In this document: positions 1 to 64,000 of the stretch, piece after piece | Layout of the letters: every line of letters begins with the position of its first letter | Numbering within the stretch: the first letter of the stretch is position 1 | Sequence record: PV660452 | From: Escherichia phage LF82-9 | Reading direction: 5' to 3' (one strand) | Length of the DNA: 64,000 bases | Notes under the pieces: generated by a model | Told to the model about the DNA's origin: nothing | What the model saw: the letters and a program-made list of their open reading frames with translations, nothing else | The model's database searches: none | Program-made: the position numbers and the translations under genes

Positions 1-754
1 TTTGATAGTACTCAGTTTTAGTTGGTTTAAAAATTCGAATCAGCGCTTCTTCAGGATACTTATTTCTGTCGAAGCTATTATTTGGATCGGTTATATAAAG
101 CGGTTGACCTAATTGAATTGCACATTCAACCACTTGTTCAAAACGATAACATGGGTCACTAATTCGAAATGGATGAAAAATACCATCTAGATGAATAGGA
201 GCCAAATCACCTACAAGACGCTGCATGATGGAAGGACGTATAACTTTCTGAGTTACGATAATCTTATTACCATCTGCACCGGCGTTAACCAGCACTTCTT
301 TTTGACGTTCATTCAACACGGTAGTTTGAAGTGAACGATTAACTGACAACATATCGGTTTTTAAGAATTCGTCAATATAAAAACGTGGTTTATTAGGGTC
401 TGCCGTGATATTGAAATTGAATTCTACATCAAAAGCGCCGTCATATCCAGTGATATCTGTTATTAGAAAATCACAATCATAATAAGCAATTAATGAATCA
501 ACCACAAATTCATTTTCAGACCAGAAATATTTACGAGTGTTATACGCGTTATCTTTATACCATAATGGAACAAACTTAAATTCCGGGAAAAGACGTTCAC
601 ATTCTTTAATATCAGATGCATTACGTGGATATGTAATCACATCACCTGGATTAGCACGGTGCAAATGAAGTTGGAAGTTGCCATCCTTAAGGATAGCATA
701 CTGTCCAGTTTCATAAGACCGCATACTCAAGATAGGTACGCGGAAAATAGCCAT
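1..754 (-). CDS. hypothetical protein, partial (continues past window start), at the position T4 gives to beta-glucosyltransferase; candidate DNA sugar transferase
   Basis: Hand translation of minus strand is open from ATG 754..752 to position 1 (MAIFRVPILSMRSYETGQYAILKDG...), start overlaps stop of gene 42 homolog; no similarity to T4 Bgt visible by eye. Confidence 0.5.
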   Translation of the reverse strand, partial: MAIFRVPILSMRSYETGQYAILKDGNFQLHLHRANPGDVITYPRNASDIKECERLFPEFKFVPLWYKDNAYNTRKYFWSENEFVVDSLIAYYDCDFLITDITGYDGAFDVEFNFNITADPNKPRFYIDEFLKTDMLSVNRSLQTTVLNERQKEVLVNAGADGNKIIVTQKVIRPSIMQRLVGDLAPIHLDGIFHPFRISDPCYRFEQVVECAIQLGQPLYITDPNNSFDRNKYPEEALIRIFKPTKTEYYQ

Positions 755-1470
755 TAGTCAAGGAATCCTTTAACATAATCAAAATCACGTTCAAACACAT
801 GGGCACTTACCATGGTATGAGTATAATCACCAACTTCTACACCACATTCGTTAGCGATATAATGAAGTAATTTTCCTTGGAGATAAAAATCCAACTGCAT
901 AACAACAGCACAGTTCTGAGAACGCATATGACAGTGGGTATAAAGCTTACCATCGCGAATATAATAAGTCACTGAGTCAGTACATGGATATTCAAGTGTT
1001 TCGTCCGAATCAAGCAAAGCCTGATCAGAACTTTCTAGAATTTGGAACACAACTCTTCGAGAGTTAGGTTTCTCTTTAAGTTCTTTTAGAAGAGCTGGTA
1101 ATTGGGCCGCAATGCGAGGACCATAGAAAGTGTTGAAGTTCGCCGGCAAAGCGTCTGATTTAGGTTTAGAAATAAATTTAGCGACATTAGGATATGCCTT
1201 AAACGCTTCTTCTGCATCAGTACCACCAGAAATCATAAACTTCCAGAAGTCTTCGGCATATTCATAAGAGATGCGGTTAATACGTGGGTCGGTCATTTTG
1301 AATGATGATGGATTGTCAACAACTACTGTCATGGACCCGATTTCATTACAACGTCCAATACGAGAATCAGTTACGAATTCAGGATTTTCTAAAATTTCAC
1401 GATTGACTGCTTTAAATGCGGCTTGAAAATCTGCGGCTTTGATATATTTCATTGTGTTATGTTTTCCCAT
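754..1470 (-). CDS. 42: dCMP hydroxymethylase (gp42 homolog, thymidylate-synthase fold), divergent from T4
   Basis: Motif PCTDSVTYYIRDGKLYTHCHMRSQN aligns with T4 gp42 MCTNTVQYLIRDKK..MRSND (catalytic Cys; Asp at cytosine-specificity position); ATG at 1470 with GAGGT SD. Confidence 0.8.
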   Translation of the reverse strand: MGKHNTMKYIKAADFQAAFKAVNREILENPEFVTDSRIGRCNEIGSMTVVVDNPSSFKMTDPRINRISYEYAEDFWKFMISGGTDAEEAFKAYPNVAKFISKPKSDALPANFNTFYGPRIAAQLPALLKELKEKPNSRRVVFQILESSDQALLDSDETLEYPCTDSVTYYIRDGKLYTHCHMRSQNCAVVMQLDFYLQGKLLHYIANECGVEVGDYTHTMVSAHVFERDFDYVKGFLD

Positions 1471-1512
1471 GTTTACCTCAATACAATTTATTATATACTC
1501 AATTCGTAAAGC

Positions 1513-1752
1513 TTATTTGAATTTCTTGGCAATGTTGATATAACGTAAAGCTTCAGAATCTATACTTCCAAGAACACTATGAAGGAATGCATCAGTGTAG
1601 TATTCCAATTGAACAGGTTCTTTAATCACTTTAGCCGCTTTGGTTTCAAACAGGCCCATAAGGGCCTTTTTAAGAATTTGTTCGTTAGTGTTCAGTTTTA
1701 TAGTCAAAATCTCTTCATTAAGTTGGTGGTTAAAAGTTTTTCTAGAAATCAT
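1513..1752 (-). CDS. hypothetical small protein
   Basis: 79-aa ORF co-oriented between the Cys-rich ORF and gene 42. Confidence 0.4.
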   Translation of the reverse strand: MISRKTFNHQLNEEILTIKLNTNEQILKKALMGLFETKAAKVIKEPVQLEYYTDAFLHSVLGSIDSEALRYINIAKKFK

Positions 1753-2909
1753 TCCGGGTACCTCAAAGCGTCATCAGAGTTAGTTATATCAATAATAGAT
1801 ATAGAGTTTTCTGATAACCCATTTTTAGATAACTGACGTTTATAATATCTTTCACAATATGTACACGTCGTCCCGCAGATTTCATTAGCACAATCGAAAT
1901 CTGGATGTCTGAACCACCTTTTTTCTAAAAAACCGTCTAACAATGAGGTTTCAATATTTACTGTATGTGAAAACTCAGTCTCATTTTCAAGAGTGAAAAT
2001 AGTCTCTAAAGGCTTCCACAGTTCTAACAAATTACCTTCAAACTTTTCAGAAGCGTATGCTTCAAGAACTTTCAAAATGTAGTCTGTGCTACCTGTACGT
2101 CCTGAAACTTTGAATTGAGTGATACCAATATCATTATAAAGTTTCAAATCTTGAGGACGAACAAAACGAGTTCTCAACCAGTTAAATGGGTCTGTATCAC
2201 GAGCTTTAATGCAGTGTTGCATTGGATATCCATTTAAGGATTTAGCATCATCAGCTGTAACATCAGTACTATGGAAAATATAGCAAGAGTCACGATAACT
2301 ACAATGTGTTGTATACCCTTTACCAGCATTAGAACAGAACTCATTTACAAGAACTTCAAATATTATATTGTTCTTATTGCAAAACTCTGCTGCACGCTTC
2401 AGGAAAGAAACTGAACGGTTCTTATGAATTCCACAGCAGACCTTTTTGATATTGTATTGGTCATGTAAGTATTTTATTTGAGTTACAGCATCGACATGTA
2501 GAATTGTTGAAACTTCAATCTCAATGTCTTTATTGACTTCACGAACAATTTCCATAACAACAGGGTTAGCGATAGTAATACGCCATACGCCTATTGACCA
2601 AAGATACTGAACATAATCCTGAATAGCTTTCTTCTTCCACTCGACTAGTTCTCTTTTTGAACCAGGATTTATCGTGTTGAGTGTATAGTTAAAGCAAATA
2701 CCTAATTCGTTACAACGTTTAACGTAATCTTCTAACATCTTTTTGTCAACGTCAGGAAGCCTAAAATCAGGTCTGGCTGCTACAAAAGCCATTTCTCTTG
2801 TAGAGCCATATACTTCGTTTATCAAGCTATTAGGATAGGTTTTATTGAGCTCTACGATTTTATCAAGAAGAGCTAAATCAAAATTCGTTCCGATTTTAAA
2901 AGTATTCAT
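1749..2909 (-). CDS. hypothetical Cys-rich protein in the sugar cluster (C-terminal CxxxCx5CxxC cluster; possible metal/Fe-S binding; function unknown)
   Basis: 386-aa ORF, ATG at 2909; C-terminal CANEICGTTCTYC motif; weak resemblance to U32-type enzymes not verifiable by eye. Confidence 0.6.
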   Translation of the reverse strand: MNTFKIGTNFDLALLDKIVELNKTYPNSLINEVYGSTREMAFVAARPDFRLPDVDKKMLEDYVKRCNELGICFNYTLNTINPGSKRELVEWKKKAIQDYVQYLWSIGVWRITIANPVVMEIVREVNKDIEIEVSTILHVDAVTQIKYLHDQYNIKKVCCGIHKNRSVSFLKRAAEFCNKNNIIFEVLVNEFCSNAGKGYTTHCSYRDSCYIFHSTDVTADDAKSLNGYPMQHCIKARDTDPFNWLRTRFVRPQDLKLYNDIGITQFKVSGRTGSTDYILKVLEAYASEKFEGNLLELWKPLETIFTLENETEFSHTVNIETSLLDGFLEKRWFRHPDFDCANEICGTTCTYCERYYKRQLSKNGLSENSISIIDITNSDDALRYPE

Positions 2910-2965
2910 TTTTTTGCATCTCGCGTTAATTGATGCGATGGTTTTTGCAGGTCTTACTTAAATTA

Positions 2966-3367
2966 TTATAGATTTGGTTTATATGATTTAAATGTTTCGA
3001 ATTCGCCTTTATTCATAAGAGCTTTGAATTCGTCAGGACGCATAGCTTTGTCGTCGATAATCCAATCATATACTGGTTTATGTGTTAGCAAATTATGGTA
3101 CTTCAAACCAATGTTTTCCAAGTTCTGAATCAGACTTGGGAGAATGTCAATTGCTATACGACCAGGACCTACCGACTTCATACCACGGGCAGTGTAAAGC
3201 GTTATGGTATGCCCTGCATCATACAGAGCATTAATGGCAGACACCATTTCGACGTCTGGTTTGAAGTTCACGTAATCACGATTGTTATTCCACTCTGTTA
3301 TACAATCATCGACATCAAAACAAAGATTAAGCATGTTTTCTACACGGTGCATTAGATTCGTTCCCAT
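2966..3367 (-). CDS. HAD-superfamily phosphatase/phosphomutase-like protein
   Basis: N-terminal FDVDDCITEW matches HAD motif I (DxDx[T/V]); 133 aa; start uncertain (overlaps upstream gene by 16 nt). Confidence 0.6.
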   Translation of the reverse strand: MGTNLMHRVENMLNLCFDVDDCITEWNNNRDYVNFKPDVEMVSAINALYDAGHTITLYTARGMKSVGPGRIAIDILPSLIQNLENIGLKYHNLLTHKPVYDWIIDDKAMRPDEFKALMNKGEFETFKSYKPNL

Positions 3368-5037
3368 TGATGAGTGATATCGCCACCGATTGGACGATAA
3401 GAAACACCAGTTTCTTTATCAGTTAGTACCCATTTACCAGGATTTTTTGTAATCAGAGTAGCCGTTACAGGTTCTGCTACGTCATAACTAATAGAGCCGT
3501 CTTGAAGTACACGGCCCATGTTACGTAATTGCTTAGTCAGAAGTTCCATACCTTTATAATATGCGGCTACCGCTTTAAGTGGATTATTCTTGAAATAACC
3601 ACCTAATGCAATCCAGATAATTGCTACGGCCAAATGATGATACTCGTTAAACGAACTCATCTTTCCATATTTGTAAACTAATGGATTGATGTTAATAGTC
3701 ACATTACAAGTTGTTTCATCAATAGTAAACTGTCCCCAGGTCGGATTAGCATTGAATTCATCATAACCTGAAACAGCATAAAGCACTTTAGCTTCATCGT
3801 ACAATTTTGGCCCGTAAATCTTGGTTTCGCCAAAATATCCACGAGGGTCGATAAACTTGACTTCGCCGTTATCAGTAATCATAGTATTACTGAAGTTTGG
3901 GTCACCGTGAATAACAGAGTACTGTCCCTGAGAACGGTTATGATAACGAATAAGATGTTCTAAAGCTTGTTTCAACATTGGCTTCAGACGTCCAATTTTA
4001 GTGTAGTTCACGTGTGTGATTTTACCGAATGAATCAATCAATGGCTGAATGCTTTCACAACGATCAATAACTTTCGTATAGAACTCTTTAGTGAAATCAC
4101 AGCGAACAGTTTCAGGACTTACAAAATAAGTGTCCGTGCTGAATTTCAGTGCATCTAAAATTGCATCAACAATTTGTGGACGAGCAAGACTTGATTTGGA
4201 TTTAATATATTCAAATGCCGGCTTACCTTTAATACGTTCCATTTCAAAATTATTTTCATTTACCGAAACTAACTGAGGAACTGAATCTGATTTCACTTTC
4301 AAATACCATGAAATCTCATCTTTTTGAAGAGCTCGACCTTGTTCGGTTAACGCGAATTTAGTTACAGTTTCTTCGCCAATTTCAACTGCATTAAAACTAC
4401 GATTCAGTTCACGAACTTCATGAGCCTTTTCAAGTTTAGGCATATCACCTAAATCAATTAGATTCATAAGCTCTGATTTATTGAATGCACTGCCGTAAAG
4501 GAATTCTACGAAATCACGGCCTTTGCAGTATTCGTGAATTTCCTCATCAGTAGAACCCATGTAAAATTCCCAATCTTTGAACTGATAAATTCCTACAACA
4601 TTACCGCCTGTTGAACCTACGTTAGTGATATTTTCACCATCGAAATTATATCGACATTCATCACCCTTAACATAGATTGCGTTAACATTCCAAGACCATG
4701 AACCAAAATCGGGAATAATATCACACCAGTTAACAATTACATTATGGCCATCTAAATCTTTATATAATTTAGCAAGAGCATAAGCAGAACCATACGCTTC
4801 ATCAACTGTACGAATAGTCACATTGAACCCTTCTTGCTCACAATAAGCTCGAACAGTTTCAGCAAATTTTGAATGAACTACTACAATAATTTCATCTGCG
4901 CCAAGGTCAGAATAAATTGTATACAAATTGCTCAGAATAGTGTCTTGTTTATAGTTAACAAGCACCTTAGGAATATGATGCGTTATTGGATACAAACGAG
5001 TTGCCAGTCCAGCACCAAGAATAACAGCTTTTTTCAT
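3352..5037 (-). CDS. bifunctional sugar-phosphate nucleotidyltransferase (N-terminal) / sugar kinase-like (C-terminal, APH/choline-kinase fold)
   Basis: N-terminus MKKAVILGAGLATRLYPITHHIPKVLV resembles GlmU/RmlA-type NTP-transferase G-x-G-x-R motif; C-terminal HGDPNFSNTMITDNGEVKFIDPRGYFG resembles kinase catalytic loop HGDxxxxN...D. Confidence 0.75.
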   Translation of the reverse strand: MKKAVILGAGLATRLYPITHHIPKVLVNYKQDTILSNLYTIYSDLGADEIIVVVHSKFAETVRAYCEQEGFNVTIRTVDEAYGSAYALAKLYKDLDGHNVIVNWCDIIPDFGSWSWNVNAIYVKGDECRYNFDGENITNVGSTGGNVVGIYQFKDWEFYMGSTDEEIHEYCKGRDFVEFLYGSAFNKSELMNLIDLGDMPKLEKAHEVRELNRSFNAVEIGEETVTKFALTEQGRALQKDEISWYLKVKSDSVPQLVSVNENNFEMERIKGKPAFEYIKSKSSLARPQIVDAILDALKFSTDTYFVSPETVRCDFTKEFYTKVIDRCESIQPLIDSFGKITHVNYTKIGRLKPMLKQALEHLIRYHNRSQGQYSVIHGDPNFSNTMITDNGEVKFIDPRGYFGETKIYGPKLYDEAKVLYAVSGYDEFNANPTWGQFTIDETTCNVTININPLVYKYGKMSSFNEYHHLAVAIIWIALGGYFKNNPLKAVAAYYKGMELLTKQLRNMGRVLQDGSISYDVAEPVTATLITKNPGKWVLTDKETGVSYRPIGGDITHQWERI

Positions 5038-5078
5038 GTTGTGGTCCTCATTGGTAAGTAGGAGTATTGTACACTATT

Positions 5079-5222
5079 CTAGTTAAAGCATTCATACTTT
5101 GCCTGTAGACCAATCATAATCCATCCAATTACAAGTGTTGGAATCATTACTGGAGCCGTTAAGCTCCAGTAGATAGTCATGACAAGCATCAATAGTAAAA
5201 GTCCTATTGTTATTGCTTTCAT
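5079..5222 (-). CDS. small hydrophobic protein (47 aa), not in ORF track
   Basis: Hand translation MKAITIGLLLLMLVMTIYWSLTAPVMIPTLVIGWIMIGLQAKYECFN; ATG overlaps stop of SIS gene (ATGA); lies where T4 has imm. Confidence 0.4.
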   Translation of the reverse strand: MKAITIGLLLLMLVMTIYWSLTAPVMIPTLVIGWIMIGLQAKYECFN

Positions 5223-5854
5223 TGCTCGCCTCGTAACATGGCACCTAGTGCACCGCCTGGATGGAACTTAAGGAAATCATTAGAGGTAAATCCACGTTCA
5301 GACGAAAGGTTGATAGCAAAAGTATCGATAAGCGCTAACAATAATGTAGTGGACATGGTCGGAGCCAGAGAATTCTCATCAACCTCTACTGCGATGCCTG
5401 TACAGAAAGAGTAATCAAAAAGGGCTTCATTTTCTTGTGGAATGTCTGGGTTACAATGCAACAGAATCTGTTTGACGTTCGGTCGAATCATTTTAAGATG
5501 CTTAGCCACGCCTATCATTTCTTCAGTTTTACCAGAACGACTAATATGAATCAACACATCATTAGGCGCAATAAATCCTGCATCACCGTGAGAATAATGC
5601 CCAGTGTTCAAGTACATACTTGGGATACCGAGTGAAGCAAATGTCTCAGAAGCTTTAGTTGCAATATTAGCATTCTTACCAACACCTGTAATAATTACTC
5701 GGCTTTCATAATTACTAAGTCCAGGGCGTCGAAGAGTTTCTAGAATAGCATTATAACGAGCAGGGTTTTGACTAATTACTTTGGCCATAGCGGCCAAAGA
5801 AGAAGCTTGTTTTATGATTGCGTCAATAGCGATATTAATAGGAGTAGTTTTCAT
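5219..5854 (-). CDS. SIS-domain sugar-phosphate isomerase (KdsD/GutQ-like arabinose-5-phosphate isomerase candidate)
   Basis: TGVGKNANIATKASETFASLGIPSMYLNTGHYSHGDAGFIAPNDVLIHISRSGKTEEM matches KdsD-type SIS motifs (GxGKS..ASTGTPS..HGDLG..ISNSGES). Confidence 0.75.
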   Translation of the reverse strand: MKTTPINIAIDAIIKQASSLAAMAKVISQNPARYNAILETLRRPGLSNYESRVIITGVGKNANIATKASETFASLGIPSMYLNTGHYSHGDAGFIAPNDVLIHISRSGKTEEMIGVAKHLKMIRPNVKQILLHCNPDIPQENEALFDYSFCTGIAVEVDENSLAPTMSTTLLLALIDTFAINLSSERGFTSNDFLKFHPGGALGAMLRGEQ

Positions 5855-5894
5855 ATTTCTCTCATTTAATTAGTTTACCGTCCATGGCATTATA

Positions 5895-8606
5895 TCAAAA
5901 ATCGAACATATCGAAGAGAGATGCTTTCTTCTCGTAATCGAGTTTCGCTGCTGATGTGAATCCTTCAAGTGGTTTAATAAATGTCTTCTCAAGGAGAACA
6001 GTGTAGTCCATCCAATGAAGTACGTCGTCTTTAATTAAATCTGTGATTTCAGTACCAGAAGGCCATGCGATACATTTATCACCGAACGGGTTTCCTTCAC
6101 GTAAAGGCAGAACATATACTTTTTCACCTTCTACAACTTGTGGAGCATCAATATTACCTTTGATAGCTCGGTTATATGTCAGAATTCCACGAATATGGAA
6201 CGGACATTTAGGACCAGGGAATCCACCAACGTCATATTTAGCAATGTTATTCGCAGAAGATACCGACGCGATGCTAATATAATTCAATTGACGGAATTCT
6301 TTTTCAAACTCTTTAAAATATTCTTGTAATGATTCTTCACCTTCTTGAAGCATACGGCGAATACATTCTTTAAGAGCTTTCTGTACTGCTTTAGGGGTCG
6401 AAGATTTCTGTGTTTCGAGACCCATGATTTTGAGTTTAGGCTCAGCGTATCTGGTTCCTTCCATATCCCACACGTTTAATGCATAACGTTTCTTACCAGT
6501 CCAGAATCCGCCAATACCTTTAGAACCGAGTGGAGGACCAGCGATAGCTTCTCGGTCCATGAACATTAAGTGTTGTTTATTGTTCATGTATTCACACATT
6601 TCACGGAAACCTCTATCAATAGCCGGTTCCATACGTTCACGAGCGAACTTATCTAAGAAGTCTACCCAATGGTTGGTATCACGGAATTTAGATTCACCAA
6701 CCTTATCAATAATTTTATCTGCAGATACGTAAATAGAGTCTGTATCACCATAAAGAACGAAAGCTTCACCTTCTGTACCACAAACTTCGTTCAGATATTC
6801 ATTAACTTTACGTTCAATCCACTGTAAAGCCATTTGCCCGAATGTTGTGATTGCAGTAGCATTACGCAAATCATAATAACGGAACCAAACGTTTCCAAGT
6901 GCACCATAAAGTGAGTTGATGAGCAATTTACGGTTAATCTGTGCAGTCATACCTGCAACTTCAGTACGTTGAGCTCTAAACAACATTTCATTAAGAGATT
7001 TAGCAGACAACTTTTTAATCTTTTCTTTAATCTCGTCAGTGAAGTCAAAACGATAATCAACATCTAATGGTTCATCAACAGAAAGATTAGGATTATGTAA
7101 GGCTTCTTTAATTATTTCACCATTACGTTGAGCTGCAAGCATGTAACCTTTATGTTCTTTACGTTGATTAAAGACCTTAGTGATTTCAGTTGGAACTACA
7201 CCATCACGGTCTTTATAATACATCATGCCGTTAGGAGAGCAACTGTACACATCTGAAGGACGTTCAGCGATTGCGTTAATATAATCATGCAGTGGAGCTA
7301 CTTTAAACGTTCCTGCTATTGTTTCCGGGCTAATATTCACTTGGCGAATAATACTTGGATACAGGGATGTAAGGTCGAAACTCATTACATATTTGTATCG
7401 ATTTGGAATAGGTTCCTTAACAAAAGCACCGGGATAAGGTTGAACCGGGTGAGAACGACCTTGTGGAATCACCTTGCTCTGCTCTTTAAGGCTATTAAAA
7501 ATAATAGCATCCCATGTTTTAATTGGGCTAAACACAGATTGAATCTGTATCTTAGCATAATAACCCATGTCCAAACTCAAGTTGATGAACTGACGCTTAG
7601 CATCAATTTGCAATACACGATACACGTCGATAATGTTATAAGAAATATACCGTTGGTGATTGCTTTCACGAAGCTTAGAAATAGGGCCGTCATATTTCAG
7701 TTTACCAACGTTCAATTCAAATTCTGAAATGTAATCCAGAGAATACGACGGTTGATTGGTAAAAGAGAATTTTTTGTAAAGGTCGATATAATCAAGAACA
7801 GAGATACCGAACAATGTAATGATTTCACGAGAACCATACATGTTTTCGATAACTTTAACACGAGTTTTACGATGTGGTGATAAACGTTTCGCAGTAGATT
7901 CGCCAAAAATATTCTTGATTCGGTTATACACATATGGAATATCAAATGACTCAACGTTCCATCCAGTCAAAATGACAGGAGTTTTCTGTTGCCAGAAGTT
8001 GAGATATTCCATCAACAATTCTTTTTCGTTATCGAACGGCATATAAATGATTTTATCGATAATTTCAGATGGAACTTCATCACCGCCTTGTTCTTGAAGC
8101 TTAGCCGCAATTTCGATAGACCATTCTTCTACATTACCATACGGAGAATTCAATAGATCAAATACGTAGAACCTGTCGTCAATTGAGTCATAATGGGTGA
8201 TAGCATCAATCGGATGTTTTGCTTGTGACGGCTCAGGGAACCCATCCGGAGATGTTACTTCGATGTCGAAGTTAGCCACACGAATTTTTGTATGGTCGTA
8301 TTTGATTTCATAGTTATAAGTGTCAGACAAATACGCCAATTTGAAATCGTCCATGCCGAGTGCTTCAAGTCCGATATCTTCCATGCGTTTAATCCATTGG
8401 GAGGCATCACGCATATTAGCGAACAACTTACGAGTACACGGCTTACCGTAGATATCGAAATATTTCGTAGCCTGACTTTCTGGGCAATGAGCAAACAATG
8501 ATGGTTTATATTCTACTTCACGAGTACATTCACGGCCATTAGAATCGATGTAACGTTCAAAAATTGAATCACCAATCTGTTCAACCGTTAAGTAAAATTC
8601 TTTCAT
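5895..8606 (-). CDS. 43: DNA polymerase gp43
   Basis: 903 aa; matches RB69/T4 gp43 as recalled, incl. DIE exonuclease and YGDTDS polymerase motifs. Confidence 0.97.
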   Translation of the reverse strand: MKEFYLTVEQIGDSIFERYIDSNGRECTREVEYKPSLFAHCPESQATKYFDIYGKPCTRKLFANMRDASQWIKRMEDIGLEALGMDDFKLAYLSDTYNYEIKYDHTKIRVANFDIEVTSPDGFPEPSQAKHPIDAITHYDSIDDRFYVFDLLNSPYGNVEEWSIEIAAKLQEQGGDEVPSEIIDKIIYMPFDNEKELLMEYLNFWQQKTPVILTGWNVESFDIPYVYNRIKNIFGESTAKRLSPHRKTRVKVIENMYGSREIITLFGISVLDYIDLYKKFSFTNQPSYSLDYISEFELNVGKLKYDGPISKLRESNHQRYISYNIIDVYRVLQIDAKRQFINLSLDMGYYAKIQIQSVFSPIKTWDAIIFNSLKEQSKVIPQGRSHPVQPYPGAFVKEPIPNRYKYVMSFDLTSLYPSIIRQVNISPETIAGTFKVAPLHDYINAIAERPSDVYSCSPNGMMYYKDRDGVVPTEITKVFNQRKEHKGYMLAAQRNGEIIKEALHNPNLSVDEPLDVDYRFDFTDEIKEKIKKLSAKSLNEMLFRAQRTEVAGMTAQINRKLLINSLYGALGNVWFRYYDLRNATAITTFGQMALQWIERKVNEYLNEVCGTEGEAFVLYGDTDSIYVSADKIIDKVGESKFRDTNHWVDFLDKFARERMEPAIDRGFREMCEYMNNKQHLMFMDREAIAGPPLGSKGIGGFWTGKKRYALNVWDMEGTRYAEPKLKIMGLETQKSSTPKAVQKALKECIRRMLQEGEESLQEYFKEFEKEFRQLNYISIASVSSANNIAKYDVGGFPGPKCPFHIRGILTYNRAIKGNIDAPQVVEGEKVYVLPLREGNPFGDKCIAWPSGTEITDLIKDDVLHWMDYTVLLEKTFIKPLEGFTSAAKLDYEKKASLFDMFDF

Positions 8607-8618
8607 TTAATTTCCTTT

Positions 8619-8634
8619 AGACGAGTTATTGTCT
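8619..8634 (-). promoter_or_regulatory. hairpin (4-bp stem, 8-nt loop) next to the gene 43 SD; candidate gp43 translational operator
   Basis: Minus-strand AGACAATAACTCGTCT directly upstream of AAAGGAAA SD and ATG at 8606; resembles the T4 gp43 autoregulatory operator architecture. Confidence 0.4.
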
Positions 8635-8650
8635 TTTGTTTGTTGATGAA

Positions 8651-8690
8651 CTTATTATACTCCAAATGGGACCGAAGTCCCATTGCTTTA
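8651..8690 (-). promoter_or_regulatory. regA-43 intergenic hairpin (UUCG loop) followed by TATAAT; candidate promoter/processing element for gene 43
   Basis: AATGGGAC-TTCG-GTCCCATT then TTGGAGTATAATAA; the same TTGGAGTATAATAA -10 block recurs at 26331 and 27351. Confidence 0.35.
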
Positions 8691-9065
8691 ATTACCAATT
8701 GTATATTTTGCTTTCAAAGTCCAGTCATCTTTCTGTTTAAAAGAGATAACACGGAAGTTATTAGTCAGGCCAAACAGATCTTCACGAGCAGAGTCTTCAA
8801 TAACAATCAATCCCCAGTCTTCAAGCAACTGAGCAATCGAATCACGTCGCTGATAGTCTTCACCATCAATATCAACCTGACGTCCGTCCATACGCAGCAT
8901 TTCTTTAAAGTGGACGATGTAGTATTTACCTTGCTTTTGGAGGATATGACAGGACTGATAAAGGACTTTATCCTTGTTATTAGCGATGCCCATACGGGTC
9001 AGAGTCTCTTTGACTTTAAGAAAATCTTCGGGGTTCTTCAATTTAATTTCAATCATTTTTACCAT
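8688..9065 (-). CDS. regA: translational repressor RegA
   Basis: Near-identical to T4 RegA as recalled ([41 protein letters not shown]...). Confidence 0.95.
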
Positions 9066-9622
9066 TCCAATGCTAATTTTTTAAATTGTTTTTGTTCTTT
9101 CACATTTTTTGTAACTTCTTTGAGAAACTCATCAGTGACCATGGCCTTCAGTTCTTTAAGGACTATTGGCAACTTGTTATTTTTTTCAAGGAGCCGCTTA
9201 TACTCGGTAGCATCATTCATGTTGATTGTGTAATGTTTCATCAACAGTTTGATAACTAGTAACTCTGAAGTGTCTTCGACTAGTTTAGCCCATTTAGAGA
9301 ATCGACGACCACGCGGAATTGCCGCCATCATATAGTTGAAGTGCGCTTCATCACTTAATTCAGAACCGACTAAGTTCATCATGTAAACGGCTGGCATACA
9401 TTCTGGGAACTGGGATAATGAGTTCTCAACCATAAATTTTGAGTAGTCGACCTGAGCAATTGACATAGATTTCTTTTCATTAATAGCATTAATGATTTTA
9501 AAGAATTCATTCTCAGGTTTTTCTTTAAACATATCAGCACATTTTTGAATCGCATCAGCGTCATTAGACTTCCATGCAATTTGGTGCTCGTTAAGTTGGA
9601 CGTCATCATCAAATAAGTTCAT
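9059..9622 (-). CDS. 62: clamp loader small subunit gp62
   Basis: 187 aa, strong similarity to T4 gp62; position between 44 and regA. Confidence 0.95.
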
Positions 9623-9623
9623 A

Positions 9624-10586
9624 TTATTTCCAAGTCAGTTCGCAGGTCAGTTGAAGAAGCATATACATAACATGTAATTCAATATTACTTGCTAATCCAT
9701 GAAACTTATTATTTTCGCCTGCAATTTCATAAAGCGAAATAATACTTTTACCTGGTGCAACTTTGTCATAACATTCAGAAACTAATTTATCGATGAACCA
9801 TGAATAATCAGCGGCATATTTTGGAGCTAATGCACGAAGTTGTTTGATATCTTTATTTTTCATTGCTTCTATGACATCATCCACCGTGCCACGATCATTT
9901 GTTACAATCGACAAAATACCTGCATCAAGAACACCTTTAGACGAGTACTGGTCTAATTGACCAATTGTACGACGAAAGTCCGGGAAGTTCTTTTTAACCA
10001 GAGCTGCAACAACTTTCATATCAGCGATTTCGATATTTTCATTCTTACAGATTTCAACCATACGATGAATCATTTTCTTCATCATCGATATTTTATCTTC
10101 TTCGGTTGGACGTCCGAATTCGATAACTCGACAACGACTACGTAACGGTTCGATAATTCCATCGATGTTGTTGGCAGTAATAATAATAGAACAGTTACTA
10201 GAGAATTCTTCCATGAATGTACGAAGGTGCCGTTGTGATTCAGCAAGGCCACTACGGTCAAATTCATCAATAACAATAACTTTAGGCTTGCCTTCCATTG
10301 AGACTGAACGAGCGAATGCAGTTAACGGGCCACGCACAAAATCAATCTTACAATCAGAACCGTTGACGAACATCATTTCGGCATTGATATCATTACATAA
10401 TGCTTTTGCTACGGTTGTTTTACCTGTACCAGGAGAAGGAGAGTGCAAAATAATATGAGGAAGTTTTCCTTTAGATACTAAAGACTTGAATGTTTCATGG
10501 TCATACGCAGGCAGAATACATTCGTCAATGGAAGAAGGACGATATTTCTGTTCTAGAATGTGTTCTTTGGAATTGATAGTAATCAT
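9624..10586 (-). CDS. 44: clamp loader large subunit gp44 (AAA+ ATPase)
   Basis: Walker [11 protein letters not shown], Walker B VIVIDEFD; near-identical to T4 gp44. Confidence 0.96.
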
Positions 10587-10612
10587 GTAATTTTCCTCAT
10601 TATCATTAAACT

Positions 10613-10628
10613 GGAGGATTTCTCCTCC
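10613..10628 (-). promoter_or_regulatory. intercistronic hairpin between genes 45 and 44
   Basis: GGAGGA-GAAA-TCCTCC (minus strand) between gp45 stop and gp44 SD. Confidence 0.3.
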
Positions 10629-10661
10629 ATAATCGTACTACATTAAACGTAAAGCTTTGAC

Positions 10662-11363
10662 TTAGAAGTCGTGAGTAGAATCGGCTTCCATTGCAATAAC
10701 ATAACTTACTTGAGAGCTTTCAAACTTGGCTGCAACTTTATCACCAGCTCCCCACAACATTACTTTATAGTTACCTGGCTGGATTTTCATATTAGCCATA
10801 TTGATTACGAAGTTAAAGTTGTTAGAACCATCATAATCGGTAAGAGTCAAAGAATACTTAGGACGAGTTAGACCAGAATCTTCAACTTTATTATAGCCAT
10901 TGATAACAATTTTACCATCTTTATTTGTAATAGCAATTGTATCAATCTGAAGACCACGTGAAACTCGAAGCAATTGTTGAAGGTCTTCAGCTTTAATTTC
11001 AGTAATCACAGAAGCCACTGGGAATTGAATTGGCTTATTAGGAAAAACAATGGTGCTCTTGTCGGCAGCAGGCCAATAAACTGTGGAACGTGTGTCCGCA
11101 ATTTTAATATTGCCATCAGTGTGCATTGAAATTTCAGCATCGTCAGACACTAGACTCAAAATGCTTAAGAAGCTATTCAAATCATAAAGTGCTACGTCAA
11201 AATCAATTTCATCAGAGATATTTGCTTCCGCATAAGTGGTGCCATTAACTGCACGAGTCATAATAAATTTACCTTGACTCAGCAGAATGCCGGAGTTAAT
11301 AGAGGCAAAGTTTTTCAGAATAGCGATAGTATCTTTAGACAGTTTCATTTTATTTCCTTTCAA
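10662..11363 (-). CDS. 45: sliding clamp gp45
   Basis: Near-identical to T4 gp45 (MKLSKDT..ILKNFA.INSGI..). Confidence 0.97.
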   Translation of the reverse strand: MKGNKMKLSKDTIAILKNFASINSGILLSQGKFIMTRAVNGTTYAEANISDEIDFDVALYDLNSFLSILSLVSDDAEISMHTDGNIKIADTRSTVYWPAADKSTIVFPNKPIQFPVASVITEIKAEDLQQLLRVSRGLQIDTIAITNKDGKIVINGYNKVEDSGLTRPKYSLTLTDYDGSNNFNFVINMANMKIQPGNYKVMLWGAGDKVAAKFESSQVSYVIAMEADSTHDF

Positions 11364-11390
11364 GACAATTCAAAGTTTATAACAAATTTA

Positions 11391-11807
11391 TTATGCAGCA
11401 ACCATCTGCTTTTTAATAGCTTCAGGCAGTGATTCAATATATTCTGGAATTTTAGAAGCAACAATTTCGCCAGCTGCAATTAATTGTTCATCGGCATCAA
11501 CGCAGTAGAAATCTTCCAGGCGCTCAGAACCATCTTTATCAAGAACGATTTTTCCACCTGCTTCAATAGAATCTTTAAAGTGCTTACGCATCAGATGAAT
11601 CCACATATCAGATACATCGTTATCAATAAAACCATAAATCATAAAACGAGTTTCTTGTGGCAAAGATTGAAGCTTTTTAGCACTTGCGTCATCACAATGC
11701 AGGACCCATGCTTTACGAACACGATTATGGTTATGCGGGTTAGCGTCAGTACGGATAGAAGTAACTTTCAGATCAGCAGCAGTGAAACCTTTAGCAGTAG
11801 TAAACAT
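11391..11807 (-). CDS. rpbA: RNA polymerase binding protein RpbA (by synteny)
   Basis: 138-aa ORF between 45 and 46, as in T4. Confidence 0.45.
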   Translation of the reverse strand: MFTTAKGFTAADLKVTSIRTDANPHNHNRVRKAWVLHCDDASAKKLQSLPQETRFMIYGFIDNDVSDMWIHLMRKHFKDSIEAGGKIVLDKDGSERLEDFYCVDADEQLIAAGEIVASKIPEYIESLPEAIKKQMVAA

Positions 11808-11819
11808 ATTATTTCTCTC

Positions 11820-12020
11820 TTATTCGTAGAAGTCAGTAACTGTCCATGCGGAATTGCGATTAGACATTATTTTATTATACTCATCTTTAAAAGCAGATTT
11901 GAGCATTTGTTCAGTAACAATATGTTCTTCACCTGAAAACGTATTGGTCAAAACATATTTTTTAATTTCAGGGACAACAAGAAGATGTTGTCCGGTTGAA
12001 TACTCCATGTTGTTCTCCAT
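11820..12020 (-). CDS. hypothetical protein
   Basis: 66-aa ORF in minus-strand array. Confidence 0.4.
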   Translation of the reverse strand: MENNMEYSTGQHLLVVPEIKKYVLTNTFSGEEHIVTEQMLKSAFKDEYNKIMSNRNSAWTVTDFYE

Positions 12021-12062
12021 TTAATTTGATGTGGTCATTATAACCACATCGTGTTAAAGCGT

Positions 12063-13751
12063 TTATGAAACAGTCATTACAGTAAATCGTCCAACTTTAC
12101 TCATCTGAAGATGTTGTCCATAACGTTGAGGGTCATGGTCTCGATGAGAGATAATGAACACGTTAGTATTTTGTAAACTTCCAAGAATGGTATCTATAGC
12201 CTTAACAGCTTCAGAATCTACAGCGCCGTCAAAAACCTCATCAAGAATCAACGTGTTGATTTTAACACCAGAAACTTTTTCAGCAATATCTCGCCATGTA
12301 AACAACAATGCGATATCGATACGTGCCTTTTCACCTTGACTAAATGAAGCATAACTAAAATCTTCACGACCACGTGATTTTATAGATTCATTGAATTCTT
12401 CGTCAATAGAAAACACATAATCAGCTTCCATGATTTTAAGGTAATGGTTAATCTGCTTGTTGAACAGAGGCACATATTTTTTAATGATAGCACCTTTAAT
12501 ACCAGAATCTTTTAACATATCTGTTATAATACCACGATGGTATTTTTCAAGAACGTTATCCGATTTTGTTTTAATGATTTTATCAAGTTCTTTTTGAAGC
12601 AAAGCTATCTCATCGGCATGGTCGATAAATTCCGCCGAGGCTTGTTCTATTGCAGCTTTAACTTTCTTAGCTTTATCAATAGTGGCAATCATTGCTTGTT
12701 TCTTGGTACGAATATCAGATGCAAGGTCCTGTTTAGTCTTAACATTAGCTCTATATTCGTCCACTAGGACACTCAGATTATCTCTGTGACAGGTAAGTTG
12801 CTCGAATGAGTGATTACATTCATGAAGCTTATCGGTAATCTTAGAGACAATAGGATCACCCTGGTGCAACTGTGATGCACAAGTAGGACATGTGCCACCG
12901 TCATGATACATCTTAATAACTTTGTTGTATGAGTCGATTTTAGATTTAATCAAGAATGCTTCTTGTCCTATCTTGTTGAATGCCTCAGTAGGGTCTTCAT
13001 CAAGAACGATATTAAGTAGTCGCTCATTAGCTTCTTCGATTTCCGCTTTTAATGAACGAGCTTCTTTGGCTAGGTCGTCATACATATTCTGTAGACGCGC
13101 TACATTATCACCAGATAATTTCTTTTGACGTTCGATATTCTCGTTATAAATCTTAATTTGTTGGATAACACCATCTTTCTTAGCATCGAGAACTTGTCCC
13201 TGGGAATTAAGTTCTCGAACTTGAGACTTATTGATTTTATCCATTTCAGCGAGTGTGCCGACTTCTAAAAGGTCTTCGACAAGTTTTCTACGAGCAGGGG
13301 TGCTAAGAGCCATGAAAGGGGTATACCCTGCCGTCCCAAGCACAACGATCTGTTTAAAAGACGCGTATGACATTCCGATGCTACGTTCAAATTCTTCTTG
13401 GAAGTCACGACTGCTGGCAGATTCATCGAGACGAACACCGTCAACGGAGATTTCGAAAATATTGGGCTTTTGGCCTCGTTTAATGAAGTATTTTTTATCA
13501 TCGAATTCCATCCAAAGCTCAACTAAGAGCTCTTTCTTGTTCGTGCTATTAATGATTTGTCCTTTCTTAACATCACGAAATGGTTTACCGAAAAGTCCGA
13601 AAGTAATGGCTTCTAACATCGTAGATTTACCACCGCCATTTTTACCAGTGATTAATGTCTTTTGGACTTTATCTAATTGGATATCAATAGGATTCCCACC
13701 TACCGACATGATGTTTTGATAACGAACACGATTTAATTTAAATGATTTCAT
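12063..13751 (-). CDS. 46: recombination nuclease subunit gp46 (Rad50/SbcC-like ATPase)
   Basis: Walker A GKNGGGKST, coiled-coil middle, CxxC zinc hook, signature/D-loop at C-terminus. Confidence 0.92.
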   Translation of the reverse strand: MKSFKLNRVRYQNIMSVGGNPIDIQLDKVQKTLITGKNGGGKSTMLEAITFGLFGKPFRDVKKGQIINSTNKKELLVELWMEFDDKKYFIKRGQKPNIFEISVDGVRLDESASSRDFQEEFERSIGMSYASFKQIVVLGTAGYTPFMALSTPARRKLVEDLLEVGTLAEMDKINKSQVRELNSQGQVLDAKKDGVIQQIKIYNENIERQKKLSGDNVARLQNMYDDLAKEARSLKAEIEEANERLLNIVLDEDPTEAFNKIGQEAFLIKSKIDSYNKVIKMYHDGGTCPTCASQLHQGDPIVSKITDKLHECNHSFEQLTCHRDNLSVLVDEYRANVKTKQDLASDIRTKKQAMIATIDKAKKVKAAIEQASAEFIDHADEIALLQKELDKIIKTKSDNVLEKYHRGIITDMLKDSGIKGAIIKKYVPLFNKQINHYLKIMEADYVFSIDEEFNESIKSRGREDFSYASFSQGEKARIDIALLFTWRDIAEKVSGVKINTLILDEVFDGAVDSEAVKAIDTILGSLQNTNVFIISHRDHDPQRYGQHLQMSKVGRFTVMTVS

Positions 13752-14002
13752 ATGTATTCTCTTCGAATGAAGTCCTCTACATATTTTAACATGTCATCCC
13801 TATCAGCAAAATATTCATCTAGTTCTGCATACATAACAACACCTGGTGCGTACTCACAGGTAACATACATTGTTCCAAAGAAACGAGGAGTTGATTCCTC
13901 GTAATTCTCAGTCCATTCAACGATACCAATATAACCGTCACCAATACTAAATTCATGACGATGGATTTCATAATCAGTCTTCGTCATTATACGCATCCTC
14001 AA
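13748..14002 (-). CDS. hypothetical protein
   Basis: 84-aa ORF between 47 and 46. Confidence 0.45.
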   Translation of the reverse strand: MRMRIMTKTDYEIHRHEFSIGDGYIGIVEWTENYEESTPRFFGTMYVTCEYAPGVVMYAELDEYFADRDDMLKYVEDFIRREYI

Positions 14003-14231
14003 TACACGCTTCAGCCATTTTAAGAATAGAGCCAGGAGTATCGTTGTCCATTATATTAAAGCTAAATTCAACAGCCCAGTCGGTGCAGACATGAACTGCT
14101 TTAACTTCATTGCCTTCAACACGTAATGGCTCAATCCAATACTTGATAGTGTTCTCGAATCCATCATCATCTTTAACGTCTATTTCAACTTCAAGCCCGA
14201 GCCCAGCATTGTTAAATTCATCTAAAGTCAT
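13974..14231 (-). CDS. hypothetical protein
   Basis: 85-aa acidic ORF between 47 and 46. Confidence 0.45.
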   Translation of the reverse strand: MTLDEFNNAGLGLEVEIDVKDDDGFENTIKYWIEPLRVEGNEVKAVHVCTDWAVEFSFNIMDNDTPGSILKMAEACIEDAYNDED

Positions 14232-15247
14232 TGTGTTGCCTCAATATAAAGTTCGTTGGAATATTTAACCAGCGCTTCTCTGTCTTCGTTTGAGATATCT
14301 GGAATCGCGTCAATATATTCTTTAATGATATCTTGAAGTGATTTAATCTCGATTTCCTGGTCGTCATCAGATTCAACACTGTTATCAACTTTAGAAACCA
14401 TACGAAGAGAGTGAACTACTTTTTCAAGTTCAGATTCAAATTTAGTCAACTCTGAATCAATTTCTGATACTATAACACGTACGGCTAGATTAGTATAATC
14501 AGAATAATTGATTTTGCCTTTAAATGGATAAGTGATTCGTCGATGCCATGTTGTTTCATTAGGAATAAATTCCATACGTTCAACATCAGTGTCAAATACC
14601 CAGAATCCGCGAGGGTCGTTCTCGTCACCTGCAGTAAGGGTCCATGGTGTCCCAATATATTTGACGTTAGCAGCTTCAGAGATTGTGTGGAAGTGGCCAG
14701 ACCAGACTTGTTTATAGGTCTTTAAGAAATCAGGTTCAAGCCCATGAGACTTCATTCCTTTATAGAAATAAAAGCCGTTCAGTTCCCAGTGGCCAACACA
14801 ATACGCGGCAGAAGAAGTCTTGATGTGCTCTAAGATTTCACCTGTATTTTCTTCACACATCCATGGAACGATATCAATCAGACATCCGTCAAAATCTACA
14901 GTAGTTGGATGCTCGTAAATAGTAAAGTTTTCAAATTGAGTCAACAATTCAGAAACAGTGTTAGGTGTTATTGTATTCTTAAACGCCATGTCATGGTTTC
15001 CTATCGTGACATGAACGTGAATGCCTGCTTTAGAAATCATATCAACGATTTCACGATTGAATTCCATTGTACGATGTGTTATTGCTTTACGGACGTCAAA
15101 CCAATCACCGTACTGAATCCAAGTTTTAATCCCGTGTTTCTTAGAGTATTCAATTGCTTGACGAATACCATCACGTTGAATATCTTGGACCCATGGGTCG
15201 TCTTGTTTGACTCCGATATGGAAGTCGCCTAAGTGCAAAATTTTCAT
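14228..15247 (-). CDS. 47: recombination nuclease subunit gp47 (Mre11/SbcD-like phosphoesterase)
   Basis: MKILHLGDFHIG, GNHD and GHxH phosphoesterase motifs. Confidence 0.93.
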   Translation of the reverse strand: MKILHLGDFHIGVKQDDPWVQDIQRDGIRQAIEYSKKHGIKTWIQYGDWFDVRKAITHRTMEFNREIVDMISKAGIHVHVTIGNHDMAFKNTITPNTVSELLTQFENFTIYEHPTTVDFDGCLIDIVPWMCEENTGEILEHIKTSSAAYCVGHWELNGFYFYKGMKSHGLEPDFLKTYKQVWSGHFHTISEAANVKYIGTPWTLTAGDENDPRGFWVFDTDVERMEFIPNETTWHRRITYPFKGKINYSDYTNLAVRVIVSEIDSELTKFESELEKVVHSLRMVSKVDNSVESDDDQEIEIKSLQDIIKEYIDAIPDISNEDREALVKYSNELYIEATQ

Positions 15248-15292
15248 ATTATTTCCTCATTAGTTAATTCATTCTATCATCCGTTTATAAAG

Positions 15293-15320
15293 CAAAAAAG
15301 GAACTCCGAAGAGTTCCTAT
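15293..15320 (-). terminator. intrinsic terminator (UUCG hairpin + U6)
   Basis: Minus strand GGAACTC-TTCG-GAGTTCC followed by TTTTTT; overlaps stop of small ORF. Confidence 0.5.
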
Positions 15321-15490
15321 CCACATAGTACACCGTACAGAGGCTCATTTGAACTTTTAAATCGAATGGGCTTGTACGTAATAGTTCCTTCGGCTTTAGC
15401 TTTATCATAAGACTCTTTAAAACGTCTCATTCTTTCTGCTTTGCCTTTACGGATTTTATCGAAATTTTCAGAAGTCGGGATGTTCGTCAT
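15317..15490 (-). CDS. small basic protein (57 aa), not in ORF track
   Basis: Hand translation MTNIPTSENFDKIRKGKAERMRRFKESYDKAKAEGTITYKPIRFKSSNEPLYGVLCG; ATG with GAGGTG SD. Confidence 0.4.
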   Translation of the reverse strand: MTNIPTSENFDKIRKGKAERMRRFKESYDKAKAEGTITYKPIRFKSSNEPLYGVLCG

Positions 15491-15529
15491 GCATAAGCAC
15501 CTCTCAGAAAATGCCTAAATCGATTTCTC

Positions 15530-15751
15530 TCATCGTTTCCACCATTTCTTAACTTGAAATGAATCAACCCACACGAGTTGTTTTGGGTCTGCCTTTACAA
15601 TAGGCGGACAAATTTCTGTAATAGAACCGTCGTGATATTCCTTTTCGGAAATTTTAACACAAAGAGGACCTCCCAATTTAAGGGAGAACCCTGCGTTCAG
15701 CTTCAGACGTTTAAACTTTGTTTGAACTAGCGCCATTAATGATGTCCTCAA
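15530..15751 (-). CDS. hypothetical protein
   Basis: 73-aa ORF in region where T4 carries alpha-gt. Confidence 0.4.
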   Translation of the reverse strand: MRTSLMALVQTKFKRLKLNAGFSLKLGGPLCVKISEKEYHDGSITEICPPIVKADPKQLVWVDSFQVKKWWKR

Positions 15752-16034
15752 TAGCCTGACGAGTAGTAATCCACTGGATTTTAATTAACTTGTCATTGTA
15801 TGGTTGTCGTAGAATATCCCGAGATTTCTTAATAGCATATTCGTAAGCTTCGAAGTTGTTTTGAATTGCTGCTTCTTGAGCATGTGCATAAAGACGGTTT
15901 AGTTCAAAACGATTCTTTTTAAGAATCTTTTCGGATTTTTTACGTGCTTCAGCTTCATTTTTCTTTTGGATTTCTTGTAGCATTTTAGCTACTGCATCTT
16001 CTGCTTCTTTATTTTCAATAATCTCGGTAGTCAT
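15711..16034 (-). CDS. hypothetical protein
   Basis: 107-aa ORF. Confidence 0.45.
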   Translation of the reverse strand: MTTEIIENKEAEDAVAKMLQEIQKKNEAEARKKSEKILKKNRFELNRLYAHAQEAAIQNNFEAYEYAIKKSRDILRQPYNDKLIKIQWITTRQAIEDIINGASSNKV

Positions 16035-16035
16035 A

Positions 16036-16251
16036 TTATCTCATTAAATTAAAATAAAAACGTCCATCCTCTTCAATACAGAACTCGTACTCAACTGGAG
16101 TCCCATTTATTGAAAATGACACGTCATGTGGGTTCAAAGGGTCGATGTCAAAATTAATTTTAAATTCACGACCCAACAGTTTTACCAAATAAGGGATTGC
16201 TTCGTCAAAAGGTTCTTCTAAGTAGTTAGAGATGTCAATTGTCATCCTCAT
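16036..16251 (-). CDS. hypothetical protein (start placed at internal ATG)
   Basis: Track ORF 16036..16329 overlaps gp55; internal ATGs at 16251/16245. Confidence 0.4.
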
Positions 16252-16792
16252 ATAAAAAATCCAAACTAGGCGAATCGCTAACAACTTCCTTCTTTTCAGC
16301 CCCAGGAGCTTTATAAGCGGATTCTTCATAATGCGTCATTTTATCGTAGATGTCTTGAATAAACGTTTCATCTACCAACGCTACCATATCATCGTCATGA
16401 CTGTCGTAGACATTATGAACGAAGTAACTATATTTCTTTGCAACTTCCTTACGTTCTTTTTTGATACGTTGGACAAAAGCATTAAAACAAGCTCGAGTTA
16501 TGTATGCATGTGGGTTATTGTACTTAGTTTCGTCGAAATTATGAAGTCCCTTAATAGAGGCTTCAATCCCATCTGCAATCATCTCCTGCTTCCAAGACTG
16601 GGTATATCCTGAAAAGTTGAAACGTTTGGACAGGCCTTCGGCGATAAGCATAATTGCTAAACCGATGGTATCATTCTGACGAATAATTTTGTTTGGGTCT
16701 TTATTATTTAAGAGCTCCTTTTTCCACTCGATTATAGCGGCGAGAAGCTCTTTATTATTCACATAGTTATTTTTAGGTTTTTGTTCAGTCAT
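16235..16792 (-). CDS. 55: late-transcription sigma factor gp55
   Basis: [17 protein letters not shown].. near-identical to T4 gp55; ATG at 16792 (track start 16810 is TTG). Confidence 0.95.
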
Positions 16793-16812
16793 AAGTACCT
16801 CTTGGCTCAATT

Positions 16813-16849
16813 CATAGGTCTATTATATCATAATATTTAGAGACCTATC
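16813..16849 (-). promoter_or_regulatory. inverted-repeat element upstream of gene 55 (candidate promoter)
   Basis: ATAGGTCTATTATATCATAATATTTAGAGACCTAT. Confidence 0.3.
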
Positions 16850-16864
16850 TTAAAGCACGAGATA

Positions 16865-17134
16865 CTATCGGAGCAAACAATAAGCCTGGAATACTTTTTC
16901 CATTAAACGTTTGAACTCATGGATATCGATATAAAGCTCGGTTAATCCAGCTCCATAAAGAAAATCTAAAAAGTTCTCATGTGTTTCGTTATAGTCGCCT
17001 TCGTTTAATTGAGATACATGAGTTTCCCAAAAACCGACACCTTTAACAAATGGAAAATACGTAACTTTCATAAAGTTGTCGACGTAAAATTCGCCCAGCT
17101 TTTCTTCAGTTATACTGATTCGAGTTAATTTCAT
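16865..17134 (-). CDS. hypothetical protein
   Basis: 89-aa ORF. Confidence 0.45.
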   Translation of the reverse strand: MKLTRISITEEKLGEFYVDNFMKVTYFPFVKGVGFWETHVSQLNEGDYNETHENFLDFLYGAGLTELYIDIHEFKRLMEKVFQAYCLLR

Positions 17135-17358
17135 TCTAGTTCCTTTGCTGCAAATAAGGCAGCATCCAATGAATCAAATTGGTCAACGAAATCAATATTC
17201 AACGCATCGTCAACCGTAGCATATAACCACCATTGTTTGAATTCGTATTCTAGAATAAATCCAGGACCTTCAATCTGAGGAAGACCTAGGCTATTTGTAC
17301 CAACTTCGTAACCAGCTAGACGCAGGTCATTAATCAAAGTTTCTGTTAATACGCTCAT
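17131..17358 (-). CDS. hypothetical protein
   Basis: 75-aa ORF. Confidence 0.45.
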   Translation of the reverse strand: MSVLTETLINDLRLAGYEVGTNSLGLPQIEGPGFILEYEFKQWWLYATVDDALNIDFVDQFDSLDAALFAAKELE

Positions 17359-17687
17359 TTTGCCGCCTTAACAATTTTCAGGTCAACGAATTTTTTCTTA
17401 CGTTGATTTTTCATACGACGGATAGTCTTTTCAGAGATTTCATGTTTCTGATAAGCTTTAGATTCAACACCAAATGCAGCAACGTCAAATTCAGAAAGAA
17501 TATATTGTACTAGAATTTCACGAATAGAATTACGTCCAATTTTCTGGTCGTGTTTTTGCATGATTTCATAAAGACGGAATTCCCACGCGTCAAGAACTTG
17601 AGGAGTAACAATACCACCTTTTTCTAGAAGACTAACAACTTTATCGAAAGCGAAAGAGTTCACTACGTTTTTGATTTTAGTAGACAT
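17355..17687 (-). CDS. hypothetical protein (start moved to second ATG)
   Basis: First ATG lies inside the promoter -10; second ATG at 17687 has AGAGGAAAA SD. Confidence 0.5.
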   Translation of the reverse strand: MSTKIKNVVNSFAFDKVVSLLEKGGIVTPQVLDAWEFRLYEIMQKHDQKIGRNSIREILVQYILSEFDVAAFGVESKAYQKHEISEKTIRRMKNQRKKKFVDLKIVKAAK

Positions 17688-17705
17688 ATTATTTTCCTCT
17701 GTTAT

Positions 17706-17750
17706 TTTATTATCCAACGAGAGCATTATACTCTGCTCTCAAGAGTTTGT
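17706..17750 (-). promoter_or_regulatory. early promoter with -10 inside a hairpin (copy A of a 45-bp repeat)
   Basis: Minus strand ACAAACTCTTGAGAGCAGAGTATAATGCTCTCGTTGGATAATAAA; near-identical copy at 47804..47850. Confidence 0.5.
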
Positions 17751-17753
17751 GCG

Positions 17754-17993
17754 TTATTTCGTGATAAGATAATGTAAATAGTTTGCTTGACGAACACTGA
17801 TATCAACACCCATATCAAAGATACCTTTATAGAACGGGTATTTGTTTTCAGTAGAATCTAGACTAAAAGCCTTTCCGCCACAACTAACGGTAATAGCATC
17901 AGTTAAAGTGTCATATACAAACTTAATAGTTGAGCCGTTCACTACAACTTCAAGACGTTTTTTCGATGTAATAATGTCTAATTCTTGTTCCAT
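17754..17993 (-). CDS. hypothetical protein
   Basis: 79-aa ORF. Confidence 0.45.
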   Translation of the reverse strand: MEQELDIITSKKRLEVVVNGSTIKFVYDTLTDAITVSCGGKAFSLDSTENKYPFYKGIFDMGVDISVRQANYLHYLITK

Positions 17994-18048
17994 GATATTC
18001 TCCTCAAATTGGTAGGAAGAAGTGTTATCTTCCTACCATCATAAACTA

Positions 18049-18249
18049 TTAACCGAACTTTTTAGCGCCTTTCCAGCCTTCGTACATAATTGCGCAAGTC
18101 AATAGCACAGCATGTTGGCATTCTTTGTATTTGTAAATCCAGAACCAGCGTAAAAAGTCTTCATCCTCAACACCGTTGAGTTTCATATTGGCAAAGAATT
18201 CGGCACGTTCTTCACGAAGCTTTTGCGATAACATAGATTCAGGATTCAT
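18049..18249 (-). CDS. hypothetical protein (ATG start; track start is GTG)
   Basis: MNPESMLSQKLREERAEFF... Confidence 0.4.
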   Translation of the reverse strand: MNPESMLSQKLREERAEFFANMKLNGVEDEDFLRWFWIYKYKECQHAVLLTCAIMYEGWKGAKKFG

Positions 18250-18473
18250 TTTGTATTCCACGCCCCATTTTCATCGATGAACTTAATCCAGTCATTTACA
18301 GACCATTTAGTTGTATCACCCTTTGGATTAACATTTAAAGTATATAATCCTTGCTTAAAAAGCATTCGTTTGATATTCATAATTTCCTCAACTGTAACGA
18401 TAACATTCGTTAGCTTTACGTTTGGCTTCAGTATGAGAAGTATTATAATCATACTCTTCTTTACTGTAAACAT
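18246..18473 (-). CDS. hypothetical protein
   Basis: 75-aa ORF. Confidence 0.4.
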   Translation of the reverse strand: MFTVKKSMIIILLILKPNVKLTNVIVTVEEIMNIKRMLFKQGLYTLNVNPKGDTTKWSVNDWIKFIDENGAWNTK

Positions 18474-18681
18474 CTTTTTTCAACTTACGAACTTCTTTGC
18501 GGAGTTGTCGATTCATTTCATTCTTGACTTCAGAATCAACACCTTTCATACGTTTCCATTTATCTGAGCGGAAGATGTTTTCAACCATGTCTTTGTGGCT
18601 AACACCGTCAGGAGCTTTACGCTTACCAAAATAGTCGTAATCGCGAACTTTCAAATCTTTACGACGATATGTTTTACCCAT
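18388..18681 (-). CDS. hypothetical basic protein (ATG start with GAGGT SD)
   Basis: MGKTYRRKDLKVRDYDYFGKRK... Confidence 0.4.
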   Translation of the reverse strand: MGKTYRRKDLKVRDYDYFGKRKAPDGVSHKDMVENIFRSDKWKRMKGVDSEVKNEMNRQLRKEVRKLKKDVYSKEEYDYNTSHTEAKRKANECYRYS

Positions 18682-18688
18682 AAGTACC

Positions 18689-18937
18689 TCAGAGGTTGAT
18701 TGATACAATGCGTTTGATAAAATTCACTTCACTTACTGAAAGGTCTTTAAGTCCGATTGATTCTAAACGCTGAGTAAGCGTCAACATCGGGATATAGTCC
18801 CAATGAGTTTTATTTGCTTGATAAGTACGGACGCCATTAGCAATTTCAACATGTAAATCGGAAATGGTAATGAATACCGGATGCTCGTCATTAACTTTAA
18901 GGGTTAGAACAACCTTCTTTGAATCTAAACTAATCAT
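18689..18937 (-). CDS. hypothetical protein
   Basis: 82-aa ORF. Confidence 0.4.
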   Translation of the reverse strand: MISLDSKKVVLTLKVNDEHPVFITISDLHVEIANGVRTYQANKTHWDYIPMLTLTQRLESIGLKDLSVSEVNFIKRIVSINL

Positions 18938-19116
18938 GGCTTAATTTCCTTCGCAATTGAACAGAAGATACTACGGTCACAAAGCATTTCACCAATTTCT
19001 GGGTATTTGATTGAACGGTACCAAACATCCAGGCTTGAAACTCTGGTTATCTGTACTGCATTACCGTTGACAGAATAGTACTGGTCAACCTTAATTTCTT
19101 TATCTTCAATTGTCAT
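18934..19116 (-). CDS. hypothetical protein (start moved to ATG with GAGGAAAA SD)
   Basis: MTIEDKEIKVDQYYSVNGNAVQITRV... Confidence 0.4.
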   Translation of the reverse strand: MTIEDKEIKVDQYYSVNGNAVQITRVSSLDVWYRSIKYPEIGEMLCDRSIFCSIAKEIKP

Positions 19117-19264
19117 TTTGTTTTCCTCTATAGCAGATGGTTTAATCTTAACATATCTATCGAGGATGTAAACTGTTTTATGAAAATATTTTTGATTTGA
19201 GAGGGGCACAAGGAGATAGTGAAGTGAAGATTCCAATGGATTATATTAGAAATGAGATAAAGAA

Positions 19265-19283
19265 GACCAGGCGGCACCTGGTC
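19265..19283 (-). terminator. hairpin overlapping stop of the glutaredoxin-like gene (candidate terminator)
   Basis: GACCAGG-TGCCG-CCTGGTC followed by T-rich tract on minus strand. Confidence 0.3.
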
Positions 19284-19605
19284 AATCTTCTATGATATCA
19301 GAGTCGTATCCTAATGAAATCAAGGACTTTTTAAACTCTGCAATATTCTTTTGTTTCTTATCATTTAAAAATATGACAGGATAACGAATATTAAGTGAAG
19401 TGAATCCTGCACGTTTAGCAAGAGATACGATTAAAGGACGGTCATATTCAATCTTACCATTATTAGTGAGGACTTTATAAAATGTATAAGGAGCATTGAG
19501 CTCCTTTAAAAGTTTTGTAACAGTATAACATCCTGGACAACGTCCAACTTCTTCAGGGATGCCATAAATTTCAATCTTGTTCTTTAAGTTCGAGTTTTGT
19601 TCCAC
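19282..19605 (-). CDS. glutaredoxin-like protein (NrdH-like); start uncertain, possibly GTG
   Basis: CPGCY redox motif; no in-frame ATG downstream of upstream gene stop; GTG at 19605 with AAGGA SD. Confidence 0.5.
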   Translation of the reverse strand: MEQNSNLKNKIEIYGIPEEVGRCPGCYTVTKLLKELNAPYTFYKVLTNNGKIEYDRPLIVSLAKRAGFTSLNIRYPVIFLNDKKQKNIAEFKKSLISLGYDSDIIED

Positions 19606-19888
19606 GAGAAATAATTCCTTGGTAAGCCCAATAAGGAGGATTAACCGAATCCTCACCCGAGTTTTCTTCAGGAAAATAAACCTGGATAACGAAGCCGGAT
19701 TCATCAAATGTAAAATAAACTGTAGGCAGTTCACCTAACAATTCGGCACGAGCATTAATTTCTTCGAGGTCTTGTTCACGTCCAGCCCAAAAACTAGGAT
19801 TTAGATTACATTCGTAAAAATAATAGTCATTACCGAACATATCAAACCCCTTCCAACTCTCTACCACGTACCGCTCAAAACTAATCAT
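19571..19888 (-). CDS. hypothetical protein
   Basis: 105-aa ORF. Confidence 0.45.
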   Translation of the reverse strand: MISFERYVVESWKGFDMFGNDYYFYECNLNPSFWAGREQDLEEINARAELLGELPTVYFTFDESGFVIQVYFPEENSGEDSVNPPYWAYQGIISRGTKLELKEQD

Positions 19889-19890
19889 AA

Positions 19891-20106
19891 TTAAGCCTTT
19901 TTATCAAGAACAGAATTCAGTTTGTTAGTAATTTTATCCAGACGCTCATTGAACTCATTAGAAGATAAGCCCTTTTCTGGAGAAATTAAACTAATCACGA
20001 AAAATACACCAGTAAAAGGAATAAGAAAAATAGCTCCAACTGCCATAAACAGAAAGAATGTTACAGTTGTAAGAAAATCAGCTAAACCTTTACGAAATTT
20101 ATACAT
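19891..20106 (-). CDS. small membrane protein
   Basis: 71 aa with hydrophobic core. Confidence 0.45.
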   Translation of the reverse strand: MYKFRKGLADFLTTVTFFLFMAVGAIFLIPFTGVFFVISLISPEKGLSSNEFNERLDKITNKLNSVLDKKA

Positions 20107-20217
20107 ATTTACCCTTAATTAATTAACCAAGCGTTGATAAGCAAACCATATTGCGAATAAAATTCTGGGCCAAAATGAAAAATCATATCATTTATAGTAT
20201 CCATAATATAATTCAAT

Positions 20218-20688
20218 TTAATCATGTTTCCACACCCCATCGGTATTTGACCAAAGTCGCTGATTATCTGATCCTCGCCACAGCTTTTTGGTCGGAAGAT
20301 TTTTCTCATACTTCCCATCAATAATAACATCAACATATTTAAGCATTTTTAGTTGTTTAATATCTTCAAACTTATATCCTGTCCACAACCAAATGCTTTT
20401 ATTGGGATAAAGATTTTTAATAGTTTGAACCACAGAGTGAATCACATCTCGGTTATCAGGATAGAGAGGGTCACCTCCGGTTATAGTCAATCCTTCTATA
20501 TAATCATTATTCAAACATTCAATTAATTGTTCTAGTGTTTCACCAGTGAATGGAATACCATTTCTAGCATTCCATGTTGATTTATTATAACACCCTTCGC
20601 ATTTATGCAAACAACCTGTGACGAAAAGAACGACCCTACAACCAGGGCCATTCACAAAATCGCAAGGATAAAATCTATCATAATTCAT
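20218..20688 (-). CDS. nrdG: anaerobic ribonucleotide reductase activating protein NrdG (radical SAM)
   Basis: CLHKCEGC radical-SAM cysteine motif; position next to nrdD. Confidence 0.9.
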   Translation of the reverse strand: MNYDRFYPCDFVNGPGCRVVLFVTGCLHKCEGCYNKSTWNARNGIPFTGETLEQLIECLNNDYIEGLTITGGDPLYPDNRDVIHSVVQTIKNLYPNKSIWLWTGYKFEDIKQLKMLKYVDVIIDGKYEKNLPTKKLWRGSDNQRLWSNTDGVWKHD

Positions 20689-22502
20689 TGGTGTTTAACC
20701 CTATGCATGATTTCTTTATTTTTGCCGAGATTAAATCCACGTTCGTTCGGGTTCCCCAAATAACCGCACGTTCTTCTTATGGTGTTCATCTTTTTAGGAT
20801 CAGTTTCTCCACAAACTGAACAAACAAATCCATTTTCAGTAGGAGTCATCTCATGGGTACTTCCACACGTAAAACATTTATCTACTGGCATGTTAACACC
20901 AAAATAATCTAAATGTTGTGCAGCATAATCCCACACGGCCTCAAGACCTTTTAAGTTATTTTTCATATCAGGAAGTTCAACATAAGAAATGTGACCACCT
21001 GTCGCAATGAAATGATATGGCGCTTCACGAGAAATCTTTTCAAACGGAGTAATATTTTCTTCTACTGAAACATGGAAACTATTAGTGTACCAGCCTTTAT
21101 CAGTAACATCCTTTACACTTCCATATTTTTCTGTATCAAGTTTACAGAAGCGATAACAAAGGTTTTCAGCAGGAGTAGAATACAAGCTAAAAGCAAATCC
21201 GGTTCTTTCAGTCCACTGTTTAAGACGAGCATTCATTTTAGTTAAAATTTCTTGCCCAATATCACGACCGACAAGAATATTCAATTCGTGAATACCAATG
21301 TATCCTAAAGACACTGAACTTCTACCGTTTTTAAATAACTCAATTATGTCGTCATCAGGTTTAAGACGAACCCCGAATGCACCTTCTTGGTAAAGAATAG
21401 GAGCAACAGTCGCTTTAACACCCTTTAAAGAACTAATTCTACACATCAAGGCTTCAAAACACAGATCCATTCGTTCATTAAATAATTCGATAAATTTCTG
21501 TTCATTGAACTGTGTTCCAATATAAGAATCTAATGCGATACGAGGAAGATTCAGTGTTACAACACCAAGATTATTACGTCCATCAAGAATTTCATTACCA
21601 GTCGAATCTTTCCATACGCTCAAGAAACTACGGCAGCCCATTGGAGAAACTGGAACTGAAGAACCGGTAATAGCTTTATTATTCTTAACAGAAATAATGT
21701 CAGGATACATTCTTTTGCTTGCACATTCTAACGCAAGTTGTTTAATATCATAGTTCGGATCATCTTTATAAAGATTAACACCTTCTTCAACAAACATAAC
21801 AAGTTTAGGAAAAATAGGAGTTATTCCATCACGACCAAGACCTTTAATCCGATTTTTCAGAATTGCCTTCTGAATCATTCGTTCAGTCCAATCGGTTCCC
21901 GTACCAAATGTAATTGTTACAAAAGGCGTTTGTCCGTTTGAACTAAAGAGAGTATTTACTTCATATTCATAAGCTTGGAACGCATCGTATACGTCTTTTT
22001 CTGTTTTAGATTGGGCATAATTCAACGCATCAGCGATTTGCCATTTTTCTGCATCCTCAATATGTTTTGCATAGGTGCGTTTAACATAAGGAGAAAGAAC
22101 TTTATCGACATTCGCAAATGTAGTTCCGCCATACTGATGTGAAGCAACTTGTGCAGTAATTTGTGCCATAATTGCAGTAGCAACACCAATCGATTTAGGC
22201 GTTTCAATTTGAGCATTGCCTAATTTAAATCCATTCTCAAGCATCCCCTTTAAATCGACTAAACAGCAATTAGTAAATGGAAGAGCAGGAGAATAATCAA
22301 TATCATGCATATGAATGATTCCGCTTTCATGCGCATTCATAATAAAAGACGGGACCATATTTTTGGCAATGTGCTTAGACACAATACCAGCCATAAGGTC
22401 CCGTTGAGTTGGAAAAACACGAGAATCTTTATTAGCATTCTCGTTCAAAAGATCTTTATTAGTTTTATAAATTAATCCTTCAATTTCTTTTTCAATTTTC
22501 AT
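20685..22502 (-). CDS. nrdD: anaerobic ribonucleoside-triphosphate reductase NrdD, uninterrupted
   Basis: 605 aa; C-terminal glycyl-radical motif RTCGYLG and Zn-ribbon CxxC..CxxC. Confidence 0.95.
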   Translation of the reverse strand: MKIEKEIEGLIYKTNKDLLNENANKDSRVFPTQRDLMAGIVSKHIAKNMVPSFIMNAHESGIIHMHDIDYSPALPFTNCCLVDLKGMLENGFKLGNAQIETPKSIGVATAIMAQITAQVASHQYGGTTFANVDKVLSPYVKRTYAKHIEDAEKWQIADALNYAQSKTEKDVYDAFQAYEYEVNTLFSSNGQTPFVTITFGTGTDWTERMIQKAILKNRIKGLGRDGITPIFPKLVMFVEEGVNLYKDDPNYDIKQLALECASKRMYPDIISVKNNKAITGSSVPVSPMGCRSFLSVWKDSTGNEILDGRNNLGVVTLNLPRIALDSYIGTQFNEQKFIELFNERMDLCFEALMCRISSLKGVKATVAPILYQEGAFGVRLKPDDDIIELFKNGRSSVSLGYIGIHELNILVGRDIGQEILTKMNARLKQWTERTGFAFSLYSTPAENLCYRFCKLDTEKYGSVKDVTDKGWYTNSFHVSVEENITPFEKISREAPYHFIATGGHISYVELPDMKNNLKGLEAVWDYAAQHLDYFGVNMPVDKCFTCGSTHEMTPTENGFVCSVCGETDPKKMNTIRRTCGYLGNPNERGFNLGKNKEIMHRVKHQ

Positions 22503-22972
22503 TTTAAACTCTTTCTAAGCTGCTTTTTGAATGAAGCTATTAATTGTGTTTTAGTATCAGATTCATTATATTCAAATCCTCTTTGAAGCATCTCGGTCAT
22601 CATTTCCTCTTTACCTAGTCTTGAGAACTCTTTAGTTTTGTCTGGAACAAAATTAGGATGGATATTATTATCAGAATAATCTTGTTTCAAATAAGCAAGA
22701 AGAGCTTCAAGCCATTCGAGGTAGTCGACATCACGTCCTTTAAGACCGGAACGGTTGAACTTATGCTTCATTTGACCTTCTGCTGCGTTGCACAGATTAC
22801 AGAGTAATCCACGAACTCTACCGGCTTTTGGCCCGTTTAATTCATGGTCGTGGTCAAGATGGTTACCTTGAACATCAGGGTCTAATTCACGGTGGCAAAT
22901 AGGACACTTACCATTCTGTGCATCATAAAATTTTTGTTTTTCTTCTTTATATTTTGCGCCTGATAATAACAT
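22499..22972 (-). CDS. 49: endonuclease VII (gp49)
   Basis: Near-identical to T4 gp49 (..KCPICHRELDPDVQGNHLDHDHELNGPKAG..). Confidence 0.93.
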   Translation of the reverse strand: MLLSGAKYKEEKQKFYDAQNGKCPICHRELDPDVQGNHLDHDHELNGPKAGRVRGLLCNLCNAAEGQMKHKFNRSGLKGRDVDYLEWLEALLAYLKQDYSDNNIHPNFVPDKTKEFSRLGKEEMMTEMLQRGFEYNESDTKTQLIASFKKQLRKSLK

Positions 22973-23007
22973 GATAAACCCTTACCTTAAATAGATAAGG
23001 GTATTTA

Positions 23008-23433
23008 TTAACTTAAACGTCTTTCTAAATATTCAATGTATTCTGCGGCTGCTTGCATCAGGTTACCTTCATAGCCGTCGTTATTTTCTTGTCCAGCTAA
23101 TTTAGCTAATGCATAAGAAATTCGTTCACCTTCGAATTCACCAAGTTTACTACCTAGCACATCAGCAATATCAGCCGAATCAATTTCTTCGAGTTCATCT
23201 ATTGAATGGGATTCCCAGAAGCACCAAAGAGAAGTATCACGGTCATAGATGCAAAGTTTCTCACCTGTGTTCAACATCACTTCGATAATGCCATGGTCGC
23301 CATAACCATCTTCGGTAGTAGTACCAATTACCTTGAGGATTGTTCCTTTCTTTAATTCAGGAAACTTGACTTGTAGTTCTTCGTCTTCTTTAACAATCTT
23401 GAACCATTTACCGCGAGTTTCAGAAATATTCAT
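23008..23433 (-). CDS. hypothetical acidic protein (49.1/pin region); start at internal ATG
   Basis: MNISETRGKWFKIVKEDEEL... Confidence 0.45.
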   Translation of the reverse strand: MNISETRGKWFKIVKEDEELQVKFPELKKGTILKVIGTTTEDGYGDHGIIEVMLNTGEKLCIYDRDTSLWCFWESHSIDELEEIDSADIADVLGSKLGEFEGERISYALAKLAGQENNDGYEGNLMQAAAEYIEYLERRLS

Positions 23434-23434
23434 A

Positions 23435-23632
23435 TCAATATTCTCTATAAAAGTTACGATGAGAACGTTTAGCTTTGCGAAGCTGACGTTTAGTAGGACG
23501 AACTGTAAATAGTTGTCCAGAGAAAAAATTCGAATCGGTTTTAATAAGCAAATACCAATCATGCTTGCCATTTTTTAATAAACGGTACAATAATTTAACT
23601 TGCATAATAATCTCTTCCCATTTCCATATCAA
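23435..23632 (-). CDS. hypothetical basic protein
   Basis: 65-aa ORF ending 2 nt before next ATG. Confidence 0.35.
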   Translation of the reverse strand: MIWKWEEIIMQVKLLYRLLKNGKHDWYLLIKTDSNFFSGQLFTVRPTKRQLRKAKRSHRNFYREY

Positions 23633-23733
23633 TTAATTCATTTATTGAAGGTTCATCATAACATGGTTCTTCGTCGTTGTAAACCGTTTCGACGTCTGGC
23701 TCGACAGTCTCCCATCGAGCAGAATACCACGGT

Positions 23734-24069
23734 TTAACCCCGGAGTTTATTGAGCTCTTCATAATCAATCCAGGATTCTAGCCCTGACGGCAGGTCACAT
23801 TCAATGTTCCACAGAAGCTCTTCAATGGCTTGCAGGCGATTATATTCTTCAACAGTAATAGTAACCATTGTTTCAGGCTTTTTAACCATCATGTCATTCA
23901 TCAGAATGTACAGATCTTCACAAACAGCCGGGTCGTCCCATGTCCATATTTCAGCATCTCGAACCAATGAAGTCGGAATAGAATTTAAAACTTCAAGCTT
24001 AGTAGGAGCGTCAGGACCGAGAAGAGTTGCTACAAATTTATATGCTTTGGCGAAATCAATATCGTTCAT
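23734..24069 (-). CDS. hypothetical protein
   Basis: 111-aa ORF. Confidence 0.45.
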   Translation of the reverse strand: MNDIDFAKAYKFVATLLGPDAPTKLEVLNSIPTSLVRDAEIWTWDDPAVCEDLYILMNDMMVKKPETMVTITVEEYNRLQAIEELLWNIECDLPSGLESWIDYEELNKLRG

Positions 24070-24087
24070 TTAAAATATTCTCGCAGT

Positions 24088-24384
24088 TTATTGTTCTACC
24101 CAGGCACAGGAAACTTCGAAATCAGGACCACCGTATTCCCAGTGATATTCACCAACAGGAATCCAGTCACCGTGCTCGTTTTCTTCGTAGTCTTCAGGTT
24201 CAAGACCAACGAATCGCCATTGAACACCTATGATTCGATTACCCATTAATATACGAAATTCACCCCATGGATTATCGATAGCATATTGGATATCGTTCTT
24301 AGCACGAGAACACATTTCTTGATATAACAAAGCTTCTAATTCGCCCTGATCATAAGGGCCCGGGAAAGTTAAATCAATACTCAT
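24088..24384 (-). CDS. hypothetical protein
   Basis: 98-aa ORF. Confidence 0.45.
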   Translation of the reverse strand: MSIDLTFPGPYDQGELEALLYQEMCSRAKNDIQYAIDNPWGEFRILMGNRIIGVQWRFVGLEPEDYEENEHGDWIPVGEYHWEYGGPDFEVSCAWVEQ

Positions 24385-24644
24385 TTAAAATATTCTCGCA
24401 GTTGGTCAAATCCACCAATATGACTTCCATCAGGAGCAAATACTTGAGGCATAGTCAATCCAACTTGTGATTCACGTCCTAGTTTATTCAGAAGCTCGTC
24501 AATTTTTTCTTCATCAAATACACCTTTCTCTGGCATAACATTAATGAATTCGAATGGCTGTTTCTTAACAGTCAGCAATCGTTTCGCATTATCACAATAA
24601 ATGCATTTATGAATAGTAGAGTCATACCCGTACACTTTAAACAT
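24381..24644 (-). CDS. nrdC: thioredoxin/glutaredoxin NrdC
   Basis: MFKVYGYDSTIHKCIYCDNAKRLL.. near-identical to T4 NrdC. Confidence 0.9.
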   Translation of the reverse strand: MFKVYGYDSTIHKCIYCDNAKRLLTVKKQPFEFINVMPEKGVFDEEKIDELLNKLGRESQVGLTMPQVFAPDGSHIGGFDQLREYFK

Positions 24645-25050
24645 TATTTTTCCTTTCATCGATTAAATATGCAATGCCAAATACAATACATGTAATAAAA
24701 CCTGTGATACAGATAGAAACCAACAACACTGTACCAAAGAACCAAATCAAGTTATCTTTAGTAGTTTGTTTGATATCCATCTCACGAATTTCTATAGCTA
24801 TCGTATCACCTTTATTCAGAAGCGTATAAAACGACGGTGATACACGCCTGTCAAAAACTCGTCCTTGCTCATCTTTATAGACTGCAATAAATTCTAATTT
24901 AGAATATTTTCCTGTAGATTGGCCTGAGATTAATTCCACTACCTCCACAGGAATTACTTTAGTTTCCATGTAAGTATTCTGACTGTTCCAAATGAATGGA
25001 ATAACGGCAAAAACTAAAGCTGCGATAAAACAACGAAGGCTATATCTCAT
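24637..25050 (-). CDS. membrane protein
   Basis: N- and C-terminal hydrophobic segments. Confidence 0.45.
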   Translation of the reverse strand: MRYSLRCFIAALVFAVIPFIWNSQNTYMETKVIPVEVVELISGQSTGKYSKLEFIAVYKDEQGRVFDRRVSPSFYTLLNKGDTIAIEIREMDIKQTTKDNLIWFFGTVLLVSICITGFITCIVFGIAYLIDERKNNV

Positions 25051-25355
25051 TATAATATTCTCTCAAATTTGTGGAAGCATTTACGGCATTTCAATTTCAA
25101 GTTATCAGTGGTCCAGTTAACCAGTTGGACTTGGATAGTTCCACATTCCGGGCATGGATGTTTTGCTGCTGATTTGGCAGCATTTTCACGTCGTTCAACC
25201 ATTTTCATTATTTCGTTCCATGCTGGAGGAACGAACTCTTCTTCACCGTGGATTTTATCTCGCTGAACAAATTCAATCTTTGAACTATCGTCAATAAACT
25301 TAACCAAGCCATGATTAGTGCTCATATCAATATCCTCTAAAAGACGTAGTTTCAT
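25050..25355 (-). CDS. hypothetical Zn-ribbon protein
   Basis: CPECG...CRKC motif. Confidence 0.45.
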   Translation of the reverse strand: MKLRLLEDIDMSTNHGLVKFIDDSSKIEFVQRDKIHGEEEFVPPAWNEIMKMVERRENAAKSAAKHPCPECGTIQVQLVNWTTDNLKLKCRKCFHKFERIL

Positions 25356-26305
25356 TATAACACCTCAATGGCATTTCGTAAACCGTCCGCTTTCGCATTC
25401 AGAGCTTTTAACGATTTAGTCTGTTCTTTAATCTGGGCTTCGACTTCTTTCAGACGAGATTTGAGATATTCACGTTCTTCGCTCAAGTTGTCAACTTTTT
25501 CTACTTTAGGTTCTTTAATAGTCTTAAGTTTATACTCGTTAGGGTTCTTCAGCTTAATTCGGGTGCGAGAACTGTATAACATTGAACCGTTATCTTCGGA
25601 TTCGTCGAACGTTTCAACAACATCCATAGTCTCTAACAATGTAATAAGTTTATAAGACAATGAACGAACGGTTTTGTTATGCTTATTAATTTCTTCAGCT
25701 TTCATGGTACCGAGATTACGTGAGTAGTAATAAGGAACCTGGATATCAATTGATAATGATGCGTTACCATTACCGGTCGGTTTGAATACTGCAGTAACCC
25801 AATCTTTAACATGAACTTTATTTGTACGACCATCACCGCCCGTGAATAATTTACGAGAATGTTTAAAAAGCATATTCACTTGGTTATTGAATTCACAAGC
25901 AAATTTATCAGCGAATTTAGTTTCAGGAATGGTAGATAACCAATCAGCCAAATGAGTCTTTTTAACATCATTAATAATAGTGAATTCAACCAAATCAGTT
26001 TTAGATGTCACAGATTTAATAAAGCTCGGTTTCATAAAGTTTTTAATGTTATCGCGAGCTACAGTAGAAGATAATAAACGAGAACGTTTGAACCATTGAA
26101 GCAGTGTCCCTAATGAATGAGAATACGCATTCTGAGTATCTTTACAGATATGATTTTCTTGACCTGTGTATGTACCAAAATCGCGAAGAATACCACTTAC
26201 TACATCTCGGTGTGGAACATCAAATCCTAGTGCACCAACAGCGCGCTGGGCACGAACGTTAGCGATAAGACCGGCAAAGTATTCAATGTAATGTGAACGT
26301 GTCAT
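25355..26305 (-). CDS. hypothetical protein with C-terminal coiled coil
   Basis: 316-aa ORF; shared promoter cassette upstream. Confidence 0.5.
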   Translation of the reverse strand: MTRSHYIEYFAGLIANVRAQRAVGALGFDVPHRDVVSGILRDFGTYTGQENHICKDTQNAYSHSLGTLLQWFKRSRLLSSTVARDNIKNFMKPSFIKSVTSKTDLVEFTIINDVKKTHLADWLSTIPETKFADKFACEFNNQVNMLFKHSRKLFTGGDGRTNKVHVKDWVTAVFKPTGNGNASLSIDIQVPYYYSRNLGTMKAEEINKHNKTVRSLSYKLITLLETMDVVETFDESEDNGSMLYSSRTRIKLKNPNEYKLKTIKEPKVEKVDNLSEEREYLKSRLKEVEAQIKEQTKSLKALNAKADGLRNAIEVL

Positions 26306-26330
26306 AATATTTTCCTCTCGTTAAGATAGA

Positions 26331-26363
26331 TTTATTATACTCCAACCATCCTTGGTTGTAAAC
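26331..26363 (-). promoter_or_regulatory. early promoter/stem-loop cassette (GTTTACA - hairpin - TATAAT)
   Basis: Minus strand GTTTACAACCAAGGATGGTTGGAGTATAATAAA. Confidence 0.5.
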
Positions 26364-26367
26364 CGTT

Positions 26368-27327
26368 TTATGATTTTAATGCATTCATTGCATTAAAAAG
26401 TTTAGAGTACTGCAACTGGAGATTCGTTACAACACTTTGAGCATCACGAAGCTTAGCTTGTGCTTTGTCAAGTTCAACGGACAGTTGGTCTGCAGTAGCC
26501 TTGATTTGGTTGTAATGATAATCTTCGGCCGGAAGAAGGTCATTAGAAACATTTAGTTTTACTGCCGACAGTTTGCACACATTTGGCAAACCTTTAAACA
26601 TACCGGGTTGTGTCGGAGAATATGCGCTTAGAACCTCTGCATTACCGACTGGTGTTGCTGTAATATTGCCTTCAAACAATGCATTTTCCTTTTTAAGATT
26701 TTGATAGTATTCAGAGTCTTTGTGCCACCATGGCGCAGGAACCTTTTTACCAATAGATACACGAGCCTGGATAGCGATATGGCCCTTATTCTTGATAGGG
26801 TCGATAATATTAAGCTCACGAGAATAAATTGCTTTAATTTGGTGAATATTATCACCTAACACTTCCAACGCTTGGTGGAATACACGAGCAACGTTATCGT
26901 TCTTAGGTTTATATGTAAGAGTGAACTCGTTCTCACTGATAACCATGATTTCTAACTTATCGTAAGTATATTTCAAATGTTTCATGTTAATTGCTTGAGG
27001 ACGAATACGAGAAGCAATGGCCATCAGATTGTTAAGGTTATTTCGGAACTGTTTAGCGAAATATTGTCCTTCACCGCCGATACAAAAATTACGAAGTTTC
27101 TGTTTGGCTAATAAACGGCTGAACTCACCATTTTTAATGAACTCTTTAACGGGTGTGTTAGTAATGCATTCAAATTGAGTAAACATACGAGAATTAATCC
27201 CATAATATGAACAGATTTCCTCAATCTCTTCAGGAGTCTTTACAGGCATACGGATAGGATTAGGTCCTGGAGTATATGCGTTCGAGGTAAATTCTTTGAT
27301 AAGTTCTCTACGTGTAATAAAAGCCAT
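26368..27327 (-). CDS. hypothetical protein with C-terminal coiled coil
   Basis: 319-aa ORF. Confidence 0.5.
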   Translation of the reverse strand: MAFITRRELIKEFTSNAYTPGPNPIRMPVKTPEEIEEICSYYGINSRMFTQFECITNTPVKEFIKNGEFSRLLAKQKLRNFCIGGEGQYFAKQFRNNLNNLMAIASRIRPQAINMKHLKYTYDKLEIMVISENEFTLTYKPKNDNVARVFHQALEVLGDNIHQIKAIYSRELNIIDPIKNKGHIAIQARVSIGKKVPAPWWHKDSEYYQNLKKENALFEGNITATPVGNAEVLSAYSPTQPGMFKGLPNVCKLSAVKLNVSNDLLPAEDYHYNQIKATADQLSVELDKAQAKLRDAQSVVTNLQLQYSKLFNAMNALKS

Positions 27328-27350
27328 TTTATATTCCTCATGTTGAAAAA

Positions 27351-27383
27351 TTTATTATACTCCAACCATCCTTGGTTGTACAT
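27351..27383 (-). promoter_or_regulatory. early promoter/stem-loop cassette (near-identical copy of 26331..26363)
   Basis: TTTATTATACTCCAACCATCCTTGGTTGTA shared with 26331 copy. Confidence 0.5.
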
Positions 27384-28378
27384 CATTCCTTAAGAAGTTT
27401 TACTACTTGAATAAGATTAGCTCGTTCTGTTTTATTTTTACCGTTTAAGCCTGCTAATCGTGAGATTTCATCGTCAGTCTGTTGAATAGTTACATTAAGT
27501 TCGTTAATCAAAGCTTCAAAGTATTTGATTTGCTCAGCATGTTTTGATTCAAATTTCTGAACCGGAATAACGTCTTGGTTCAGTCCATCAATAAGGTCTT
27601 TAAGAGCATCTTCTTGGTTGATATCATATTCAACTTCCTTTATTTCTTCAACGAGCTCGTCTTTATATCTAACGTCTTTTAGTCCTGGTGCTGGTCCTGA
27701 AATCTCTTCTTTAAGAGTACAAACATACCCAATACGGTATCCAATGCCGTCTCGCTTGATATCAACTTCGTCGATAAATCCACAATGTTTAAGTCCAGAG
27801 CCGATTATGTCAAAATATCCTTGACGACGTCCTTCAAACGTTACACGAACTACTAAGACAGTTTTGCCACCGACCTTTTGAAGCTCACATTTATAAAAGT
27901 CCGTTGAACCTGAATAACGTGGATGAGTTTTAAAGTTCATCTGACGATCTAGGCCCATTTGTAAACGTGCTGTTACGGCCATAAAACGTGTTTGGTTCTC
28001 GTTAAGATGAGCAACAATCCATTTCAAAGGCATTTTACACTGTTCACGACCGAACAAATCAGTACGTCCTAGATTACGCAGGATGTTGTTAGAGTTAATC
28101 ATCGACAGAACGTTAAGTTTATTCAACGCGCTGAAGATTCCGTCAGCCATTGATTTTCCATAACCTTTACACGCTTTAATAAGTGCTCGCGGCAGATTAG
28201 TATAGATTTCAGACGGCATATGAAAATCAAATTTACTAGTCAGTAATTGATGAACTTGGATAGCAATTTGCTCATAATTAAGTGCTCTGCGATCGTTATG
28301 GTCTTTAAACCACACTTTAATCTGTGAAGCACATAAACCGTTAATTTCATGTTTTACCGCATCAGATGTAATGCTCAT
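27383..28378 (-). CDS. hypothetical protein with C-terminal coiled coil
   Basis: 331-aa ORF. Confidence 0.5.
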   Translation of the reverse strand: MSITSDAVKHEINGLCASQIKVWFKDHNDRRALNYEQIAIQVHQLLTSKFDFHMPSEIYTNLPRALIKACKGYGKSMADGIFSALNKLNVLSMINSNNILRNLGRTDLFGREQCKMPLKWIVAHLNENQTRFMAVTARLQMGLDRQMNFKTHPRYSGSTDFYKCELQKVGGKTVLVVRVTFEGRRQGYFDIIGSGLKHCGFIDEVDIKRDGIGYRIGYVCTLKEEISGPAPGLKDVRYKDELVEEIKEVEYDINQEDALKDLIDGLNQDVIPVQKFESKHAEQIKYFEALINELNVTIQQTDDEISRLAGLNGKNKTERANLIQVVKLLKE

Positions 28379-28440
28379 AACTATTTCCTCAGATTGAATT
28401 GGAACTCAAAACCATTATAACCCGTCCTTGGGTAAAGCGT

Positions 28441-28968
28441 TTATGCGTGAACCGTCTTTAAACGTTCTTCAAATTTCCGAAGAGTACTAATACGTTCTGC
28501 TTTCTGTTTTGTATAGTTTGCAATACGTTCTGAAGTGAGAGCGTATCGTTCGTTTACTGTTTCTTTCATGAAGTCAGGGATTTCACGAGAAGCTTTAATT
28601 TCATCAAACTTGTCGAGTACTGCCTGGTCTTCAGCGATTAAATTTTCGTACATCTCGATATCTTTCTTGATAAACTCGATATCTTCCTGGGTTACTTTGG
28701 ATAAACGAGACGCTTTATCCTTTTTGTACTGCTCGTTAGTTTCACGAGACCAGAATAATGTACGTTTTTTGTTAGTGTTTTTGTAGACTTCCACAATTCC
28801 AACTGAATCGATGATAACAATCCAATTCCAGCGAGATTTGAAAATCTGACCTCCGTCCACGGTAATCTCGTTATCATAAGCAACGTCATTAAAGAACTTG
28901 CTCTGTGCTTCAGATTTAAATTTACCGTCGTTATAATTTACCAGGTTGAAAATATCTTTAGCGTTCAT
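28441..28968 (-). CDS. hypothetical protein
   Basis: 175-aa ORF. Confidence 0.45.
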   Translation of the reverse strand: MNAKDIFNLVNYNDGKFKSEAQSKFFNDVAYDNEITVDGGQIFKSRWNWIVIIDSVGIVEVYKNTNKKRTLFWSRETNEQYKKDKASRLSKVTQEDIEFIKKDIEMYENLIAEDQAVLDKFDEIKASREIPDFMKETVNERYALTSERIANYTKQKAERISTLRKFEERLKTVHA

Positions 28969-28987
28969 GTTTTACCTCCAGTAGTTG

Positions 28988-29026
28988 ATAGGTCTATAAT
29001 AACACAACCATAGACCTTGTAAACAA
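28988..29026 (-). promoter_or_regulatory. early promoter/stem-loop cassette
   Basis: Minus strand GTTTACA N17 then -10 flanked by inverted repeat GGTCTAT/ATAGACC. Confidence 0.45.
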
Positions 29027-29314
29027 CTAAAAGAAACTTTTTTCAGTATTTTTTCCACTGAACCAAACCGACTTCGGGGTTTTCTGTAACTTTTCAGATT
29101 TAAGTTTCTCTTCCTGTTCTTTCTTATATACACTCTTGTCGTACTGGAGCATCTCTATGGCATTCTTTTGCAAACGATCTAAGGTAATTAAGGCTTTAGT
29201 TTTTCCTTTCAAGGAAGAGTCCTGGCGAACCTCCTCGCTATATTGCATTGTAGAACTAACCATACGATGAGCATAGAGTTCGACTGCGGCTTTAATTTTT
29301 TGCATAAAATCCAT
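29027..29314 (-). CDS. hypothetical protein
   Basis: 95-aa ORF. Confidence 0.35.
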   Translation of the reverse strand: MDFMQKIKAAVELYAHRMVSSTMQYSEEVRQDSSLKGKTKALITLDRLQKNAIEMLQYDKSVYKKEQEEKLKSEKLQKTPKSVWFSGKNTEKSFF

Positions 29315-29452
29315 AACATATCCTCTTTGATTTGTACATCATTATTTTTAAATATTTCTATGCCCTCAGTAGGTTCCTGGTGTCCTTCTTTGAGGTAAGC
29401 CATATGATTATTCATCTTTATGGCTTTTGTTACCTCAGGACTTCCTGTAAGC

Positions 29453-30433
29453 TTATTTCAGTAAAGTTACTTCAGAGATTTCCTCCCAACCATCTTTATC
29501 AGTTGAAATAAAATCTGCCACATAAAGAGCCGTACGTAATGATACATTGCGAAGACGAGACACGTTAGCCTTCATCCAGGACAATGCTTTGTACGTTTCA
29601 GCATTAGTCAAGCCACGTTTCTGCATCATGTCAGTAGATAATATTACATCTTCAACTCGAACCATAATCTCTTCATTAGAGTGTACTCCAAGGTCGAGAT
29701 ACACTGAACGAGATACTAAAGCTTGAAGGTGCGGAGCAAGTTTCGAACCGCGTTCTAACTCTTTATCGATATCAACGTTTGTAATGAAAACAATAGTACC
29801 TTCAAACTCAAATTCTTTATCGATACCCTTATCATCAAGATAAGATGATGCAGTGCTCCAGCAAACTTTGCGTTTATCATCAGTATCTAATGCTGCTTTA
29901 AGAAGGTTCAAGATATCTATATCCGAGAATACATCAACATCGTCGATTAAGAGAACGCTGTCTGCATCACGGTTGAGCCAAAGTTGTTCGTAAAGGCCAA
30001 TACCAGAGATTTTACCATTAATGCTTTTGTATTTGATGAAACCATTATCATTAGCATTATTAAGCGCTTTATCCAGAGAATACGTCTTACCAATACCAGC
30101 TGCACCTGAAATAATGAGTGAACGAATTTTGCCATCGATAATGCCATTCGTCATCATGTTCATTACTTTAAAGCGTTTGTTGATACGAGTTTTCATATCT
30201 TCAGTGCTTTCAACAACTGCAACTGGTGTCGTCTCAACTCCTTCCATTACGATGTCTGATTTGAAGACCCATACTCCACGTTCAGAACCATCAATCATAA
30301 CGAAAATTTTACCGTCACCTAAGTGGGAACATTCAGGATTAAGCTTTGCTGGGAACCATGTCTTTGTGGCAACATAAGAACCGGAGATTTCATTATTACG
30401 ATAGATACCTTTTTTGATTTGAACGTTGAACAT
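29453..30433 (-). CDS. P-loop ATPase (AAA-like)
   Basis: Walker A SGAAGIGKT, Walker B LLIDDVD; ATG at 30433 with GGAGAATAAA SD (track start is TTG). Confidence 0.6.
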   Translation of the reverse strand: MFNVQIKKGIYRNNEISGSYVATKTWFPAKLNPECSHLGDGKIFVMIDGSERGVWVFKSDIVMEGVETTPVAVVESTEDMKTRINKRFKVMNMMTNGIIDGKIRSLIISGAAGIGKTYSLDKALNNANDNGFIKYKSINGKISGIGLYEQLWLNRDADSVLLIDDVDVFSDIDILNLLKAALDTDDKRKVCWSTASSYLDDKGIDKEFEFEGTIVFITNVDIDKELERGSKLAPHLQALVSRSVYLDLGVHSNEEIMVRVEDVILSTDMMQKRGLTNAETYKALSWMKANVSRLRNVSLRTALYVADFISTDKDGWEEISEVTLLK

Positions 30434-30463
30434 TTTATTCTCCAAATTTACTCATTTCGTTTT

Positions 30464-30501
30464 GATAGGTCTATAATAACATATCCTAAAAACATGTACA
30501 C
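30464..30501 (-). promoter_or_regulatory. early promoter/stem-loop cassette
   Basis: GATAGGTCTATAATAACATATCC...TGTACA. Confidence 0.4.
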
Positions 30502-30529
30502 TACTTTTTAAAAATATTTTGACCCCCTA

Positions 30530-30547
30530 AAGGGCCCGAAGGCCCTT
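30530..30547 (-). terminator. hairpin just after stop of the nucleotidyltransferase-like gene
   Basis: AAGGGCC-CGAA-GGCCCTT; short T-run. Confidence 0.35.
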
Positions 30548-30548
30548 A

Positions 30549-31538
30549 TCATTTATAGTATGAATTGTGGTTTTCTAAGTAGACTTGCTCAAGGAAGTCA
30601 TCCCAGAAACTCATATCTACTTTTTGCTGCATACCATTCTTGGCAGCTTGTTCTGACGCATGTTCAACTTGGTCAACGATATCTTCTAGGAATTCTTGTA
30701 CAGTTTTAAACGTATGTTTACCAAGCTTAACATCGAGAATAAATGGAGCATCCTGAAGCGGGTAAACCAGGTCGCCGGTTTTGTAAATTTCTAAGAGCTG
30801 AAGTCCACCACGGCATGCGTGACTCAATGCTTTCCAATCAATGCCTTCATTGGCTTCTGCCTTACGAGCACGTTCACCGTAGTTCTCTTCAAGTTTAACC
30901 AGGATGGCATTGAACTCTTTGTTAGTTAACGTATCTTGGAATTTACGGTCTAACAGACTATAGAATGTTTGCTTACCTGTTTTCTCGTTTTCAGTTTCAA
31001 CCCATGAAGCAAATTCACCTATAGGCAAAACATTCTTCATATGTGATAAACGAATTACTGCACCGTTATCAAAGTATTGTCCCCATTCATTAGAACGTTT
31101 AAGGGCTTGACGAAGAACAGCCAGCCGAGAACCCTTGACACCGTATTTAGAAGCTTGCTTACGGACATACCCTAAATAAGATTTCATGTTAGTGGTATAG
31201 AAACGAGACCTGTTATCTTGAATATACTTCCATACATCAGGCAAATCAGATTTAACTACTAGACTTTGTGGAGTGTGAAGCATATCTAATGCGACGGTTT
31301 CACCATCCGCAGCTAGTTTAAAGAAATATTTGAGACTATATAACTCATGGTCTACGTCGTCTTTTGTGTTCTTAGAAGATGTGTTATTCGTGTTCTTGCT
31401 CATATGTTCTTTAACGTTACCGGTCAAGATATCACGAGCATGAGGGACATAAATTTCTTTAAAATCGACGTCAGACTCAGGAGTAGACGTTCCATAAAGG
31501 TGGCTACCAAAGTAGCCTTTCATAATTGTTTTCATCAT
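30549..31538 (-). CDS. nucleotidyltransferase-fold protein (Pol-beta superfamily motif)
   Basis: N-terminal GSHLYGTSTPESDVDF fits G[GS]x9-13DxD nucleotidyltransferase motif; helical C-terminus. Confidence 0.5.
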   Translation of the reverse strand: MMKTIMKGYFGSHLYGTSTPESDVDFKEIYVPHARDILTGNVKEHMSKNTNNTSSKNTKDDVDHELYSLKYFFKLAADGETVALDMLHTPQSLVVKSDLPDVWKYIQDNRSRFYTTNMKSYLGYVRKQASKYGVKGSRLAVLRQALKRSNEWGQYFDNGAVIRLSHMKNVLPIGEFASWVETENEKTGKQTFYSLLDRKFQDTLTNKEFNAILVKLEENYGERARKAEANEGIDWKALSHACRGGLQLLEIYKTGDLVYPLQDAPFILDVKLGKHTFKTVQEFLEDIVDQVEHASEQAAKNGMQQKVDMSFWDDFLEQVYLENHNSYYK

Positions 31539-32008
31539 TTAGCCTTATATTCAAGAGTAGGACAGACTTTTTCTTTATGAGCTTTAAGGTATTCACCTAT
31601 TAATGATTTCTTACGTTCAATAGGCTCAAGTCCATTTTTAATTCGTTCTTGGTTTTGTGCAATGAGCTCAATTTCTTTATAATATTTTCTGTCGTTATAT
31701 TTGTCTAACAACCAAGACGGACCAATTACCAACCCGGTAGCAATAAAAGCCATGACTGCTACAATTAAAATGCCTACACCAATTGAGGCTGGAACTAATG
31801 TCCATAGACTGCTAAAAACAAAGAATTTAGTTAAAATTTCCTGGCCAATGATTGTGACTGCTGCTAAAATCGCAAATCCAATAATTGAAGCAGCCAATAC
31901 CGGGATTAACGTTTTCCAAAAATAAGCACACAACGTTTTAGGACGATTCCATGTACTATTGAATGCAGCATAAATTTTATAGTGCCAAGAGTTTTCATTG
32001 ATAATCAT
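31535..32008 (-). CDS. membrane protein
   Basis: Several hydrophobic helices. Confidence 0.5.
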   Translation of the reverse strand: MIINENSWHYKIYAAFNSTWNRPKTLCAYFWKTLIPVLAASIIGFAILAAVTIIGQEILTKFFVFSSLWTLVPASIGVGILIVAVMAFIATGLVIGPSWLLDKYNDRKYYKEIELIAQNQERIKNGLEPIERKKSLIGEYLKAHKEKVCPTLEYKAK

Positions 32009-32017
32009 AATAATTCC

Positions 32018-32554
32018 TTATTTCAAAGTCGGGATAATAGAATCAAGATAAGCTTTAAGAGCAACTGCTTCGTCTTTGGTAAACGTAGTAATATGTGAAC
32101 GTAAATCATCAATTTGACGAATAGTTACGACATCACCATCTTCATAAGAATTCCGTACATCCAACGTCGTGGTATAGTTTAGAGCTACCGGATTAATAAT
32201 AAAAGCACCACGTCCTTTACCCCATTGAAGTTTAGCCTTTTCGGGTGTTTCAGGTGTTTCAGAATTCAAGAATTCTTTAACCTTATCAACGAATGTTTTC
32301 CAATTATCAATAGAAAGACACATATCTTCAGTTTCGATATTAGCACCACGTTCCCCACGATAAAAACGAACTTGTAGCTCATTGCCAATACTAGTTACGC
32401 TATTAAATCCTGAAGGAGCATAAGATAAAATCTCTTCCAATTCCATAGGAAGAATAGTAATACTATCATCTTCTTGAGTGAAAAGATAGGTATTACCGAG
32501 TTTTTCGATAGTCAAGTCACCGAACATTTCAGTTGTTTCAATTACAGTTTTCAT
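32018..32554 (-). CDS. hypothetical protein (ATG start)
   Basis: MKTVIETTEMF...; track start is alternative codon. Confidence 0.5.
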   Translation of the reverse strand: MKTVIETTEMFGDLTIEKLGNTYLFTQEDDSITILPMELEEILSYAPSGFNSVTSIGNELQVRFYRGERGANIETEDMCLSIDNWKTFVDKVKEFLNSETPETPEKAKLQWGKGRGAFIINPVALNYTTTLDVRNSYEDGDVVTIRQIDDLRSHITTFTKDEAVALKAYLDSIIPTLK

Positions 32555-32555
32555 A

Positions 32556-32735
32556 TTATTCACCAATTAAAGTTTCAACAAAATTCACCAAATCATTCTG
32601 ACGAGCATCAACTTGCTTTTCATAGAAGTCTCCGCTATCATTTACTGCGTGATAAGCTACATCATTTAAATCAGTATCGGCTTCACGCAAGTCATGGATA
32701 AGGTCCATCAATTTATTAGCTTGTTCACGGGTCAT
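32556..32735 (-). CDS. small acidic protein (59 aa), not in ORF track
   Basis: Hand translation MTREQANKLMDLIHDLREADTDLNDVAYHAVNDSGDFYEKQVDARQNDLVNFVETLIGE; stop then ATG of next gene (TAATATG). Confidence 0.4.
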   Translation of the reverse strand: MTREQANKLMDLIHDLREADTDLNDVAYHAVNDSGDFYEKQVDARQNDLVNFVETLIGE

Positions 32736-32861
32736 TTTACCATACTCGTTTCAATAAGATTCACTATGCCGTTTACCATGTTATAAGTAAACATCGGATA
32801 ATTGTATTGTACTACAACATAAGCGATAAGCAAAAGTTTCATTTTGTTCTCCGTTCGTTTT

Positions 32862-32900
32862 GGTAGGACTACTATAACATAGTCCTACCAAGATGTAAAC
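32862..32900 (-). promoter_or_regulatory. early promoter/stem-loop cassette
   Basis: GTTTACA N17 TATAGT with inverted repeat GGTAGGACTA/TAGTCCTACC. Confidence 0.45.
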
Positions 32901-33133
32901 TACCGATTGTGTTTTAAATGTTGATAAAGTTCTTCAACTTGTTTAGGGTCCAAAACAATTAGGTCATTTTCTTGGCGAAGATAAAGCCATCCCTTATCCC
33001 CAGGACCATTTTTACAAAACATCGCCACCATATCATCATCTTCAGCGCTTTCAGGTAAAAGTTCAAGCACACCGTCTTCAGATTTTCCAGTATAATCGTA
33101 AAGCATAATATCCTCACATAATCTCGTTAACAT
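32900..33133 (-). CDS. hypothetical protein
   Basis: 77-aa ORF. Confidence 0.4.
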   Translation of the reverse strand: MLTRLCEDIMLYDYTGKSEDGVLELLPESAEDDDMVAMFCKNGPGDKGWLYLRQENDLIVLDPKQVEELYQHLKHNR

Positions 33134-33293
33134 ACATTTGCAATTCGGTGTGAGCGTCGGCCATCTTTTTCATAGCTCTGTTAATGTCGATGTCTCCATC
33201 TTCGCAACCATGAGCATTTTCCCAATCAGATACCGCATTAGCGTACTCTTCAATCAAAAACATCAACTTAGAAATCTTTTCTTTACGTGTCAT
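33114..33293 (-). CDS. hypothetical protein (ATG with AGGAG SD)
   Basis: MTRKEKISKLMFLIEEYANAVSDWEN... Confidence 0.4.
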   Translation of the reverse strand: MTRKEKISKLMFLIEEYANAVSDWENAHGCEDGDIDINRAMKKMADAHTELQMYVNEIM

Positions 33294-33313
33294 AACGTTC
33301 TCCTCTAGTAAGT

Positions 33314-33349
33314 AAGGTCTACTATAACACAACCTGAGGAGAAGTAAAC
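33314..33349 (-). promoter_or_regulatory. early promoter/stem-loop cassette
   Basis: GTTTACT N16-17 TATAGT. Confidence 0.4.
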
Positions 33350-33360
33350 TGCTAAATGCA

Positions 33361-33390
33361 AAAAAGCCCCAACCTTTCGGAAGGGGCTTT
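33361..33390 (-). terminator. conserved terminator hairpin, copy 1 of 4
   Basis: AGCCCC..CCGAAAGG..GGGGCT then T6 on minus strand. Confidence 0.5.
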
Positions 33391-33392
33391 GA

Positions 33393-33950
33393 TTAGTTTT
33401 TGTAATATCGTAAAGGGTTGATATGGAATGAAAGCATTGCGCGTGGAATAGGACGTCTCAAAAGACTCTTAAGTTTCCAACCACAGTAAACACGCAGATA
33501 AAATGTAATACCACCAACCTTAAGATAAGGTATAGCAGCGAATAATCCCCATGCAGACTCGTTCCAAACTAAAAGATATCCATGATGTGCTGGGTCAGGA
33601 GATCCTGATTTAGTTTCGGCGTTGCCTTTATAGTGCCATTTTGATGAAGCTTCGCGACCTAAAACATGATACGAAAAATTATATGCTTTGTTGCGCCATA
33701 ACCAAGCTACGCGTTGAGCATATTTACCTATAACAGGAATTTTACGTATTTTAGACCAACGTTCAACATGGCCACGGTCACCATCGATAGGATTATCGTA
33801 AGTCATCATCCAGTCAAAGCCATAAGGTAGTTTACCGGTTTTTTCACTATGGAATGGAACTACAAATGGTGCTAGAATAATTGCTAAAATCGCTGCGATC
33901 CAATCTATAGGAACAAGAACAACCCAACTTACATATTTTAAAAATTTCAT
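33393..33950 (-). CDS. membrane protein
   Basis: N-terminal hydrophobic helix; 185 aa. Confidence 0.5.
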   Translation of the reverse strand: MKFLKYVSWVVLVPIDWIAAILAIILAPFVVPFHSEKTGKLPYGFDWMMTYDNPIDGDRGHVERWSKIRKIPVIGKYAQRVAWLWRNKAYNFSYHVLGREASSKWHYKGNAETKSGSPDPAHHGYLLVWNESAWGLFAAIPYLKVGGITFYLRVYCGWKLKSLLRRPIPRAMLSFHINPLRYYKN

Positions 33951-33974
33951 ATATCCTCTCTTAGTTTACAAGGA

Positions 33975-33982
33975 TATTTATA
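33975..33982 (-). promoter_or_regulatory. late promoter TATAAATA
   Basis: Exact TATAAATA on minus strand about 25 nt upstream of ATG at 33950. Confidence 0.45.
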
Positions 33983-33987
33983 CAAAA

Positions 33988-34011
33988 AGCCCCAACCTTT
34001 CGGAAGGGGCT
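33988..34011 (-). terminator. conserved terminator hairpin, copy 2 of 4
   Basis: Same hairpin sequence as 33365..33388. Confidence 0.45.
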
Positions 34012-34017
34012 AGTAAA

Positions 34018-34320
34018 TTAGATAGATGTAGGCTCTAATTTTATTTTCATGAACTCGGCAAATTGTCTGGCGGTTTTTATGCCTTGTTCATGACATTCAA
34101 ATGCATCATCACAGGGGCTATTTTTGTAATGCTTTGCCATATACTTATAGAATTTTTCAGAGTTCTCGACATTTTGAATTTCAAACAAAGTATATACGTT
34201 TTTAATCCCTGATTCCATAAAGTTATCAAAGTATGGGTCAATATGTGCAGTACCAACGATAGGAGTTGTTGCTGCAAAAAACCCCAGCATCGCCATGACA
34301 GCTATCGCTCTTAAGGCCAT
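34018..34320 (-). CDS. secreted/periplasmic protein (signal peptide)
   Basis: MALRAIAVMAMLGFFAATTPIVGTA signal-like N-terminus. Confidence 0.5.
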   Translation of the reverse strand: MALRAIAVMAMLGFFAATTPIVGTAHIDPYFDNFMESGIKNVYTLFEIQNVENSEKFYKYMAKHYKNSPCDDAFECHEQGIKTARQFAEFMKIKLEPTSI

Positions 34321-34332
34321 ATAGGCCTCCTG

Positions 34333-34545
34333 TTAATTTTGGCCAGTATTTATTTTTCGCCTTTGGACGGCCTTAACATCTGTGAGGTATTTTTCCAGCT
34401 TGCGCTTGCGTGTATAATCAGCTTTAGAACCAGTTTGACGGATATCCTCGTTTAAATGAGAAATAGAATGTCCTAATTCTCTTCGGATTTCATCCAATTG
34501 GGTTACAGTAAGATTACGAAGTTGTCTTTCGTTTAATTGCTGCAT
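34333..34545 (-). CDS. hypothetical protein
   Basis: 70-aa ORF. Confidence 0.4.
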
Positions 34546-34572
34546 ATATACCTCTTGGTTAGATATTAGTAT

Positions 34573-35154
34573 TTATAACAACCCTGTCAAATCATTCCAA
34601 TGCTTCCGGCATAATGACACATATCTATCGGTATCACCAATTTCAATTTGACTGCCATCTGTAATTGGAAGTCCGTCTTCCGTGACTCTAGCTACCATTG
34701 TGGCCTTTTTACCACAATGACAGACACCTTTAAGTTCAACAAGCTTATCGGCAATAGCCATTAATGCTTGAGAACCTTCAAATAGATTACCTTTAAAATC
34801 TGTTCGTAGTCCATATGCCATTACCGGCACATTGTATACGTCAACAATACGACTAAGTTGATACACCTTTTCAGTAGTTAAGAACTGAGCTTCGTCAACA
34901 AATACGCAGTGAATATCCTTTTGTGCTGCAGCCCATTTATAGAATTCAAAGATATCCATGTCTTTTGTAATTATATTGGCATCCTGACGAATACCAATAC
35001 GAGAGACTATTTCACCTTTTGAATTACGAGTATCAATAGCCGGTTTAAGAACTAATACACCCATGCCACGTTCTTTATAGTTATGTGCGGCAGTAAGTAA
35101 TGAAGCAGACTTACCAGCGTTCATAGCGGCATAGGTAAAAATTAAACTAGCCAT
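34573..35154 (-). CDS. tk: thymidine kinase
   Basis: P-loop AMNAGKS, Zn-binding CHCGK..C; 193 aa as T4 Tk. Confidence 0.92.
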   Translation of the reverse strand: MASLIFTYAAMNAGKSASLLTAAHNYKERGMGVLVLKPAIDTRNSKGEIVSRIGIRQDANIITKDMDIFEFYKWAAAQKDIHCVFVDEAQFLTTEKVYQLSRIVDVYNVPVMAYGLRTDFKGNLFEGSQALMAIADKLVELKGVCHCGKKATMVARVTEDGLPITDGSQIEIGDTDRYVSLCRKHWNDLTGLL

Positions 35155-35344
35155 AAGAGTCCTTAGTTAAATTTTCTAAATATGTTTCTAAATCATTTTC
35201 AGCTTTATTGATAGATTTTACTAATTCGTAGTATGTTTCGGCATCTCCATATTCAGAAGATATTTCAAAAGACAAATCCTTTTCTAAACTAATAATTTCA
35301 CCAACTAAAAATAATATTTCGTTCTTTTGTTCGCGAGTAATCAT
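35147..35344 (-). CDS. hypothetical protein
   Basis: 65-aa ORF. Confidence 0.4.
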   Translation of the reverse strand: MITREQKNEILFLVGEIISLEKDLSFEISSEYGDAETYYELVKSINKAENDLETYLENLTKDSYG

Positions 35345-35532
35345 AATGAATTTATATAATCAATAAGTTCTTGCTCTTTATCGTCAAAATCTTTACACAG
35401 TTCTTCGTATTCGTCAGTATTAAAAGGACCGCATTCATTACAAACTTTTTCCAATTCGCTATTTTTATCCATAACTTCGTGGATAAGAGAAAAGAGTTTG
35501 TCTTTTTGTTCTTTACTTAAACTCATAACCAT
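35341..35532 (-). CDS. hypothetical protein
   Basis: 63-aa ORF. Confidence 0.4.
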   Translation of the reverse strand: MVMSLSKEQKDKLFSLIHEVMDKNSELEKVCNECGPFNTDEYEELCKDFDDKEQELIDYINSL

Positions 35533-35750
35533 GTCACCTTTAAACAGTATTCTTCTACATGCTGTTTACGACCTTTCTTATCAATAAAGGTATATTCAAC
35601 GAATGTTCCAATGTAGTCTTTATCGACATCATGTGGACTATTAATTGGACATTTAGTACGACAAATGCGTTCCCATTGACGAATAATTACTGCTTTATTT
35701 TTAGGATCAAACGGATGTGGGTAATGCACATTCATAATAATGGTTCCCAA
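35523..35750 (-). CDS. hypothetical protein
   Basis: 75-aa ORF. Confidence 0.4.
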   Translation of the reverse strand: MGTIIMNVHYPHPFDPKNKAVIIRQWERICRTKCPINSPHDVDKDYIGTFVEYTFIDKKGRKQHVEEYCLKVTWL

Positions 35751-36229
35751 TCAACAATCACAATTTCTAGTTTAGTGGAATATGTATCAAGAATTTCTTC
35801 AATGATATCCCAGTTTCCACCACCTATACCTGCACCAATTCTTGGCATGTAAATCACAGGCTTTGCTATCTTATTCTTTCCGAATTTATTTAATTCTATT
35901 ATACAATTCATTAAAGCAGAGTACTCAAAATTAGGTCCGGGCTCAAACTGTGTATAAAGATTAAAGCAATAAGCTTTATGGGTCTTAAAATATTTTTCAT
36001 AAACCGAATAGGAACCGAGTTTAGACTCGTCTCCGAATTCGGTTTGAAGTTTATCGGCTTCTAAAATTTTTGGATAAGCCTTTGCTAATTGTCCTGCTAC
36101 ACCAGCGCCCATTGTATGAAAACAATTGCACCCATGAGCAATATTATTACCTTTAGAAAACAGGGCGACAATATCGCCCTTGATATAGTTTTTAATCACT
36201 TGCTGCAAGTCCTCTAGTATAAGAGTCAA
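35732..36229 (-). CDS. macro-domain-like protein (ADP-ribose binding/processing); start uncertain (TTG at 36229 or GTG at 36199)
   Basis: IAHGCNCFHTMGAGVAGQLAKAYP and PRIGAGIGGGNW resemble macro-domain motifs. Confidence 0.5.
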   Translation of the reverse strand: MTLILEDLQQVIKNYIKGDIVALFSKGNNIAHGCNCFHTMGAGVAGQLAKAYPKILEADKLQTEFGDESKLGSYSVYEKYFKTHKAYCFNLYTQFEPGPNFEYSALMNCIIELNKFGKNKIAKPVIYMPRIGAGIGGGNWDIIEEILDTYSTKLEIVIVDWEPLL

Positions 36230-36539
36230 CTAGACGGTCCACCATAGAATTGCATGCTGCCTTATCTTTAGGTTCCGCCACCGAGCATTCTAATATTTGC
36301 CATTTTTTATAGTATCTTTTAATTAAGGTAGACGCCTTGAACCTACTAGACGCCCCATCTTTTTCTCCGTCTTTATATGCATATAACAATTTTTGTGAAA
36401 AATCTACTTTACACTCTTGACTTTTACCACAATAATCAGACGCCGTTCTGTTTGTATACTCCGTTACATCAGTATATGTAGTATTAGCAAGAGCGTTAAA
36501 TGAAACCAAGCCAACTATTAAAGCCAACATTTTGGTCAT
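36192..36539 (-). CDS. periplasmic protein (signal peptide)
   Basis: MTKMLALIVGLVSFNALA signal peptide. Confidence 0.5.
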   Translation of the reverse strand: MTKMLALIVGLVSFNALANTTYTDVTEYTNRTASDYCGKSQECKVDFSQKLLYAYKDGEKDGASSRFKASTLIKRYYKKWQILECSVAEPKDKAACNSMVDRLVDSYTRGLAASD

Positions 36540-37078
36540 TCTTTTATTTCCAGTAGTTTATTTGATTTAAGGTAATTAGCCTTTTCTAGGACTTCAGAAG
36601 CATATTTACTTCCAGCACTTGTCTTCCATCCAGCATTATATGAGGATATGGCTTTCCTTATATCCCCGTTATGTATATTTAACCAATAAGAAAATTCGAT
36701 ATAAGCCCATCTTGCTGAATTAGACCGCTTAGATAGCATTTTCTTAATTTGGGCATCAGTCATATTATAACCAAGCTGGTTAATTCTTGCCCTCATTGTT
36801 GGTAGATAATTTTGGAACATTCCATACGCATGGTGACCTTTCTTATCTTTAAGATTAATACCGGCAGATGATTCCTGCCATAGTATTGCGGCCATTATGT
36901 ATCCAAGTCCTTTCTTATGCATATTTTCATGCGTTTTAAATTTTCCATCCTTAGAAAACTGTTCCCCAAACTGATAAGCATAATTCAAGTTATCGAGTTG
37001 GACATTACTAAAAGTATGCTCGGAGCTATGTGCTGATAACGAAAGAGCAAATAGACCAGCGAGTAGTGCTTTTCTCAT
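36536..37078 (-). CDS. secreted lytic transglycosylase-like protein
   Basis: Signal peptide plus WQESSAG...GMFQ resembling family 1 lytic transglycosylase catalytic motif. Confidence 0.55.
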   Translation of the reverse strand: MRKALLAGLFALSLSAHSSEHTFSNVQLDNLNYAYQFGEQFSKDGKFKTHENMHKKGLGYIMAAILWQESSAGINLKDKKGHHAYGMFQNYLPTMRARINQLGYNMTDAQIKKMLSKRSNSARWAYIEFSYWLNIHNGDIRKAISSYNAGWKTSAGSKYASEVLEKANYLKSNKLLEIKE

Positions 37079-37086
37079 GTTTACCT

Positions 37087-37545
37087 CTAGATTTTAATCA
37101 CTGCTTTAGAAGCTTTTCCTGGTAGTCGTTTACTGTTAATAATAGCCATTCTGCATTGAAGAGTCTTCATTTTGAATGCTGGATTTTCGCGACAAACTGT
37201 AAGTCCTAACCAAAGATTTCCATCAGTTATTTCTAAACGGCCTGGGCGATATTCGACACCTTCGACAAAATCTTCATCAACATCTGGACGTGCCGGCATT
37301 GATAAAAATTCTGCAACTTCTTTAGCATGATTTTTTACTTTATGAAATAATTCAAAAACGTAATTCTCATCTATTTCTCTCTGGATGGCACGATCTAAGA
37401 GATGTTGAGAATACTTGATATGAAAGCCTGGTAGTCCAAGAGACTTTGCAGCATCTTTTATACCGGCATTTATTTTGCGGAACTCCGTTTCAAAGATTCG
37501 ACGGAGTTTATTACGGCGGATAAAAACTTCCGAATTGATAGTCAT
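37087..37545 (-). CDS. regB: endoribonuclease RegB
   Basis: MTINSEVFIRRNKLRR.. close to T4 RegB; ATG at 37545 with GAGGAG SD. Confidence 0.9.
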   Translation of the reverse strand: MTINSEVFIRRNKLRRIFETEFRKINAGIKDAAKSLGLPGFHIKYSQHLLDRAIQREIDENYVFELFHKVKNHAKEVAEFLSMPARPDVDEDFVEGVEYRPGRLEITDGNLWLGLTVCRENPAFKMKTLQCRMAIINSKRLPGKASKAVIKI

Positions 37546-37564
37546 TTTGATTTCTCCTCTAGTT

Positions 37565-37602
37565 GACAAGTCTATAGTAACACAACTAGAGGAGAAGTAA
37601 AC
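37565..37602 (-). promoter_or_regulatory. early promoter/stem-loop cassette upstream of regB
   Basis: GTTTACT N17 then -10 region with inverted repeat. Confidence 0.4.
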
Positions 37603-37901
37603 TACTCTTTGAAAGGAATTAACTTTTTAACTGCTTTAGATACTTCGTCACGAACCTGATGGAAGTTCTTGAGCTGTTCAAGGCGTTGTTCGTAATACGC
37701 AATCTCATCTTCTTCAAGACAATCGTCAGCGTCTTCTTTCAGATATGCCTTGTACTCATTAAAGAGGGCCCATAGGCGGTTCTCAAAGTCATCAAGGCTT
37801 TGAATTTTCTTGTGCTTCGGAACAAGGCCAAAAGGATTGCTTTCAGTTATGCGTCTAGATGCTTCATAATGAGTTCCAAAGCCTGATAGGATTTGAGCCA
37901 T
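37602..37901 (-). CDS. hypothetical protein (vs region)
   Basis: 99-aa ORF. Confidence 0.45.
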
Positions 37902-38167
37902 TAGTATTTTTCCTCAGGTCGAAATACTGCACGACAGGCCCACATGCTGGCTTCTTTTAGATGTTGCTTAGCATACTTAAGAGCCTGTACTGCATCCATA
38001 TCTTCTTTGGTTTGTTGCTCTGTTTCATTTTCTTTCAAGATATATGCTTCTTCAATCAGAGCATCAAACAACAATCCAAGACGGACTTCTGCATCTTTAA
38101 TAGCGTTCACTTTACCGATTTTATCGTCGGTATGCGGCTTGTAGCCTTTGATGTCTTCAATCGACAT
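37901..38167 (-). CDS. hypothetical protein (vs region), ATG with GAGGAAA SD
   Basis: [20 protein letters not shown]... Confidence 0.4.
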
Positions 38168-38381
38168 AAGGAATTTCCTCATCGGTGACAAGGTCATATT
38201 CGACCAATTGGATAGGCTCGTTAATACCATATCCACGTACAGTGATATCGGTTGTCGGATATTTTCCAGTAATATCACCCATTCTAAATGCTTCAGTGAA
38301 TGATTGCTCACCTGAGCAACTAAACCAGGCGGCAAAACATTTTAAAACATCTTCAGACCCTTCTATAATCAATTTAGCCAT
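38157..38381 (-). CDS. hypothetical protein
   Basis: 74-aa ORF; ATG overlaps stop of GrcA-like gene. Confidence 0.45.
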   Translation of the reverse strand: MAKLIIEGSEDVLKCFAAWFSCSGEQSFTEAFRMGDITGKYPTTDITVRGYGINEPIQLVEYDLVTDEEIPYVD

Positions 38382-38743
38382 TATAGACTCTCAGTAAAGG
38401 TACGAGCGATAACGTCGCGCTGCTGTTCCGGAGTCAGAGAGTTAAAGCGAACTGCATAACCGGATACACGAATGGTCAGCTGAGGATATTTTTCCGGATG
38501 CTTAACTGCATCTTCCAGAGTTTCACGACGCAGAACGTTAACGTTCAGGTGTTGACCACCTTCAATTTTAACTTTAGGTTGATGTTCAATTTCAATTTCA
38601 CGGGCATGTAAACCGTAGAAAATTTCCGGGTCTACAATAGCGTCTTCTTTAAAAGTCTTAGAGACGATAATCCGGGCTTGAGTACCATCTTCAAAATAAA
38701 TAGTGCCTTTATGTACACCTTCAAGAATTTGATATGCTTTCAT
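38381..38743 (-). CDS. autonomous glycyl radical cofactor (GrcA/YfiD-like; T4 Y06I-like)
   Basis: C-terminal half near-identical to E. coli GrcA incl. glycyl-radical motif RVSGYAV. Confidence 0.85.
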
Positions 38744-38749
38744 ATAACC

Positions 38750-39058
38750 TCAATTAGAAAATAAATTTATCCAAGTTTTTTCTTTAATCAAAAATGGGTC
38801 GGAATTAAACGCCATTAAACTTTGAGTGATTAATCCCTTAAACGGCCCATCAATAAATTCCATTTTGAAATGCGGAATACTAGTCATCAACCGTGCATTA
38901 GGAGCAGTACAAAGAACCTGCTGCCCCGCGAAAGGACCTTTAGTCAAACTGTATCGTTTAGGTTTAAAATGGTAAATCTCATAATTTTCTACAAGAGCCC
39001 TTTTATTGCATACTGGGCTGTTATAACAATATTCAAAAACTTCAATAGTGGTCATCAT
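38750..39058 (-). CDS. hypothetical protein
   Basis: 102-aa ORF. Confidence 0.45.
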   Translation of the reverse strand: MMTTIEVFEYCYNSPVCNKRALVENYEIYHFKPKRYSLTKGPFAGQQVLCTAPNARLMTSIPHFKMEFIDGPFKGLITQSLMAFNSDPFLIKEKTWINLFSN

Positions 39059-39595
39059 TGCATTCCAATCACAAAAAATTGAGGACGAGCATTACCGCCG
39101 ATGCAATATTTGCTTTTGCAACAGTGTTGGACTGTTTTAATATGGACATTGTAAATCTTATCCATATCAGGAGCTTTAATAGGCTCGTCAATTATGTACA
39201 GAATACGAGAAAGCGTTAATCCACGGAATTTAGAACCTTCATTGCCAATAAAACTACGGACAGAATCGGTAAATAAACGGAATCGAATATCATCGCTAGA
39301 ATAACGAGAAAATTCTTTTTTTAATGTTGCCAGCAGAAATTTTAGCATAGGCTGAAGTATTAGAAAGAACAATAACTGTTCCACCATCATACAGCCAATT
39401 AGCAGCAAAGTTAGTCACAGCAATTGATTTACCTGATTGTCGGCCGCCGTCTAAACGAAGTGTACAGTACTGCTTGAGTACGTCTTCAAACGGTGGGATA
39501 TAACCGTTCTTACAAATTTCTTCTACTCTAGCATCAGAATGGTGTGTAAAAGCATTCATCAGGGATAGATAAGGTCCAGTTAAAAATGTTCTCAT
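39055..39595 (-). pseudogene. P-loop NTPase gene split by a frameshift at a T7 homopolymer (39316..39322)
   Basis: N-part carries Walker A GGRQSGKS, C-part Walker B LYIIDEP; removing one T fuses both frames (..AGNIKK|EFSRYSSDD..). Confidence 0.55.
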
Positions 39596-39672
39596 TTAGT
39601 TTCTCTTTTAGGTTGGGCCATTCCGTGGCGCATGAATTGTCCATTTCTGTATTTACCCCTCTAAGTAATTAT

Positions 39673-39706
39673 GAATATACTATCACAATTCTAGGAGAAA
39701 GTAAAC
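39673..39706 (-). promoter_or_regulatory. early promoter/stem-loop cassette
   Basis: GTTTACT N17 TAGTAT. Confidence 0.4.
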
Positions 39707-39708
39707 TG

Positions 39709-40011
39709 TTATTTACCTTTAATTACTTTAGCTGCTTCGATAGCCGCTTGCTGAAGGTCATCCATAGACATACCGAATTTAGAAGCAAAGTTATCAATTT
39801 TCTTTTCGACAGCATTCAAAGGCTTGGCCTGTTTACCTTCATTAGCGCCAGGAAGAGCGAGAATACGCTCTTTGTCAATATAAAGGCTTACAAGTTTCTT
39901 ACGGTCTTTATCGGACAAATCATGAAATGAATGGGCCTTTTTATTTATAGCGGCTTCTAATTTACCTGCACTCACTCGCGCTTCAGTAATAAATTCTTGA
40001 TATGTTTTCAT
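39709..40011 (-). CDS. internal protein (IP) with capsid-targeting N-terminus
   Basis: N-terminus MKTYQEFITEA as in T4 IPI/II/III. Confidence 0.7.
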   Translation of the reverse strand: MKTYQEFITEARVSAGKLEAAINKKAHSFHDLSDKDRKKLVSLYIDKERILALPGANEGKQAKPLNAVEKKIDNFASKFGMSMDDLQQAAIEAAKVIKGK

Positions 40012-40075
40012 TTTTTGTTTCCTTGTTTGTTTTGATAGAGTAATTATACCATATTAATACTTAAGCGTAAACAAT

Positions 40076-40336
40076 TTAAGCTTTACCGCCAGAAATAATT
40101 CCGAAGTTGTTAAAATCGTATCCAATATCGTCAACATCTACTTTAGGATTTACTACAACATAAGCAATTTCACTACGTTTTGCATAGGTGTTGATTTCTT
40201 TACCATCGCCACCTAAGAAAGAATACCCATTACGTTTTAATGAGCCAAAGTCTTCGGCATCACCAATGAAAGCTTTAACTTTAAATTTAGGACCTTTGGC
40301 ATCTGCTTCAATGATAAATTCTTGATACATTTTCAT
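40076..40336 (-). CDS. internal protein-like with capsid-targeting N-terminus
   Basis: N-terminus MKMYQEFIIEA. Confidence 0.65.
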   Translation of the reverse strand: MKMYQEFIIEADAKGPKFKVKAFIGDAEDFGSLKRNGYSFLGGDGKEINTYAKRSEIAYVVVNPKVDVDDIGYDFNNFGIISGGKA

Positions 40337-40342
40337 TTTTCC

Positions 40343-40756
40343 TTAGTAAATTGATTTACCATAGTATTTGTACCAAGTAGGACGTTGAGCAATTTTTTCA
40401 TCTAAGCGTGCTTGACTTATCGCAACGGACGCTTCGGACGGGACATAATTATTACGAAATTCGGCAGGGATGTCGGAAATATCCTGGACTGTCGTGTCCT
40501 TGATTTTGAAACCACGTTTCAAGCATTCAGCGATTAGCTCGATTTGTCGTAAACGTAAAAATTCAAGTTTGTCGTAAAAGAATGTTACGTGACCTGTGCC
40601 TAAGATAAATGTTGGAGAGATTTTAAAATCCTTTACACGTTTACCGTTTTGGACATGTTTACGGACTGCACTAAATACGCGTGGTAATTCACGATACTCA
40701 GCCATAAGATGTTGATCGGTCAGTTCAGAAACAAGTGTTAAATTGATACGAGTCAT
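40343..40756 (-). CDS. denV: endonuclease V (pyrimidine dimer glycosylase DenV)
   Basis: [27 protein letters not shown].. near-identical to T4 DenV. Confidence 0.93.
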
Positions 40757-40774
40757 AATTTCCTCCAAGTAGTT

Positions 40775-40813
40775 GATGAATGTATAGTATCAAAACCCTT
40801 GGAGGAAGTAAAC
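40775..40813 (-). promoter_or_regulatory. early promoter/stem-loop cassette upstream of denV
   Basis: GTTTACT followed by hairpin and TA-rich -10. Confidence 0.4.
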
Positions 40814-40814
40814 A

Positions 40815-41096
40815 CTATTTTTCTGAAGCGCCTGAAATATATTTTTCAAGACGTTGTTTCATCAGCGAGCCGTTCTTAGCGATTTCTTCCGGTTTATCGC
40901 ACATACGTAACAAGGCTTCAAGCTTAGCGATATCGCTGGTACGTTCAAATTTGCGAGTATCTATCTTACTAGCAAGTTCAGAAATACGTGCTAATAGACT
41001 TTCGGCTTCAACCAAAGCTGCACCTAGCTTAGTTGCAAATGTGTCAGTAGCTTCGTTAAGAATAGATTCTGATAAAAATTCACTATATGTTTTCAT
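40815..41096 (-). CDS. internal protein-like with capsid-targeting N-terminus
   Basis: [11 protein letters not shown]... Confidence 0.55.
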
Positions 41097-41581
41097 ATAT
41101 ACGCTTTCCAAGTTCCTGTTTTAAATGTTGAGATTACGCGTTTCGCGCGATTAGGTGTCTGACGATACCATTTAGATTGGGCGAGATTTACTGCCGCTTC
41201 ATCCCAACGTTTCTGTTGAAGCATACGAAGAGAATTAGTAAAACCAGCAACGCCTGCTACACCCATTTGGAAGACCATATTGACCAATGCACACCGACGA
41301 ACTGCATCTAAAGAATCATATACCGGTTTAAGTTTAGCATTACCCAAGATTCCGCGAACGGCTTTATCGACGTCTTCATTAAATAGCTTTTCAGCCTCAT
41401 CAAGGGTAATTGTACCGTTGCATTTACGACCGATCATTCTGTCAAGTTCAGCTTTAGCTACGGCTAAAGACGGGTTCTTTGTTACCAAGTGGCCTATGCC
41501 AATCGTCCAAAAGCCTTCAGTGTCTTTGTATAAAGTCAGTCTAAGACCTTCGTCATTACGAAGCATTTCAAATATATTCAT
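41093..41581 (-). CDS. e: lysozyme (gene e)
   Basis: [29 protein letters not shown] near-identical to T4 lysozyme. Confidence 0.97.
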
Positions 41582-41609
41582 AATACCTCCCACGTTTATA
41601 GGAGGTATT
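41582..41609 (-). promoter_or_regulatory. RBS-sequestering hairpin with late-promoter-like TATAAAC in the loop, upstream of gene e
   Basis: Minus strand AATACCTCC-TATAAACGTG-GGAGGTATT then ATG; SD GGAGG paired with ACCTCC. Confidence 0.5.
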
Positions 41610-41615
41610 TATTAC

Positions 41616-42074
41616 TTATAGGATGGTAGTGAGCACCTTATATAATGATTTGCCCATTACATATTCCCATTGAGAAGGTTTAATTAAAGCGAATGCATCA
41701 AATTCAGGAATCTGTCGTCCGTCCTGGAATGTATGATATGAATTACAAACACTGTTTCTGAATTGCTCGTGCTCTACAGGGATGGTATATAGGAACAGAT
41801 GAATATTCTTATTGTCTGAGTAATGATGTTCACCTAGGTCTTTCAGGAAGGCAGGGTCATATTGTGTAAACCCAGTTTCTTCTTCGCATTCACGAATAGC
41901 GGCTTCGATAGGAGATTCGCCAGGTTCGACACGGCCTTTAGGAATATCCCACCGATGAGCTAATGCACCTTTAGGACGAGAACCAGTTACACGACCCATG
42001 AATAATTCTTTATCTTTTGTCATGAAGATAATACCGGCTGATAGTTCTTTCACTTTATTTTTCTTACTCATCAT
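41616..42074 (-). CDS. nudE: Nudix hydrolase NudE
   Basis: Nudix box GRVEPGESPIEAAIRECEEETG. Confidence 0.88.
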   Translation of the reverse strand: MMSKKNKVKELSAGIIFMTKDKELFMGRVTGSRPKGALAHRWDIPKGRVEPGESPIEAAIRECEEETGFTQYDPAFLKDLGEHHYSDNKNIHLFLYTIPVEHEQFRNSVCNSYHTFQDGRQIPEFDAFALIKPSQWEYVMGKSLYKVLTTIL

Positions 42075-42315
42075 CTCGGTCCCATGATTTGGCCATTAAT
42101 TCGGACATAAATTCTTCAATACGCGTTTCTTTAGATGGACTTTCACTATTAGAGACCGCAAGTTTGTAATCTGCAATAGGACTGAACAAATCAAGGTCCG
42201 TATTAAGGTCGTCTTTGATTTTTTCTTCTGACACATCTTTATCATATGTGTACAGATAACTATCACATGATTCTGATTTAATGTAAATTGCTATACTCAT
42301 CTCAAATTCCTGCAT
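42064..42315 (-). CDS. hypothetical acidic protein
   Basis: 83-aa ORF. Confidence 0.4.
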   Translation of the reverse strand: MQEFEMSIAIYIKSESCDSYLYTYDKDVSEEKIKDDLNTDLDLFSPIADYKLAVSNSESPSKETRIEEFMSELMAKSWDRDDE

Positions 42316-42680
42316 TCGGTAATAAAACGTTCAACTTCGTTATTCTTGGCCTTTATCTTGTCTTTACGTTCCTGTAAACTACTTTTAACAAGATTAATAA
42401 TGATGCCTATAGTACCTCCACCAATTATACCACCAATTATACTTACGATAGTAGATGCCAATAAGATAGCGATAATATCTGGTATGGCAAAGGCACTTAC
42501 TTTAGTACTAAAAAACCATACCGACGGTACAAATATAATCCATCCTGTTATCCATTGGCACTTATTGAAAAACTTTTCAAGATCAGCTTGAGTTGTTCGT
42601 ATTACTTCATCGATAGGTTGATATCCATTAATGTATCTGTTCACGATAATACCTTCGTTGCCATCGTCTATATTAACCAA
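42297..42680 (-). CDS. membrane protein
   Basis: Gly-rich hydrophobic segment IVSIIGGIIGGGTIGIIINL. Confidence 0.45.
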   Translation of the reverse strand: MVNIDDGNEGIIVNRYINGYQPIDEVIRTTQADLEKFFNKCQWITGWIIFVPSVWFFSTKVSAFAIPDIIAILLASTIVSIIGGIIGGGTIGIIINLVKSSLQERKDKIKAKNNEVERFITECRNLR

Positions 42681-42696
42681 TATGTTTTGTTAATCA

Positions 42697-43383
42697 TTAC
42701 CAGCCTTCCATAGGGAATTCCAGATAAACTTGGGCATTGACGCGAATTTCATTGGTAATCTTTTTAACTCGGTCTGTATTACGAGATACACGTCCGAACC
42801 AACGCCATCCATTACTAATTGCACGAGAACCAGTGTGCCATGTTTGCCAATCAAACTGAAGAAGAGTACGGTCTGGAGCTTCCCATTTCTCTAGTTCACC
42901 TTTTTCAATTTTTTCGAGGACTTCTTTGTGCCATTGGCGATAGATAAGTTCGCCATCAGGAATCTGACTGAACTCTGCAGTTCCTGTTGCAAAATGAGTA
43001 GGACACACGTCAGCGTTAACAAGACCAAGAATATGTTCAGACAAATAGCGAGGATTGTCATAGTCAGGTTGTCCTGCAGTAATAAAATGTTGACCAACCG
43101 GAATATCCGGGCGTGGTACATCATCATGGTGATAACCTGGGATAGCAGGGTACCAACCAGGCATCAGCATGTGGACTCGTGAATCAAATACAACCTGGTC
43201 GGTGTTCCAATCATCCGGCAAGTTCATGATGAAGCTGCGAGTAATAGGACCGCCGTTATTATAAGCAAATTCTAAACTACAGTTGAAGAACATAGGCTCG
43301 TTCTTGATTTTATCATTAGAAATACCGCCGGCAAAACCACCTACTGCACGAGCTTGACTATTAAACACTTTAGAACTATTCAT
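42697..43383 (-). CDS. hypothetical protein
   Basis: 228-aa ORF. Confidence 0.5.
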   Translation of the reverse strand: MNSSKVFNSQARAVGGFAGGISNDKIKNEPMFFNCSLEFAYNNGGPITRSFIMNLPDDWNTDQVVFDSRVHMLMPGWYPAIPGYHHDDVPRPDIPVGQHFITAGQPDYDNPRYLSEHILGLVNADVCPTHFATGTAEFSQIPDGELIYRQWHKEVLEKIEKGELEKWEAPDRTLLQFDWQTWHTGSRAISNGWRWFGRVSRNTDRVKKITNEIRVNAQVYLEFPMEGW

Positions 43384-43384
43384 A

Positions 43385-43690
43385 TTATTTTCCTCGACAT
43401 TCTTTAATGAAATTTTCTAGATTGGTAGATTCAATAGCTTTTTTACGAGCTTCTGCATGTTCTTCTTCAGACAATTTACATTTATAATTAACCCAGACGT
43501 TATGGTCAAAACTAGTCGTGGCATATAATAACAAAGCCCCGACGAATAATAAAAATGGCGATAAGAATACAAAACCAGGAACACCATCCATATCGTAAGC
43601 CTTTTGTAATACTGCAACAGAAAGAGCTGCGTAAAAAAGTGATACAAATATTGTTAAAAGACCAATTCGGTTGGTTTCTGTTAATTTCAT
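43385..43690 (-). CDS. membrane protein
   Basis: Two hydrophobic helices. Confidence 0.45.
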   Translation of the reverse strand: MKLTETNRIGLLTIFVSLFYAALSVAVLQKAYDMDGVPGFVFLSPFLLFVGALLLYATTSFDHNVWVNYKCKLSEEEHAEARKKAIESTNLENFIKECRGK

Positions 43691-43710
43691 AATATTCTCC
43701 TCATGTTTTA

Positions 43711-43748
43711 ATAGGACTACTATAACATAGTCCTATAATTGTGTAAAC
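43711..43748 (-). promoter_or_regulatory. early promoter/stem-loop cassette
   Basis: GTTTACA N17 TATAGT with inverted repeat ATAGGACTA/TAGTCCTAT. Confidence 0.45.
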
Positions 43749-43760
43749 AGTTTTGTGAAA

Positions 43761-44717
43761 TTATTTGAAAGGTTTTACCATATGAAAGTTTTGTTTGAAA
43801 CGCTTGACGTAATCGTCGTGTCCTAAGCTTTGGTACATACTTACTACTTTGCTATAATTTTCCCAAGCGAACTCACGGAACCATCCTGATGTGATTGATG
43901 TACAGACCTTTTCAAGGGCCATCATAAAACTATCACGTGGATGGATTTCAAAGTTATTAGGAATCTGAGAACGTTCTAACGCTAGTACACATGATTCTTC
44001 GTATACGCCGGCCAATTTGACCATTTCTGGTAATGATTCGAACTTCTCGCGTGAGGTCATGACTTCAGAACCATCTTTCATATAAAATGTATACGCTGGA
44101 CGGTCCGTTAGTGCAATGGCTTCGTGAATAGTATCATGGTCATACGTATAGATGTCATCTTTAAAGAATGCGCTTTTAGAAGTGTCAAGAACTGGGTGAG
44201 CATAGTTCAAGGTTTCTTTCTGGCGTTTCAGCATAATTTCATTAAGTTCATCGTTCAGTGTAACACCTTTACCACGAAGATACTGAATATGGTTCATAGT
44301 CTTTAAAAAGAATGGATTATTTTTCTTGAAACGATGGGACATCTTAATTGCAAGGCACATCTCAGGAGTTGCCCAGTAAAACCCGTTCAAACGGTCTTTA
44401 GTCAAATTTTTCTTGGCGTATTTTAAAAGGTCATAAGAAGACGTGAAATCTTCAGGAGTGAGTTCACCGACTAATTCACGGACATTAGTGATTGCCGGAA
44501 CAATATATGCTTCAAAATGAGTTTCGCGCCCATTATGGAAGCATTTGAAAACTTGGACATCAGGGTTATCTTGGTGAACATATACACCCATCATTTGATT
44601 TTTGAATGCATTCCAAGAACCTTGGTCCGCAATAAAGTCCCAATCACTATTTTTAATAGCGCTAGAATCAATAAGACCGTGATAGTGAAGTGCACGAGAA
44701 CCAATAACTAACATCAT
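43761..44717 (-). CDS. hypothetical protein
   Basis: 318-aa ORF. Confidence 0.5.
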   Translation of the reverse strand: MMLVIGSRALHYHGLIDSSAIKNSDWDFIADQGSWNAFKNQMMGVYVHQDNPDVQVFKCFHNGRETHFEAYIVPAITNVRELVGELTPEDFTSSYDLLKYAKKNLTKDRLNGFYWATPEMCLAIKMSHRFKKNNPFFLKTMNHIQYLRGKGVTLNDELNEIMLKRQKETLNYAHPVLDTSKSAFFKDDIYTYDHDTIHEAIALTDRPAYTFYMKDGSEVMTSREKFESLPEMVKLAGVYEESCVLALERSQIPNNFEIHPRDSFMMALEKVCTSITSGWFREFAWENYSKVVSMYQSLGHDDYVKRFKQNFHMVKPFK

Positions 44718-44745
44718 AATATTTTCCTCGGATTAATTCATTAAC

Positions 44746-44997
44746 TTAAATTTCACGACATGCGATATTATATTCATCCCAGAGGTCATCATGTGAAGCC
44801 TCTACCAATGGAACGATTGTACCGTTTATGTCTTCATTATAAGGGCAAATTGTACAGTGCGCATCTTCGAATCGGATGCCTTTGTGTTCAGATTTTTTAT
44901 AACGCATATCGAATATCTTTGCAAACTTTTCACGAGTAATGGTTTTACCAACCACTTTGGTTCCGATACTTTCGTAATAAATCATTGTGGACTCCAT
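44746..44997 (-). CDS. hypothetical protein
   Basis: 83-aa ORF. Confidence 0.45.
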   Translation of the reverse strand: MESTMIYYESIGTKVVGKTITREKFAKIFDMRYKKSEHKGIRFEDAHCTICPYNEDINGTIVPLVEASHDDLWDEYNIACREI

Positions 44998-45004
44998 TTG
45001 TTTT

Positions 45005-45043
45005 GATAGGACTACTATAACATAGCCCTATCTTGTTGTAAAC
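45005..45043 (-). promoter_or_regulatory. early promoter/stem-loop cassette
   Basis: GTTTACA N17 TATAGT, sequence nearly identical to 43711 cassette. Confidence 0.45.
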
Positions 45044-45047
45044 TGTT

Positions 45048-45245
45048 TTAGCAAGAATAACTAGATGATACCCAGCCTTGAACAGTGATACTATTGTGGG
45101 ATAATGAGATCGCGTCCTGGAGATTCAGACCTGCGTTATCTTCAATCCATAATGTAACTTCTTCGCGTTCTTCTGTTGCAATTTGGAACAGGTTTTCCAG
45201 AGCAGCTACTGCCGTACGTACAGCACAATCTAATTCACGAGACAT
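45048..45245 (-). CDS. small protein, member of tandem paralog triplet (C-terminal WVSSSxxC)
   Basis: Ends QGWVSSSYSC; identical TAAGGAATCAT-ATG junction to neighbours. Confidence 0.5.
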   Translation of the reverse strand: MSRELDCAVRTAVAALENLFQIATEEREEVTLWIEDNAGLNLQDAISLSHNSITVQGWVSSSYSC

Positions 45246-45254
45246 ATGATTTCC

Positions 45255-45527
45255 TTAGCATTCCATAGAAGATGCAACCCAACCACCTGATTCGAGGCTG
45301 GTGTAATATGAGTGTTGGTTGACAGTGGCCCAATTCGGATTGCCTTGTTCGGTATAATGCTCAAGTTCTTTTTTCAAGAATCCAGGAGAATAATACGTTC
45401 CACCCATACCATAAGCTGGATACAAGTCGAATGTTGTGTTTTGTTTATCAGCAATTTCTTTGGCAGCCTCAATAGCTGCATAGATTTTTGCTACAGCTTC
45501 AGCCAGTTCGGTTTGTTCTTTAGACAT
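45255..45527 (-). CDS. small protein, member of tandem paralog triplet
   Basis: Ends GGWVASSMEC. Confidence 0.5.
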   Translation of the reverse strand: MSKEQTELAEAVAKIYAAIEAAKEIADKQNTTFDLYPAYGMGGTYYSPGFLKKELEHYTEQGNPNWATVNQHSYYTSLESGGWVASSMEC

Positions 45528-45536
45528 AATGATTCC

Positions 45537-45842
45537 TTAGCACAACGCAGAAGACGAAACCCAAGCACCTTCAGTAATAACGTAACCATTACCTTCACGC
45601 TTAACATCGCCACCATTATTTTCAATTTCATCTTTCATCCACTGGGATACGATTTCACCCTTAGGATAATAAGTACGACCGCTACCATAATCACCTACAG
45701 AAAACGATACAGCGTATTGGTCTGCAATCTTTGTAGCTTCTTCTTCGATACGTTCAGCTTGATTCAGAAGTTTATAAATTGCATCTGAAGCGGATTTGGC
45801 ATCATTAAACTCTGGTACTTTAATTTCAATAATCTTACTCAT
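45537..45842 (-). CDS. small protein, member of tandem paralog triplet
   Basis: Ends GAWVSSSALC. Confidence 0.5.
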   Translation of the reverse strand: MSKIIEIKVPEFNDAKSASDAIYKLLNQAERIEEEATKIADQYAVSFSVGDYGSGRTYYPKGEIVSQWMKDEIENNGGDVKREGNGYVITEGAWVSSSALC

Positions 45843-46198
45843 TTTCTACATTCCTTAATAAAGTTTTCTATTGTTTCATTTTCACGTCTAGCTAGGAGTT
45901 CATTATAACTAATCATTTGAGAAGCGTAAACCTTTTTATTTTTCTTGTTATGGTTTATAAAATCGTAGTAAAAATAGACTACAGTACAAAATGATGCGAT
46001 GGATGCAAAGGCTTGAGTATATCGTAAGTCCTGCCATTGGTCTGTGAATCCACCGGTGTTCCCTATAAATCCTAACACAACTCCGTCAATAAGAAATCCA
46101 ACTAATCCAAAGGCAAATCCCATGCCAATACTCATAATAAAAATTAGAATGTTCTCACCGAGAGAAGGCCGTACGGTTAAGAGTTGAGGCTTTTGCAT
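45839..46198 (-). CDS. membrane protein
   Basis: Hydrophobic helices. Confidence 0.45.
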   Translation of the reverse strand: MQKPQLLTVRPSLGENILIFIMSIGMGFAFGLVGFLIDGVVLGFIGNTGGFTDQWQDLRYTQAFASIASFCTVVYFYYDFINHNKKNKKVYASQMISYNELLARRENETIENFIKECRK

Positions 46199-46572
46199 CT
46201 TATTTCCTTAACGAATTCCATAGCTTCTTCATATTCATACTTTTTAACAGCTTCAACATACTGAGCTTGGGCTTTTGCGCACTGAACTTTCCACTCGCGA
46301 ACTCGAGCTCTGTGATGACGGCCTTGGTGCCAATATCCTGCCCAATTAATAGGCATTAATAAAAACGGTACAATAAGTGGTGCGACGAACATTAATGAAA
46401 ACGCTGCATCAGACGTTATAACTTTATTGGAATCTAAAATAGCTCCTATAATCATAAAGATTAAAAATGCTAAAGCTAAAATAGGGCCAAATAGTACTTC
46501 GTTTGGGATTAATTTACGTTTGTATTCGTATGCCCAGGGCTTAATTGGCATGTACAGGGTTGGCTTTGACAT
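46177..46572 (-). CDS. membrane protein (start uncertain)
   Basis: Hydrophobic helices; internal ATGs at 46572/46551. Confidence 0.4.
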   Translation of the reverse strand: MSKPTLYMPIKPWAYEYKRKLIPNEVLFGPILALAFLIFMIIGAILDSNKVITSDAAFSLMFVAPLIVPFLLMPINWAGYWHQGRHHRARVREWKVQCAKAQAQYVEAVKKYEYEEAMEFVKEIRCKSLNS

Positions 46573-47137
46573 ATTCTCTACATTCCATAATAAATTGCTC
46601 AAGGATTAAATTGTTAGTGAAATTAGGACTAACAACCATAGTTTCATAAAGCGCATCAATAGCACTTAAAGCATCAACTCTTTTAAGCAAAGGCTTGCCT
46701 TCATACATAGTTTCAGAATCGATGATTAACGTAAAGTAATATTTTTTATTATCGACTAGAACTTCTGTATCGATATAAAACATATTAGACCTCAGAAGCT
46801 TATCTCTAAAACCATAATAATCTTCTGAACGTTCGCTGATATATTCCCATTCAGTGTTTAAACAACAAACAGACCATGTAGGAGCAACGAAATCAGTGAA
46901 TCTAATATCATGGTCTGCAACTAGTTTAGCAATAGCTCCGATATCATGAATCATAATACCTGGGGCTAATAAAGATTTTCGGCGATTTGCGTATTCAGTT
47001 GTCTCATAAGAAGCTGACCAGTACCATTTACGTCCAGTTGCAACATATCGTAATGAATCAACTAAAGACGTAGGTGGATTTACCTTATCTCGGAACTCTT
47101 CGAACATTGAGTCAATATCATTATTTTGGTTTCGCAT
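46541..47137 (-). CDS. hypothetical protein (ATG with AAAGGAG SD)
   Basis: MRNQNNDIDSMFEEF...; track start is TTG. Confidence 0.5.
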   Translation of the reverse strand: MRNQNNDIDSMFEEFRDKVNPPTSLVDSLRYVATGRKWYWSASYETTEYANRRKSLLAPGIMIHDIGAIAKLVADHDIRFTDFVAPTWSVCCLNTEWEYISERSEDYYGFRDKLLRSNMFYIDTEVLVDNKKYYFTLIIDSETMYEGKPLLKRVDALSAIDALYETMVVSPNFTNNLILEQFIMECREYVKANPVHAN

Positions 47138-47160
47138 GTTAACTCCTTTATTATCCAAAA

Positions 47161-47178
47161 GGAGGACCGGAGTCCTCC
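47161..47178 (-). terminator. intrinsic terminator hairpin
   Basis: GGAGGAC-TCCG-GTCCTCC followed by TTTT on minus strand. Confidence 0.45.
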
Positions 47179-47186
47179 GTATTATT

Positions 47187-47780
47187 TTATTTCAAAGAGT
47201 TAATATATTCTTGTACATCAGCAGAAGTGGTTTCGACACCGGCTGGAGTACCATTGAACGTTTCAACACGAGTCAGAGTGTCTTCGATATCAACCTTAGT
47301 CAGTGCAGCGATTTCAATTACATCATCGGCCGTAGAGATACCAAGGGCATTGGCTGCTCGAGTTTCACGAATGTATTCGAGTTTGATTGCCAGGTTCTGA
47401 CGAGCATCGTCAAGTTCAACCACCTTACGAGCAATTTCAATTCGCATAGCGGCATACCCGTCAGCTTTTGTATTAAGTTGTTCGGCAGTTCGACGATACA
47501 GAAGACCAAGCTTAGCATGCATGGTAACATCTTGTCCTTCAGCCAGGAGCTTACGAATTTCACGTTCCTTAGAAGCGGCTTGCTTGTTCTTTTCATTAAC
47601 AAGTTCGCGAATACGTTTTTCTTCATTAATAGATTTAACAGAAGCCGTTTTTAGTTCTTTGATCTGGGTAATCAACTTATCTGCAGCTGCGTTATACTGT
47701 TCTTCGACAGTCAGATTTTTAGCCATAGCAGTACCCAGTTTAGTGCGGATAAATTCAACAAGTTTCTTCAGTGTGTTCAT
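47187..47780 (-). CDS. coiled-coil protein (PspA-like appearance, unverified)
   Basis: [10 protein letters not shown]...; long heptad-like helical sequence. Confidence 0.5.
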
Positions 47781-47803
47781 ATTATTACCTTTCAATTGGT
47801 GGT

Positions 47804-47850
47804 TTATTATCCAATGAGAGCATTATACTCTGCTCTCAAGAGTTTGTAAA
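47804..47850 (-). promoter_or_regulatory. early promoter with -10 inside a hairpin (copy B of 45-bp repeat)
   Basis: TTTACAAACTCTTGAGAGCAGAGTATAATGCTCTCATTGGATAATAAA. Confidence 0.5.
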
Positions 47851-48078
47851 TTATTTTTTAATCAAATTGACATAAAACTTGGCGTCTTCGGGGTGCATGC
47901 CTTCGCAGTATTCTTCAACCATGAAATTCTTAACAGCTTCATAAGGACCACTCAGATTAAGCTCAGTTGTCCAAAACTTGGAATCTTGGACTGAATCGAT
48001 ACGAACTTCAGGATGACGATTGCGAATAACTTCTTCGGTGTATTCATAATCAACGACATCAATACTAACTTTAGCCAT
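47851..48078 (-). CDS. hypothetical protein
   Basis: 75-aa ORF. Confidence 0.45.
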   Translation of the reverse strand: MAKVSIDVVDYEYTEEVIRNRHPEVRIDSVQDSKFWTTELNLSGPYEAVKNFMVEEYCEGMHPEDAKFYVNLIKK

Positions 48079-48103
48079 TTTGTTTCTCCTCTTGATTTGA
48101 TGT

Positions 48104-48137
48104 GATTACTATAACATAAACGTACTTAGATGTAAAT
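48104..48137 (-). promoter_or_regulatory. early promoter cassette
   Basis: ATTTACA N17 TATAGT. Confidence 0.4.
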
Positions 48138-48290
48138 TATTTCAACGTCACCTTTAGCGGCTTTATAACCTTCAGCCCAAGATACAACAGAGTTTTTATC
48201 TGAGGATTCAAATTCAGGCATTGGACTTTCACCAATATTCACACAGTATGTTTCTTCATTTTCATCGAACCAAATAATTAAAGTAGTCAT
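48126..48290 (-). CDS. small acidic protein (54 aa), not in ORF track
   Basis: Hand translation MTTLIIWFDENEETYCVNIGESPMPEFESSDKNSVVSWAEGYKAAKGDVEIIYI; GGAGTAAACAAA SD. Confidence 0.4.
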   Translation of the reverse strand: MTTLIIWFDENEETYCVNIGESPMPEFESSDKNSVVSWAEGYKAAKGDVEIIYI

Positions 48291-48311
48291 TTTGTTTACT
48301 CCTTTGTAGTT

Positions 48312-48350
48312 GATAAGTCTATAGTATCACCATCCTTGGTGCTTGTACAC
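48312..48350 (-). promoter_or_regulatory. early promoter/stem-loop cassette
   Basis: TGTACA-type -35 with hairpin CACCAAGGATGGTG and -10 TACTAT. Confidence 0.35.
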
Positions 48351-48352
48351 AA

Positions 48353-48616
48353 TTATTTCATATTATTGAAATATTCTTCTGCGATTTCGTCGTTATCATG
48401 GTAAACTTTAGAAGACAGTTTAACATAACCTTCTGCCGTGAACATGTTAATCACAACCTTTACAGTATACCACTGACCGTCTTCATTACCCATTACTGCG
48501 TAAGTTTCAAACATCGGATGATCAGGACCAATAACTTTAATATCATTCACTGTACGACCGAAATCTTCTGAAACACATTTCATAAAGAAGTTGAACAGTT
48601 CGCCGTAATTATCCAT
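48353..48616 (-). CDS. hypothetical protein (ATG with GGAG SD)
   Basis: MDNYGELFNFFMKCV... Confidence 0.45.
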   Translation of the reverse strand: MDNYGELFNFFMKCVSEDFGRTVNDIKVIGPDHPMFETYAVMGNEDGQWYTVKVVINMFTAEGYVKLSSKVYHDNDEIAEEYFNNMK

Positions 48617-48650
48617 TTCATTCTCCAAATTGTTTTCTGTATCAGTAGTT

Positions 48651-48689
48651 GATAGTTGTATAGTACCATGGAAGAACAGGGATGTAAAC
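48651..48689 (-). promoter_or_regulatory. early promoter/stem-loop cassette
   Basis: GTTTACA N17 TACTAT. Confidence 0.45.
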
Positions 48690-48827
48690 AGTTTTGTGAA
48701 AAAATTTTTTAAAAAGTTTTAGGGAATTCTAGGGTCAGGAGGGACAATTAAAAGGTAGGATAATATATTATAAAGGGTATAAACTAAATGATGCCCAGAG
48801 AGGCCCGGAAAGGCCTAGATACCAAAA

Positions 48828-48851
48828 AGCCCCAACCTTTCGGCTGGGGCT
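48828..48851 (-). terminator. conserved terminator hairpin, copy 3 of 4
   Basis: AGCCCCAGCC-GAAA-GGTTGGGGCT then T5. Confidence 0.5.
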
Positions 48852-48858
48852 AAGAATG

Positions 48859-49332
48859 TTATATGATTTGTTTAGCAGACCAAATGCGGTCTTTAATAAT
48901 TTTTTGGATGTCTTCAACATATTCAAGAGAGTGAACATGTGGGTTATCTTTGAAACTATAAGCACGAGCTAGCTTTTGGCCTTCAGTTTTGATTATCAAA
49001 AGTTCTTTAAGAATTGCTTCATACCTAGAGATAATTCCTTTAGCAATATTTTTTTCTTGTGCTGCTTTAGGGTCAGCCTTAGGAGCAGGTTTACCTGAAG
49101 CCTTTGCAAAAGCAGCTCCAGTAGCAACTAAACTTTTCCAAGCCATACTAACTGCATTCCCTGTAAATCCTTCGGCTTTCATATCACGAGCAAATTGGAA
49201 TCGTGATTCATCGGAAGCATCTTTATAGGAATATTTACCCGCGGCAATGGCAGCTTTTGCAACAGCTTGAATTTCAGTGCTAGATGCTTCATTTAACACC
49301 GCTTCATTTAAAAATTGAGCATATGATTTCAT
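48859..49332 (-). CDS. internal protein-like with capsid-targeting N-terminus
   Basis: N-terminus MKSYAQFLNEA; Ala/Lys-rich. Confidence 0.55.
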   Translation of the reverse strand: MKSYAQFLNEAVLNEASSTEIQAVAKAAIAAGKYSYKDASDESRFQFARDMKAEGFTGNAVSMAWKSLVATGAAFAKASGKPAPKADPKAAQEKNIAKGIISRYEAILKELLIIKTEGQKLARAYSFKDNPHVHSLEYVEDIQKIIKDRIWSAKQII

Positions 49333-49368
49333 CTTATTTCCTGTTTTAATTCGTGGTTTTAATATACT

Positions 49369-49376
49369 TATTTATA
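49369..49376 (-). promoter_or_regulatory. late promoter TATAAATA
   Basis: Exact TATAAATA on minus strand 37 nt upstream of ATG at 49332. Confidence 0.45.
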
Positions 49377-49382
49377 CTAAAA

Positions 49383-49406
49383 AGCCCCAACCTTTCGGTC
49401 GGGGCT
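49383..49406 (-). terminator. conserved terminator hairpin, copy 4 of 4
   Basis: AGCCCCGACC-GAAA-GGTTGGGGCT then T5. Confidence 0.5.
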
Positions 49407-49458
49407 AAGCCTTGCGGCAACCTTGTCGGGGTTCCACCTGCTAAGGCAAGTGTTTGTA

Positions 49459-49549
49459 CGAAACGCCGGGATTCGAACCCGGTTATTAAGCAGTTGACGC
49501 TACTCAATATTTTTAAAAGGCCATATCTCGACCATATCCGAACGTTCCG
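49459..49549 (-). ncRNA. tRNA-like element / candidate small stable RNA (not a canonical tRNA)
   Basis: Perfect T-arm CCGGG-TTCGAAT-CCCGG and a 7-bp acceptor-like pairing 49543..49549 with 49459..49465, but 91 nt long and no canonical D/anticodon arms. Confidence 0.3.
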
Positions 49550-49693
49550 TCAAAAACGCTACTCGGCTTACGGCAAAGATATTTCCTCGAATCGATAATT
49601 CGGTGCGCCGTTTCTGCTGTGATGTAAGAGGGCATCAATAAACGCAAAGATTATTAACGCAATTCCTTACTCAGGGAACATCAGTCCGACGAC

Positions 49694-50248
49694 TTACCGG
49701 TAGCGACCCGGTTTCTCATTTGGTATTTCAAATTGTGTAGATTTAGTATCTAATTTTTTAACTATGGAACTTATGTCATGAAAGAAAAACCATTCACCAT
49801 TTATATGGTCCTGATTATAAATGCTGTGCATATATTTTTCAAGTTCTACTGCATCCTGGGAATATCTAAATGATACTATTTTAAAACTTTTAAACGGTGA
49901 AAATGTATTTGCTGTTATAACTCTAACATCAGGTTCTATACTTCTTCCTATTTTATAATAATTAGGATTTGTAGTATCTACCATTATGTATACGAAAGCC
50001 TGTCGATAGCTTTTTTCTATATCAAATTCATCTTTAAATTTCAAAAGATTTAGGGCGGCAGTCCTACAAAATACTTTCCATTTTGACAAGCGTTTGGCTT
50101 CAGTCATAGAAAAGAATTTTTTCTTATCTGTTATTTTAAGAAAAGCAACATTTTCAATTAGTTCTTGTGTTATTTCAAAATTACCATGGTATATTAATCC
50201 AGCTTTTATAGCCAAATTAATTTGGTCCCAGTCTACATCACTTCTCAT
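49694..50248 (-). CDS. T5orf172/GIY-YIG-like domain protein inside the tRNA region (candidate homing-endonuclease-like gene)
   Basis: Motif FVYIMVDTTNPNYYKIGRSIEPDVRV resembles VYxL..N...YKIG.T....R core; AT-rich ORF; sits where T4 has segB. Confidence 0.4.
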   Translation of the reverse strand: MRSDVDWDQINLAIKAGLIYHGNFEITQELIENVAFLKITDKKKFFSMTEAKRLSKWKVFCRTAALNLLKFKDEFDIEKSYRQAFVYIMVDTTNPNYYKIGRSIEPDVRVITANTFSPFKSFKIVSFRYSQDAVELEKYMHSIYNQDHINGEWFFFHDISSIVKKLDTKSTQFEIPNEKPGRYR

Positions 50249-50269
50249 AATATTATTCTCTCAATAATT

Positions 50270-50346
50270 TGGTCAGGGTGAAAGGATTCTAACCTTTAAC
50301 CTGCGGTTTAGAGGACCGCTACTCTATACAATTGAGTTACACCCCG
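50270..50346 (-). tRNA. tRNA-Arg (anticodon UCU)
   Basis: Hand-folded cloverleaf; T-loop TTAGAAT; anticodon loop CCTCTAA (C at position 33 atypical); CCA encoded. Confidence 0.6.
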
Positions 50347-50472
50347 TAATTAGTTCACAGCAATACCTACTCCAACAATCAAGATGTCTTCACACGAAAT
50401 TAAGAGAAGTGTGATCAGTTCAACCCCTATAATCGCGTCAAGTAGATATTAATGTGACAGTTGTCACAAGTT

Positions 50473-50547
50473 TGGCGGACATGCATGGATTCGAACCATG
50501 GACCAATTGATTAACAGTCAACTGCTCTACCACTGAGCTACACATCC
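50473..50547 (-). tRNA. tRNA-Asn (anticodon GUU)
   Basis: Cloverleaf with D-arm GCTCAGTGGTAGAGC, anticodon loop CTGTTAA, T-arm CATGGTTCGAATCCATG, CCA encoded. Confidence 0.7.
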
Positions 50548-50551
50548 AAAT

Positions 50552-50638
50552 TGGTGGGGAGTGGTGGAGTCGAACCACCCGAGTCGCAATGACAATGAAT
50601 TTACAGTCCACACCGCTACCTCTACGGGATAACTCCCC
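50552..50638 (-). tRNA. tRNA-Tyr (anticodon GUA), long variable arm
   Basis: Acceptor GGGGAGT/ACTCCCC, anticodon loop CTGTAAA, T-arm GGTGGTTCGACTCCACC. Confidence 0.6.
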
Positions 50639-50644
50639 TTAATT

Positions 50645-50719
50645 TGGTGGCCCTGGGTGGAATTGAACCACCATCTGGCGATTATGAGTCGCTTGCTTGA
50701 ACCTTCCAGCTACAGGGCC
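50645..50719 (-). tRNA. tRNA with CAU anticodon (Met or lysidine-modified Ile)
   Basis: Acceptor GGCCCTG/CAGGGCC, anticodon loop CTCATAA, T-loop TTCAATT. Confidence 0.6.
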
Positions 50720-50720
50720 T

Positions 50721-50796
50721 TGGTGCTGATTAACGGAATCGAACCGCCGACCTTCTCATTACAAGTGAGTTGCTCTACCTACTGAGCTAAATCAGC
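50721..50796 (-). tRNA. tRNA-Thr (anticodon UGU)
   Basis: Acceptor GCTGATT/AATCAGC, D-arm GCTCAGTAGGTAGAGC, anticodon loop CTTGTAA. Confidence 0.7.
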
Positions 50797-50801
50797 AAAA
50801 C

Positions 50802-50891
50802 TGGCGGAGGCGATAGGATTTGAACCTATGAGTCGCCGGAGCGACTGCCGGTTTTCAAGACCGGTGCATTAAACCACTCTGCCACGCCTCC
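50802..50891 (-). tRNA. tRNA-Ser (anticodon UGA), long variable arm
   Basis: Acceptor GGAGGCG/CGCCTCC, anticodon stem-loop CCGGT-CTTGAAA-ACCGG. Confidence 0.7.
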
Positions 50892-50893
50892 AG

Positions 50894-50967
50894 TCTCCAT
50901 ACAAGGATTTGAACCTTGGACCTCCTGATCCCAAATCAGGCGCTCTACCAAACTGAGCTACACGGAG
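50894..50967 (-). tRNA. tRNA-Pro (anticodon UGG)
   Basis: Acceptor CTCCGTG/TATGGAG, anticodon loop TTTGGGA, T-arm CAAGGTTCAAATCCTTG; CCA not encoded. Confidence 0.7.
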
Positions 50968-50977
50968 TAAATTAAAT

Positions 50978-51051
<74 letters not shown>

Positions 51052-51056
51052 AAATT

Positions 51057-51143
51057 TGGTGCGAGAAGTGGGACTCGAACCCACAAGGAAATCATTCCGC
51101 AGCATTTTAAGTGCTGTGCCTTTACCAATTTGACCATTCTCGC
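51057..51143 (-). tRNA. tRNA-Leu (anticodon UAA), long variable arm
   Basis: Acceptor GCGAGAA, anticodon loop CTTAAAA, T-arm GTGGGTTCGAGTCCCAC, CCA encoded. Confidence 0.75.
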
Positions 51144-51144
51144 G

Positions 51145-51217
51145 CTGGGAATAAAGGACTCGAACCTTTGCATCCTGGAATCAAAATCCAGTGCCTTACC
51201 AACTTGGCTAATTCCCA
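51145..51217 (-). tRNA. tRNA-Gln (anticodon UUG)
   Basis: Acceptor TGGGAAT/ATTCCCA, anticodon loop TTTTGAT, abuts tRNA-Leu with 1-nt spacer as in T4 Gln-Leu dimer. Confidence 0.75.
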
Positions 51218-51303
51218 ATTATTAACAAAGGCTCTCAAACAAGAACCCTTGATGATAGAGGGTATTAATCAGTGCGGTATAAGTTAATAATAACAAATAA
51301 TTC

Positions 51304-51819
51304 TTAAAGCAAATTAAACATCTTAACGGTCGGCAAAACAATTTCTTCTTCTATATAAGAGTATTTAACACTCTCAACTACACGCAAAAAATCATAATCA
51401 TAATACTCAGAAGCATTACCTAAAATATTAATAAGTCCTTCAAGCACTTTATTACCATTCACAAAGAATAAGTCAAATACACGTTCTTCATCTTCTTCAG
51501 ATTTATTACCAAGGTCAACTTCTATATCAAAGACCTTTTTAATGAATTCTGGATAAAGTTGGTCTGAGAACAGTCCTTCAACCAAGTATTCATAGATAAA
51601 AAGCGATTGCTCACTGAACGAAGCATTACCACAATAGTGATCAACTTTTGTGCTAGAATGACGGCTTTTAAACTTCTTTAAAAGATATTGGAATTGTAAG
51701 ATTTCATGCTCTTCTACACCAAACAATGTTTTGGTTTTATAGTTGTCACCGTCATTTTCCCATGTAGTTACATCAATCACATAACCCTGCGGAATTGTAG
51801 TACCTAAACAAATATTCAT
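51304..51819 (-). CDS. hypothetical protein
   Basis: 171-aa ORF. Confidence 0.5.
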   Translation of the reverse strand: MNICLGTTIPQGYVIDVTTWENDGDNYKTKTLFGVEEHEILQFQYLLKKFKSRHSSTKVDHYCGNASFSEQSLFIYEYLVEGLFSDQLYPEFIKKVFDIEVDLGNKSEEDEERVFDLFFVNGNKVLEGLINILGNASEYYDYDFLRVVESVKYSYIEEEIVLPTVKMFNLL

Positions 51820-52109
51820 TTGCTCACCATATTAATGTAAGTATATTCAATACATTCAAGACCCAAAGGATTCTTGAAAATATCATATTCAAGAGGACCT
51901 TTTTCCGTTTCAATAAAGAAATCAAAATTTACTGTATTAAATTTACGGTCTTCCTTCACTAATTTAACTTGAGAAGATGAACGGTCAACATAAACCTTTT
52001 CAACTTCAAAACACGTTAAAACGCCATAATCATCAATCAAGGCTTTAGCTGCTTCTTGATCATATTTATATCCATTTTCAATGGATGATACTTTTGCATA
52101 AAGAATCAT
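51816..52109 (-). CDS. hypothetical protein
   Basis: 97-aa ORF. Confidence 0.45.
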   Translation of the reverse strand: MILYAKVSSIENGYKYDQEAAKALIDDYGVLTCFEVEKVYVDRSSSQVKLVKEDRKFNTVNFDFFIETEKGPLEYDIFKNPLGLECIEYTYINMVSK

Positions 52110-52111
52110 TG

Positions 52112-52522
52112 TCAGCCTCTATCAACGATAGCATGAGTATGGGCATTTACGATTTGCCACCAGTCGAAACGATTGGAACCATAATCTGGTTTATTTTCAT
52201 TTTCTTTAATGATATCACGCAGCTTATCTTCTGTTTCAGCATACGCAATTAAATCATCATATCCACCGCAAGGATAATAATTATCACCTGCGAATAAAAG
52301 AAAATTTACCTTAGATGGATTTACGTAATAATGGTCTTTAGGATATTTAGTTCCTCTCCAATCAGTTACTTCAACATAACGGTAAGAAAATCCATTTTTA
52401 CTTTCAATCCAACTCCACGCTTCAAAAGGAGTATTAAAAACTTTATCAGGTATTAAATTACCTTCAAAATGAGAAGGATTTGCATAATCCCCAGCATAAA
52501 CATAATATTCGTTAATACTCAT
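52112..52522 (-). CDS. hypothetical protein
   Basis: 136-aa ORF. Confidence 0.5.
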   Translation of the reverse strand: MSINEYYVYAGDYANPSHFEGNLIPDKVFNTPFEAWSWIESKNGFSYRYVEVTDWRGTKYPKDHYYVNPSKVNFLLFAGDNYYPCGGYDDLIAYAETEDKLRDIIKENENKPDYGSNRFDWWQIVNAHTHAIVDRG

Positions 52523-52708
52523 TTATTCACCTTTAGAAATTTTATCCATAACGATAGTGATTAAACCAATTAAAAATGCTACTACAAGTGAAAAAACATT
52601 TTCTGCTGTAGTTAATAATCCGCATATAAATCCAACAAACATTGAAAAACTAAAAGCAGAAGCAGAAATTGCAATAGCAACATTTCGAATTAATTCACAG
52701 CGTTTCAT
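52523..52708 (-). CDS. small membrane protein
   Basis: 61 aa, hydrophobic. Confidence 0.45.
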   Translation of the reverse strand: MKRCELIRNVAIAISASAFSFSMFVGFICGLLTTAENVFSLVVAFLIGLITIVMDKISKGE

Positions 52709-52727
52709 TTTATTCTCCTCAGTAGTT

Positions 52728-52766
52728 GATAGGGTAATAGTATCACAACTAAAACCCTATGTAAAC
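52728..52766 (-). promoter_or_regulatory. early promoter/stem-loop cassette
   Basis: GTTTACA N17 with inverted repeat TAGGGT/ACCCTA around -10. Confidence 0.45.
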
Positions 52767-52784
52767 AACTTTGTGAAAAATTTA

Positions 52785-53072
52785 TTACAAAAGATTTTTA
52801 GCAATAATTTTAAGCTGAGCTACTGAAATATGCTTGGCTTTAAACAAAGCAGTTTCTTCAGCAGGGGAGATAACGATTGTAGCACCATCTTTCTTAGCGG
52901 ACCATCCATCACCAAGGTAAACAGTACCTTTGACTTCTTCTCCATCAACCAGGCTAATCATCGGTTTACCTTCACGTCCTTTGTTTGCTTTAATAACTTC
53001 GGAAGTAAGGGTCGCTTCGGTCAGAGTAGAAACGTTAGCATCAGGTGATATAAATTCTTTATAGGTTTTCAT
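52785..53072 (-). CDS. internal protein I-like (capsid-targeting N-terminus)
   Basis: N-terminus MKTYKEFIS; 95 aa; position upstream of 57B as T4 ipI. Confidence 0.6.
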   Translation of the reverse strand: MKTYKEFISPDANVSTLTEATLTSEVIKANKGREGKPMISLVDGEEVKGTVYLGDGWSAKKDGATIVISPAEETALFKAKHISVAQLKIIAKNLL

Positions 53073-53098
53073 TTTATTTCCTTGAGGTTGTTTATTTT

Positions 53099-53136
53099 AT
53101 AGGATGATAGTAACACACCATCATCCTTATGTAAAC
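53099..53136 (-). promoter_or_regulatory. early promoter/stem-loop cassette
   Basis: GTTTACA TAAGGATGATGGTGTGT TACTAT with inverted repeat GGATGAT/ATCATCC. Confidence 0.45.
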
Positions 53137-53149
53137 TGTTTTGTGAAAA

Positions 53150-53835
<686 letters not shown>

Positions 53836-53839
53836 TTTA

Positions 53840-54574
53840 TTACCTTAAGATTTTTTCAATTTTAGAATAAAGCTCTTCTAACGAGCCGTCGTTTGTAATA
53901 ACTAAGTCGCCTTCTTCAATAGGCAACCCAGCTTCTGTAATATGTTTATCAGTGGATTCCGTACCAGAGCGAACCACATGAATAACTGTAGCACCCATCG
54001 CTCTAGCGGTTTCCATTTCATGGACTTGTCGTGTATCGGTCACAACGTAGTAATCGAAATCACTTCCAATATAATCCATATAGTTTAATGCAAAAAGCTT
54101 AACCCAATACATACGGTCAAATAAATTAACGACAACATCCGTACCGAGGGCTTGCATAAGACGGCGGATCGACCATGTGTCGTTGATATTATTTATAGCT
54201 TCACGCAGGGCTTCATATGGTTTAATATCTAGATATGAATATCCACCTTCTAACGATGATAATACTTTAACATTATTAATTGGTAAATATTGACTTTGCA
54301 AATAAATTAGCGCTTCTTCCAATAATTCAATAACATCCAACTTATTGAGATTTAATGGTGTTTCACGGTCGTATCCAATGCCTTCAAAGTATTCGTATTT
54401 CAACTCTGTGAATACATCAGGATTTTCAGCATGTCTACGTCCCCAGGCTATTGCTAGAGCGTCTTTAATTGGATATGCTAATTGGTATTTTACGGATTTA
54501 AAGTTTGAATTGATGTAATCAGCAGTAGTGTCTTTACCACTACGTTTGATGCCACTTAAAAAGATTAGCTCCAT
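53840..54574 (-). CDS. 1: deoxynucleoside monophosphate kinase gp1
   Basis: MELIFLSGIKRSGKDTTADYI.. close to T4 gp1 P-loop. Confidence 0.93.
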   Translation of the reverse strand: MELIFLSGIKRSGKDTTADYINSNFKSVKYQLAYPIKDALAIAWGRRHAENPDVFTELKYEYFEGIGYDRETPLNLNKLDVIELLEEALIYLQSQYLPINNVKVLSSLEGGYSYLDIKPYEALREAINNINDTWSIRRLMQALGTDVVVNLFDRMYWVKLFALNYMDYIGSDFDYYVVTDTRQVHEMETARAMGATVIHVVRSGTESTDKHITEAGLPIEEGDLVITNDGSLEELYSKIEKILR

Positions 54575-54627
54575 AGGTTTTCCTCATATAATTTATAAGT
54601 GATTATAACATACGGAGCTAGAAGCGA

Positions 54628-55212
54628 TTAACGCAAGGAAGGGTGTCTAGAAATGGATTTAGATTCGGCTGCTTGACGAGGCTGTTGAGATACAATGACT
54701 TCGCCGTCTTTTTCTATCGTCATATACGCGTAGTGAATAGTTGCTACGCACGTAACGGCAGGATCAGAATCTTCAGTGTAACTAAATTCAATTTCGCTCA
54801 AATCAGAAATCCATGGTTTATAGAAATTTGCCGTCAAAACGACTTCAGTCTTATTGTTGTTTAAAATGTGCAAAGTAACAAACTCAGGACCATCGGCATG
54901 GGCTGTATTATGACCGGTTATATAGTTATTAGTGCTGAGCATCCATTTATACATGTTCATCCAGGACGTCATGTCTTCATCAACTATAAATCGTACAATA
55001 AAAGGGTCATATTCAAATGTAGTGCCTGCGCGCATTGCACGTCCTAACCCCATTGTGCCTGTCACAGTTTCAACAACAGGAATTCTCACACCTGGCAATG
55101 GTGCCGTTTGGGCATTGAGCACAAAACCTGAAGTTCGTGTACTATCTGGGATATCCACAACAAAGTTTGTTATATTTGTTTGGTTAAAAATCTGTCTCGT
55201 TGGACGAGTCAT
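54628..55212 (-). CDS. 3: tail completion/sheath stabiliser gp3
   Basis: MTRPTRQIFNQTNITNFVVDIPDSTRTSGFVLNAQTAPLPG similar to T4 gp3; ATG at 55212 with GAGGTG SD. Confidence 0.85.
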   Translation of the reverse strand: MTRPTRQIFNQTNITNFVVDIPDSTRTSGFVLNAQTAPLPGVRIPVVETVTGTMGLGRAMRAGTTFEYDPFIVRFIVDEDMTSWMNMYKWMLSTNNYITGHNTAHADGPEFVTLHILNNNKTEVVLTANFYKPWISDLSEIEFSYTEDSDPAVTCVATIHYAYMTIEKDGEVIVSQQPRQAAESKSISRHPSLR

Positions 55213-55314
55213 AAGCACCTCAAAAACGCTTTAATAAAAATACAGTATAATGGTTTTAGGTCTCTTCCATTAATCCGGTTCAACAGAATATCAGAAGAAC
55301 GGAAGAGAATAGAA

Positions 55315-56136
55315 TTAAGATTTCCAAACAGTATTCGCAGAGAAACGTTTTCCTTTTGACATAAATTGCTGAGTAGGTAACATGATTATGTTAGCCCAGT
55401 CTTTAGGAGCGATTTCTGTTATTGTTCCTCTAATGTGGCCTGGCAGGTATGCTTTAATCATTTTGTCAGCACCTTGAAATCCTTTCACCTTGCTCCAGTC
55501 TATCTTCAACTTTGTGTTATTAGTAATAGTAGTTGTGCTAGCATATTGCTTCAGCAATTCTTCAAGAAACTGTTGACGTGCTTTAGGTGGGATATAGTGC
55601 AAGTTTAACCCGTACATCAAATTATGTTTACCTAATCCTAAATAAATAATCAAAGGATATCGGTCCCAGTATGGCAGAGTATCTTTATGTTTAGCATCAT
55701 ACACGTAAGTATAAATTTTGCCTGGTGTAGGCTTGACTACTTTGTGACCTTTTACACTTTTCTTAATTGTTTCAACAAACCACTTAGATGATTTGTTGTT
55801 TACTGCTGCGCCTTCATTTCTAATCTTTTCTCGTATTGAACTGCGAAACGAGTTTATCATCAGAAGTTGTCGTTCTTGCTTATTGAGTTTATTTTTAGGT
55901 TTGGATTCAAGCGTTTCAATTTTCTGTGCAGTCTTAATAGATGATGCATATCTAGACATTGCAGATGTAAACGACGAGTATTTTATTCCTTTTGATTCTG
56001 CAAATGCTTTTGCAGTGATTCCTTTCTCTTTAGCTTTCTTGTATTCTAATCCTATCTCAATCCATTTTCTTTCATTCATAGACTGAGCAATCTTAGGGGC
56101 TTGTACGCCTTCAGATATAATTTGGAATATGCTCAT
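55315..56136 (-). CDS. 2: DNA end protector gp2
   Basis: 273 aa; synteny 3-2-4. Confidence 0.85.
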
Positions 56137-56138
56137 AA

Positions 56139-56588
56139 TTACCCCTTGTATCCGAGTTTCCTAAGTCCGTCTTCGGTTAGAACTCGAAATTTTATATTTC
56201 TCTTTTCTGCGACAGCAGAAGCAGCTTTCCATTTGTCGCAGTTCACAGACCAGGTGTATATTTCATTCATATAACGTTTCTTTGCTGCGGTCGTAAGATT
56301 TGCAGGCTTAATAGGTGGTTGAGTTTCTTTCTTTGGTTTTATTTCTACAAAGAACTCTTGACCTGATGCATCTTTCATCCATATGTCCATATAGTATCGA
56401 CGTTTCTTACCTTCAGCATTACAAAAATATGGAATTACGGCTGTTTCACTACCCCATGCAATAATTTCCGGATTTTTATCCAACCATTCGAAAAAGAATT
56501 TTTCCCAGTTTGAACGATACGTTATTTTGGTATGGTCTCCACGGTATTTTTTTAAATTTTTTGGGACCCATTTACCAGAGTAGGCCAT
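56139..56588 (-). CDS. 4: head completion protein gp4
   Basis: 149 aa; synteny. Confidence 0.85.
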
Positions 56589-56599
56589 GTTGTCCTCCT

Positions 56600-56607
56600 T
56601 ATAAATA
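56600..56607 (+). promoter_or_regulatory. late promoter TATAAATA for genes 53-5-6
   Basis: Exact TATAAATA on plus strand about 43 nt upstream of gene 53 start. Confidence 0.5.
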
Positions 56608-56614
56608 GTATTAT

Positions 56615-56622
56615 TATTTATA
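56615..56622 (-). promoter_or_regulatory. late promoter TATAAATA for gene 4 (divergent)
   Basis: Exact TATAAATA on minus strand about 27 nt upstream of gene 4 ATG. Confidence 0.5.
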
Positions 56623-56649
56623 CCAATTTAATATTGGAAGGAGACTATT

Positions 56650-57225
56650 TTGTTATTTACATTCTTCGACCCAATAGGATATAGTGCTAAAACAGTTGAT
56701 AAGAATGCACCTACTATTCCTATGACAGACATATTTCGTAACTATAAAGAGTACTTTAAACGTGTTGCTGCCAATTATAGATTACGTTCTTATTACATTA
56801 AAGGCTCTCCACGTCCTGAAGAACTAGCAAACATAATTTATGGCAACCCTCAATTATACTGGGTCCTTTTGATGTGTAATGATAACTATGATCCGTATTA
56901 TGGTTGGATTACATCTCAGGAAGCAGCGTATCAAGCGTCTATTCAGAAATATGCAAATGCTGGCGGAGACCAAATTCTTTACCATATTAACGAGAATCGT
57001 GAGAAATTTTACAATTTAGTTTCATACCCAGACGAGCCTTTAGTGTGGTATGATAAAGGTGATGAAGCTCGTAAGTATCCGCAATATAAAGGACCTTTAG
57101 CTGCAGTAGATACTTATGAAGCGGCAATATTAGATAATGAAAAACTTCGTAAAATAAAAATTGTTGCAAAAGAAGATATAAACTCGTTTATTACTGATTT
57201 GATTCGTGAGATGGAGATTGCATAA
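56650..57225 (+). CDS. 53: baseplate wedge protein gp53 (TTG start)
   Basis: MLFTFFDPIGYSAKTVDKNAPTIPMTDIFRNYK.. near-identical to T4 gp53; GGAAGGAG SD 6 nt before TTG. Confidence 0.93.
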   Translation: MLFTFFDPIGYSAKTVDKNAPTIPMTDIFRNYKEYFKRVAANYRLRSYYIKGSPRPEELANIIYGNPQLYWVLLMCNDNYDPYYGWITSQEAAYQASIQKYANAGGDQILYHINENREKFYNLVSYPDEPLVWYDKGDEARKYPQYKGPLAAVDTYEAAILDNEKLRKIKIVAKEDINSFITDLIREMEIA

Positions 57226-58958
57226 TGGAAATGATTAGCAGTAGCCTTAATTGGTTCGTGGGTGTTGTTGAGGACAGAATGGACCCATTAAAACAAGGGC
57301 GAGTTCGAGTTCGAGTCGTTGGTCTTCATCCAGCACAGAGAGCACAAGGTGATGTACAAGGTATTCCTACAGAAAAACTTCCGTGGATGACTGTTATTCA
57401 ACCTATTACGTCTGCATCAATTTCAGGTATTGGTGGTTCTGTTACAGGTCCTGTTGAAGGAACTCGAGTATATGGTCATTTCTTAGACAAATGGAAAACA
57501 AACGGGATTGTACTTGGTACATACGGCGGAATCGTACGTGAAAAGCCTAATAGACTTGAAGGTTTTTCAGACCCGACTGGCCAATATCCGCGACGTTTAG
57601 GTAATGATACGAACGTATTAAACCAAGGTGGTGAAGCTGGTTATTATTCAAACTCTAACGTAATTCAAGATAACAACTTGGATTATGGTATAAACCCAGA
57701 TGATACAGATTTGGCAAATATTCCAGAAGATGATGACCCTAATTTTACAATAACAGAAATGTTACGTCGTGACGAAGGACTTCGTGATAAAGTGTATTGG
57801 GACCATCTAGGGTATCCTACAGTAGGTATTGGACACCTTATCGTAATGGAAAAGACCCGAGATATGTCTCGAATTAATAAATTGTTATCTGACCAAGTAG
57901 GGCGTGAAGTAACAGGAAATCCAGGGACTATTACATTAGAAGAAGCAACAGCGTTATTTGAGAAAGACCTTGCTAAGATGCAGAAAGATATTCGTTCTAA
58001 TTCTAAAGTAGGTCCTGTTTATGCCAAAATGAATAGGTCTCGCCAAATGGCATTAGAAAACATGTGCTTCCAAATGGGTGTTGGCGGTGTAGCAAAATTC
58101 AATACTATGCTTAAAGCAATGGCCGCAGGCGATTGGAAAACTGCATACAAATCTGGGCGTGATTCGTTATGGTTCCAACAGACTAAAGGACGTGCTTCAC
58201 GCGTAACAACAATTATTTTAACTGGTAACATGGAATCATACGGTGTTCCTGTTAAAACACCACCTTCGCCTGGTGTTGGTGCCGATTTAGTTACTAGAAA
58301 TACAGATCCAGAAGATCCGGCTAGTCCTCCTGTTCCATTAGATTCACGTATCCTTTTTAAAGAACCGGAATCAAGTTATCGTGGTGAATACCCGTATGTT
58401 CATGCTATGGAAACAGAAAGCGGACATATCCAAGAGTTTGACGACACTCCAGGTAATGAACGTTATCGCTTAGTTCATCCGACAGGGTCATATGAGGAAG
58501 TTTCTCCATCCGGTCGTCGTACTCGTAAAACTGTAGAAGACCTTTTTGACATCACTAATGGCGATGGGAACTTCTTGATTTCTGGTGATAAACTTGTTAA
58601 CGTTGGTGCTAATGAAATATATTATAACATGGCAGACCGCCTCCATCAAATAGATGGCAGCGACACAATCTTTATTCGTGGTAACCAAACTAAAACTGTT
58701 GAAGGCGATGGAACTCTTTACGTTAAGGGCAATATCAAAATAGTTGTTGACGGAAATGCAGATATTCTTGTTAAAGGTGATGCTAAGACTCAAGTTGAAG
58801 GGAATCATGACTATACTGTCAATGGTAATGTTAAATGGACTGTCAATGGTAATGTTGATATGACTGTTGCTGGCAATTGGTCTGAGACAATGACTACAAT
58901 GAGCTCAATAGCTTCAGGACAATATACTGTTGACGGATCTCGTATTGATATTGGGTAA
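57225..58958 (+). CDS. 5: baseplate hub / tail-associated lysozyme gp5
   Basis: MEMISSSLNWFVGVVED.., OB-fold, lysozyme domain (GLRDKVYWDHLGYPTVGIGHL), C-terminal VxGxxxxx beta-helix repeats. Confidence 0.96.
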   Translation: MEMISSSLNWFVGVVEDRMDPLKQGRVRVRVVGLHPAQRAQGDVQGIPTEKLPWMTVIQPITSASISGIGGSVTGPVEGTRVYGHFLDKWKTNGIVLGTYGGIVREKPNRLEGFSDPTGQYPRRLGNDTNVLNQGGEAGYYSNSNVIQDNNLDYGINPDDTDLANIPEDDDPNFTITEMLRRDEGLRDKVYWDHLGYPTVGIGHLIVMEKTRDMSRINKLLSDQVGREVTGNPGTITLEEATALFEKDLAKMQKDIRSNSKVGPVYAKMNRSRQMALENMCFQMGVGGVAKFNTMLKAMAAGDWKTAYKSGRDSLWFQQTKGRASRVTTIILTGNMESYGVPVKTPPSPGVGADLVTRNTDPEDPASPPVPLDSRILFKEPESSYRGEYPYVHAMETESGHIQEFDDTPGNERYRLVHPTGSYEEVSPSGRRTRKTVEDLFDITNGDGNFLISGDKLVNVGANEIYYNMADRLHQIDGSDTIFIRGNQTKTVEGDGTLYVKGNIKIVVDGNADILVKGDAKTQVEGNHDYTVNGNVKWTVNGNVDMTVAGNWSETMTTMSSIASGQYTVDGSRIDIG

Positions 58959-58961
58959 TAT

Positions 58962-59477
58962 ATGGCACAAATACTTCCTTTAAATACCGACTTAGGAGAA
59001 GACATGGAAGTGGCGTCTATTGACGTCCTTTTTACTCCTCAGCTAGAAACGTCCGAAACTTTAGTGTCAATAAATATAACAGATTATGAACCGACACAAG
59101 GCATTACGGTAGATGGTAATCGTTTATATGGAACATATGAAAGTGTGTTTAGCTTTTCTTCGGATGCATTGAAATATCGATTAAATGATGATTTTAAAAC
59201 TGCATCTTCATGGGATGATTTACCGAAAGATGAATCCGCACAGTTATATTTGTGGAGAGCTCCTCAGAATCTTCGTAAAGTGTTTAGTTATACGGTTGAA
59301 ATGATTTATAACTACCAAGAAGAAAGTTCATCAGGCGGCACAAGAAGTGACTCTGGTGCAGAACCTCCACCGGCTCCAGTACAAAAAACTCTTACTAAGG
59401 TTTATACAAAAACTATAGTAGGAAATTGGAGCAAATGGGCACAACAATTACGAAACTATGTTTATATGAGGCCATAA
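58962..59477 (+). CDS. gp5.1-like hypothetical protein
   Basis: 171-aa ORF between 5 and 5.4. Confidence 0.6.
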
Positions 59478-59479
59478 AA

Positions 59480-59773
59480 ATGTCTGGCTTAAGTTACGAC
59501 CAGTGCGTTACAACAGGTCATGAAGCATGGCCTCCTACGGTAATTAACGCTTCTCAATCTAAAGTATTCACCGGTGGTATTCCTGTTCTTGTAGCAGGAG
59601 ACCAAATAACACCTCATACAGAAATTAAAAAACCATACGAGACTCATGGTGGTGTTACTGAACCTCGTACATCTAAAGTATATGTCACCGGTAAAAAGGC
59701 CGTTCAAATGGCTGACCCAATTTCATGCGGGGATACTGTTTCTCAGGCCTCGTCAAAAGTCTTTATCAAATAG
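59480..59773 (+). CDS. 5.4: PAAR-repeat spike tip protein gp5.4
   Basis: 97 aa, ATG at 59480; size/position as T4 gp5.4. Confidence 0.75.
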
Positions 59774-59781
59774 GAATTAAA

Positions 59782-61752
59782 ATGGCAAACACTCCTGTAA
59801 ATTATCAATTAACCCGAACAGCGAATGCTATTCCCGAGATTTTTATCGGGGGCACATTTGCCGAAATCAAACAAAACATTATCGAATGGCTCAATGGACA
59901 GAACGAATTTCTTGATTATGATTTTGAAGGTTCGCGTTTAAACGTATTGTGCGACCTTTTAGCATATAATACTCTTTATATCCAACAGTTCAGTAATAGT
60001 GCGGTGTATGAAAGCTTTATGCGCACTGCAAACTTGCGTAGCTCTGTTGTACAAGCGGCTCAAGATAACGGATACCTGCCTGCATCTAAATCGGCAGCAC
60101 AAACAGAAATTATGCTCACATGTACGGATGCGTTAAATAGAAACTATATCACTATTCCGCGTGGTACTCGTTTCCTGGCGTATGCTAAAGGTACTTCTGT
60201 TAACCCGTATAACTTTGTTTCCACCGAAGACGTCATTGTAGTTAAAGACAAAAATAATCAATATTTCCCACGTCTTAGGTTAGCTCAGGGACGTATTGTT
60301 CGTACTGAATTAACATTTGATAAATTAAAACCTATCATTATTCGTGATAAGAACATTGACCGTAATTTGGTTAAATTGTATGTTGACGGAGCAGAATGGA
60401 TTAACTGGACTCGCAAATCGATGGTTCATGCTGGTTCTACTTCAACCATTTATTATATGCGAGAAACTGTTGACGGGAACACTGAATTTTATTTTGGTGA
60501 AGGTGAAATCTCTATTAACACATCAGAAGGTGCTTTAACATCTAACTACGTTGGCGGCCTTAAACCTGTCCAGGGTTCTAAAATCGTAATTGAATATATT
60601 TCTACTAATGGTGCTGAAGCAAATGGTGCAGTAGGATTCTCTTATGCTGATACATTAGCTAATATCACAGTTATTGGAATTAATGAAAACCCAAGTAATA
60701 ACCCTGACTTCGTTGGTGCGGATGGCGGTGGCGACCCTGAAGATATTGAACGTATCCGTGAATTAGGTACAATTAAACGCGAAACTCAACAACGATGTGT
60801 GACTGCGACAGATTACGACACATTCGTCTCTGAACGATTTGGTTCTATTATTCAAGCGGTTCAGACATTTACGGATTCATCTAAGCCTGGGTACGCATTT
60901 ATTGCTGCTAAACCTAAGTCTGGGTTATATTTGACTTCCGTCCAACGAGACGATATTAAAAATTATCTTAATGAGTATAACTTAGGGACGATAACTCCTG
61001 TTGTTATTTCTCCTGATTATTTGTTTATTAAAATGAATATTCGCGTTACGTATGCATTGAACAAATTACAGGAATCTGAACAATGGTTAGAAGGCCAAAT
61101 TATTAATAAAATCGACCGGTATTATATTGAAGACGTGGAAATTTTTAACTCGTCATTCGCAAAATCTAAAATGCTAACGTATGTCGATGACGCAGATATT
61201 TCTATCATTGGTTCGTCTGCGACTATTCAAATGGTTCGCGAGGTACAGAACTTCTACAAAACACCTGAAACAGGTATTAAATACAATAACCAGATTAAAG
61301 ATAGAACATTAGAATCTAACGTGTTTTCATTTGATAGTTTACGCGTTGACCCTGAAACGGAAGCTACTATTAAATACGACGTTCGCATTGTAGGTTCAGA
61401 TAGAAATGACCGTGGCATTGGACAAGTTATCATTGGCCCGTTTGCAGATGGCGACGTTATAGAAAATGCTTATATTCAACCATATACTGGTGACGATTTT
61501 AATAAACTTCATGTTACGGACGGAAGAAACAAATATTACTCTATAGGTGAAGTAAATTATCCTGCTGATTCAATTTATTGGAATATAGCTAAAATTGATT
61601 TAACTTCTGATAGGTTTGAAGTTCAAACTATTGAACTCTATTCAGACCCAGCTGATGATGTTATCTTTACTAAAGACGGGTCATTAATTGTATTTGAAAA
61701 TGACTTACGTCCGCAATATTTAACCATAGATTTGGAGCCTATTTCACAATGA
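59782..61752 (+). CDS. 6: baseplate wedge protein gp6
   Basis: MANTPVNYQLTRTANAIPEIF.. near-identical to T4 gp6; track ORF start is upstream alternative codon. Confidence 0.95.
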   Translation: MANTPVNYQLTRTANAIPEIFIGGTFAEIKQNIIEWLNGQNEFLDYDFEGSRLNVLCDLLAYNTLYIQQFSNSAVYESFMRTANLRSSVVQAAQDNGYLPASKSAAQTEIMLTCTDALNRNYITIPRGTRFLAYAKGTSVNPYNFVSTEDVIVVKDKNNQYFPRLRLAQGRIVRTELTFDKLKPIIIRDKNIDRNLVKLYVDGAEWINWTRKSMVHAGSTSTIYYMRETVDGNTEFYFGEGEISINTSEGALTSNYVGGLKPVQGSKIVIEYISTNGAEANGAVGFSYADTLANITVIGINENPSNNPDFVGADGGGDPEDIERIRELGTIKRETQQRCVTATDYDTFVSERFGSIIQAVQTFTDSSKPGYAFIAAKPKSGLYLTSVQRDDIKNYLNEYNLGTITPVVISPDYLFIKMNIRVTYALNKLQESEQWLEGQIINKIDRYYIEDVEIFNSSFAKSKMLTYVDDADISIIGSSATIQMVREVQNFYKTPETGIKYNNQIKDRTLESNVFSFDSLRVDPETEATIKYDVRIVGSDRNDRGIGQVIIGPFADGDVIENAYIQPYTGDDFNKLHVTDGRNKYYSIGEVNYPADSIYWNIAKIDLTSDRFEVQTIELYSDPADDVIFTKDGSLIVFENDLRPQYLTIDLEPISQ

Positions 61753-64000
61753 CAGTAAAAGCGCCAGCAGTCACGAGTCTCAGATTATCTAAATTGTCCG
61801 CAAACCAAGTTCAAATTCGCTGGGATGAGGTTGGCGCTAATTTCTACTATTTTGTGGAAATAGCTGAGACCAAAACAGCTAACGGGGAAGCAATTCCCCG
61901 TAATAGCTATAGATGGACTAATTTAGGATATACCGCTGATAACAATTTCTTTGAGTCTGGTTTAAATTCATTAACAACATATATGATGCGTGTGGCTACA
62001 GCAGCGGAGGGATTTGAGCAGTCTGATTGGAGATACACCGAAGAGTTTGAAACATTTGAAATAAACGCTTACACATTCCAACATATGATTGAAATGCAAT
62101 TAGCTAACGAGTTTATTTCTGAAAAATTTACAAAAAATAATACAAACTACGTTGATTTTAATAATGACACGATCATGGCAGCACTGATGAGCGAGTCGTT
62201 CCAATTTAGTCCTGCATACACCGATGTGTCATCGATTAGAAATTTTATAATTGGTGAAAATCAGTATCATGAAATCCAGGGGCATATCCAGGATGTATGT
62301 AAAGATATAAATCGAGTATATCTAATGGAATCTGAAGGAATTCTTTACCTTTTTGAAAGATTCCAACCTATTGTAAAAGTGTCTAATGATAAAGGCCAAA
62401 CATGGAAAGCGGTTAAATTGCTTAATGACCGTGTAGGATATCCACTTTCACGAACCGTATATTACCAATCAGAATATACGACGTATTTGCTCGGCTATGA
62501 TAAGATTTTTTACGGGCGTAAATCATCCGATATTCGTTGGTCTGCTGATGATGTTCGTTTCAGTTCACAAGACGTAACATTTGCTAAAATCGGGGACCAA
62601 TTAAATTTAGGTTTTGATGTAGAGATTTTCGGTACATACGCGTCATTGCCAGGAAACGTATCACGTATTGCAGAAGCTATTACTTGTAATGATGACTATG
62701 TTTATATTGCGGCCAGAGATAAAGTTCGCTTCGTTAAAACCAGTAACGCTCCTATTGATTCAGATCCATTATCTCCGACCTATTCCGAACGGTTGTTTGA
62801 ACCTGAGATGTTTACAATAACAGGCAACCCTAAAGCAGTTTGTTATAAAATGGATTCTGTTGGTGGAAGAATATTCGCTCTTATTATTGGTGAAGTCGAA
62901 AACGTTAATGACGACCCAAGAACAAAGCCTATTTTGGATTCTGTTGATAAAGGTGTATACGTTTTAGACCATGACGCTGGAACATTTAAAAGGATATTTG
63001 GTAATACTGAAGAAGAACGCCGTCGTATAGAACCGGCTTTCACCAATATGTCTACTGACGGTGTTGAGCTTTATATCTCTTCTAGTAATTTTAAATTTTT
63101 AGAATCTGATATTGTTGACGACCCGGAAACGCAATCTAAGTATGGACTTTTAGGAGCGGTTAAGTATGAATATCCTAGAGAATGGCTCGCAGATAAACAT
63201 TACCATATGATGATTTTCGCATCAAACGAAGAAAGTAATTGGGAAACTTTTTCACCAACTCCTATGCAGTATTATGCAGAACCTTTCTTTAGTTATTCTA
63301 GAAAATCAGGCACACGTTCTTGGATTAATAACTCTGATAGAGCGGTAGTGATTTATTCTGATTTGCTTTACACAAAGGTAGTGGAAAGCTACCCTAGCAC
63401 TTCACCTGATCGTAAAGTTCACGAATACTGGAATGATGGCGATTGTAAGATTGTTATGCCGAATATAGAATTCACTGGATTTAAAAAATACGCGTCTGGT
63501 ATGTTGTTTTATAAATCATCAGGTGAAATAATTTCATATTATGATTTTAGTTATCGTGTTAGAGATAACGTTTCTATAATTTGGAAGCCCACTAACGTAT
63601 TTTTGACCGCCTCATTACAAAACCAAGAAAAAGAAACTTCTTGGGTTCCTGTTGAAGAGACAGGTCTAGCTGACCCGGATTTACGCCCATTACTCACTAC
63701 AATGATGCCAGAGTCTTATCTGTTGGATAATACAAACTTTGAAGCATTTTGTGAAGCGTATATTCAATATCTTTCTGATGGATATGGGACTCATTATAAT
63801 AACTTATTGAATTTGATTAAAAATAAATACCCGCGAGAAGAACACGCATGGGAATATCTTTGGTCTGAAATTTATAAACGGAACATTTATTTGAATGCTG
63901 AGAAACGTGATTTAGTTTCTAGGTTCTTTGAGTCCAGAAGTTATGATTTTTATTCTACTAAAGGAACTGAAGCATCGTATAAGTTTTTGTTTAAAGTTCT
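61749..64000 (+). CDS. 7: baseplate wedge protein gp7, N-terminal ~750 aa (continues past window end)
   Basis: ATG at 61749 overlapping gp6 stop; MTVKAPAVTSLRLSKLSANQVQIRWDEVGANFYYFVEIAETK.. matches T4 gp7; no stop in window. Confidence 0.92.
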   Translation, partial: MTVKAPAVTSLRLSKLSANQVQIRWDEVGANFYYFVEIAETKTANGEAIPRNSYRWTNLGYTADNNFFESGLNSLTTYMMRVATAAEGFEQSDWRYTEEFETFEINAYTFQHMIEMQLANEFISEKFTKNNTNYVDFNNDTIMAALMSESFQFSPAYTDVSSIRNFIIGENQYHEIQGHIQDVCKDINRVYLMESEGILYLFERFQPIVKVSNDKGQTWKAVKLLNDRVGYPLSRTVYYQSEYTTYLLGYDKIFYGRKSSDIRWSADDVRFSSQDVTFAKIGDQLNLGFDVEIFGTYASLPGNVSRIAEAITCNDDYVYIAARDKVRFVKTSNAPIDSDPLSPTYSERLFEPEMFTITGNPKAVCYKMDSVGGRIFALIIGEVENVNDDPRTKPILDSVDKGVYVLDHDAGTFKRIFGNTEEERRRIEPAFTNMSTDGVELYISSSNFKFLESDIVDDPETQSKYGLLGAVKYEYPREWLADKHYHMMIFASNEESNWETFSPTPMQYYAEPFFSYSRKSGTRSWINNSDRAVVIYSDLLYTKVVESYPSTSPDRKVHEYWNDGDCKIVMPNIEFTGFKKYASGMLFYKSSGEIISYYDFSYRVRDNVSIIWKPTNVFLTASLQNQEKETSWVPVEETGLADPDLRPLLTTMMPESYLLDNTNFEAFCEAYIQYLSDGYGTHYNNLLNLIKNKYPREEHAWEYLWSEIYKRNIYLNAEKRDLVSRFFESRSYDFYSTKGTEASYKFLFKV

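Follow-up and report, generated by a model that had tools for sequence, protein, structure and literature searches.

The window analysed here is a stretch of 64,000 nucleotides from Escherichia phage LF82-9 (PV660452), a Mosigvirus, which is 97.7% identical to RB69 across positions 1-5900. At its left end, four ORFs on the minus strand are flanked by the gp43 homologue (5895..8606; 61.5% identity to T4 gp43) and the gp42 homologue (754..1470; 24.8% identity to its T4 counterpart). They encode a SIS-domain protein (5219..5854), a fused NTP-transferase/kinase (3352..5037), a HAD-type protein (2966..3367) and a Cys-rich protein (1749..2909). An earlier reading of the sequence alone had located these four genes between genes 43 and 42 at exactly these coordinates, which our analysis reproduces. 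It had passed over a 47-aa membrane ORF (5079..5222), a 79-aa ORF (1513..1752) and a glycosyltransferase gene 3' of the gp42 homologue. It also held that T4 has only imm between 43 and 42; the T4 interval contains imm.1 and imm, and b-gt comes after 42. Homologues of T4 imm, imm.1 and b-gt were searched for by tblastn with the T4 proteins, and none was found in the 64-kb window.

The genes lie close together: the SIS gene overlaps the 47-aa ORF by 4 nt, as the Cys-rich gene does the 79-aa ORF, and the NTP-transferase/kinase and HAD genes overlap by 16 nt. The GC content of the block (0.33-0.41) is the same as that of its flanks, and its DNA is 99.1% identical to that of LF82-4. The block is not a chance feature: its coverage reaches 80% or more in 152 phage records, 154 records match it at 95% identity or more, and RB69 does so at 97.7%. 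RB69, which the sequence-only reading had proposed for comparison, is an apt choice, having the same genes in the same order. The 47-aa ORF (minus strand; RB69 ORF054c; PHROG 3610, E=7e-27) is hydrophobic and predicted to encode a membrane protein. It is conserved within the cluster, with homologues in the equivalent slot of LC53 and Entb_45 and in an unannotated stretch of IME281.

Enzymes of the base and sugar branches

The gp42 homologue (minus strand; RB69 gp48) belongs to the ThyA family (Pfam Thymidylat_synt, E=2e-15) and matches PDB entries 9iqc, 9ir2 and 9iqu over its full length (E=2e-161), so that a near-identical structure has already been solved. In the alignment (E. coli ThyA numbering) it has C146 and the substitutions L143E, D169N and N177D; the aligned stretch comprises '..YPC..' and 'MRSQNCAVVMQLD' in the window protein, 'MRSNDVVFGFRND' in T4 and 'QRSCDVFLGLPFN' in E. 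coli. The hydroxylase signature D169N is seen as 'MRSQN' in the window versus 'MRSND' in T4 gp42: the Asp that T4-type dCMP hydroxymethylases have at ThyA position 169 is Asn in the window protein. RB69 gp48 binds flavin and makes 5hodC, not 5hmdC, from 18O2 (PMC13326640). The protein had been described as a divergent cytosine-specific gp42. Its dCMP specificity stands (N177D), but the enzyme is a flavin/O2-dependent 5-hydroxy-dCMP synthase (D169N).

Two further enzymes act on the base. A dNMP kinase homologous to gp1 is encoded far from the block (53840..54574, minus strand; Pfam DNMK, E=1e-96), and its RB69 counterpart, gp159, converts 5hodCMP to 5hodCDP (PMC13326640). The glycosyltransferase gene (1..754, minus strand, ATG at 754..752) extends past the left edge of the window, where only its 5' part of 251 codons is present. 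It is homologous to RB69 gp46:47, belongs to PHROG 3891 (E=5e-131) and is predicted to encode DNA arabinosyltransferase 1. Homologues 44-68% identical and syntenic are found in six related phages, those following the ThyA homologue including LC53, Entb_45, Lazarus, Thanatos-2 and IME281. The gene 3' of the ThyA homologue has been assigned as the first arabinosyltransferase, and UDP-Araf serves as sugar donor when DNA is arabinosylated in vitro (PMC13326640).

For the sugar branch, the SIS protein (211 aa, SIS domain only, RB69 gp55) is assigned as a D-arabinose-5-phosphate isomerase (API). It matches Pfam SIS (E=9e-11), the NCBIfam models KpsF/GutQ (E=2e-32) and KdsD (E=7e-31), PHROG 5670 (arabinose 5-phosphate isomerase) and PDB entries 3etn, 5uqi and 2xhz, of which 3etn and 2xhz are API structures. 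The 561-aa NTP-transferase/kinase protein (RB69 gp52:53, AfhE-like) is predicted to combine a UDP-arabinose pyrophosphorylase at its N-terminus with a D-arabinose-5-P 1-kinase at its C-terminus. It matches Pfam NTP_transferase (residues 3-99, E=1e-9), NCBIfam sugar-1-P nucleotidylyltransferases, PDB 1jyk and PHROG 4098, and weakly, over residues 355-409, kinase families. The HAD-type protein (133 aa, RB69 gp51, AfhF-like) is assigned as an Araf-1,5-bisphosphate 5-phosphatase; it matches the capsule biosynthesis phosphatase model TIGR01689 (E=2e-13), PDB 1xpj (E=1.5e-10) and PDB 9iqw (E=4e-87), a near-identical protein of solved structure. The activities of AfhE-type kinase/transferases and AfhF-type phosphatases are described by He et al. 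(Nat Chem Biol 2026), as cited in PMC13326640. According to the same citation, the isomerase converts Ru5P to Araf5P, the kinase gives Araf1,5P2, the HAD enzyme Araf1P and the NTP-transferase UDP-Araf.

By these domain matches, the SIS isomerase, the fused AfhE-type protein and the small AfhF-type HAD of RB69/HY126-type clusters are all present. We see no substantive difference between the window and the RB69 gp45-gp55 and HY126 Afh clusters, which have the same genes, order and ThyA-homologue signature; the U32 and 79-aa genes discussed below also occur in both RB69 and the window. In the RB69 reference, the 561-aa gene and the glycosyltransferase gene are split by sequencing errors (for ORF052/053, see Thomas 2018), whereas in LF82-9 the former is one unbroken ORF and the latter reads through without interruption as far as it lies in the window.

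The proposal that the block makes an NDP-arabinose donor from ribulose-5-P was therefore right in outline: the domains fit and the pathway is already published. Its step from A5P to A1P, attributed to a mutase, is instead carried out by a kinase and then a phosphatase via Araf1,5-bisphosphate (He et al., via PMC13326640). LPS heptose synthesis, which had been named as a result that would overturn the proposal, does not fit: the SIS protein scores with KpsF, KdsD and GutQ, and no GmhA model appears in its match list. 'Phosphoheptose isomerase' is for this protein a PHROG/GenBank name only. For the HAD protein, the matches are to 9iqw and to capsule phosphatases of the EcbF/BcbF family. The set expected of an LPS heptose or Kdo pathway, with a GmhA-type SIS protein, a GmhB-type heptose bisphosphate phosphatase and a HldE-type kinase/adenylyltransferase, is not seen.

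The U32-family protein and its genomic neighbours

The Cys-rich protein (386 aa, RB69 gp50) belongs to the U32 family (Pfam PF01136, E=7e-11; 42 bits versus a cutoff of 22.4). Its AF2 model (pLDDT 90.8) is a TIM-barrel, with the U32 protein 5d88 as top Foldseek match in the PDB. Eight Cys residues, spaced C192-x10-C203-x5-C209-x23-C233 and C340-x4-C345-x3-C349-x2-C352, are 100% conserved in 46 distinct sequences. This spacing differs from the canonical [4Fe-4S] pattern CX6CX15CX3/4C, and C209 aligns with C176 of RlhA. An FK.xGRT motif is common to the phage protein, TrhP, RlhA and UbiU, the similarity being remote (best 13.6 bits). Conservation is higher for the U32 protein than for the ThyA homologue (151 versus 45 records at 99% identity or more; 82% versus 72% identity to Thanatos-2).

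Within the family, function has been established for RlhA, TrhP and UbiU/UbiV, each of which serves in a hydroxylation that needs no O2. For UbiU/V, prephenate has been proven to donate the oxygen. RlhA and TrhP are prephenate-dependent RNA hydroxylases, and the product of RlhA is 5-hydroxycytidine. The phage protein resembles these proteins in its PF01136 match, TIM-barrel, FK.xGR motif and genomic tie to prephenate supply, and its conserved Cys residues may hold an Fe-S centre. It differs from cellular U32 proteins in the low score (at most 13.6 bits), the Cys spacing, an additional invariant C-terminal CX4CX3CX2C and a presumed deoxynucleotide or DNA substrate. In the literature considered, which did not extend to He et al. 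(2026) and Mahler et al. (2025), no published role was found for the protein; in Lee et al. (NAR 2026), gp50 carries the label 'sugar or heterocycle reductase'.

U32 homologues occur in 221 phage records, whose hosts are, among the matches listed, Enterobacterales or Shewanella. ThyA-type homologues are found in addition in 57 Acinetobacter and 22 Rhizobium phage records, and the Acinetobacter phages Lazarus and DLP3 have no U32 gene. The host pattern is confounded by phylogeny, as most phages with U32 belong to the Tevenvirinae and the Acinetobacter phage that was analysed to the Twarogvirinae. Moreover, in E. coli Dhakaviruses such as IME281 the cluster lacks both U32 and chorismate mutase (CM), so that U32 is not obligatory in enteric hosts, and Klebsiella phage Clarke_MM3 has U32 without CM.

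In related genera, a CM_2 chorismate mutase gene overlaps the U32 stop codon (LC53, E=2e-11; Entb_45, 2e-10; Thanatos-2, 8e-8), and U32 and chorismate mutase are translationally coupled in these relatives. In Thanatos-2, the U32-CM pair occupies a different position in the cluster. A CM-type gene follows U32 in Winklervirus, Kanagawavirus, Klebsiella phages, Yersinia phages and Thanatos, and CM was detected in 13 of 15 T4-like loci. Phage CM genes occur in 51 records; where the site is visible, they lie between U32 and the ThyA homologue or, in Thanatos, right after U32. Host genera of CM-bearing phages overlap those of U32-bearing ones, the record lists having been compared by genus only. The phage mutases retain R11, R28, K39, E52, S84 and Q88 of the E. 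coli enzyme (EcCM, AroQ class).

In the window, the slot of the mutase is occupied by the 79-aa ORF (minus strand; RB69 ORF049c; PHROG 8601), which overlaps the U32 stop codon by 4 nt. This ORF is found only in Mosigvirus, is 80-96% identical across clusters and has truncated variants. As judged by its sequence, it is not detectably a chorismate mutase: hhalign against the phage CMs gave a probability of 0.2%, no Pfam match was obtained at E<=10, and K39 is the only EcCM catalytic residue kept.

The phage U32 subfamily comprises 467 clusters at 50% identity (E<=1e-30). A distant set of 37 loci, several of them near-duplicates of each other, encodes U32 homologues 40-58% identical to the window protein. 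CM or DAHP synthase is present in 13 of these loci: at a distance of up to 1 kb from U32 there is a CM domain in 11 and DAHP synthase in seven, with DAHPS-CM fusions confirmed in four of the latter. A glycosyltransferase homologue is found in 25/37. None of the 37 loci has a ThyA-type hydroxylase near U32, the one ThyA-family gene being an ordinary TS. The distant homologues are located among genes for DNA glycosyltransferases, dCMP deaminase, dUTPase, thymidylate-kinase-like proteins and deoxynucleoside kinases. Judging from gene content, many other phages (contigs of ~130-290 kb) appear to have U32 as their only hydroxylase, together with DNA glycosyltransferases, sugar-nucleotide enzymes and CM or DAHP synthase.

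A proposed oxygen-independent route to 5-hydroxycytosine

The block is very probably the ara-5hoC DNA hypermodification cluster of RB69-type phages, an estimate in which the U32 step is included. The identification of the cluster is based on identity to RB69, domain assignments, near-identical solved structures, the D169N/N177D/L143E substitutions and published chemistry and enzymology. The ThyA homologue would hydroxylate dCMP at C5 using flavin and O2, the phage dNMP kinase would phosphorylate 5hodCMP, and 5hodCTP would then substitute for dCTP in replication. In the sugar branch, the SIS isomerase would convert ribulose-5-P to D-arabinose-5-P, the C-terminal kinase of the 561-aa protein would add the 1-phosphate, the HAD enzyme would strip the 5-phosphate and the N-terminal nucleotidyltransferase would yield UDP-arabinofuranose. 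The glycosyltransferase at the left edge would place the first arabinose onto the 5-OH, and a second transferase would be encoded elsewhere in the genome. All steps except that of U32 have been shown elsewhere for near-identical proteins, and the link between genes and pathway, previously offered as an inference, is already published (Thomas 2018; Lee/Weigele/Peters NAR 2026; He et al. 2026, the last as cited in PMC13326640).

By analogy with its cellular relatives, we propose that the U32 protein is a second hydroxylase, an O2-independent Fe-S enzyme with prephenate as oxygen donor, which would maintain the supply of 5hoC during anaerobic growth of the host. C5 hydroxylation of cytosine, the chemistry proposed here, is that of RlhA, and the pairing of an O2- and flavin-dependent enzyme with a U32 enzyme for one product has precedents in UbiI/H/F with UbiU/V and in TrhO with TrhP. 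NrdD and NrdG are encoded in the same 64-kb window, so that the phage is equipped for anaerobic dNTP synthesis. In related genera, prephenate would come from the coupled chorismate mutase. In Mosigvirus, because the 79-aa ORF is not a recognisable mutase, host PheA/TyrA would have to provide it. More generally, we propose that phage-borne CM and DAHP synthase feed the oxygen donor to U32. That the whole U32 subfamily consists of prephenate-dependent, O2-independent pyrimidine C5-hydroxylases acting on deoxynucleotides or DNA, the one in RB69-like phages being the anaerobic twin of the ThyA-type synthase, has in our view an even chance of being correct. In favour of the proposed second hydroxylase we count the family features of U32, its linkage to CM and DAHP synthase genes, the host distribution and the high conservation of the protein. 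Against it stand the remote similarity to RlhA, TrhP and UbiU, the Cys spacing, the Dhakaviruses, Clarke_MM3 and the 79-aa ORF of the window. It should also be noted that expression of the ThyA homologue alone suffices for aerobic 5hodC (PMC13326640), so that U32 is dispensable under laboratory conditions.

Alternatively, U32 could act in the sugar branch and tailor the pentose or its nucleotide by reduction or epimerisation. The label given by Lee et al., that of 'epimerase' in the Durham paper, the TIM-barrel fold, the position of the gene between the HAD phosphatase and the base-modifying enzyme and an NAD-epimerase-like neighbour in two distant loci (L013 and, weakly, L014) speak for such a role. 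However, Acinetobacter phages and Dhakaviruses have the other cluster genes but no U32, and for one of the former, DLP3, the same arabinofuranosyl modification has been demonstrated (PMC13326640). Because Acinetobacter phages, which share the isomerase, kinase-transferase, phosphatase and ThyA homologue, make (tri)arabinosyl-5hoC without U32, the protein is not needed for the sugar pathway, to which the sequence-only reading had assigned it. In addition, U32 homologues lie beside very different sugar genes (TAGT and UDP-galactopyranose mutase, without SIS or AfhE, in L015 and L041) or adjoin dCMP deaminase with no glycosyltransferase in reach (L003, L014 and L060), and the linkage to CM/DAHPS would be left unexplained. 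A function in the sugar branch is unlikely.

It is also quite unlikely that U32, with CM in the relatives, hydroxylates RNA (ho5U34 in tRNAs of phage or host, or ho5C in rRNA) to tune translation in the infected cell, and lies among DNA-modification genes by chance. RlhA and TrhP act in this way and T4-like phages have tRNA genes, but, among the tblastn matches listed, U32 occurs only in phage groups that also have a 5hoC-type ThyA homologue, and the distant homologues are embedded in DNA-glycosyltransferase and deoxynucleotide-metabolism genes.

As to the block as a whole, the earlier view that NDP-arabinose, made by isomerase, mutase-type and nucleotidyltransferase steps, donates its sugar to hmC produced by a divergent gp42 is very improbable. 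Thomas (2018) had proposed ara-hmC from the arabinose of RB69 and the same candidate genes, and the domain assignments suit a sugar-nucleotide pathway. Yet NMR and MS revealed a direct C5-O-arabinose ether on 5-hydroxycytosine, in agreement with the 5hodC product of RB69 gp48 (PMC13326640), and the hmC assignment has been called erroneous (PMC13390438); D169N in the window protein and the kinase and phosphatase in place of a mutase also argue against it. Mono- or di-arabinosyl 5hoC is found in virion DNA of RB69 and Mosigvirus NP (PMC13326640, PMC13390438). The prediction of a non-glucose sugar holds, on a C5-oxygenated cytosine that is not hmC. Finally, a 'moron' remodelling host surface sugars (Kdo, capsule, LPS heptose) is hardly credible: despite GenBank labels such as KpsF, GlmU, phosphoheptose isomerase, capsule biosynthesis protein and peptidase, a KdsD/KpsF-like SIS protein and a HAD protein of capsule phosphatase type, the products were traced to DNA, with UDP-Araf as donor in vitro and C fully replaced in RB69 virions (PMC13326640), and the cluster lies amid replication genes, beside a base-modifying enzyme, with a SIS protein that matches API and not GmhA.

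The ara-5hoC cluster resembles the T4 system of gp42, alpha-gt and beta-gt in its locus and logic: dCMP is altered by a ThyA-family enzyme ahead of replication, the product is phosphorylated by gp1, and a glycosyltransferase encoded directly 3' of the ThyA homologue glycosylates the DNA. It differs in adding a hydroxyl and not a hydroxymethyl group, from flavin and O2 and not methylene-THF, and in using arabinofuranose instead of glucose; T4 draws on host UDP-glucose, whereas LF82-9 must make its own sugar donor, and no imm or b-gt was found in its 64-kb window. DLP3 and Lazarus share API, kinase-nucleotidyltransferase, HAD, 5hodCMP synthase, glycosyltransferase and Tmk-like genes in the same order, but have no U32, chorismate mutase or 47-aa membrane ORF, carry extra glycosyltransferases leading to tri-arabinosylation and infect a strictly aerobic host.

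As a sugar-modification cluster, the block was already known, and our analysis rediscovers the arabinosylation cluster of RB69 with the correction from hmC to 5hoC. The published hydroxylase needs O2, yet such phages have their hosts among the bacteria of gut and sediment and encode an anaerobic ribonucleotide reductase. Should U32 prove to be a prephenate-fed hydroxylase that works without oxygen, it would account for full replacement of cytosine in anoxic hosts, would be the first of the prephenate-dependent hydroxylases to be directed at DNA and would give a reason for the chorismate mutase and DAHP synthase genes of phages. Many further phages would then have glycosylated 5-hydroxypyrimidine DNA without the ThyA-type marker now used for prediction. 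For phage therapy and engineering, modification status, and hence sensitivity to restriction and CRISPR, could vary with oxygen.

Gene layout and the published arabinosyl pathway

ORF mapping places all genes of the first 8.6 kb of the window on the minus strand. In transcription order, the gp43 DNA polymerase gene (5895..8606) is followed by those of a 211-aa SIS protein (5219..5854), a hydrophobic 47-aa ORF (5079..5222), a 561-aa AfhE-like kinase/nucleotidyltransferase protein (3352..5037), a 133-aa HAD phosphatase (2966..3367), the 386-aa Cys-rich protein named U32 hereafter (1749..2909), a 79-aa ORF (1513..1752), a 238-aa ThyA/gp42 homologue (754..1470) and a glycosyltransferase (ATG at 754..752), which continues past the left edge. 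Neighbouring genes of the block abut or overlap by 1-16 nt. A dNMP kinase (53840..54574) is encoded in the same window. The ORF coordinates of the sequence-only reading were exact. In T4, imm.1 and imm lie between 43 and 42, and b-gt comes after 42; tblastn with the T4 proteins found no homologue of imm, imm.1 or b-gt anywhere in the 64-kb window. Identity to T4 is 61.5% for gp43 versus 24.8% for the gp42 homologue. Megablast places the window in Mosigvirus (99.1% identity to phage LF82-4, 97.7% to RB69), and at least 80% of the block is covered in 152 phage records. Its GC content is the same as that of the flanks, so base composition gives no sign of a recent foreign insertion.

Two small features of this arrangement can be mentioned. 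The 47-aa ORF shares 4 nt with the end of the SIS gene and is conserved (PHROG 3610), with homologues in Serratia phage LC53, in Entb_45 and, at a site that carries no annotation, in Dhakavirus IME281 (L012:5723-5842). Its position is approximately that of the imm membrane protein in T4, to which it has no homology. In LC53, the HAD phosphatase gene is separated from U32 by an inserted NUMOD3-containing homing-endonuclease-like gene (L001:5352-5990).

Arabinose was detected in RB69 DNA and named ara-hmC by Thomas et al. (2018), who put forward ORF055c and ORF53_52c, the latter shown to be one 561-aa gene, as the genes for UDP-arabinose. The arabinose is joined directly to C5 via the oxygen of 5-hydroxycytosine (Lee, Weigele, Peters et al., NAR 2026, PMC13326640), and the hmC assignment was judged erroneous in a 2026 paper on the Mosigvirus NP (PMC13390438). 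RB69 gp48, a ThyA homologue that binds an FMN-like flavin, makes 5hodCMP with 18O taken from 18O2, and the product is phosphorylated by the dNMP kinase (PMC13326640). As cited there from He et al. (2026), the HY126 sugar route runs from Ru5P to Araf5P by the isomerase, to Araf1,5P2 by the AfhE kinase domain, to Araf1P by AfhF, a Mg-dependent HAD phosphatase, and to UDP-Araf by the AfhE nucleotidyltransferase domain. The authors of the Thanatos paper say that they have no hypothesis on where the hydroxyl comes from.

Pfam, NCBIfam and PHROG assignments of the window proteins agree with these published roles. By its model scores the SIS protein is classed with KpsF/KdsD/GutQ, and its structure matches are API crystal structures. 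For the HAD protein the match is PDB 9iqw (E=4e-87), and for the ThyA homologue 9iqc, 9ir2 and 9iqu (E=2e-161); the latter three are presumably HY126 structures, in which case the published biochemistry concerns near-identical proteins. Aligned with E. coli ThyA and T4 gp42, the ThyA homologue keeps the catalytic Cys and carries L143E, N177D and the diagnostic D169N ('MRSQN' in the window protein versus 'MRSND' in T4). Thus, the observation of the block is confirmed and its reading as a sugar-nucleotide pathway, borne out by domain assignments, structure matches and published enzymology, was right in part and already published, the cluster being a known one. The acceptor base proposed by the sequence-only reading, hmC, has to be corrected to 5-hydroxycytosine, according to the published chemistry and D169N, and its mutase step to a kinase then phosphatase route, as far as He et al. 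(2026) are cited in PMC13326640.

It should be noted that public labels of cluster homologues (GenBank, PHROG; window 2966-3367 and 754-2909) are systematically misleading: HAD phosphatases are called 'phosphoheptose isomerase' or 'capsule biosynthesis protein', AfhE 'GlmU', U32 homologues 'peptidase/collagenase', and hydroxylases 'thymidylate synthase' or 'dCMP hydroxymethylase'.

The U32 protein and its family

The 386-aa protein is a member of the Peptidase_U32 family (Pfam, E=7e-11). Direct sequence search against solved structures gave no match at E<=1; the best solved-structure match of its confident AF2 model (pLDDT 90.8) is the U32 protein 5d88. All characterised U32 members are O2-independent hydroxylation factors: RlhA yields 5-hydroxycytidine in 23S rRNA, TrhP yields ho5U34 in tRNA, and UbiU/UbiV, which bind [4Fe-4S] clusters, hydroxylate ubiquinone precursors with an oxygen atom from prephenate. 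Eight cysteines are invariant among 46 distinct homologues at 40-100% identity (C192, C203, C209, C233 and the C-terminal C340-x4-C345-x3-C349-x2-C352). The FK.xGRT motif is common to U32, TrhP, RlhA and UbiU, and C209 is aligned with RlhA C176. Similarity to the characterised enzymes is nevertheless remote: a profile of the phage subfamily gives only fragmentary alignments with E. coli RlhA, TrhP, UbiU and UbiV (<=13.6 bits). From these sequence features and the gene neighbourhoods described below, the balance tips slightly towards U32 being a prephenate-dependent, O2-independent pyrimidine C5-hydroxylase.

The only listing of the RB69 protein, gp50, by Lee et al. is a table entry, 'sugar or heterocycle reductase' (PMC13326640). 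The discussion of that paper mentions that other pyrimidine hydroxylation pathways, for which RlhA and ho5U papers are cited, use no 5hodCMP synthase homologues, without remarking that gp50 shares a family with RlhA and TrhP. That U32 would be a sugar-tailoring enzyme is unlikely. An RNA hydroxylase, which would act as RlhA and TrhP do, is slightly less likely still. None of the papers searched connects phage 5hoC with U32, chorismate mutase, prephenate or anaerobiosis.

The subfamily comprises 467 representative clusters at E<=1e-30. U32 is the better conserved of the two proteins in tblastn searches: it is found at 99% identity or more in 151 records versus 45 for the ThyA homologue, and identity to Thanatos-2 is 82% versus 72%. 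Overall, 221 phage records contain U32, with hosts, among those listed, all Enterobacterales or Shewanella, and ThyA-type homologues are also found in phage records of Acinetobacter (57) and Rhizobium (22); phage phylogeny confounds this host correlation. Lazarus and DLP3 carry the remaining cluster genes without U32 and without chorismate mutase (CM), and E. coli Dhakaviruses have no U32.

The clusters of Klebsiella phage Clarke_MM3 (L009) and Dhakavirus IME281 (L012) have no SIS arabinose-5-P isomerase, and their AfhE-like proteins are only ~43% identical to that of the window; in these phages, A5P presumably comes from host KdsD/GutQ. A Tmk-like kinase gene lies upstream of the ThyA homologue in each of the two clusters, directly so in IME281 and ahead of U32 in Clarke_MM3; in the arrangement of the window it comes after the glycosyltransferase.

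Shikimate-pathway genes beside U32

In related T4-like genera, a gene for a genuine type II CM overlaps the stop codon of U32 (LC53, E=2e-11; Entb_45, E=2e-10; Thanatos-2, E=8e-8); the CM retains six of the eight EcCM active-site residues. This CM is found in 51 phage records and, where annotation or a fetched locus shows its site, is placed either between U32 and the ThyA homologue or, in Thanatos, immediately after U32; in Thanatos-2 the U32-CM pair occupies another position within the cluster. Clarke_MM3 has U32 without CM. The possibility that the 79-aa ORF of the window is a diverged CM is ruled out by the lack of a Pfam match at E<=10, an hhalign probability of 0.2% against 15 phage CMs and the absence of the catalytic residues. 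Its homologues are found only in Mosigvirus and evolve faster than their neighbours (between-cluster identity 80-96%, compared with 99-100% for U32 in the same genus); in about one third of the database clusters the protein is truncated, to 45-58 aa. The ORF has the look of a decaying or replaced gene, occupying the slot that holds CM in other genera. Without CM in that slot, prephenate would have to come from host PheA/TyrA.

Among metagenomic and IMG/VR viral contigs, some of them ~130-290 kb long, U32 homologues at 40-58% identity are common. We surveyed 7-10 kb on each side of U32 at 37 distant loci, several of which are near-duplicates. A CM domain lies within 1 kb of U32 at 11 loci and a DAHP synthase (DAHPS) at seven, four of these being confirmed DAHPS-CM fusions; one or the other is present at 13. 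DNA glycosyltransferase homologues (GT) accompany U32 at 25 of the 37 loci, AfhE-like proteins at 17, SIS proteins at 10 and dCMP deaminases at 7; the single ThyA-family gene is an ordinary thymidylate synthase. Typical orders are GT-SIS-AfhE-like-(DAHPS-CM)-U32, GT-U32-TAGT-dUTPase...UDP-galactopyranose mutase and U32-CM-GT-AfhE-like. In these distant phages, U32 is in the place held by the ThyA-type hydroxylase in RB69.

The DAHP_synth_1 neighbours are not SIS-fed KDO8P synthases: DAHPS models score 113-237 bits versus 30-63 for KDO8PS, and four of the proteins are fused to CM. These fusions, DAHPS N-terminal and CM_2 C-terminal, come from IMG/VR viral contigs (L044:8411-9430, L047:7302-8354, L048:8332-9384, L058:11079-12194) and lie within ~0.6 kb of U32 or overlap its end; L013 and L033 have stand-alone DAHPS. 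To our knowledge, shikimate-pathway genes in phage DNA-modification clusters are undescribed.

Other neighbourhoods differ in content. L015:4777-13179 and L041:7575-16281 carry the GT-U32-TAGT-dUTPase ... UDP-galactopyranose mutase cluster without a ThyA homologue, and may specify a galactofuranosyl-5-hydroxypyrimidine DNA modification relying on U32 alone. U32 directly follows dCMP deaminase in L003:7447-9086, L014:6504-8083 and L060:9540-11107, large phage contigs (466 kb in one case) with split or UDG-fused DnaE-type polymerases, which hints that its substrate or product may be a uracil nucleotide (5-hydroxy-dUMP). In L004:8001-15428, an 86-kb contig also encoding a dockerin-bearing glycoside hydrolase, the genes around the U32 homologue are those of a 5'(3')-deoxyribonucleotidase, a deoxynucleoside kinase and a radical SAM/SPASM protein, together with NMN-transporter-like and nucleoside 2-deoxyribosyltransferase-like genes and a second U32 that is very divergent (22% identical). 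Such a neighbourhood, centred on deoxynucleosides, may be from an anaerobic bacterium or its prophage.

Oxygen and prephenate

The ThyA homologue alone is enough for 5hodC in air (PMC13326640). Also encoded in the window, at 20218..22502, are NrdD (605 aa), an anaerobic ribonucleotide reductase, and NrdG (156 aa), its activase. For a phage thus built for O2-free replication, reliance on an O2-requiring cytosine hydroxylase is puzzling. As a rough estimate, RB69 has ~63,000 cytosines per genome, and a burst of 100-200 phages would use ~6-13 million prephenate molecules. Such a demand would be a possible reason for the presence of CM and DAHPS genes in phages. Within an already-known cluster, the U32 gene is the lead worth following.

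Follow-up and report, generated by a model that had tools for sequence, protein, structure and literature searches.

The region at the beginning of the window (the whole 64,000-nucleotide stretch of Escherichia phage LF82-9 DNA, sequence record PV660452) is best explained as the core set of base-modification genes in the pathway by which an RB69-like phage makes arabinosyl-5-hydroxycytosine. As an overall explanation, we lean slightly towards one in which a GT-B-fold glycosyltransferase is the first arabinosyltransferase and a Peptidase_U32-family protein is an anaerobic hydroxylase. The window comes from an RB69-like Mosigvirus, with an identity of 99.1% to phage LF82-4 and 97.8% to RB69, and its DNA modification is arabinosyl-5-hydroxycytosine rather than glycosyl-hmC. 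The initial annotation had described the ORFs at 1..754 and 1749..2909 as flanking ‘gene 42’ and had proposed that either of them was a glycosyltransferase acting on hmC or an accessory redox enzyme. Both ORFs exist; the transferase role fits the former and the redox role, but not the transferase role, fits the latter, which is the only one of the two to be placed confidently in a non-transferase family. The gene 42 label, the hmC acceptor, and the spacing given for a Cys motif did not hold.

The gene in question (754..1470, minus strand) encodes a thymidylate-synthase homolog, identified by Pfam, RB69 gp48, PDB, and signature comparisons as a flavin/O2-dependent 5-hydroxy-dCMP synthase. Its product matched Pfam Thymidylat_synt at 56.9 bits and PDB 9iqc/9iqu at E 2.4e-161, shared 236 of 238 residues with RB69 gp48, and contained the published 5-hydroxy-dCMP-synthase signature L143E/D169N/N177D. 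At the ThyA-169 position, the product has the Asn common to all 5-hydroxy-dCMP synthases instead of the Asp of the hydroxymethylase. It has been shown experimentally that RB69 gp48 makes 5-hydroxy-dCMP, that the oxygen atom it adds comes from O2 (18O2 labelling), that gp48 alone suffices in aerobic E. coli, and that a separate RB69 dNMP kinase handles 5-hydroxy-dCMP (PMC13326640). A dCMP hydroxymethylase of the T4 gp42 type was ruled out by Asn169 together with the product of the RB69 ortholog, and only the thymidylate-synthase family assignment of the earlier label was retained. Since the gene encodes a gp48-type synthase, the acceptor base is 5-hydroxycytosine.

Three sugar genes on the minus strand were assigned from the literature: a 133-aa HAD-like phosphatase (2966..3367; RB69 gp51, the counterpart of phage HY126 AfhF in the UDP-arabinofuranose pathway), for which a Pfam search returned no matches, a 561-aa AfhE-like bifunctional sugar-1-P nucleotidyltransferase/kinase (3352..5037; RB69 gp52:53), and a 211-aa SIS-domain arabinose-5-phosphate isomerase (5219..5854; RB69 gp55).

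The ORF at 1..754 (minus strand) comprises the first 251 codons of a 299-aa GT-B-fold glycosyltransferase orthologous to RB69 gp46:47, a putative arabinosyltransferase 1. It is truncated, as had been noticed: the frame runs from the ATG at 754..752 to position 2, where the edge cuts it without a stop codon. The full-length gene, which the initial annotation had recommended obtaining, encodes 299 aa in the near-identical phage LF82-4. The product was 98–99% identical to the RB69 copy; an extra T splits the gp46:47 gene in the 2003 RB69 record, and the window copy is intact. The ATG overlaps the TAA of the upstream gene as TAATG, and therefore the translational coupling to ‘gene 42’ proposed earlier is plausible. 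The gene has the thymidylate-synthase-like gene on one side and a Tmk-like gene/uvsX on the other, a position which we take to be the beta-gt slot on the T4 map, in line with the initial annotation. The lack of likeness to Bgt, previously judged by eye, was also borne out, as there was no detectable sequence similarity to the T4 beta- or alpha-glucosyltransferases.

Searches with the 1..754 product gave no Pfam or NCBIfam match to a curated glycosyltransferase family model (e.g. Glycos_transf_1) at E≤0.1 and no PDB sequence match at E≤10, so its GT-B membership is based on the fold only. The 299-aa protein has two Rossmann-like domains that can be superposed on known GT-B enzymes, although it is ~50–100 residues shorter than the matched enzymes (324–522 aa). 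The invariant residues R197, D223, K246, and H270-P-G272, as well as an acidic residue at 275, all belong to the C-terminal half of the protein, which in GT-B enzymes binds the NDP-sugar. In 65/65 sequences of the family, H270-P-G272 is invariant and residue 275 is E or D; the window protein reads E267-X7-E275 where an EX7E-type motif would lie, but position 267 is not conserved, being T or K in most homologs. We are nearly certain of the GT-B fold and of the orthology to RB69 gp46:47. The protein is probably the putative first arabinosyltransferase, with the donor and acceptor taken from the literature and synteny: it would transfer the first arabinose from UDP-arabinofuranose, supplied by the neighboring SIS, kinase/nucleotidyltransferase, and HAD genes, to the 5-hydroxyl of cytosine. 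RB69 gp46:47 and DLP3 gp79 have already been given the putative assignment of ‘arabinosyltransferase 1’ (Lee et al., NAR 2026, PMC13326640), and this part of our analysis is thus not new but confirms a published prediction.

It is rather improbable that the 299-aa protein instead forms a nucleotide sugar and that another protein (a gp3-type glycosyltransferase) carries out the transfer to DNA. Such a role would agree with the UDP-xylose pyrophosphorylase-type activity shown in vitro by the Shewanella phage Thanatos homolog TH1_063 (300 aa, encoded beside a thymidylate-synthase homolog) and with the finding that individually purified DLP3 transferases had no activity on 5hoC-DNA. However, the fold is GT-B and not that of a nucleotidyltransferase, a dedicated nucleotidyltransferase/kinase is already encoded, and the only arabinosyltransferase that the authors describe in mono-arabinosylated Thanatos is the homolog of the 299-aa protein. 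Reversible GT-B reactions could, we suggest, account for the UDP-sugar formation by TH1_063.

The triad of the thymidylate-synthase homolog (N169), the transferase, and the Tmk-like kinase is kept across loci; the transferase gene always adjoins a hydroxylase gene and a Tmk-like kinase gene (40+ loci), and four loci carry natural fusions of the transferase and the kinase. The possibility exists, although we regard it as unlikely, that the first arabinose is added before replication, onto the free nucleotide. The 5-hydroxy-dCMP made by the U32 protein or gp48 would then be glycosylated by the 299-aa transferase and phosphorylated by the Tmk-like kinase, and the phage polymerase would incorporate the sugar-bearing dCTP. 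The triad, the fusions, the separate dNMP kinase of RB69, and the inactivity of the individual transferases on 5hoC-DNA are compatible with this order of events. The authors of the RB69/DLP3 study could not tell nucleotide-level from DNA-level arabinose addition.

The 386-aa ORF at 1749..2909 (minus strand) is real and encodes a Peptidase_U32-family protein with 13 Cys residues (RB69 gp50), predicted to be an Fe-S- and prephenate-dependent, O2-independent pyrimidine C5-hydroxylase. Homologs were found in 221 phage records. Residues 94–286 matched Peptidase_U32 (PF01136) at 42.2 bits against a cut-off of 22.4, a precomputed PF01136 match was present in all but three of the 120 homologs listed, and the protein has a TIM-barrel-like fold like that of Mk0906 (5d88), a U32 protein of solved structure. 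The match to the NCBIfam UbiU/UbiV-type model was weak and partial, at 18.5 bits where the cut-off is 440. Membership in Peptidase_U32 rules out a transferase, and because of it ‘accessory redox enzyme’ was the right half of the earlier guess.

The codons of C192-X10-C203-X5-C209-X23-C233 (2211..2336, minus strand) specify the site in the U32 domain that is predicted to hold a [4Fe-4S] cluster, and the codon of a conserved Glu, E185 (2355..2357, minus strand), is just upstream. C203, C209, and C233 share alignment columns with C170/C177/C193 of TrhP, C169/C176/C192 of RlhA, and C169/C176/C193 of UbiU, and E185 aligns with TrhP E162 and RlhA E161. TrhP E162, C170, and C177 and RlhA E161, C169, and C176 have been proven essential, and the [4Fe-4S] ligands of UbiU/UbiV, one of which aligns with C233, have been proven by mutagenesis. 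E185, C203, C209, and C233 were invariant in 121 close homologs. Among 119 distant representatives, C203 and C233 were present in all and C192 in 118, and position 209 was C in 74 and H in 44. No Cys aligns with the canonical fourth ligand (TrhP C197), the corresponding residue being Thr247; judging from the sequence, C192 could be the substitute. In the U32 hydroxylation factors, four Cys ligands hold the [4Fe-4S] cluster in a CX6CX15CX3/4C spacing or a variant of it, and UbiU and UbiV, too, have different fourth ligands (C232 and C39, respectively).

A second, family-specific putative metal site (Fe-S or Zn) is encoded at 1854..1892 (minus strand) by C340-X4-C345-X3-C349-X2-C352, which was invariant in the 121 homologs, kept in ~113/119 of the distant representatives, and without a counterpart in the aligned E. 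coli proteins UbiU, UbiV, RlhA, and TrhP. The C-terminal four-Cys motif had thus been recognized correctly, but its spacing is CX4CX3CX2C and not CxxxCx5CxxC, and the protein does not end in it, as the motif is 34 residues before the end.

On the basis of its family, conserved residues, and gene neighborhoods, we consider it about an even question whether the 386-aa protein is an O2-independent pyrimidine-C5 hydroxylase. It would have a canonical Fe-S site with Cys ligands alongside the second four-Cys site, and would use prephenate, and no O2, to hydroxylate a pyrimidine deoxynucleotide (most likely dCMP) at C5. Its product would be 5-hydroxy-dCMP, which in air is also made by the neighboring flavin/O2-dependent thymidylate-synthase homolog. 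The characterized U32 members have been linked to O2-independent or prephenate-/Fe-S-dependent hydroxylation, two of them at pyrimidine C5, although direct catalysis by TrhP and RlhA has not been reconstituted in the literature. We found no description of a U32 role in making 5-hydroxycytosine in the accessible literature.

Many phage records annotate the U32 protein as ‘peptidase’, ‘putative protease’, or ‘collagenase-like protease’, and the Pfam family bears the name Peptidase_U32. A collagenase-like peptidase is nevertheless extremely improbable, since there is little support for peptidase activity in the family, and its characterized members are Fe-S hydroxylation factors. Nine conserved Cys residues in two four-ligand motifs, along with nucleotide-metabolism neighbors, fit a redox enzyme, and the gene is located in the early replication/nucleotide cluster, not among the morphogenesis genes.

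The neighborhoods also bear on the proposed use of prephenate, which is the product of chorismate mutase. A chorismate mutase gene was directly downstream of U32 orthologs (82–87% identical) in Kanagawavirus, Winklervirus, and Yersinia/Proteus/Edwardsiella/Klebsiella phages, as confirmed by Pfam (CM_2, 40.9 and 44.6 bits; cut-off 27), and DAHP-synthase/chorismate-mutase fusions were found beside U32 in unrelated large phage-like contigs. The window phage has no chorismate mutase, only an unrelated 79-aa ORF, so its U32 protein would depend on host prephenate. This ORF (1513..1752, minus strand; RB69 ORF049c, phrog_8601, no assigned function) has an ATG that overlaps the U32 stop codon (ATGA), was found only beside U32 in the set of loci compared, and gave no Pfam match even at E≤10. 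An AroQ chorismate mutase (CM_2) was rejected, as hhalign against phage chorismate mutases gave a probability of 0.9% and the ORF coexists with a separate true chorismate mutase gene in three loci (L022, L024, and L030).

The same glycosyltransferase family was present at 36 of 50 distinct U32 loci. At 22 of these 36, there was no gp48-type gene within the 6–8 kb flanks, though one could lie further out, and only the 14 Straboviridae loci had a gp48-type gene as well; ~24 glycosyltransferase loci had a gp48-type gene and no U32. U32 in place of the gp48-type enzyme beside this transferase family was seen in many phage-like contigs and in contigs binned with anaerobe-type genomes. Several U32–glycosyltransferase pairs occur without arabinose genes, together with a TET-associated glycosyltransferase and UDP-galactopyranose mutase instead, which means that U32 goes with the base and not with the sugar. 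In another module, from contigs binned with anaerobe-type genomes, U32 is coupled to a nucleotide-kinase/SAM-methyltransferase fusion without sugar genes.

These two arrangements argue against the view, which we consider unlikely, that the U32 protein does not act on the base but helps to form or remodel UDP-arabinose by tailoring the sugar or reducing a heterocycle. The view draws on the position of U32 directly after the HAD, kinase/nucleotidyltransferase, and SIS genes in Straboviridae, on metagenomic loci where U32 follows SIS-NTPK or adjoins an epimerase, and on the label ‘sugar or heterocycle reductase’ given to RB69p050 (gp50) in Table 1 of the RB69/DLP3 paper. However, DLP3, JS98, and WSPA carry the full sugar cluster without U32, and no sugar enzyme was among the characterized U32 members in the literature consulted. 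Nor does U32 track the number of arabinoses (LC53, mono, with U32; RB69, di, with U32; DLP3, tri, without). Bas46 and RB69 are both di-arabinosylated.

T4-like phages carry tRNA genes, and the two best-studied pyrimidine-hydroxylating U32 proteins, which have the catalytic Glu and Cys residues in common with the phage protein, act on RNA. The phage enzyme could accordingly hydroxylate the tRNA wobble uridine (like TrhP) or 23S rRNA C2501 (like RlhA) of host or phage, tuning translation during infection without modifying DNA. We find this quite unlikely, as RlhA (653 aa) and TrhP (453 aa) have extra C-terminal domains that are missing from the phage protein, which has its own four-Cys tail instead, and as U32 replaces the gp48-type enzyme beside the glycosyltransferase. 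Moreover, its conserved neighbors are the DNA-base glycosyltransferase family, Tmk-like and NMP kinases, dCMP deaminase, dNK, NT5C, and DNA polymerase, with no tRNA or rRNA functions.

The distribution of U32, which includes phages of facultative anaerobes, is consistent in part with a role of the hydroxylase in anoxia. The 13 matches in genome collections were mostly binned with Phocaeicola, Tannerella, Romboutsia, Oscillospiraceae, and Gastranaerophilaceae, which we take to be anaerobic taxa. Acinetobacter was absent from the top 10 U32 host names (each with at least three records), and the glycosyltransferase occurred in 57 Acinetobacter phage records; this absence may reflect one or two phylogenetic events only. 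DLP3, a checked example without U32, still makes arabinosyl-5-hydroxyC. Since the enteric phages JS98/Dhakavirus (E. coli) and Serratia phage WSPA also lack U32, the gene is dispensable and the split between aerobes and anaerobes is not clean.

The one route by which phage DNA is known to acquire 5-hydroxycytosine depends on O2, and the hosts of these coliphages and their relatives are gut bacteria that often live without oxygen. If our proposal is correct, a prephenate-dependent, O2-independent nucleotide hydroxylase would explain how the phages maintain the modification under anoxic conditions, and the protein would be the first member of the U32 family with an assigned role in DNA precursor metabolism. 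As a U32 enzyme that would be small, soluble, and made of a single chain, it may lend itself better to reconstitution than RlhA, TrhP, and UbiUV, the chemistry of which is still unsolved. The pairing of U32 with the glycosyltransferase in many phage-like contigs and its pairing with the kinase-methyltransferase fusion predict undiscovered pyrimidine DNA of the 5-O-glycosyl, and perhaps also of the 5-methoxy, type in anaerobic viromes; the coupling of U32 can serve as a simple marker in genomes when such phages are sought.

Compared with known systems, the window transferase does not differ substantively from RB69 gp46:47/DLP3 gp79. The T4 glucosyltransferases attach glucose to a hydroxymethyl group, whereas the window enzyme would attach arabinofuranose to a phenol-like ring 5-OH. 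E. coli RlhA (23S rRNA ho5C2501) and TrhP (tRNA ho5U34) share the Pfam family, the Glu, and three cluster Cys residues with the phage U32 protein, and their chemistry, O2-independent pyrimidine C5 hydroxylation requiring prephenate and Fe-S, is that proposed here. The phage protein, in contrast, is phage-encoded and compact (386 aa, without the RNA-associated C-terminal domains), has an extra CX4CX3CX2C site, would have its fourth Cys ligand moved, probably to C192, and would act on a deoxynucleotide destined for DNA. UbiU and UbiV are U32 proteins with mutagenesis-proven [4Fe-4S] Cys residues aligning with C203, C209, and C233, and form the anaerobic twin of the O2-dependent hydroxylases of ubiquinone. 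Their functional unit contains two clusters, as the single phage protein may as well, but it is a heterodimer that has a lipid quinone as its substrate and UbiT as a carrier. The E. coli pairs TrhP/TrhO and UbiUV/UbiIHF parallel the proposed U32/gp48 pair; TrhO and TrhP provide an O2-requiring and an O2-independent enzyme for the same step in organisms that meet both conditions, whereas the U32/gp48 pairing is deduced from neighborhoods only. The anaerobic ribonucleotide reductase gene is a landmark in aligned Straboviridae genomes, including Mosigvirus phages, and the aerobic/anaerobic ribonucleotide reductase pair of T4, NrdAB/NrdDG, follows the same logic.

Bases 1–6000 of the window matched 210 phage records, the best matches being Escherichia phage LF82-4 (99.1% identity) and RB69 (97.8%), and every gene in this region lies on the minus strand. 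According to the annotation of RB69 and LF82-4, the genes follow each other in transcription order as DNA polymerase (43), SIS isomerase, bifunctional nucleotidyltransferase/kinase, HAD-like protein, 'peptidase', a 79-aa ORF, thymidylate-synthase homolog, a 299-aa hypothetical protein, Tmk-like kinase, and uvsX. The region is therefore the RB69-type cytosine-modification cluster. In RB69 DNA, the modified base is 5-hydroxycytosine bearing one or two arabinoses and not arabinosyl-hmC (Lee et al., NAR 2026, PMC13326640), and the hmC DNA named in the initial annotation as the acceptor was thus the wrong substrate. Between the nucleotidyltransferase/kinase and SIS genes, there is also a very hydrophobic 47-aa ORF (5079–5222, minus strand), probably encoding a small membrane protein; it falls in the region of RB69 ORF054c, for which the RB69 annotation notes similarity to the T4 42-imm intercistronic region.

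The thymidylate-synthase homolog (754–1470, minus strand) had been called gene 42. It is identical to RB69 gp48 at 236 of 238 positions, matches the solved structures 9iqc/9iqu (E 2.4e-161), and has L143E, D169N, and N177D, the substitutions published as diagnostic; the earlier name was thus right as to family and wrong as to chemistry. gp48, a 5-hydroxy-dCMP synthase, binds flavin and derives its oxygen from 18O2 (PMC13326640). Gene structures, folds, family memberships, conserved residues, and neighbourhood and distribution patterns are our own observations, and the chemistry and O2 requirement of gp48, the biology of the U32 family, and the roles of the sugar genes in the pathway were taken from the literature.

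The truncated ORF at 1–754 (minus strand) proved to be real, as it is open and stop-free for 251 codons from the ATG at 754..752 to window position 2, and the proposed translational coupling is plausible given the overlap of this ATG with the synthase stop codon (TAATG). The full-length protein in LF82-4 has 299 residues. In the 2003 RB69 record, a single additional T breaks the gene into ORF046c and ORF047c (CTTGTAGTGTGA in RB69 vs CTTGTAGGTGA in the window and LF82-4; about 207–212 in the window and about 4205–4212 in L001, a locus of our collection), whereas the window copy is intact. The split has been ascribed to a sequencing error, and the joined RB69 gp46:47 has been modelled as 'arabinosyltransferase 1' (PMC13326640).

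Searches with the transferase against Pfam, NCBIfam, and PDB sequences gave no match, and the PHROG match was to an unannotated family only. A homolog search returned 132 relatives, and those listed with a source name were phage proteins or lay on contigs of phage-like size. Structure prediction and a fold search, as had been proposed, identified the truncated ORF as a GT-B glycosyltransferase: the AlphaFold model (input alignment of 65 sequences) had a pLDDT of 95.4, and the fold-comparison scores were 17.0 for sucrose-phosphate synthase (6kih), 16.4 for BshA, 15.7 for PimA, 13.8 for the phage HY126 GT (9iqz), and 13.0 for T4 alpha-GT (1y6f). The invariant residues R197, D223, K246, and H270-P-G272, plus an acidic residue at 275, cluster in the NDP-sugar binding region of GT-B enzymes. 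This finding reproduces a published prediction, and the transferase is an already known candidate rather than a discovery. It probably places the first arabinose on the hydroxyl made by the hydroxylase.

In the RB69 study, nucleotide and DNA could not be distinguished as acceptor of the first sugar; purified DLP3 transferases, tested singly, had no activity on 5hoC-DNA, and 5-hydroxy-dCMP was already handled by another RB69 kinase, the dNMP kinase gp159 (PMC13326640). In our loci the transferase was fused to a Tmk-like kinase domain at four loci (C-terminal; phmmer E about 1e-24 to 1e-34) and to a HAD-like domain at one (N-terminal to the transferase); the fusions were found at L038, L046, and L057 (605–606 aa), L052 (550 aa), and L122 (551 aa). 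These two kinds of fusion, the separate kinase for 5-hydroxy-dCMP, and the negative assay with a DNA acceptor allow for addition of the first sugar to the free nucleotide before replication, which we nevertheless regard as unlikely. If true, such a route would mark a genuine break with the T4 paradigm.

The second protein of interest, gp50, is encoded at 1749–2909 (minus strand). Both ORFs singled out initially are real, with corrections. For gp50, the 386-aa Cys-rich reading frame stood, and its C-terminal motif had to be amended to CX4CX3CX2C at residues 340–352, followed by 34 further residues. Nor is the protein a candidate for the sugar transferase, as it had been proposed to be: it is an enzyme of the U32 family. 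PDB sequence searches gave nothing useful for either protein, and fold searches alone were successful. gp50 has been listed only as a 'sugar or heterocycle reductase' with a structural match to 5d88, without discussion (PMC13326640). The 2018 RB69 paper does not mention ORF046/047/049/050, and a literature search on U32 with phage hydroxycytosine found nothing. In a preprint on phage transposon mutagenesis that includes LC53 and Bas46, the passages retrieved contained no data on the essentiality of these genes. The role of the transferase was already published as a prediction, and no function was assigned to U32 in the literature consulted. The conserved start of U32 is the ATG at 2909. Just upstream (2910–2925, minus strand), a homopolymer reads GATGCAAAAAAATG (A7) in the window and LF82-4 and GATGCAAAAAATG (A6) in RB69; an upstream ATG, which gives the annotated MQKMNT start of RB69, is in frame when the run is A6, and A7 puts it out of frame.

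Members of the U32 family include RlhA, which requires prephenate and Fe-S biogenesis and is necessary for the ho5C2501 modification of 23S rRNA, and TrhP, which is needed for the prephenate-dependent tRNA ho5U34; the latter is formed normally without O2, and TrhO provides an O2-dependent alternative. Two further members with [4Fe-4S] clusters, UbiU and UbiV, act in the ubiquinone pathway that operates without O2. We aligned the phage U32 with the four E. coli paralogs from the MG1655 record. The results showed that E185, C203, and C209 align on the essential residues E162/C170/C177 of TrhP and E161/C169/C176 of RlhA, and that C233 aligns on C193 of UbiU and C193 of UbiV, which are proven cluster ligands. 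The canonical fourth Cys is absent from the phage protein; C192, kept in 118 of 119 distant representatives, is a candidate substitute, judged from the alignment. Position 209 is Cys or His among these 119, and the four C-terminal Cys are invariant in 121 close homologs and kept in about 113/119 distant representatives. The family signature is therefore CX10CX5[C/H]X23C plus CX4CX3CX2C, with two predicted four-ligand sites per chain. Among all proteins of the representative library, the family comprised 114 cluster representatives at E<=1e-30 and 719 at E<=1e-10.

The loci around U32 and transferase homologs were labelled by our own ORF calls and profile HMMs, spot-checked against Pfam, with flanks of 6–8 kb. 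The 299-aa transferase family was found nearby in 36 of 50 distinct U32 loci. A D169N-type synthase accompanied both genes in 14 of these 36, all Straboviridae, and was absent within 6–8 kb in the other 22; about 24 distinct transferase loci had the D169N synthase and no U32. The usual layouts were Tmk-GT-U32 without the synthase and TS-GT-Tmk without U32. The transferase is thus accompanied by one hydroxyl-making candidate, the other, or both, as is expected of two unrelated enzymes for one step. The TS homolog at the U32 locus L031 was considered as a gp48-type enzyme and rejected, since D169 and N177 mark it as a canonical ThyA.

U32 tracks the base rather than the sugar. Several loci with U32 and the transferase lacked arabinose genes, and L009 had instead a TET-associated glycosyltransferase, a protein of dUTPase/dCTP-deaminase fold, and UDP-galactopyranose mutase; the neighbours in L037 match those of L009 in size. 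The TET-associated glycosyltransferase (L009:9098–10000; PF20691, 33.9 bits) directly follows U32, and such transferases normally occur with a TET/JBP oxygenase. At seven loci, U32 occurred with a guanylate-kinase-like/SAM-methyltransferase fusion, six of them on contigs binned with Phocaeicola, Tannerella, Clostridia, and similar genomes, which suggests hydroxylation and then O-methylation at the nucleotide level (5-methoxy-pyrimidine?). A conserved module of four genes, encoding a GP88-family protein, the fusion (~425 aa), a ~267-aa unknown protein, and then U32, was seen at L004/L064 and L070–L075 (e.g. L073:2996–7086) on contigs binned with anaerobe-type genomes. Further U32 neighbours were dCMP deaminase, thymidylate kinase, UDG, DNA polymerase III alpha, dNK, and NT5C. 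Five loci (L011, L018, L023, L024, and L026) had an extra ORF of about 212 aa between the HAD and U32 genes; it is absent in the window, its LC53 copy bears the annotation 'putative endonuclease', and it resembles a mobile insertion of a homing endonuclease. Some Klebsiella phages (L016, Marfa-type, vs L020/L021) have a Tmk-like gene upstream of U32, and their U32 is followed either directly by the synthase or first by an 81-aa chorismate mutase.

In Straboviridae with U32, the next gene very often encoded a small chorismate mutase (Pfam CM_2, 40.9 and 44.6 bits vs a cut-off of 27), the loci being those of Enterobacter, Serratia, Yersinia, Proteus, Edwardsiella, Klebsiella, and EcS1-type phages. 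The product of chorismate mutase is prephenate, the metabolite required by RlhA and TrhP. On unrelated large phage-like contigs, U32 was adjacent to DAHP-synthase/chorismate-mutase fusions or to DAHP synthase alone (340–372-aa ORFs in L040, L043, L053, and L066; 248 aa in L006 and L029), by which phages appear to boost the supply from shikimate to prephenate. A literature search on chorismate mutase, phage, and arabinosyl returned only an unrelated review.

Behind U32, the slot for a small gene varies greatly in content. In the window it holds the 79-aa ORF (1513–1752, minus strand), which overlaps the U32 stop codon (ATGA). We considered this ORF as the chorismate mutase annotated in relatives and rejected it: there was no Pfam match, the hhalign probability was 0.9%, and both genes were present in three loci. 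The window phage is therefore without a chorismate mutase of its own. The ORF has no Cys and no detectable family, and in our set of loci it was found only beside U32 (Mosigvirus, PM2, Yersinia TG1-type, and L030); it could encode a partner protein of U32. The N-terminal 'RINHxLNE' of this ORF is shared by the N-terminus of a 114-aa protein, the chorismate mutase of LC53/EcS1-type phages, which looks as if a remnant had become fused to it.

U32 was found in 221 phage records, with top host genera that are all enterics and with Shewanella present too; these hosts are regarded here as facultative anaerobes. For the transferase there were 348 records, 57 of them from Acinetobacter phages. Acinetobacter, regarded as a strict aerobe, was outside the ten top U32 genus names, each with at least three records, and therefore accounts for at most three records with U32. 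The DLP3 cluster has no U32, no chorismate mutase, and no 79-aa ORF. A strict rule by which U32 would follow aerobic or anaerobic hosts is too strong, because JS98 (E. coli) and WSPA (Serratia) likewise lack the U32 block; it is an optional gene block that several enteric phages dispense with, and its correlation with host ecology is imperfect. The species-representative genome collection gave 13 U32 matches, all in MAGs or isolates. Most belonged to the anaerobes Erysipelotrichales, Oscillospiraceae, Gastranaerophilaceae, Romboutsia, Tannerella, Phocaeicola, Clostridia, and Angelakisella, and the remainder to Woesearchaeota, BRC1, Planctomycetota, and unclassified Bacillota MAGs. A search of the window for RV[CT]GY, the glycyl-radical motif of anaerobic ribonucleotide reductase, gave no match. 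Compared with Shewanella phage Thanatos, U32 was far more conserved (79–82% identity) than the transferase (47.5%).

We infer, with about an even chance of being right, that U32 is an O2-independent, prephenate-dependent C5 hydroxylase of pyrimidine deoxynucleotides. gp50 would then introduce the hydroxyl at C5 without O2 and in a prephenate-dependent manner, as an anaerobic twin of gp48. The Cys-rich protein is plausibly a new variant within the U32 hydroxylase family, with a putative action on DNA precursors. The UbiU-UbiV pair likewise has two clusters, whereas in the phage U32 the two predicted sites lie in one chain.

Follow-up and report, generated by a model that had tools for sequence, protein, structure and literature searches.

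Phage T4 carries the gene for its DNA alpha-glucosyltransferase (a-gt) between gene 47 and gene 55. In Escherichia phage LF82-9 the corresponding interval contains no such gene, which raises the question whether this phage has given up glycosylating its DNA or does so by another chemistry. The stretch of DNA analysed here (in the following, the window) comprises 64 kb. An earlier note on this DNA had read the gap in the interval, combined with the absence of a homologue of the beta-glucosyltransferase Bgt, as support for loss of the glucosylation system. We consider a different explanation very likely as a whole, in all its parts jointly: the window stems from an RB69-like T-even phage of the genus Mosigvirus; the interval between gene 47 and gene 55 consists of a conserved block of a-gt.5, a-gt.4, a-gt.3 and a-gt.2, with an unoccupied cassette slot between this block and gene 47; and the DNA of the phage, judging from its gene content, would contain arabosyl-5-hydroxycytosine.

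The interval between gene 47 and gene 55

The interval is bounded on its lower side by gene 47, which encodes an SbcD-like recombination nuclease subunit (14228-15247, minus strand, 339 aa; in tblastn 75.5% identical to T4 gp47 and 99.7% to RB69 gp47), and on its upper side by gene 55 for the late sigma factor (16235-16792, minus strand, 185 aa; 90.7% identical to T4 gp55 and 99.5% to RB69 gp55). The 987 bp in between (15248-16234) hold four minus-strand genes of 57, 68, 107 and 71 aa. In none of the six frames does a stop-free stretch exceed 109 aa, compared with 351-400 aa for the T4 glucosyltransferases Bgt and Agt, and tblastn with T4 Agt gave no match better than E = 0.5 in the window. 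Thus the statement that the interval lacks an alpha-glucosyltransferase is borne out, as are the coordinates and ORF sizes (57-107 aa) on which it was based.

The same interval had been described as holding only small ORFs. Small they all are, but they are not filler: they are the conserved genes a-gt.2 to a-gt.5, which are present in the T4 interval too. Seen from gene 47, the homologue of a-gt.2 (15317-15490, 57 aa) is 94.7% identical to the RB69 and 75.9% to the T4 protein and belongs to Pfam DUF5486 (E 4.5e-28) and PHROG 2140. It is followed by the a-gt.3 homologue (15530-15736, 68 aa; 98.5% RB69, 69% T4), which belongs to PHROG 1648 (E 1e-33) and for which a Pfam search returned no family, and by the a-gt.4 homologue (15711-16034, 107 aa; 99.1% RB69, 57.7% T4; Pfam DUF2654, E 1.6e-27). 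The a-gt.5 homologue (16036-16251, 71 aa; Pfam DUF5491, E 5.8e-13) is 100% identical to its RB69 counterpart over 69 aa and 46.6% to that of T4, and its first 17 nt are shared with the end of gene 55. Over the whole block the Pfam and PHROG E values range from 1e-13 to 1e-37. The order.5,.4,.3,.2 downstream of gene 55 is common to the window, T4, RB69, Klebsiella phage Mineola and Salmonella phage S16. A literature search for functions of a-gt.2 to a-gt.5 yielded nothing useful.

RB69, a Mosigvirus, has the same arrangement (NC_004928: 38972-41536), that is 47, a-gt.2, a-gt.3, a-gt.4, a-gt.5 and 55 without a-gt, at 94.7-100% protein identity. The T4 alpha-gt locus (NC_000866: 35428-40157) shares the flanking genes 47 and 55, a-gt.2 to a-gt.5 (47-76% identity) and a hairpin with a TTCG loop plus a TGCTTTA motif downstream of a-gt.2. 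However, its interval measures 3152 bp, and an extra 2.2 kb, comprising the homing endonuclease gene mobB, a-gt and 47.1, is situated between a-gt.2 and gene 47. In addition, T4 has a second hairpin-promoter module downstream of a-gt. In the window only 69 bp separate the stop codon of a-gt.2 from the start codon of gene 47, which leaves no room for Agt there.

The junction is occupied by two putative regulatory elements, both on the minus strand and both matching their consensus. A terminator scan together with inspection of the sequence revealed an intrinsic-terminator-like hairpin (AGGAACTC-TTCG-GAGTTCCT then TTTTTTGC; 15299-15318), which overlaps the a-gt.2 stop codon and coincides with the site of the mobB, a-gt and 47.1 insert in T4. 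A MotA-type middle-promoter-like site, TGCTTTA-N11-TAGAAT (15271-15294), was read from the sequence 24 nt upstream of the gene 47 ATG; by the T4 consensus it would function as a promoter. A scan of the window for the middle-promoter pattern gave 12 matches, ten of them on the minus strand, where 3.8 were expected in total. The TGCTTTA motif aligns with its two counterparts in T4, one downstream of a-gt.2 and one downstream of a-gt. When the window was searched for further copies of the hairpin plus GCTTTA, only the one at 15288-15311 was found on the transcribed strand.

DNA glycosylation genes

T4 Bgt had no tblastn match in the window at E <= 1. As the window covers 64 kb of a genome of about 170 kb (about 105 kb lie outside), absence from the whole genome was assessed on close relatives, with the closest complete genome, LF82-1, serving as the proxy. 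LF82-1 is 99.8% identical to the window over 57 kb, including a 2.7-kb region of 100% identity; the stretch at 46-52.7 kb of the window is divergent and differs from all records of the phage collection, none of which covers it at >93%. Against the complete LF82-1 genome, the best tblastn match of T4 Bgt had E = 4.9 and that of T4 Agt E = 0.042 over 69 aa. The latter (142634-142813 of the LF82-1 record) was dismissed as a chance match: it is absent in the window, BLASTP with the corresponding window ORF gave nothing, and the ORF belongs to no Pfam family. The tblastn check proposed in the earlier note, carried out in this way, therefore found no orthologue of either enzyme, and the absence of a Bgt homologue holds for the window as well as for LF82-1. 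Pfam shows no glycosyltransferase among the eight other large ORFs of the window that are of unknown function. In phage records, Agt homologues were found in 657 entries of the Tequatrovirus and Klebsiella Jiaodavirus type and Bgt homologues in 126 entries, with no Mosigvirus among the matches listed in either case. RB69 itself is reported to be without both genes (PMC6024577; PMC13326640). The absence of Agt and Bgt from RB69-like phages is already known (Thomas 2018; Lee 2026), with publications reaching back to 2018 at least, and the chemistry that takes the place of glucosylation was elucidated in 2025-2026.

The genes for this chemistry are found at the left end of the window. Positions 1-5854 carry, all on the minus strand, the pathway genes for mono- and di-arabosyl-5-hydroxycytosine of RB69 at 92-100% protein identity and with matching Pfam and NCBIfam domains; in RB69 the same cluster is situated between gene 43 and uvsX. 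The place of T4 gene 42 is taken by a thymidylate-synthase-like gene (754-1470; Pfam Thymidylat_synt), predicted to encode a 5-hydroxy-dCMP synthase. Its product is 24.8% identical to T4 gp42 and 99.2% to RB69 gp48, from which it differs by two substitutions, A17T and N60T. In the alignment it has RSQN (ThyA D169N), QLD (N177D) and EYPC (L143E), the signature of 5-hydroxy-dCMP synthases, and experiments have established that RB69 gp48 produces 5-hydroxy-dCMP (PMC13326640). The phage thus probably makes no hydroxymethylcytosine at all, and since this base is what Agt and Bgt act on, it would have no use for these enzymes.

Directly downstream of the gene-42 homologue, which is the position of beta-gt in T4, lies a gene for a GT-B glycosyltransferase (1-754), the homologue of RB69 gp46:47 and the putative first arabinosyltransferase. 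The left edge of the window cuts this gene after the N-terminal 251 of 299 aa, and the GT-B fold was predicted with high confidence from a model of the identical full-length protein (P0001), the final 48 residues of which lie outside the window. Sequence homology of this transferase to the T4 enzymes, which belong to CAZy families GT72 (alpha) and GT63 (beta), was considered and rejected: hhalign gave probabilities of 0.2% for Agt and 0.06% for Bgt, so that the likeness is one of fold only. Unlike Agt and Bgt with their 351-400 aa, it has 299 aa, shows no detectable sequence or profile similarity to them and has its best structural matches among enzymes of the GT4 type. It is proposed to use UDP-arabinofuranose as donor and, instead of hydroxymethylcytosine, 5-hydroxycytosine as acceptor. 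A second GT-B transferase (RB69p003) is present in LF82-1 at 99.2% identity; its locus between rIIA.1 and gene 39 is outside the window.

The set of genes for UDP-arabinose supply is complete and 98-100% identical to RB69. It consists of an arabinose-5-phosphate isomerase (5219-5854, RB69 gp55 homologue; 99.5% RB69p055; Pfam SIS; NCBIfam KpsF/GutQ, E 2e-32), a bifunctional sugar-1-phosphate nucleotidyltransferase and kinase (3352-5037, RB69 gp52:53 homologue; 99-100% RB69p052/p053; Pfam NTP_transferase and a weak kinase-like match) and a HAD-like sugar phosphatase (2966-3352, RB69 gp51 homologue; 98.4% RB69p051; NCBIfam capsule biosynthesis phosphatase, E 1.6e-13); the pathway roles of the last two are taken from PMC13326640. 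In contrast to the RB69 reference record, where p052 and p053 are split, the window has one intact ORF of 561 aa (3352-5037), in line with the split having been interpreted as a sequencing error (PMC13326640). A further difference to RB69 is the 79-aa p049 homologue, which is only 92% identical. By the proposed pathway, ribulose-5-phosphate would be converted to UDP-arabinofuranose by the products of the genes neighbouring the synthase, and the two GT-B transferases would then attach one or two arabinose units to the 5-hydroxycytosine of the DNA. Arabinosyltransferase activity of RB69 gp46:47 and gp3 is likewise a proposal. For the DNA of RB69 and of Mosigvirus NP it is reported that mono- and di-arabosylated cytidines fully replace C (PMC13326640; PMC13390438).

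With this, the reading suggested by the earlier note can be weighed, namely that both glucosyltransferases were simply dropped and the DNA contains unglycosylated hydroxymethylcytosine or ordinary cytosine. That no Agt or Bgt orthologue is found and that the a-gt slot is empty would fit, and the part of the claim that concerns these two enzymes stands. The empty slot is not diagnostic on its own, however, because phage S16 also has no a-gt here and yet has Bgt-type enzymes. Glycosylation of DNA as such does not appear to have been given up: the cluster for activation and transfer of arabinose is complete and 92-100% identical to RB69, a GT-B fold is predicted at the beta-gt locus, the gene-42 homologue carries the signature of a 5-hydroxylase and not of a hydroxymethylase, and the arabosylated DNA of RB69 and NP speaks against plain loss as well, so that we regard it as most improbable. 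Equally improbable is that an Agt or Bgt orthologue resides in the part of the genome beyond the 64 kb and that glucosylation is kept alongside arabinosylation. Although that part is the larger one, the nearly identical LF82-1 offers no better match than the one at E = 0.04, the Agt and Bgt records listed come from other genera in every case, RB69 is reported to lack both genes, and Agt and Bgt would find no substrate in a phage that makes no hydroxymethylcytosine. Arabinosylation of 5-hydroxycytosine in place of glucosylation remains the preferred reading.

Origin of the empty slot

In order to place the empty slot, the annotated intervals of T4, RB69, Mineola, Bp7 and S16 were compared. The slot beside gene 47 is filled by mobB, a-gt and 47.1 in T4, by a-gt alone in Klebsiella Jiaodavirus and by an unrelated ORF of 115 aa in S16, and it is empty in Mosigvirus and Dhakavirus. 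Homologous hairpins with a TTCG loop are present on both sides of a-gt in T4 as well as in Mineola. In carriers of a-gt the hairpin-promoter module is duplicated around the gene, with a single module in the window. A possible interpretation is that recombination between the two module copies excises or inserts the a-gt cassette and leaves one module behind. We infer this mechanism, and likewise the direction of the change, from five genera.

Similar promoter-terminator cassettes (PeSL) have been proposed to drive the modular shuffling of T4-type phages (PMC2839356, PMC4122927). Like these, the module consists of a stem-loop terminator fused to a promoter, is repeated at the borders of variable genes and could have a role in insertion and deletion; the published cassettes carry early promoters, whereas the sequence here resembles a MotA-box middle promoter. 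The junction adds a small mechanistic point: a-gt forms a cassette that has copies of a terminator-promoter module at both borders.

Whether a-gt was lost or never gained is a separate matter. It is quite possible, if somewhat short of an even chance, that the lineage never had a-gt, that the slot was empty in the common ancestor and that Tequatrovirus and Jiaodavirus gained the gene horizontally. The slot carries a-gt in only two of the five genera examined and holds a different ORF in S16, and T4 a-gt travels with mobB and is bracketed by repeated regulatory modules, as is typical of mobile cassettes. Against this, the Agt proteins of T4 and Mineola are 66% identical, close to the values for the flanking core (67% for gp46, 70% for gp47), which fits vertical descent at a fixed locus, and the flanking genes of the window resemble those of T4 more closely than the genes of either phage resemble those of Mineola. 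If descent was vertical, the shared ancestor would have had a-gt and Mosigvirus would have lost it. Loss of a-gt in the Mosigvirus lineage is plausible.

The U32-family gene and implications

The cluster contains one gene of a family known for hydroxylases. The homologue of RB69 gp50 (1749-2909, minus strand) is a Peptidase-U32-family protein (Pfam Peptidase_U32) with the U32 TIM-barrel fold and probably a Fe-S enzyme. It has ten cysteines that are invariant across 35 homologues, among them C192/C203/C209/C233 and C340-x4-C345-x3-C349-x2-C352, and these clusters are compatible with Fe-S binding. The family includes the oxygen-independent hydroxylases RlhA, TrhP and UbiU/UbiV, which share the domain and the fold, and RlhA catalyses C5 hydroxylation of cytosine, the base chemistry proposed below for the phage protein (PMC5727448, PMC6599085, PMC6747719, PMC10990095). 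The phage protein, in contrast, forms a separate subfamily: its sole NCBIfam match is UbiU, and this one is weak (E 9e-4). A search of its sequence against the PDB gave no match.

By analogy with these enzymes, we tentatively suggest that the gene may encode an oxygen-independent, prephenate-dependent C5 hydroxylase of cytosine. In the cluster it adjoins the 5-hydroxy-dCMP synthase, which depends on O2 and flavin. Its genomic linkage to genes for prephenate supply agrees with such a function: a chorismate mutase gene is situated directly between the U32 gene and the synthase gene of 54 related phage genomes, and 191 of the 221 phage records with a U32 gene also encode a DAHP synthase. The protein is at least 80% identical across genera, compared with 44-68% for the neighbouring transferase, and no copy of it was seen in phages of Acinetobacter, which is strictly aerobic. 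Large phage-like contigs from metagenomes carry relatives at 50-55% identity among genes of deoxynucleotide metabolism. The protein is not universal to the arabinosylation machinery, since the clusters of Dhakavirus Bp7 and Acinetobacter phage Maestro lack it.

In the window itself no chorismate mutase was recognisable beside the U32 gene. The 79-aa ORF at 1513-1752 was considered as a diverged form and rejected: it had no Pfam match at E <= 10, and comparison with the enzyme of Serratia phage LC53 by BLASTP and hhalign gave no signal. Relatives of this ORF are confined to Mosigvirus and are often truncated.

The phage should be recorded as an arabosyl-5-hydroxycytosine phage, rather than by the entries 'glucosylation lost' or 'dCMP hydroxymethylase'. 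The corrected annotation affects the predicted sensitivity to restriction enzymes, type IV systems and CRISPR, as well as the choice of enzymes for cloning and sequencing. The idea of a U32 hydroxylase may already be known. If it is true, these phages would have an aerobic and an anaerobic route like the bacterial TrhO/TrhP pair for tRNA, and, living in the gut, they could make 5-hydroxycytosine DNA during anaerobic infection. It would also explain the shikimate-pathway genes in these phages and, if new, would be the first viral route to a hydroxylated DNA base that needs no oxygen.

Genes between 47 and 55 and the searches for Agt and Bgt

All early and middle genes lie on the minus strand of the window in the T4 order 55, 47, 46, 45, 44, 62, regA, 43. 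In megablast searches, the stretch 14200-16900 matched 710 phage records, with ten 'LF82' phages at 100% and RB69-like phages (p000v, NBG1, JK45, moha and others) at about 99% identity. Because of these RB69-like matches, and with RB69 classified in Mosigvirus, the window is assigned by sequence to the RB69 group of this genus. It is 99.8% identical to LF82-1, the closest complete genome, over 1-45931 and 52785-64000 but divergent at 46-52.7 kb. There (45931-52785) identity is 81-97% with gaps, no record of the phage collection matches above 93%, and the stretch is probably a hyperplastic region; annotated tRNA and internal-head-protein genes occupy the LF82-1 counterpart. The genome outside the window was judged from LF82-1 and RB69 as proxies.

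Gene 47 (14228-15247) and gene 55 (16235-16792) are separated by 987 bp, in which four genes of 57, 68, 107 and 71 aa lie on the minus strand. They are orthologues of the T4 genes a-gt.2, a-gt.3, a-gt.4 and a-gt.5 (76%, 69%, 58% and 47% identity to T4; 95-100% to RB69) and fall into Pfam DUF5486, DUF2654 and DUF5491 and PHROGs 2140, 1648, 951 and 1169. The earlier note had described only small ORFs of 57-107 aa here, none of the size of a GT-B enzyme. This is correct: the longest stop-free stretch in all frames is 109 aa, compared with 400 aa for T4 Agt and 351 aa for T4 Bgt. Its placement of alpha-gt between T4 genes 55 and 47 was likewise borne out, a-gt lying between a-gt.2 and gene 47.

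Neither Agt nor Bgt gave a match in the window at E < 0.5. In the assembled LF82-1 genome (169,999 bp), the best Agt match had E 0.042 over 69 aa and the best Bgt match E 4.9, so that the absence of a Bgt homologue assumed by the note holds at the level of orthologues; the Agt match was discarded as having no counterpart in the window. Among 50,697 phage records, Agt homologues were found in 657 (identity at least 90% in Tequatrovirus-type coliphages, about 66% in phages of Klebsiella and Raoultella, and below 60% in a few) and Bgt homologues in 126; no Mosigvirus was among the matches listed in either search. RB69 is known to be without agt and bgt genes (PMC13326640, PMC6024577).

The arabinosylation cluster and the beta-gt locus

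A gene cluster that is 92-100% identical to that of RB69 and agrees with it in domain content extends from gene 43 (5895-8606) to the left edge of the window. It comprises homologues of RB69 gp55 (arabinose-5-phosphate isomerase, 5219-5854), gp52:53 (nucleotidyltransferase/kinase of 561 aa, 3352-5037, minus strand), gp51 (HAD phosphatase, 2966-3352), gp50 (U32-family protein, 1749-2909, minus strand), gp49 (79-aa ORF, 1513-1752, minus strand), gp48 (thymidylate-synthase homologue, 754-1470, minus strand) and gp46:47 (residues 1-251 of a 299-aa protein, 2-754, minus strand). In the window, the nucleotidyltransferase/kinase gene forms one uninterrupted ORF, and the transferase is intact in LF82-1 (locus L001, 5656-6555) and in P0001, the identical full-length protein, whereas the RB69 reference record splits both genes in two. 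The intact ORFs thus support the published view that sequencing errors account for the splits in RB69.

The thymidylate-synthase homologue is 25% identical to T4 gp42 and carries L143E, D169N and N177D (E. coli ThyA numbering, from the alignment). D169N is the signature of 5-hydroxy-dCMP synthases, and RB69 gp48 has been shown by experiment to make 5-hydroxy-dCMP with O2 and flavin (PMC13326640). Judged by its signature residues and the gp48 experiment, 754-1470 encodes a 5-hydroxy-dCMP synthase; its names in public records ('thymidylate synthase', 'dCMP hydroxymethylase' or 'deoxycytidylate 5-hydroxymethyltransferase') are systematically misleading. In the DNA of RB69 (PMC13326640) and of Mosigvirus NP (PMC13390438), mono- and di-arabosylated 5-hydroxycytosine replaces cytosine; the first description in 2018 gave the modification as arabinosyl-hmC (PMC6024577).

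The gene for the 299-aa protein, a putative first arabinosyltransferase, follows the gene-42 homologue directly and takes exactly the place of beta-gt in T4. The protein belongs to no Pfam family, and its profile resembles neither T4 Agt nor T4 Bgt; its model, built from 48 homologues, has a pLDDT of 94.8. A second GT-B enzyme, the homologue of RB69p003 (99.2% identity), is encoded in LF82-1 between rIIA.1 and gene 39, and an HHpred match of RB69p003 to T4 Agt was reported in 2018 (PMC6024577).

Hence the question of an Agt or Bgt homologue elsewhere in the genome, on which the earlier note had let its conclusion depend, has a divided answer: there are no orthologues in the window or LF82-1, yet two remote fold-level relatives are present with a putative equivalent role using another sugar. 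The observation is real and the glucosylation system is absent as far as Agt and Bgt orthologues are concerned, but glycosylation, judged by gene content, is not gone, the RB69 arabinosylation cluster being present at 92-100% identity. The conclusion was therefore half right, and the matter is already published.

The U32-family gene

By analogy, the U32-family protein (1749-2909) may be a candidate O2-independent, prephenate-dependent cytosine hydroxylase. Bacterial U32 hydroxylases of this kind are RlhA, which forms 5-hydroxycytidine in 23S rRNA (PMC5727448), and TrhP, which forms 5-hydroxyuridine in tRNA (PMC6599085); UbiU and UbiV act as hydroxylases on ubiquinone precursors (PMC6747719), taking the oxygen from prephenate (PMC10990095). 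The literature on RB69 (PMC13326640) gives gp50 only as 'sugar or heterocycle reductase', with no link there to U32, to prephenate or to the bacterial hydroxylases of the U32 family. Ten cysteines, among them those of a C-terminal C-x4-C-x3-C-x2-C motif, are invariant in 35 homologues (46-85% identity). Chorismate mutase makes prephenate, and Serratia phage LC53 has a type II enzyme of this kind (Pfam CM_2, E 1.7e-11) encoded directly between its U32 and synthase genes; homologues of this mutase occur in 54 phage records and, in those that were compared, no more than a few hundred bases from the U32 gene. LF82-1 has, elsewhere in its genome, a gene for DAHP synthase, with which the shikimate pathway begins. 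Of the phage records, 221 have U32, 212 have DAHP synthase and 242 have one or both, which puts the number with both at 191.

Against a simple form of the hydroxylase reading, Dhakavirus coliphages arabosylate without U32, gp48 is by itself enough aerobically, and the mutase slot of Mosigvirus is occupied by the unrelated, fast-evolving 79-aa ORF. This RB69p049 homologue (1513-1752) was considered as a chorismate mutase and rejected, having no detectable similarity; it is 92% identical to RB69 compared with 99% for its neighbours, confined to Mosigvirus, and truncated to 47-58 aa in several database clusters. Further comparative evidence is on the side of the reading. U32 identity stays at 80% or more among all its carriers, while that of the adjacent transferase drops to 44-68%; among Acinetobacter phages the transferase occurs in 57, and no U32 was seen. 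Relatives of the U32 protein with 50-55% identity are found on large phage-like metagenomic contigs (L008, JGI contig Ga0672870_0000001, 466 kb, 7447-9086; L009, 8001-14360) amid genes for dCMP deaminase, thymidylate kinase, deoxynucleoside kinase and 5'-nucleotidase, and near genes for UDG, nucleoside deoxyribosyltransferase, radical SAM/SPASM proteins and a second U32-like protein; one lies directly after a dCMP-deaminase-domain gene.

The slot beside gene 47 and possible loss or gain of a-gt

Genes 55, a-gt.5, a-gt.4, a-gt.3 and 47 are conserved in all five genera compared, and variation is confined to the slot between a-gt.2 and gene 47. In T4 the same four small genes lie in the same order beside gene 55, and the interval measures 3152 bp because the slot holds mobB (a homing endonuclease gene), a-gt and 47.1. 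Klebsiella phage Mineola (Jiaodavirus) has a-gt alone, Salmonella phage S16 an unrelated ORF of 115 aa (L015, 3170-3517), and RB69, the window and Dhakavirus Bp7 nothing. Bp7 is also the only one of the five without an annotated a-gt.2; an unannotated 297-bp gap (L014, 4134-4432) is found at the expected place. Unlike T4, S16 has no a-gt at the slot and yet carries Bgt-type transferases, so an empty slot alone is no evidence against glucosylation.

In the window, 69 bp separate the a-gt.2 stop from the gene 47 start. Within them, a terminator scan gave a hairpin with a TTCG loop and a T run behind it (15299-15318); directly after it comes TGCTTTA-N11-TAGAAT (15271-15294), which fits the T4 MotA-box middle-promoter pattern. 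This pattern has 12 matches in the window (3.8 expected), 10 of them on the transcribed strand. Another such site, TGCTTTA-N12-TACAAT (5066-5090, minus strand), lies a short distance upstream of the nucleotidyltransferase/kinase gene, within a stretch for which the RB69 record notes similarity to the T4 42-imm intercistronic region. Whereas the window has a single module, T4 has the hairpin and (T/A)GCTTTA module twice, 3' of a-gt.2 and 3' of a-gt, and in Mineola one hairpin and promoter-like module flanks a-gt on either side. A possible interpretation is that recombination between two module copies would remove the cassette or bring it in, with a single module as in the window left behind; the same mechanism has been proposed for promoter-terminator cassettes of T4-type phages (PMC2839356, PMC4122927).

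Such recombination could act in both directions, and a horizontal gain of a-gt, with a slot that was never filled in the Mosigvirus lineage, is a plausible alternative to loss. It would fit the presence of a-gt in the slot in only two of five genera and the homing endonuclease adjoining it in T4. However, the Agt proteins of T4 and Mineola share 66% identity and have thus diverged about as much as the flanking gp46 (67%) and gp47 (70%), which fits vertical descent, and gp46 and gp47 of the window are nearer to those of T4 (82% and 75.5%) than the proteins of either phage are to those of Mineola. From these comparisons it seems somewhat more probable than not that a-gt descended vertically and was lost in Mosigvirus.
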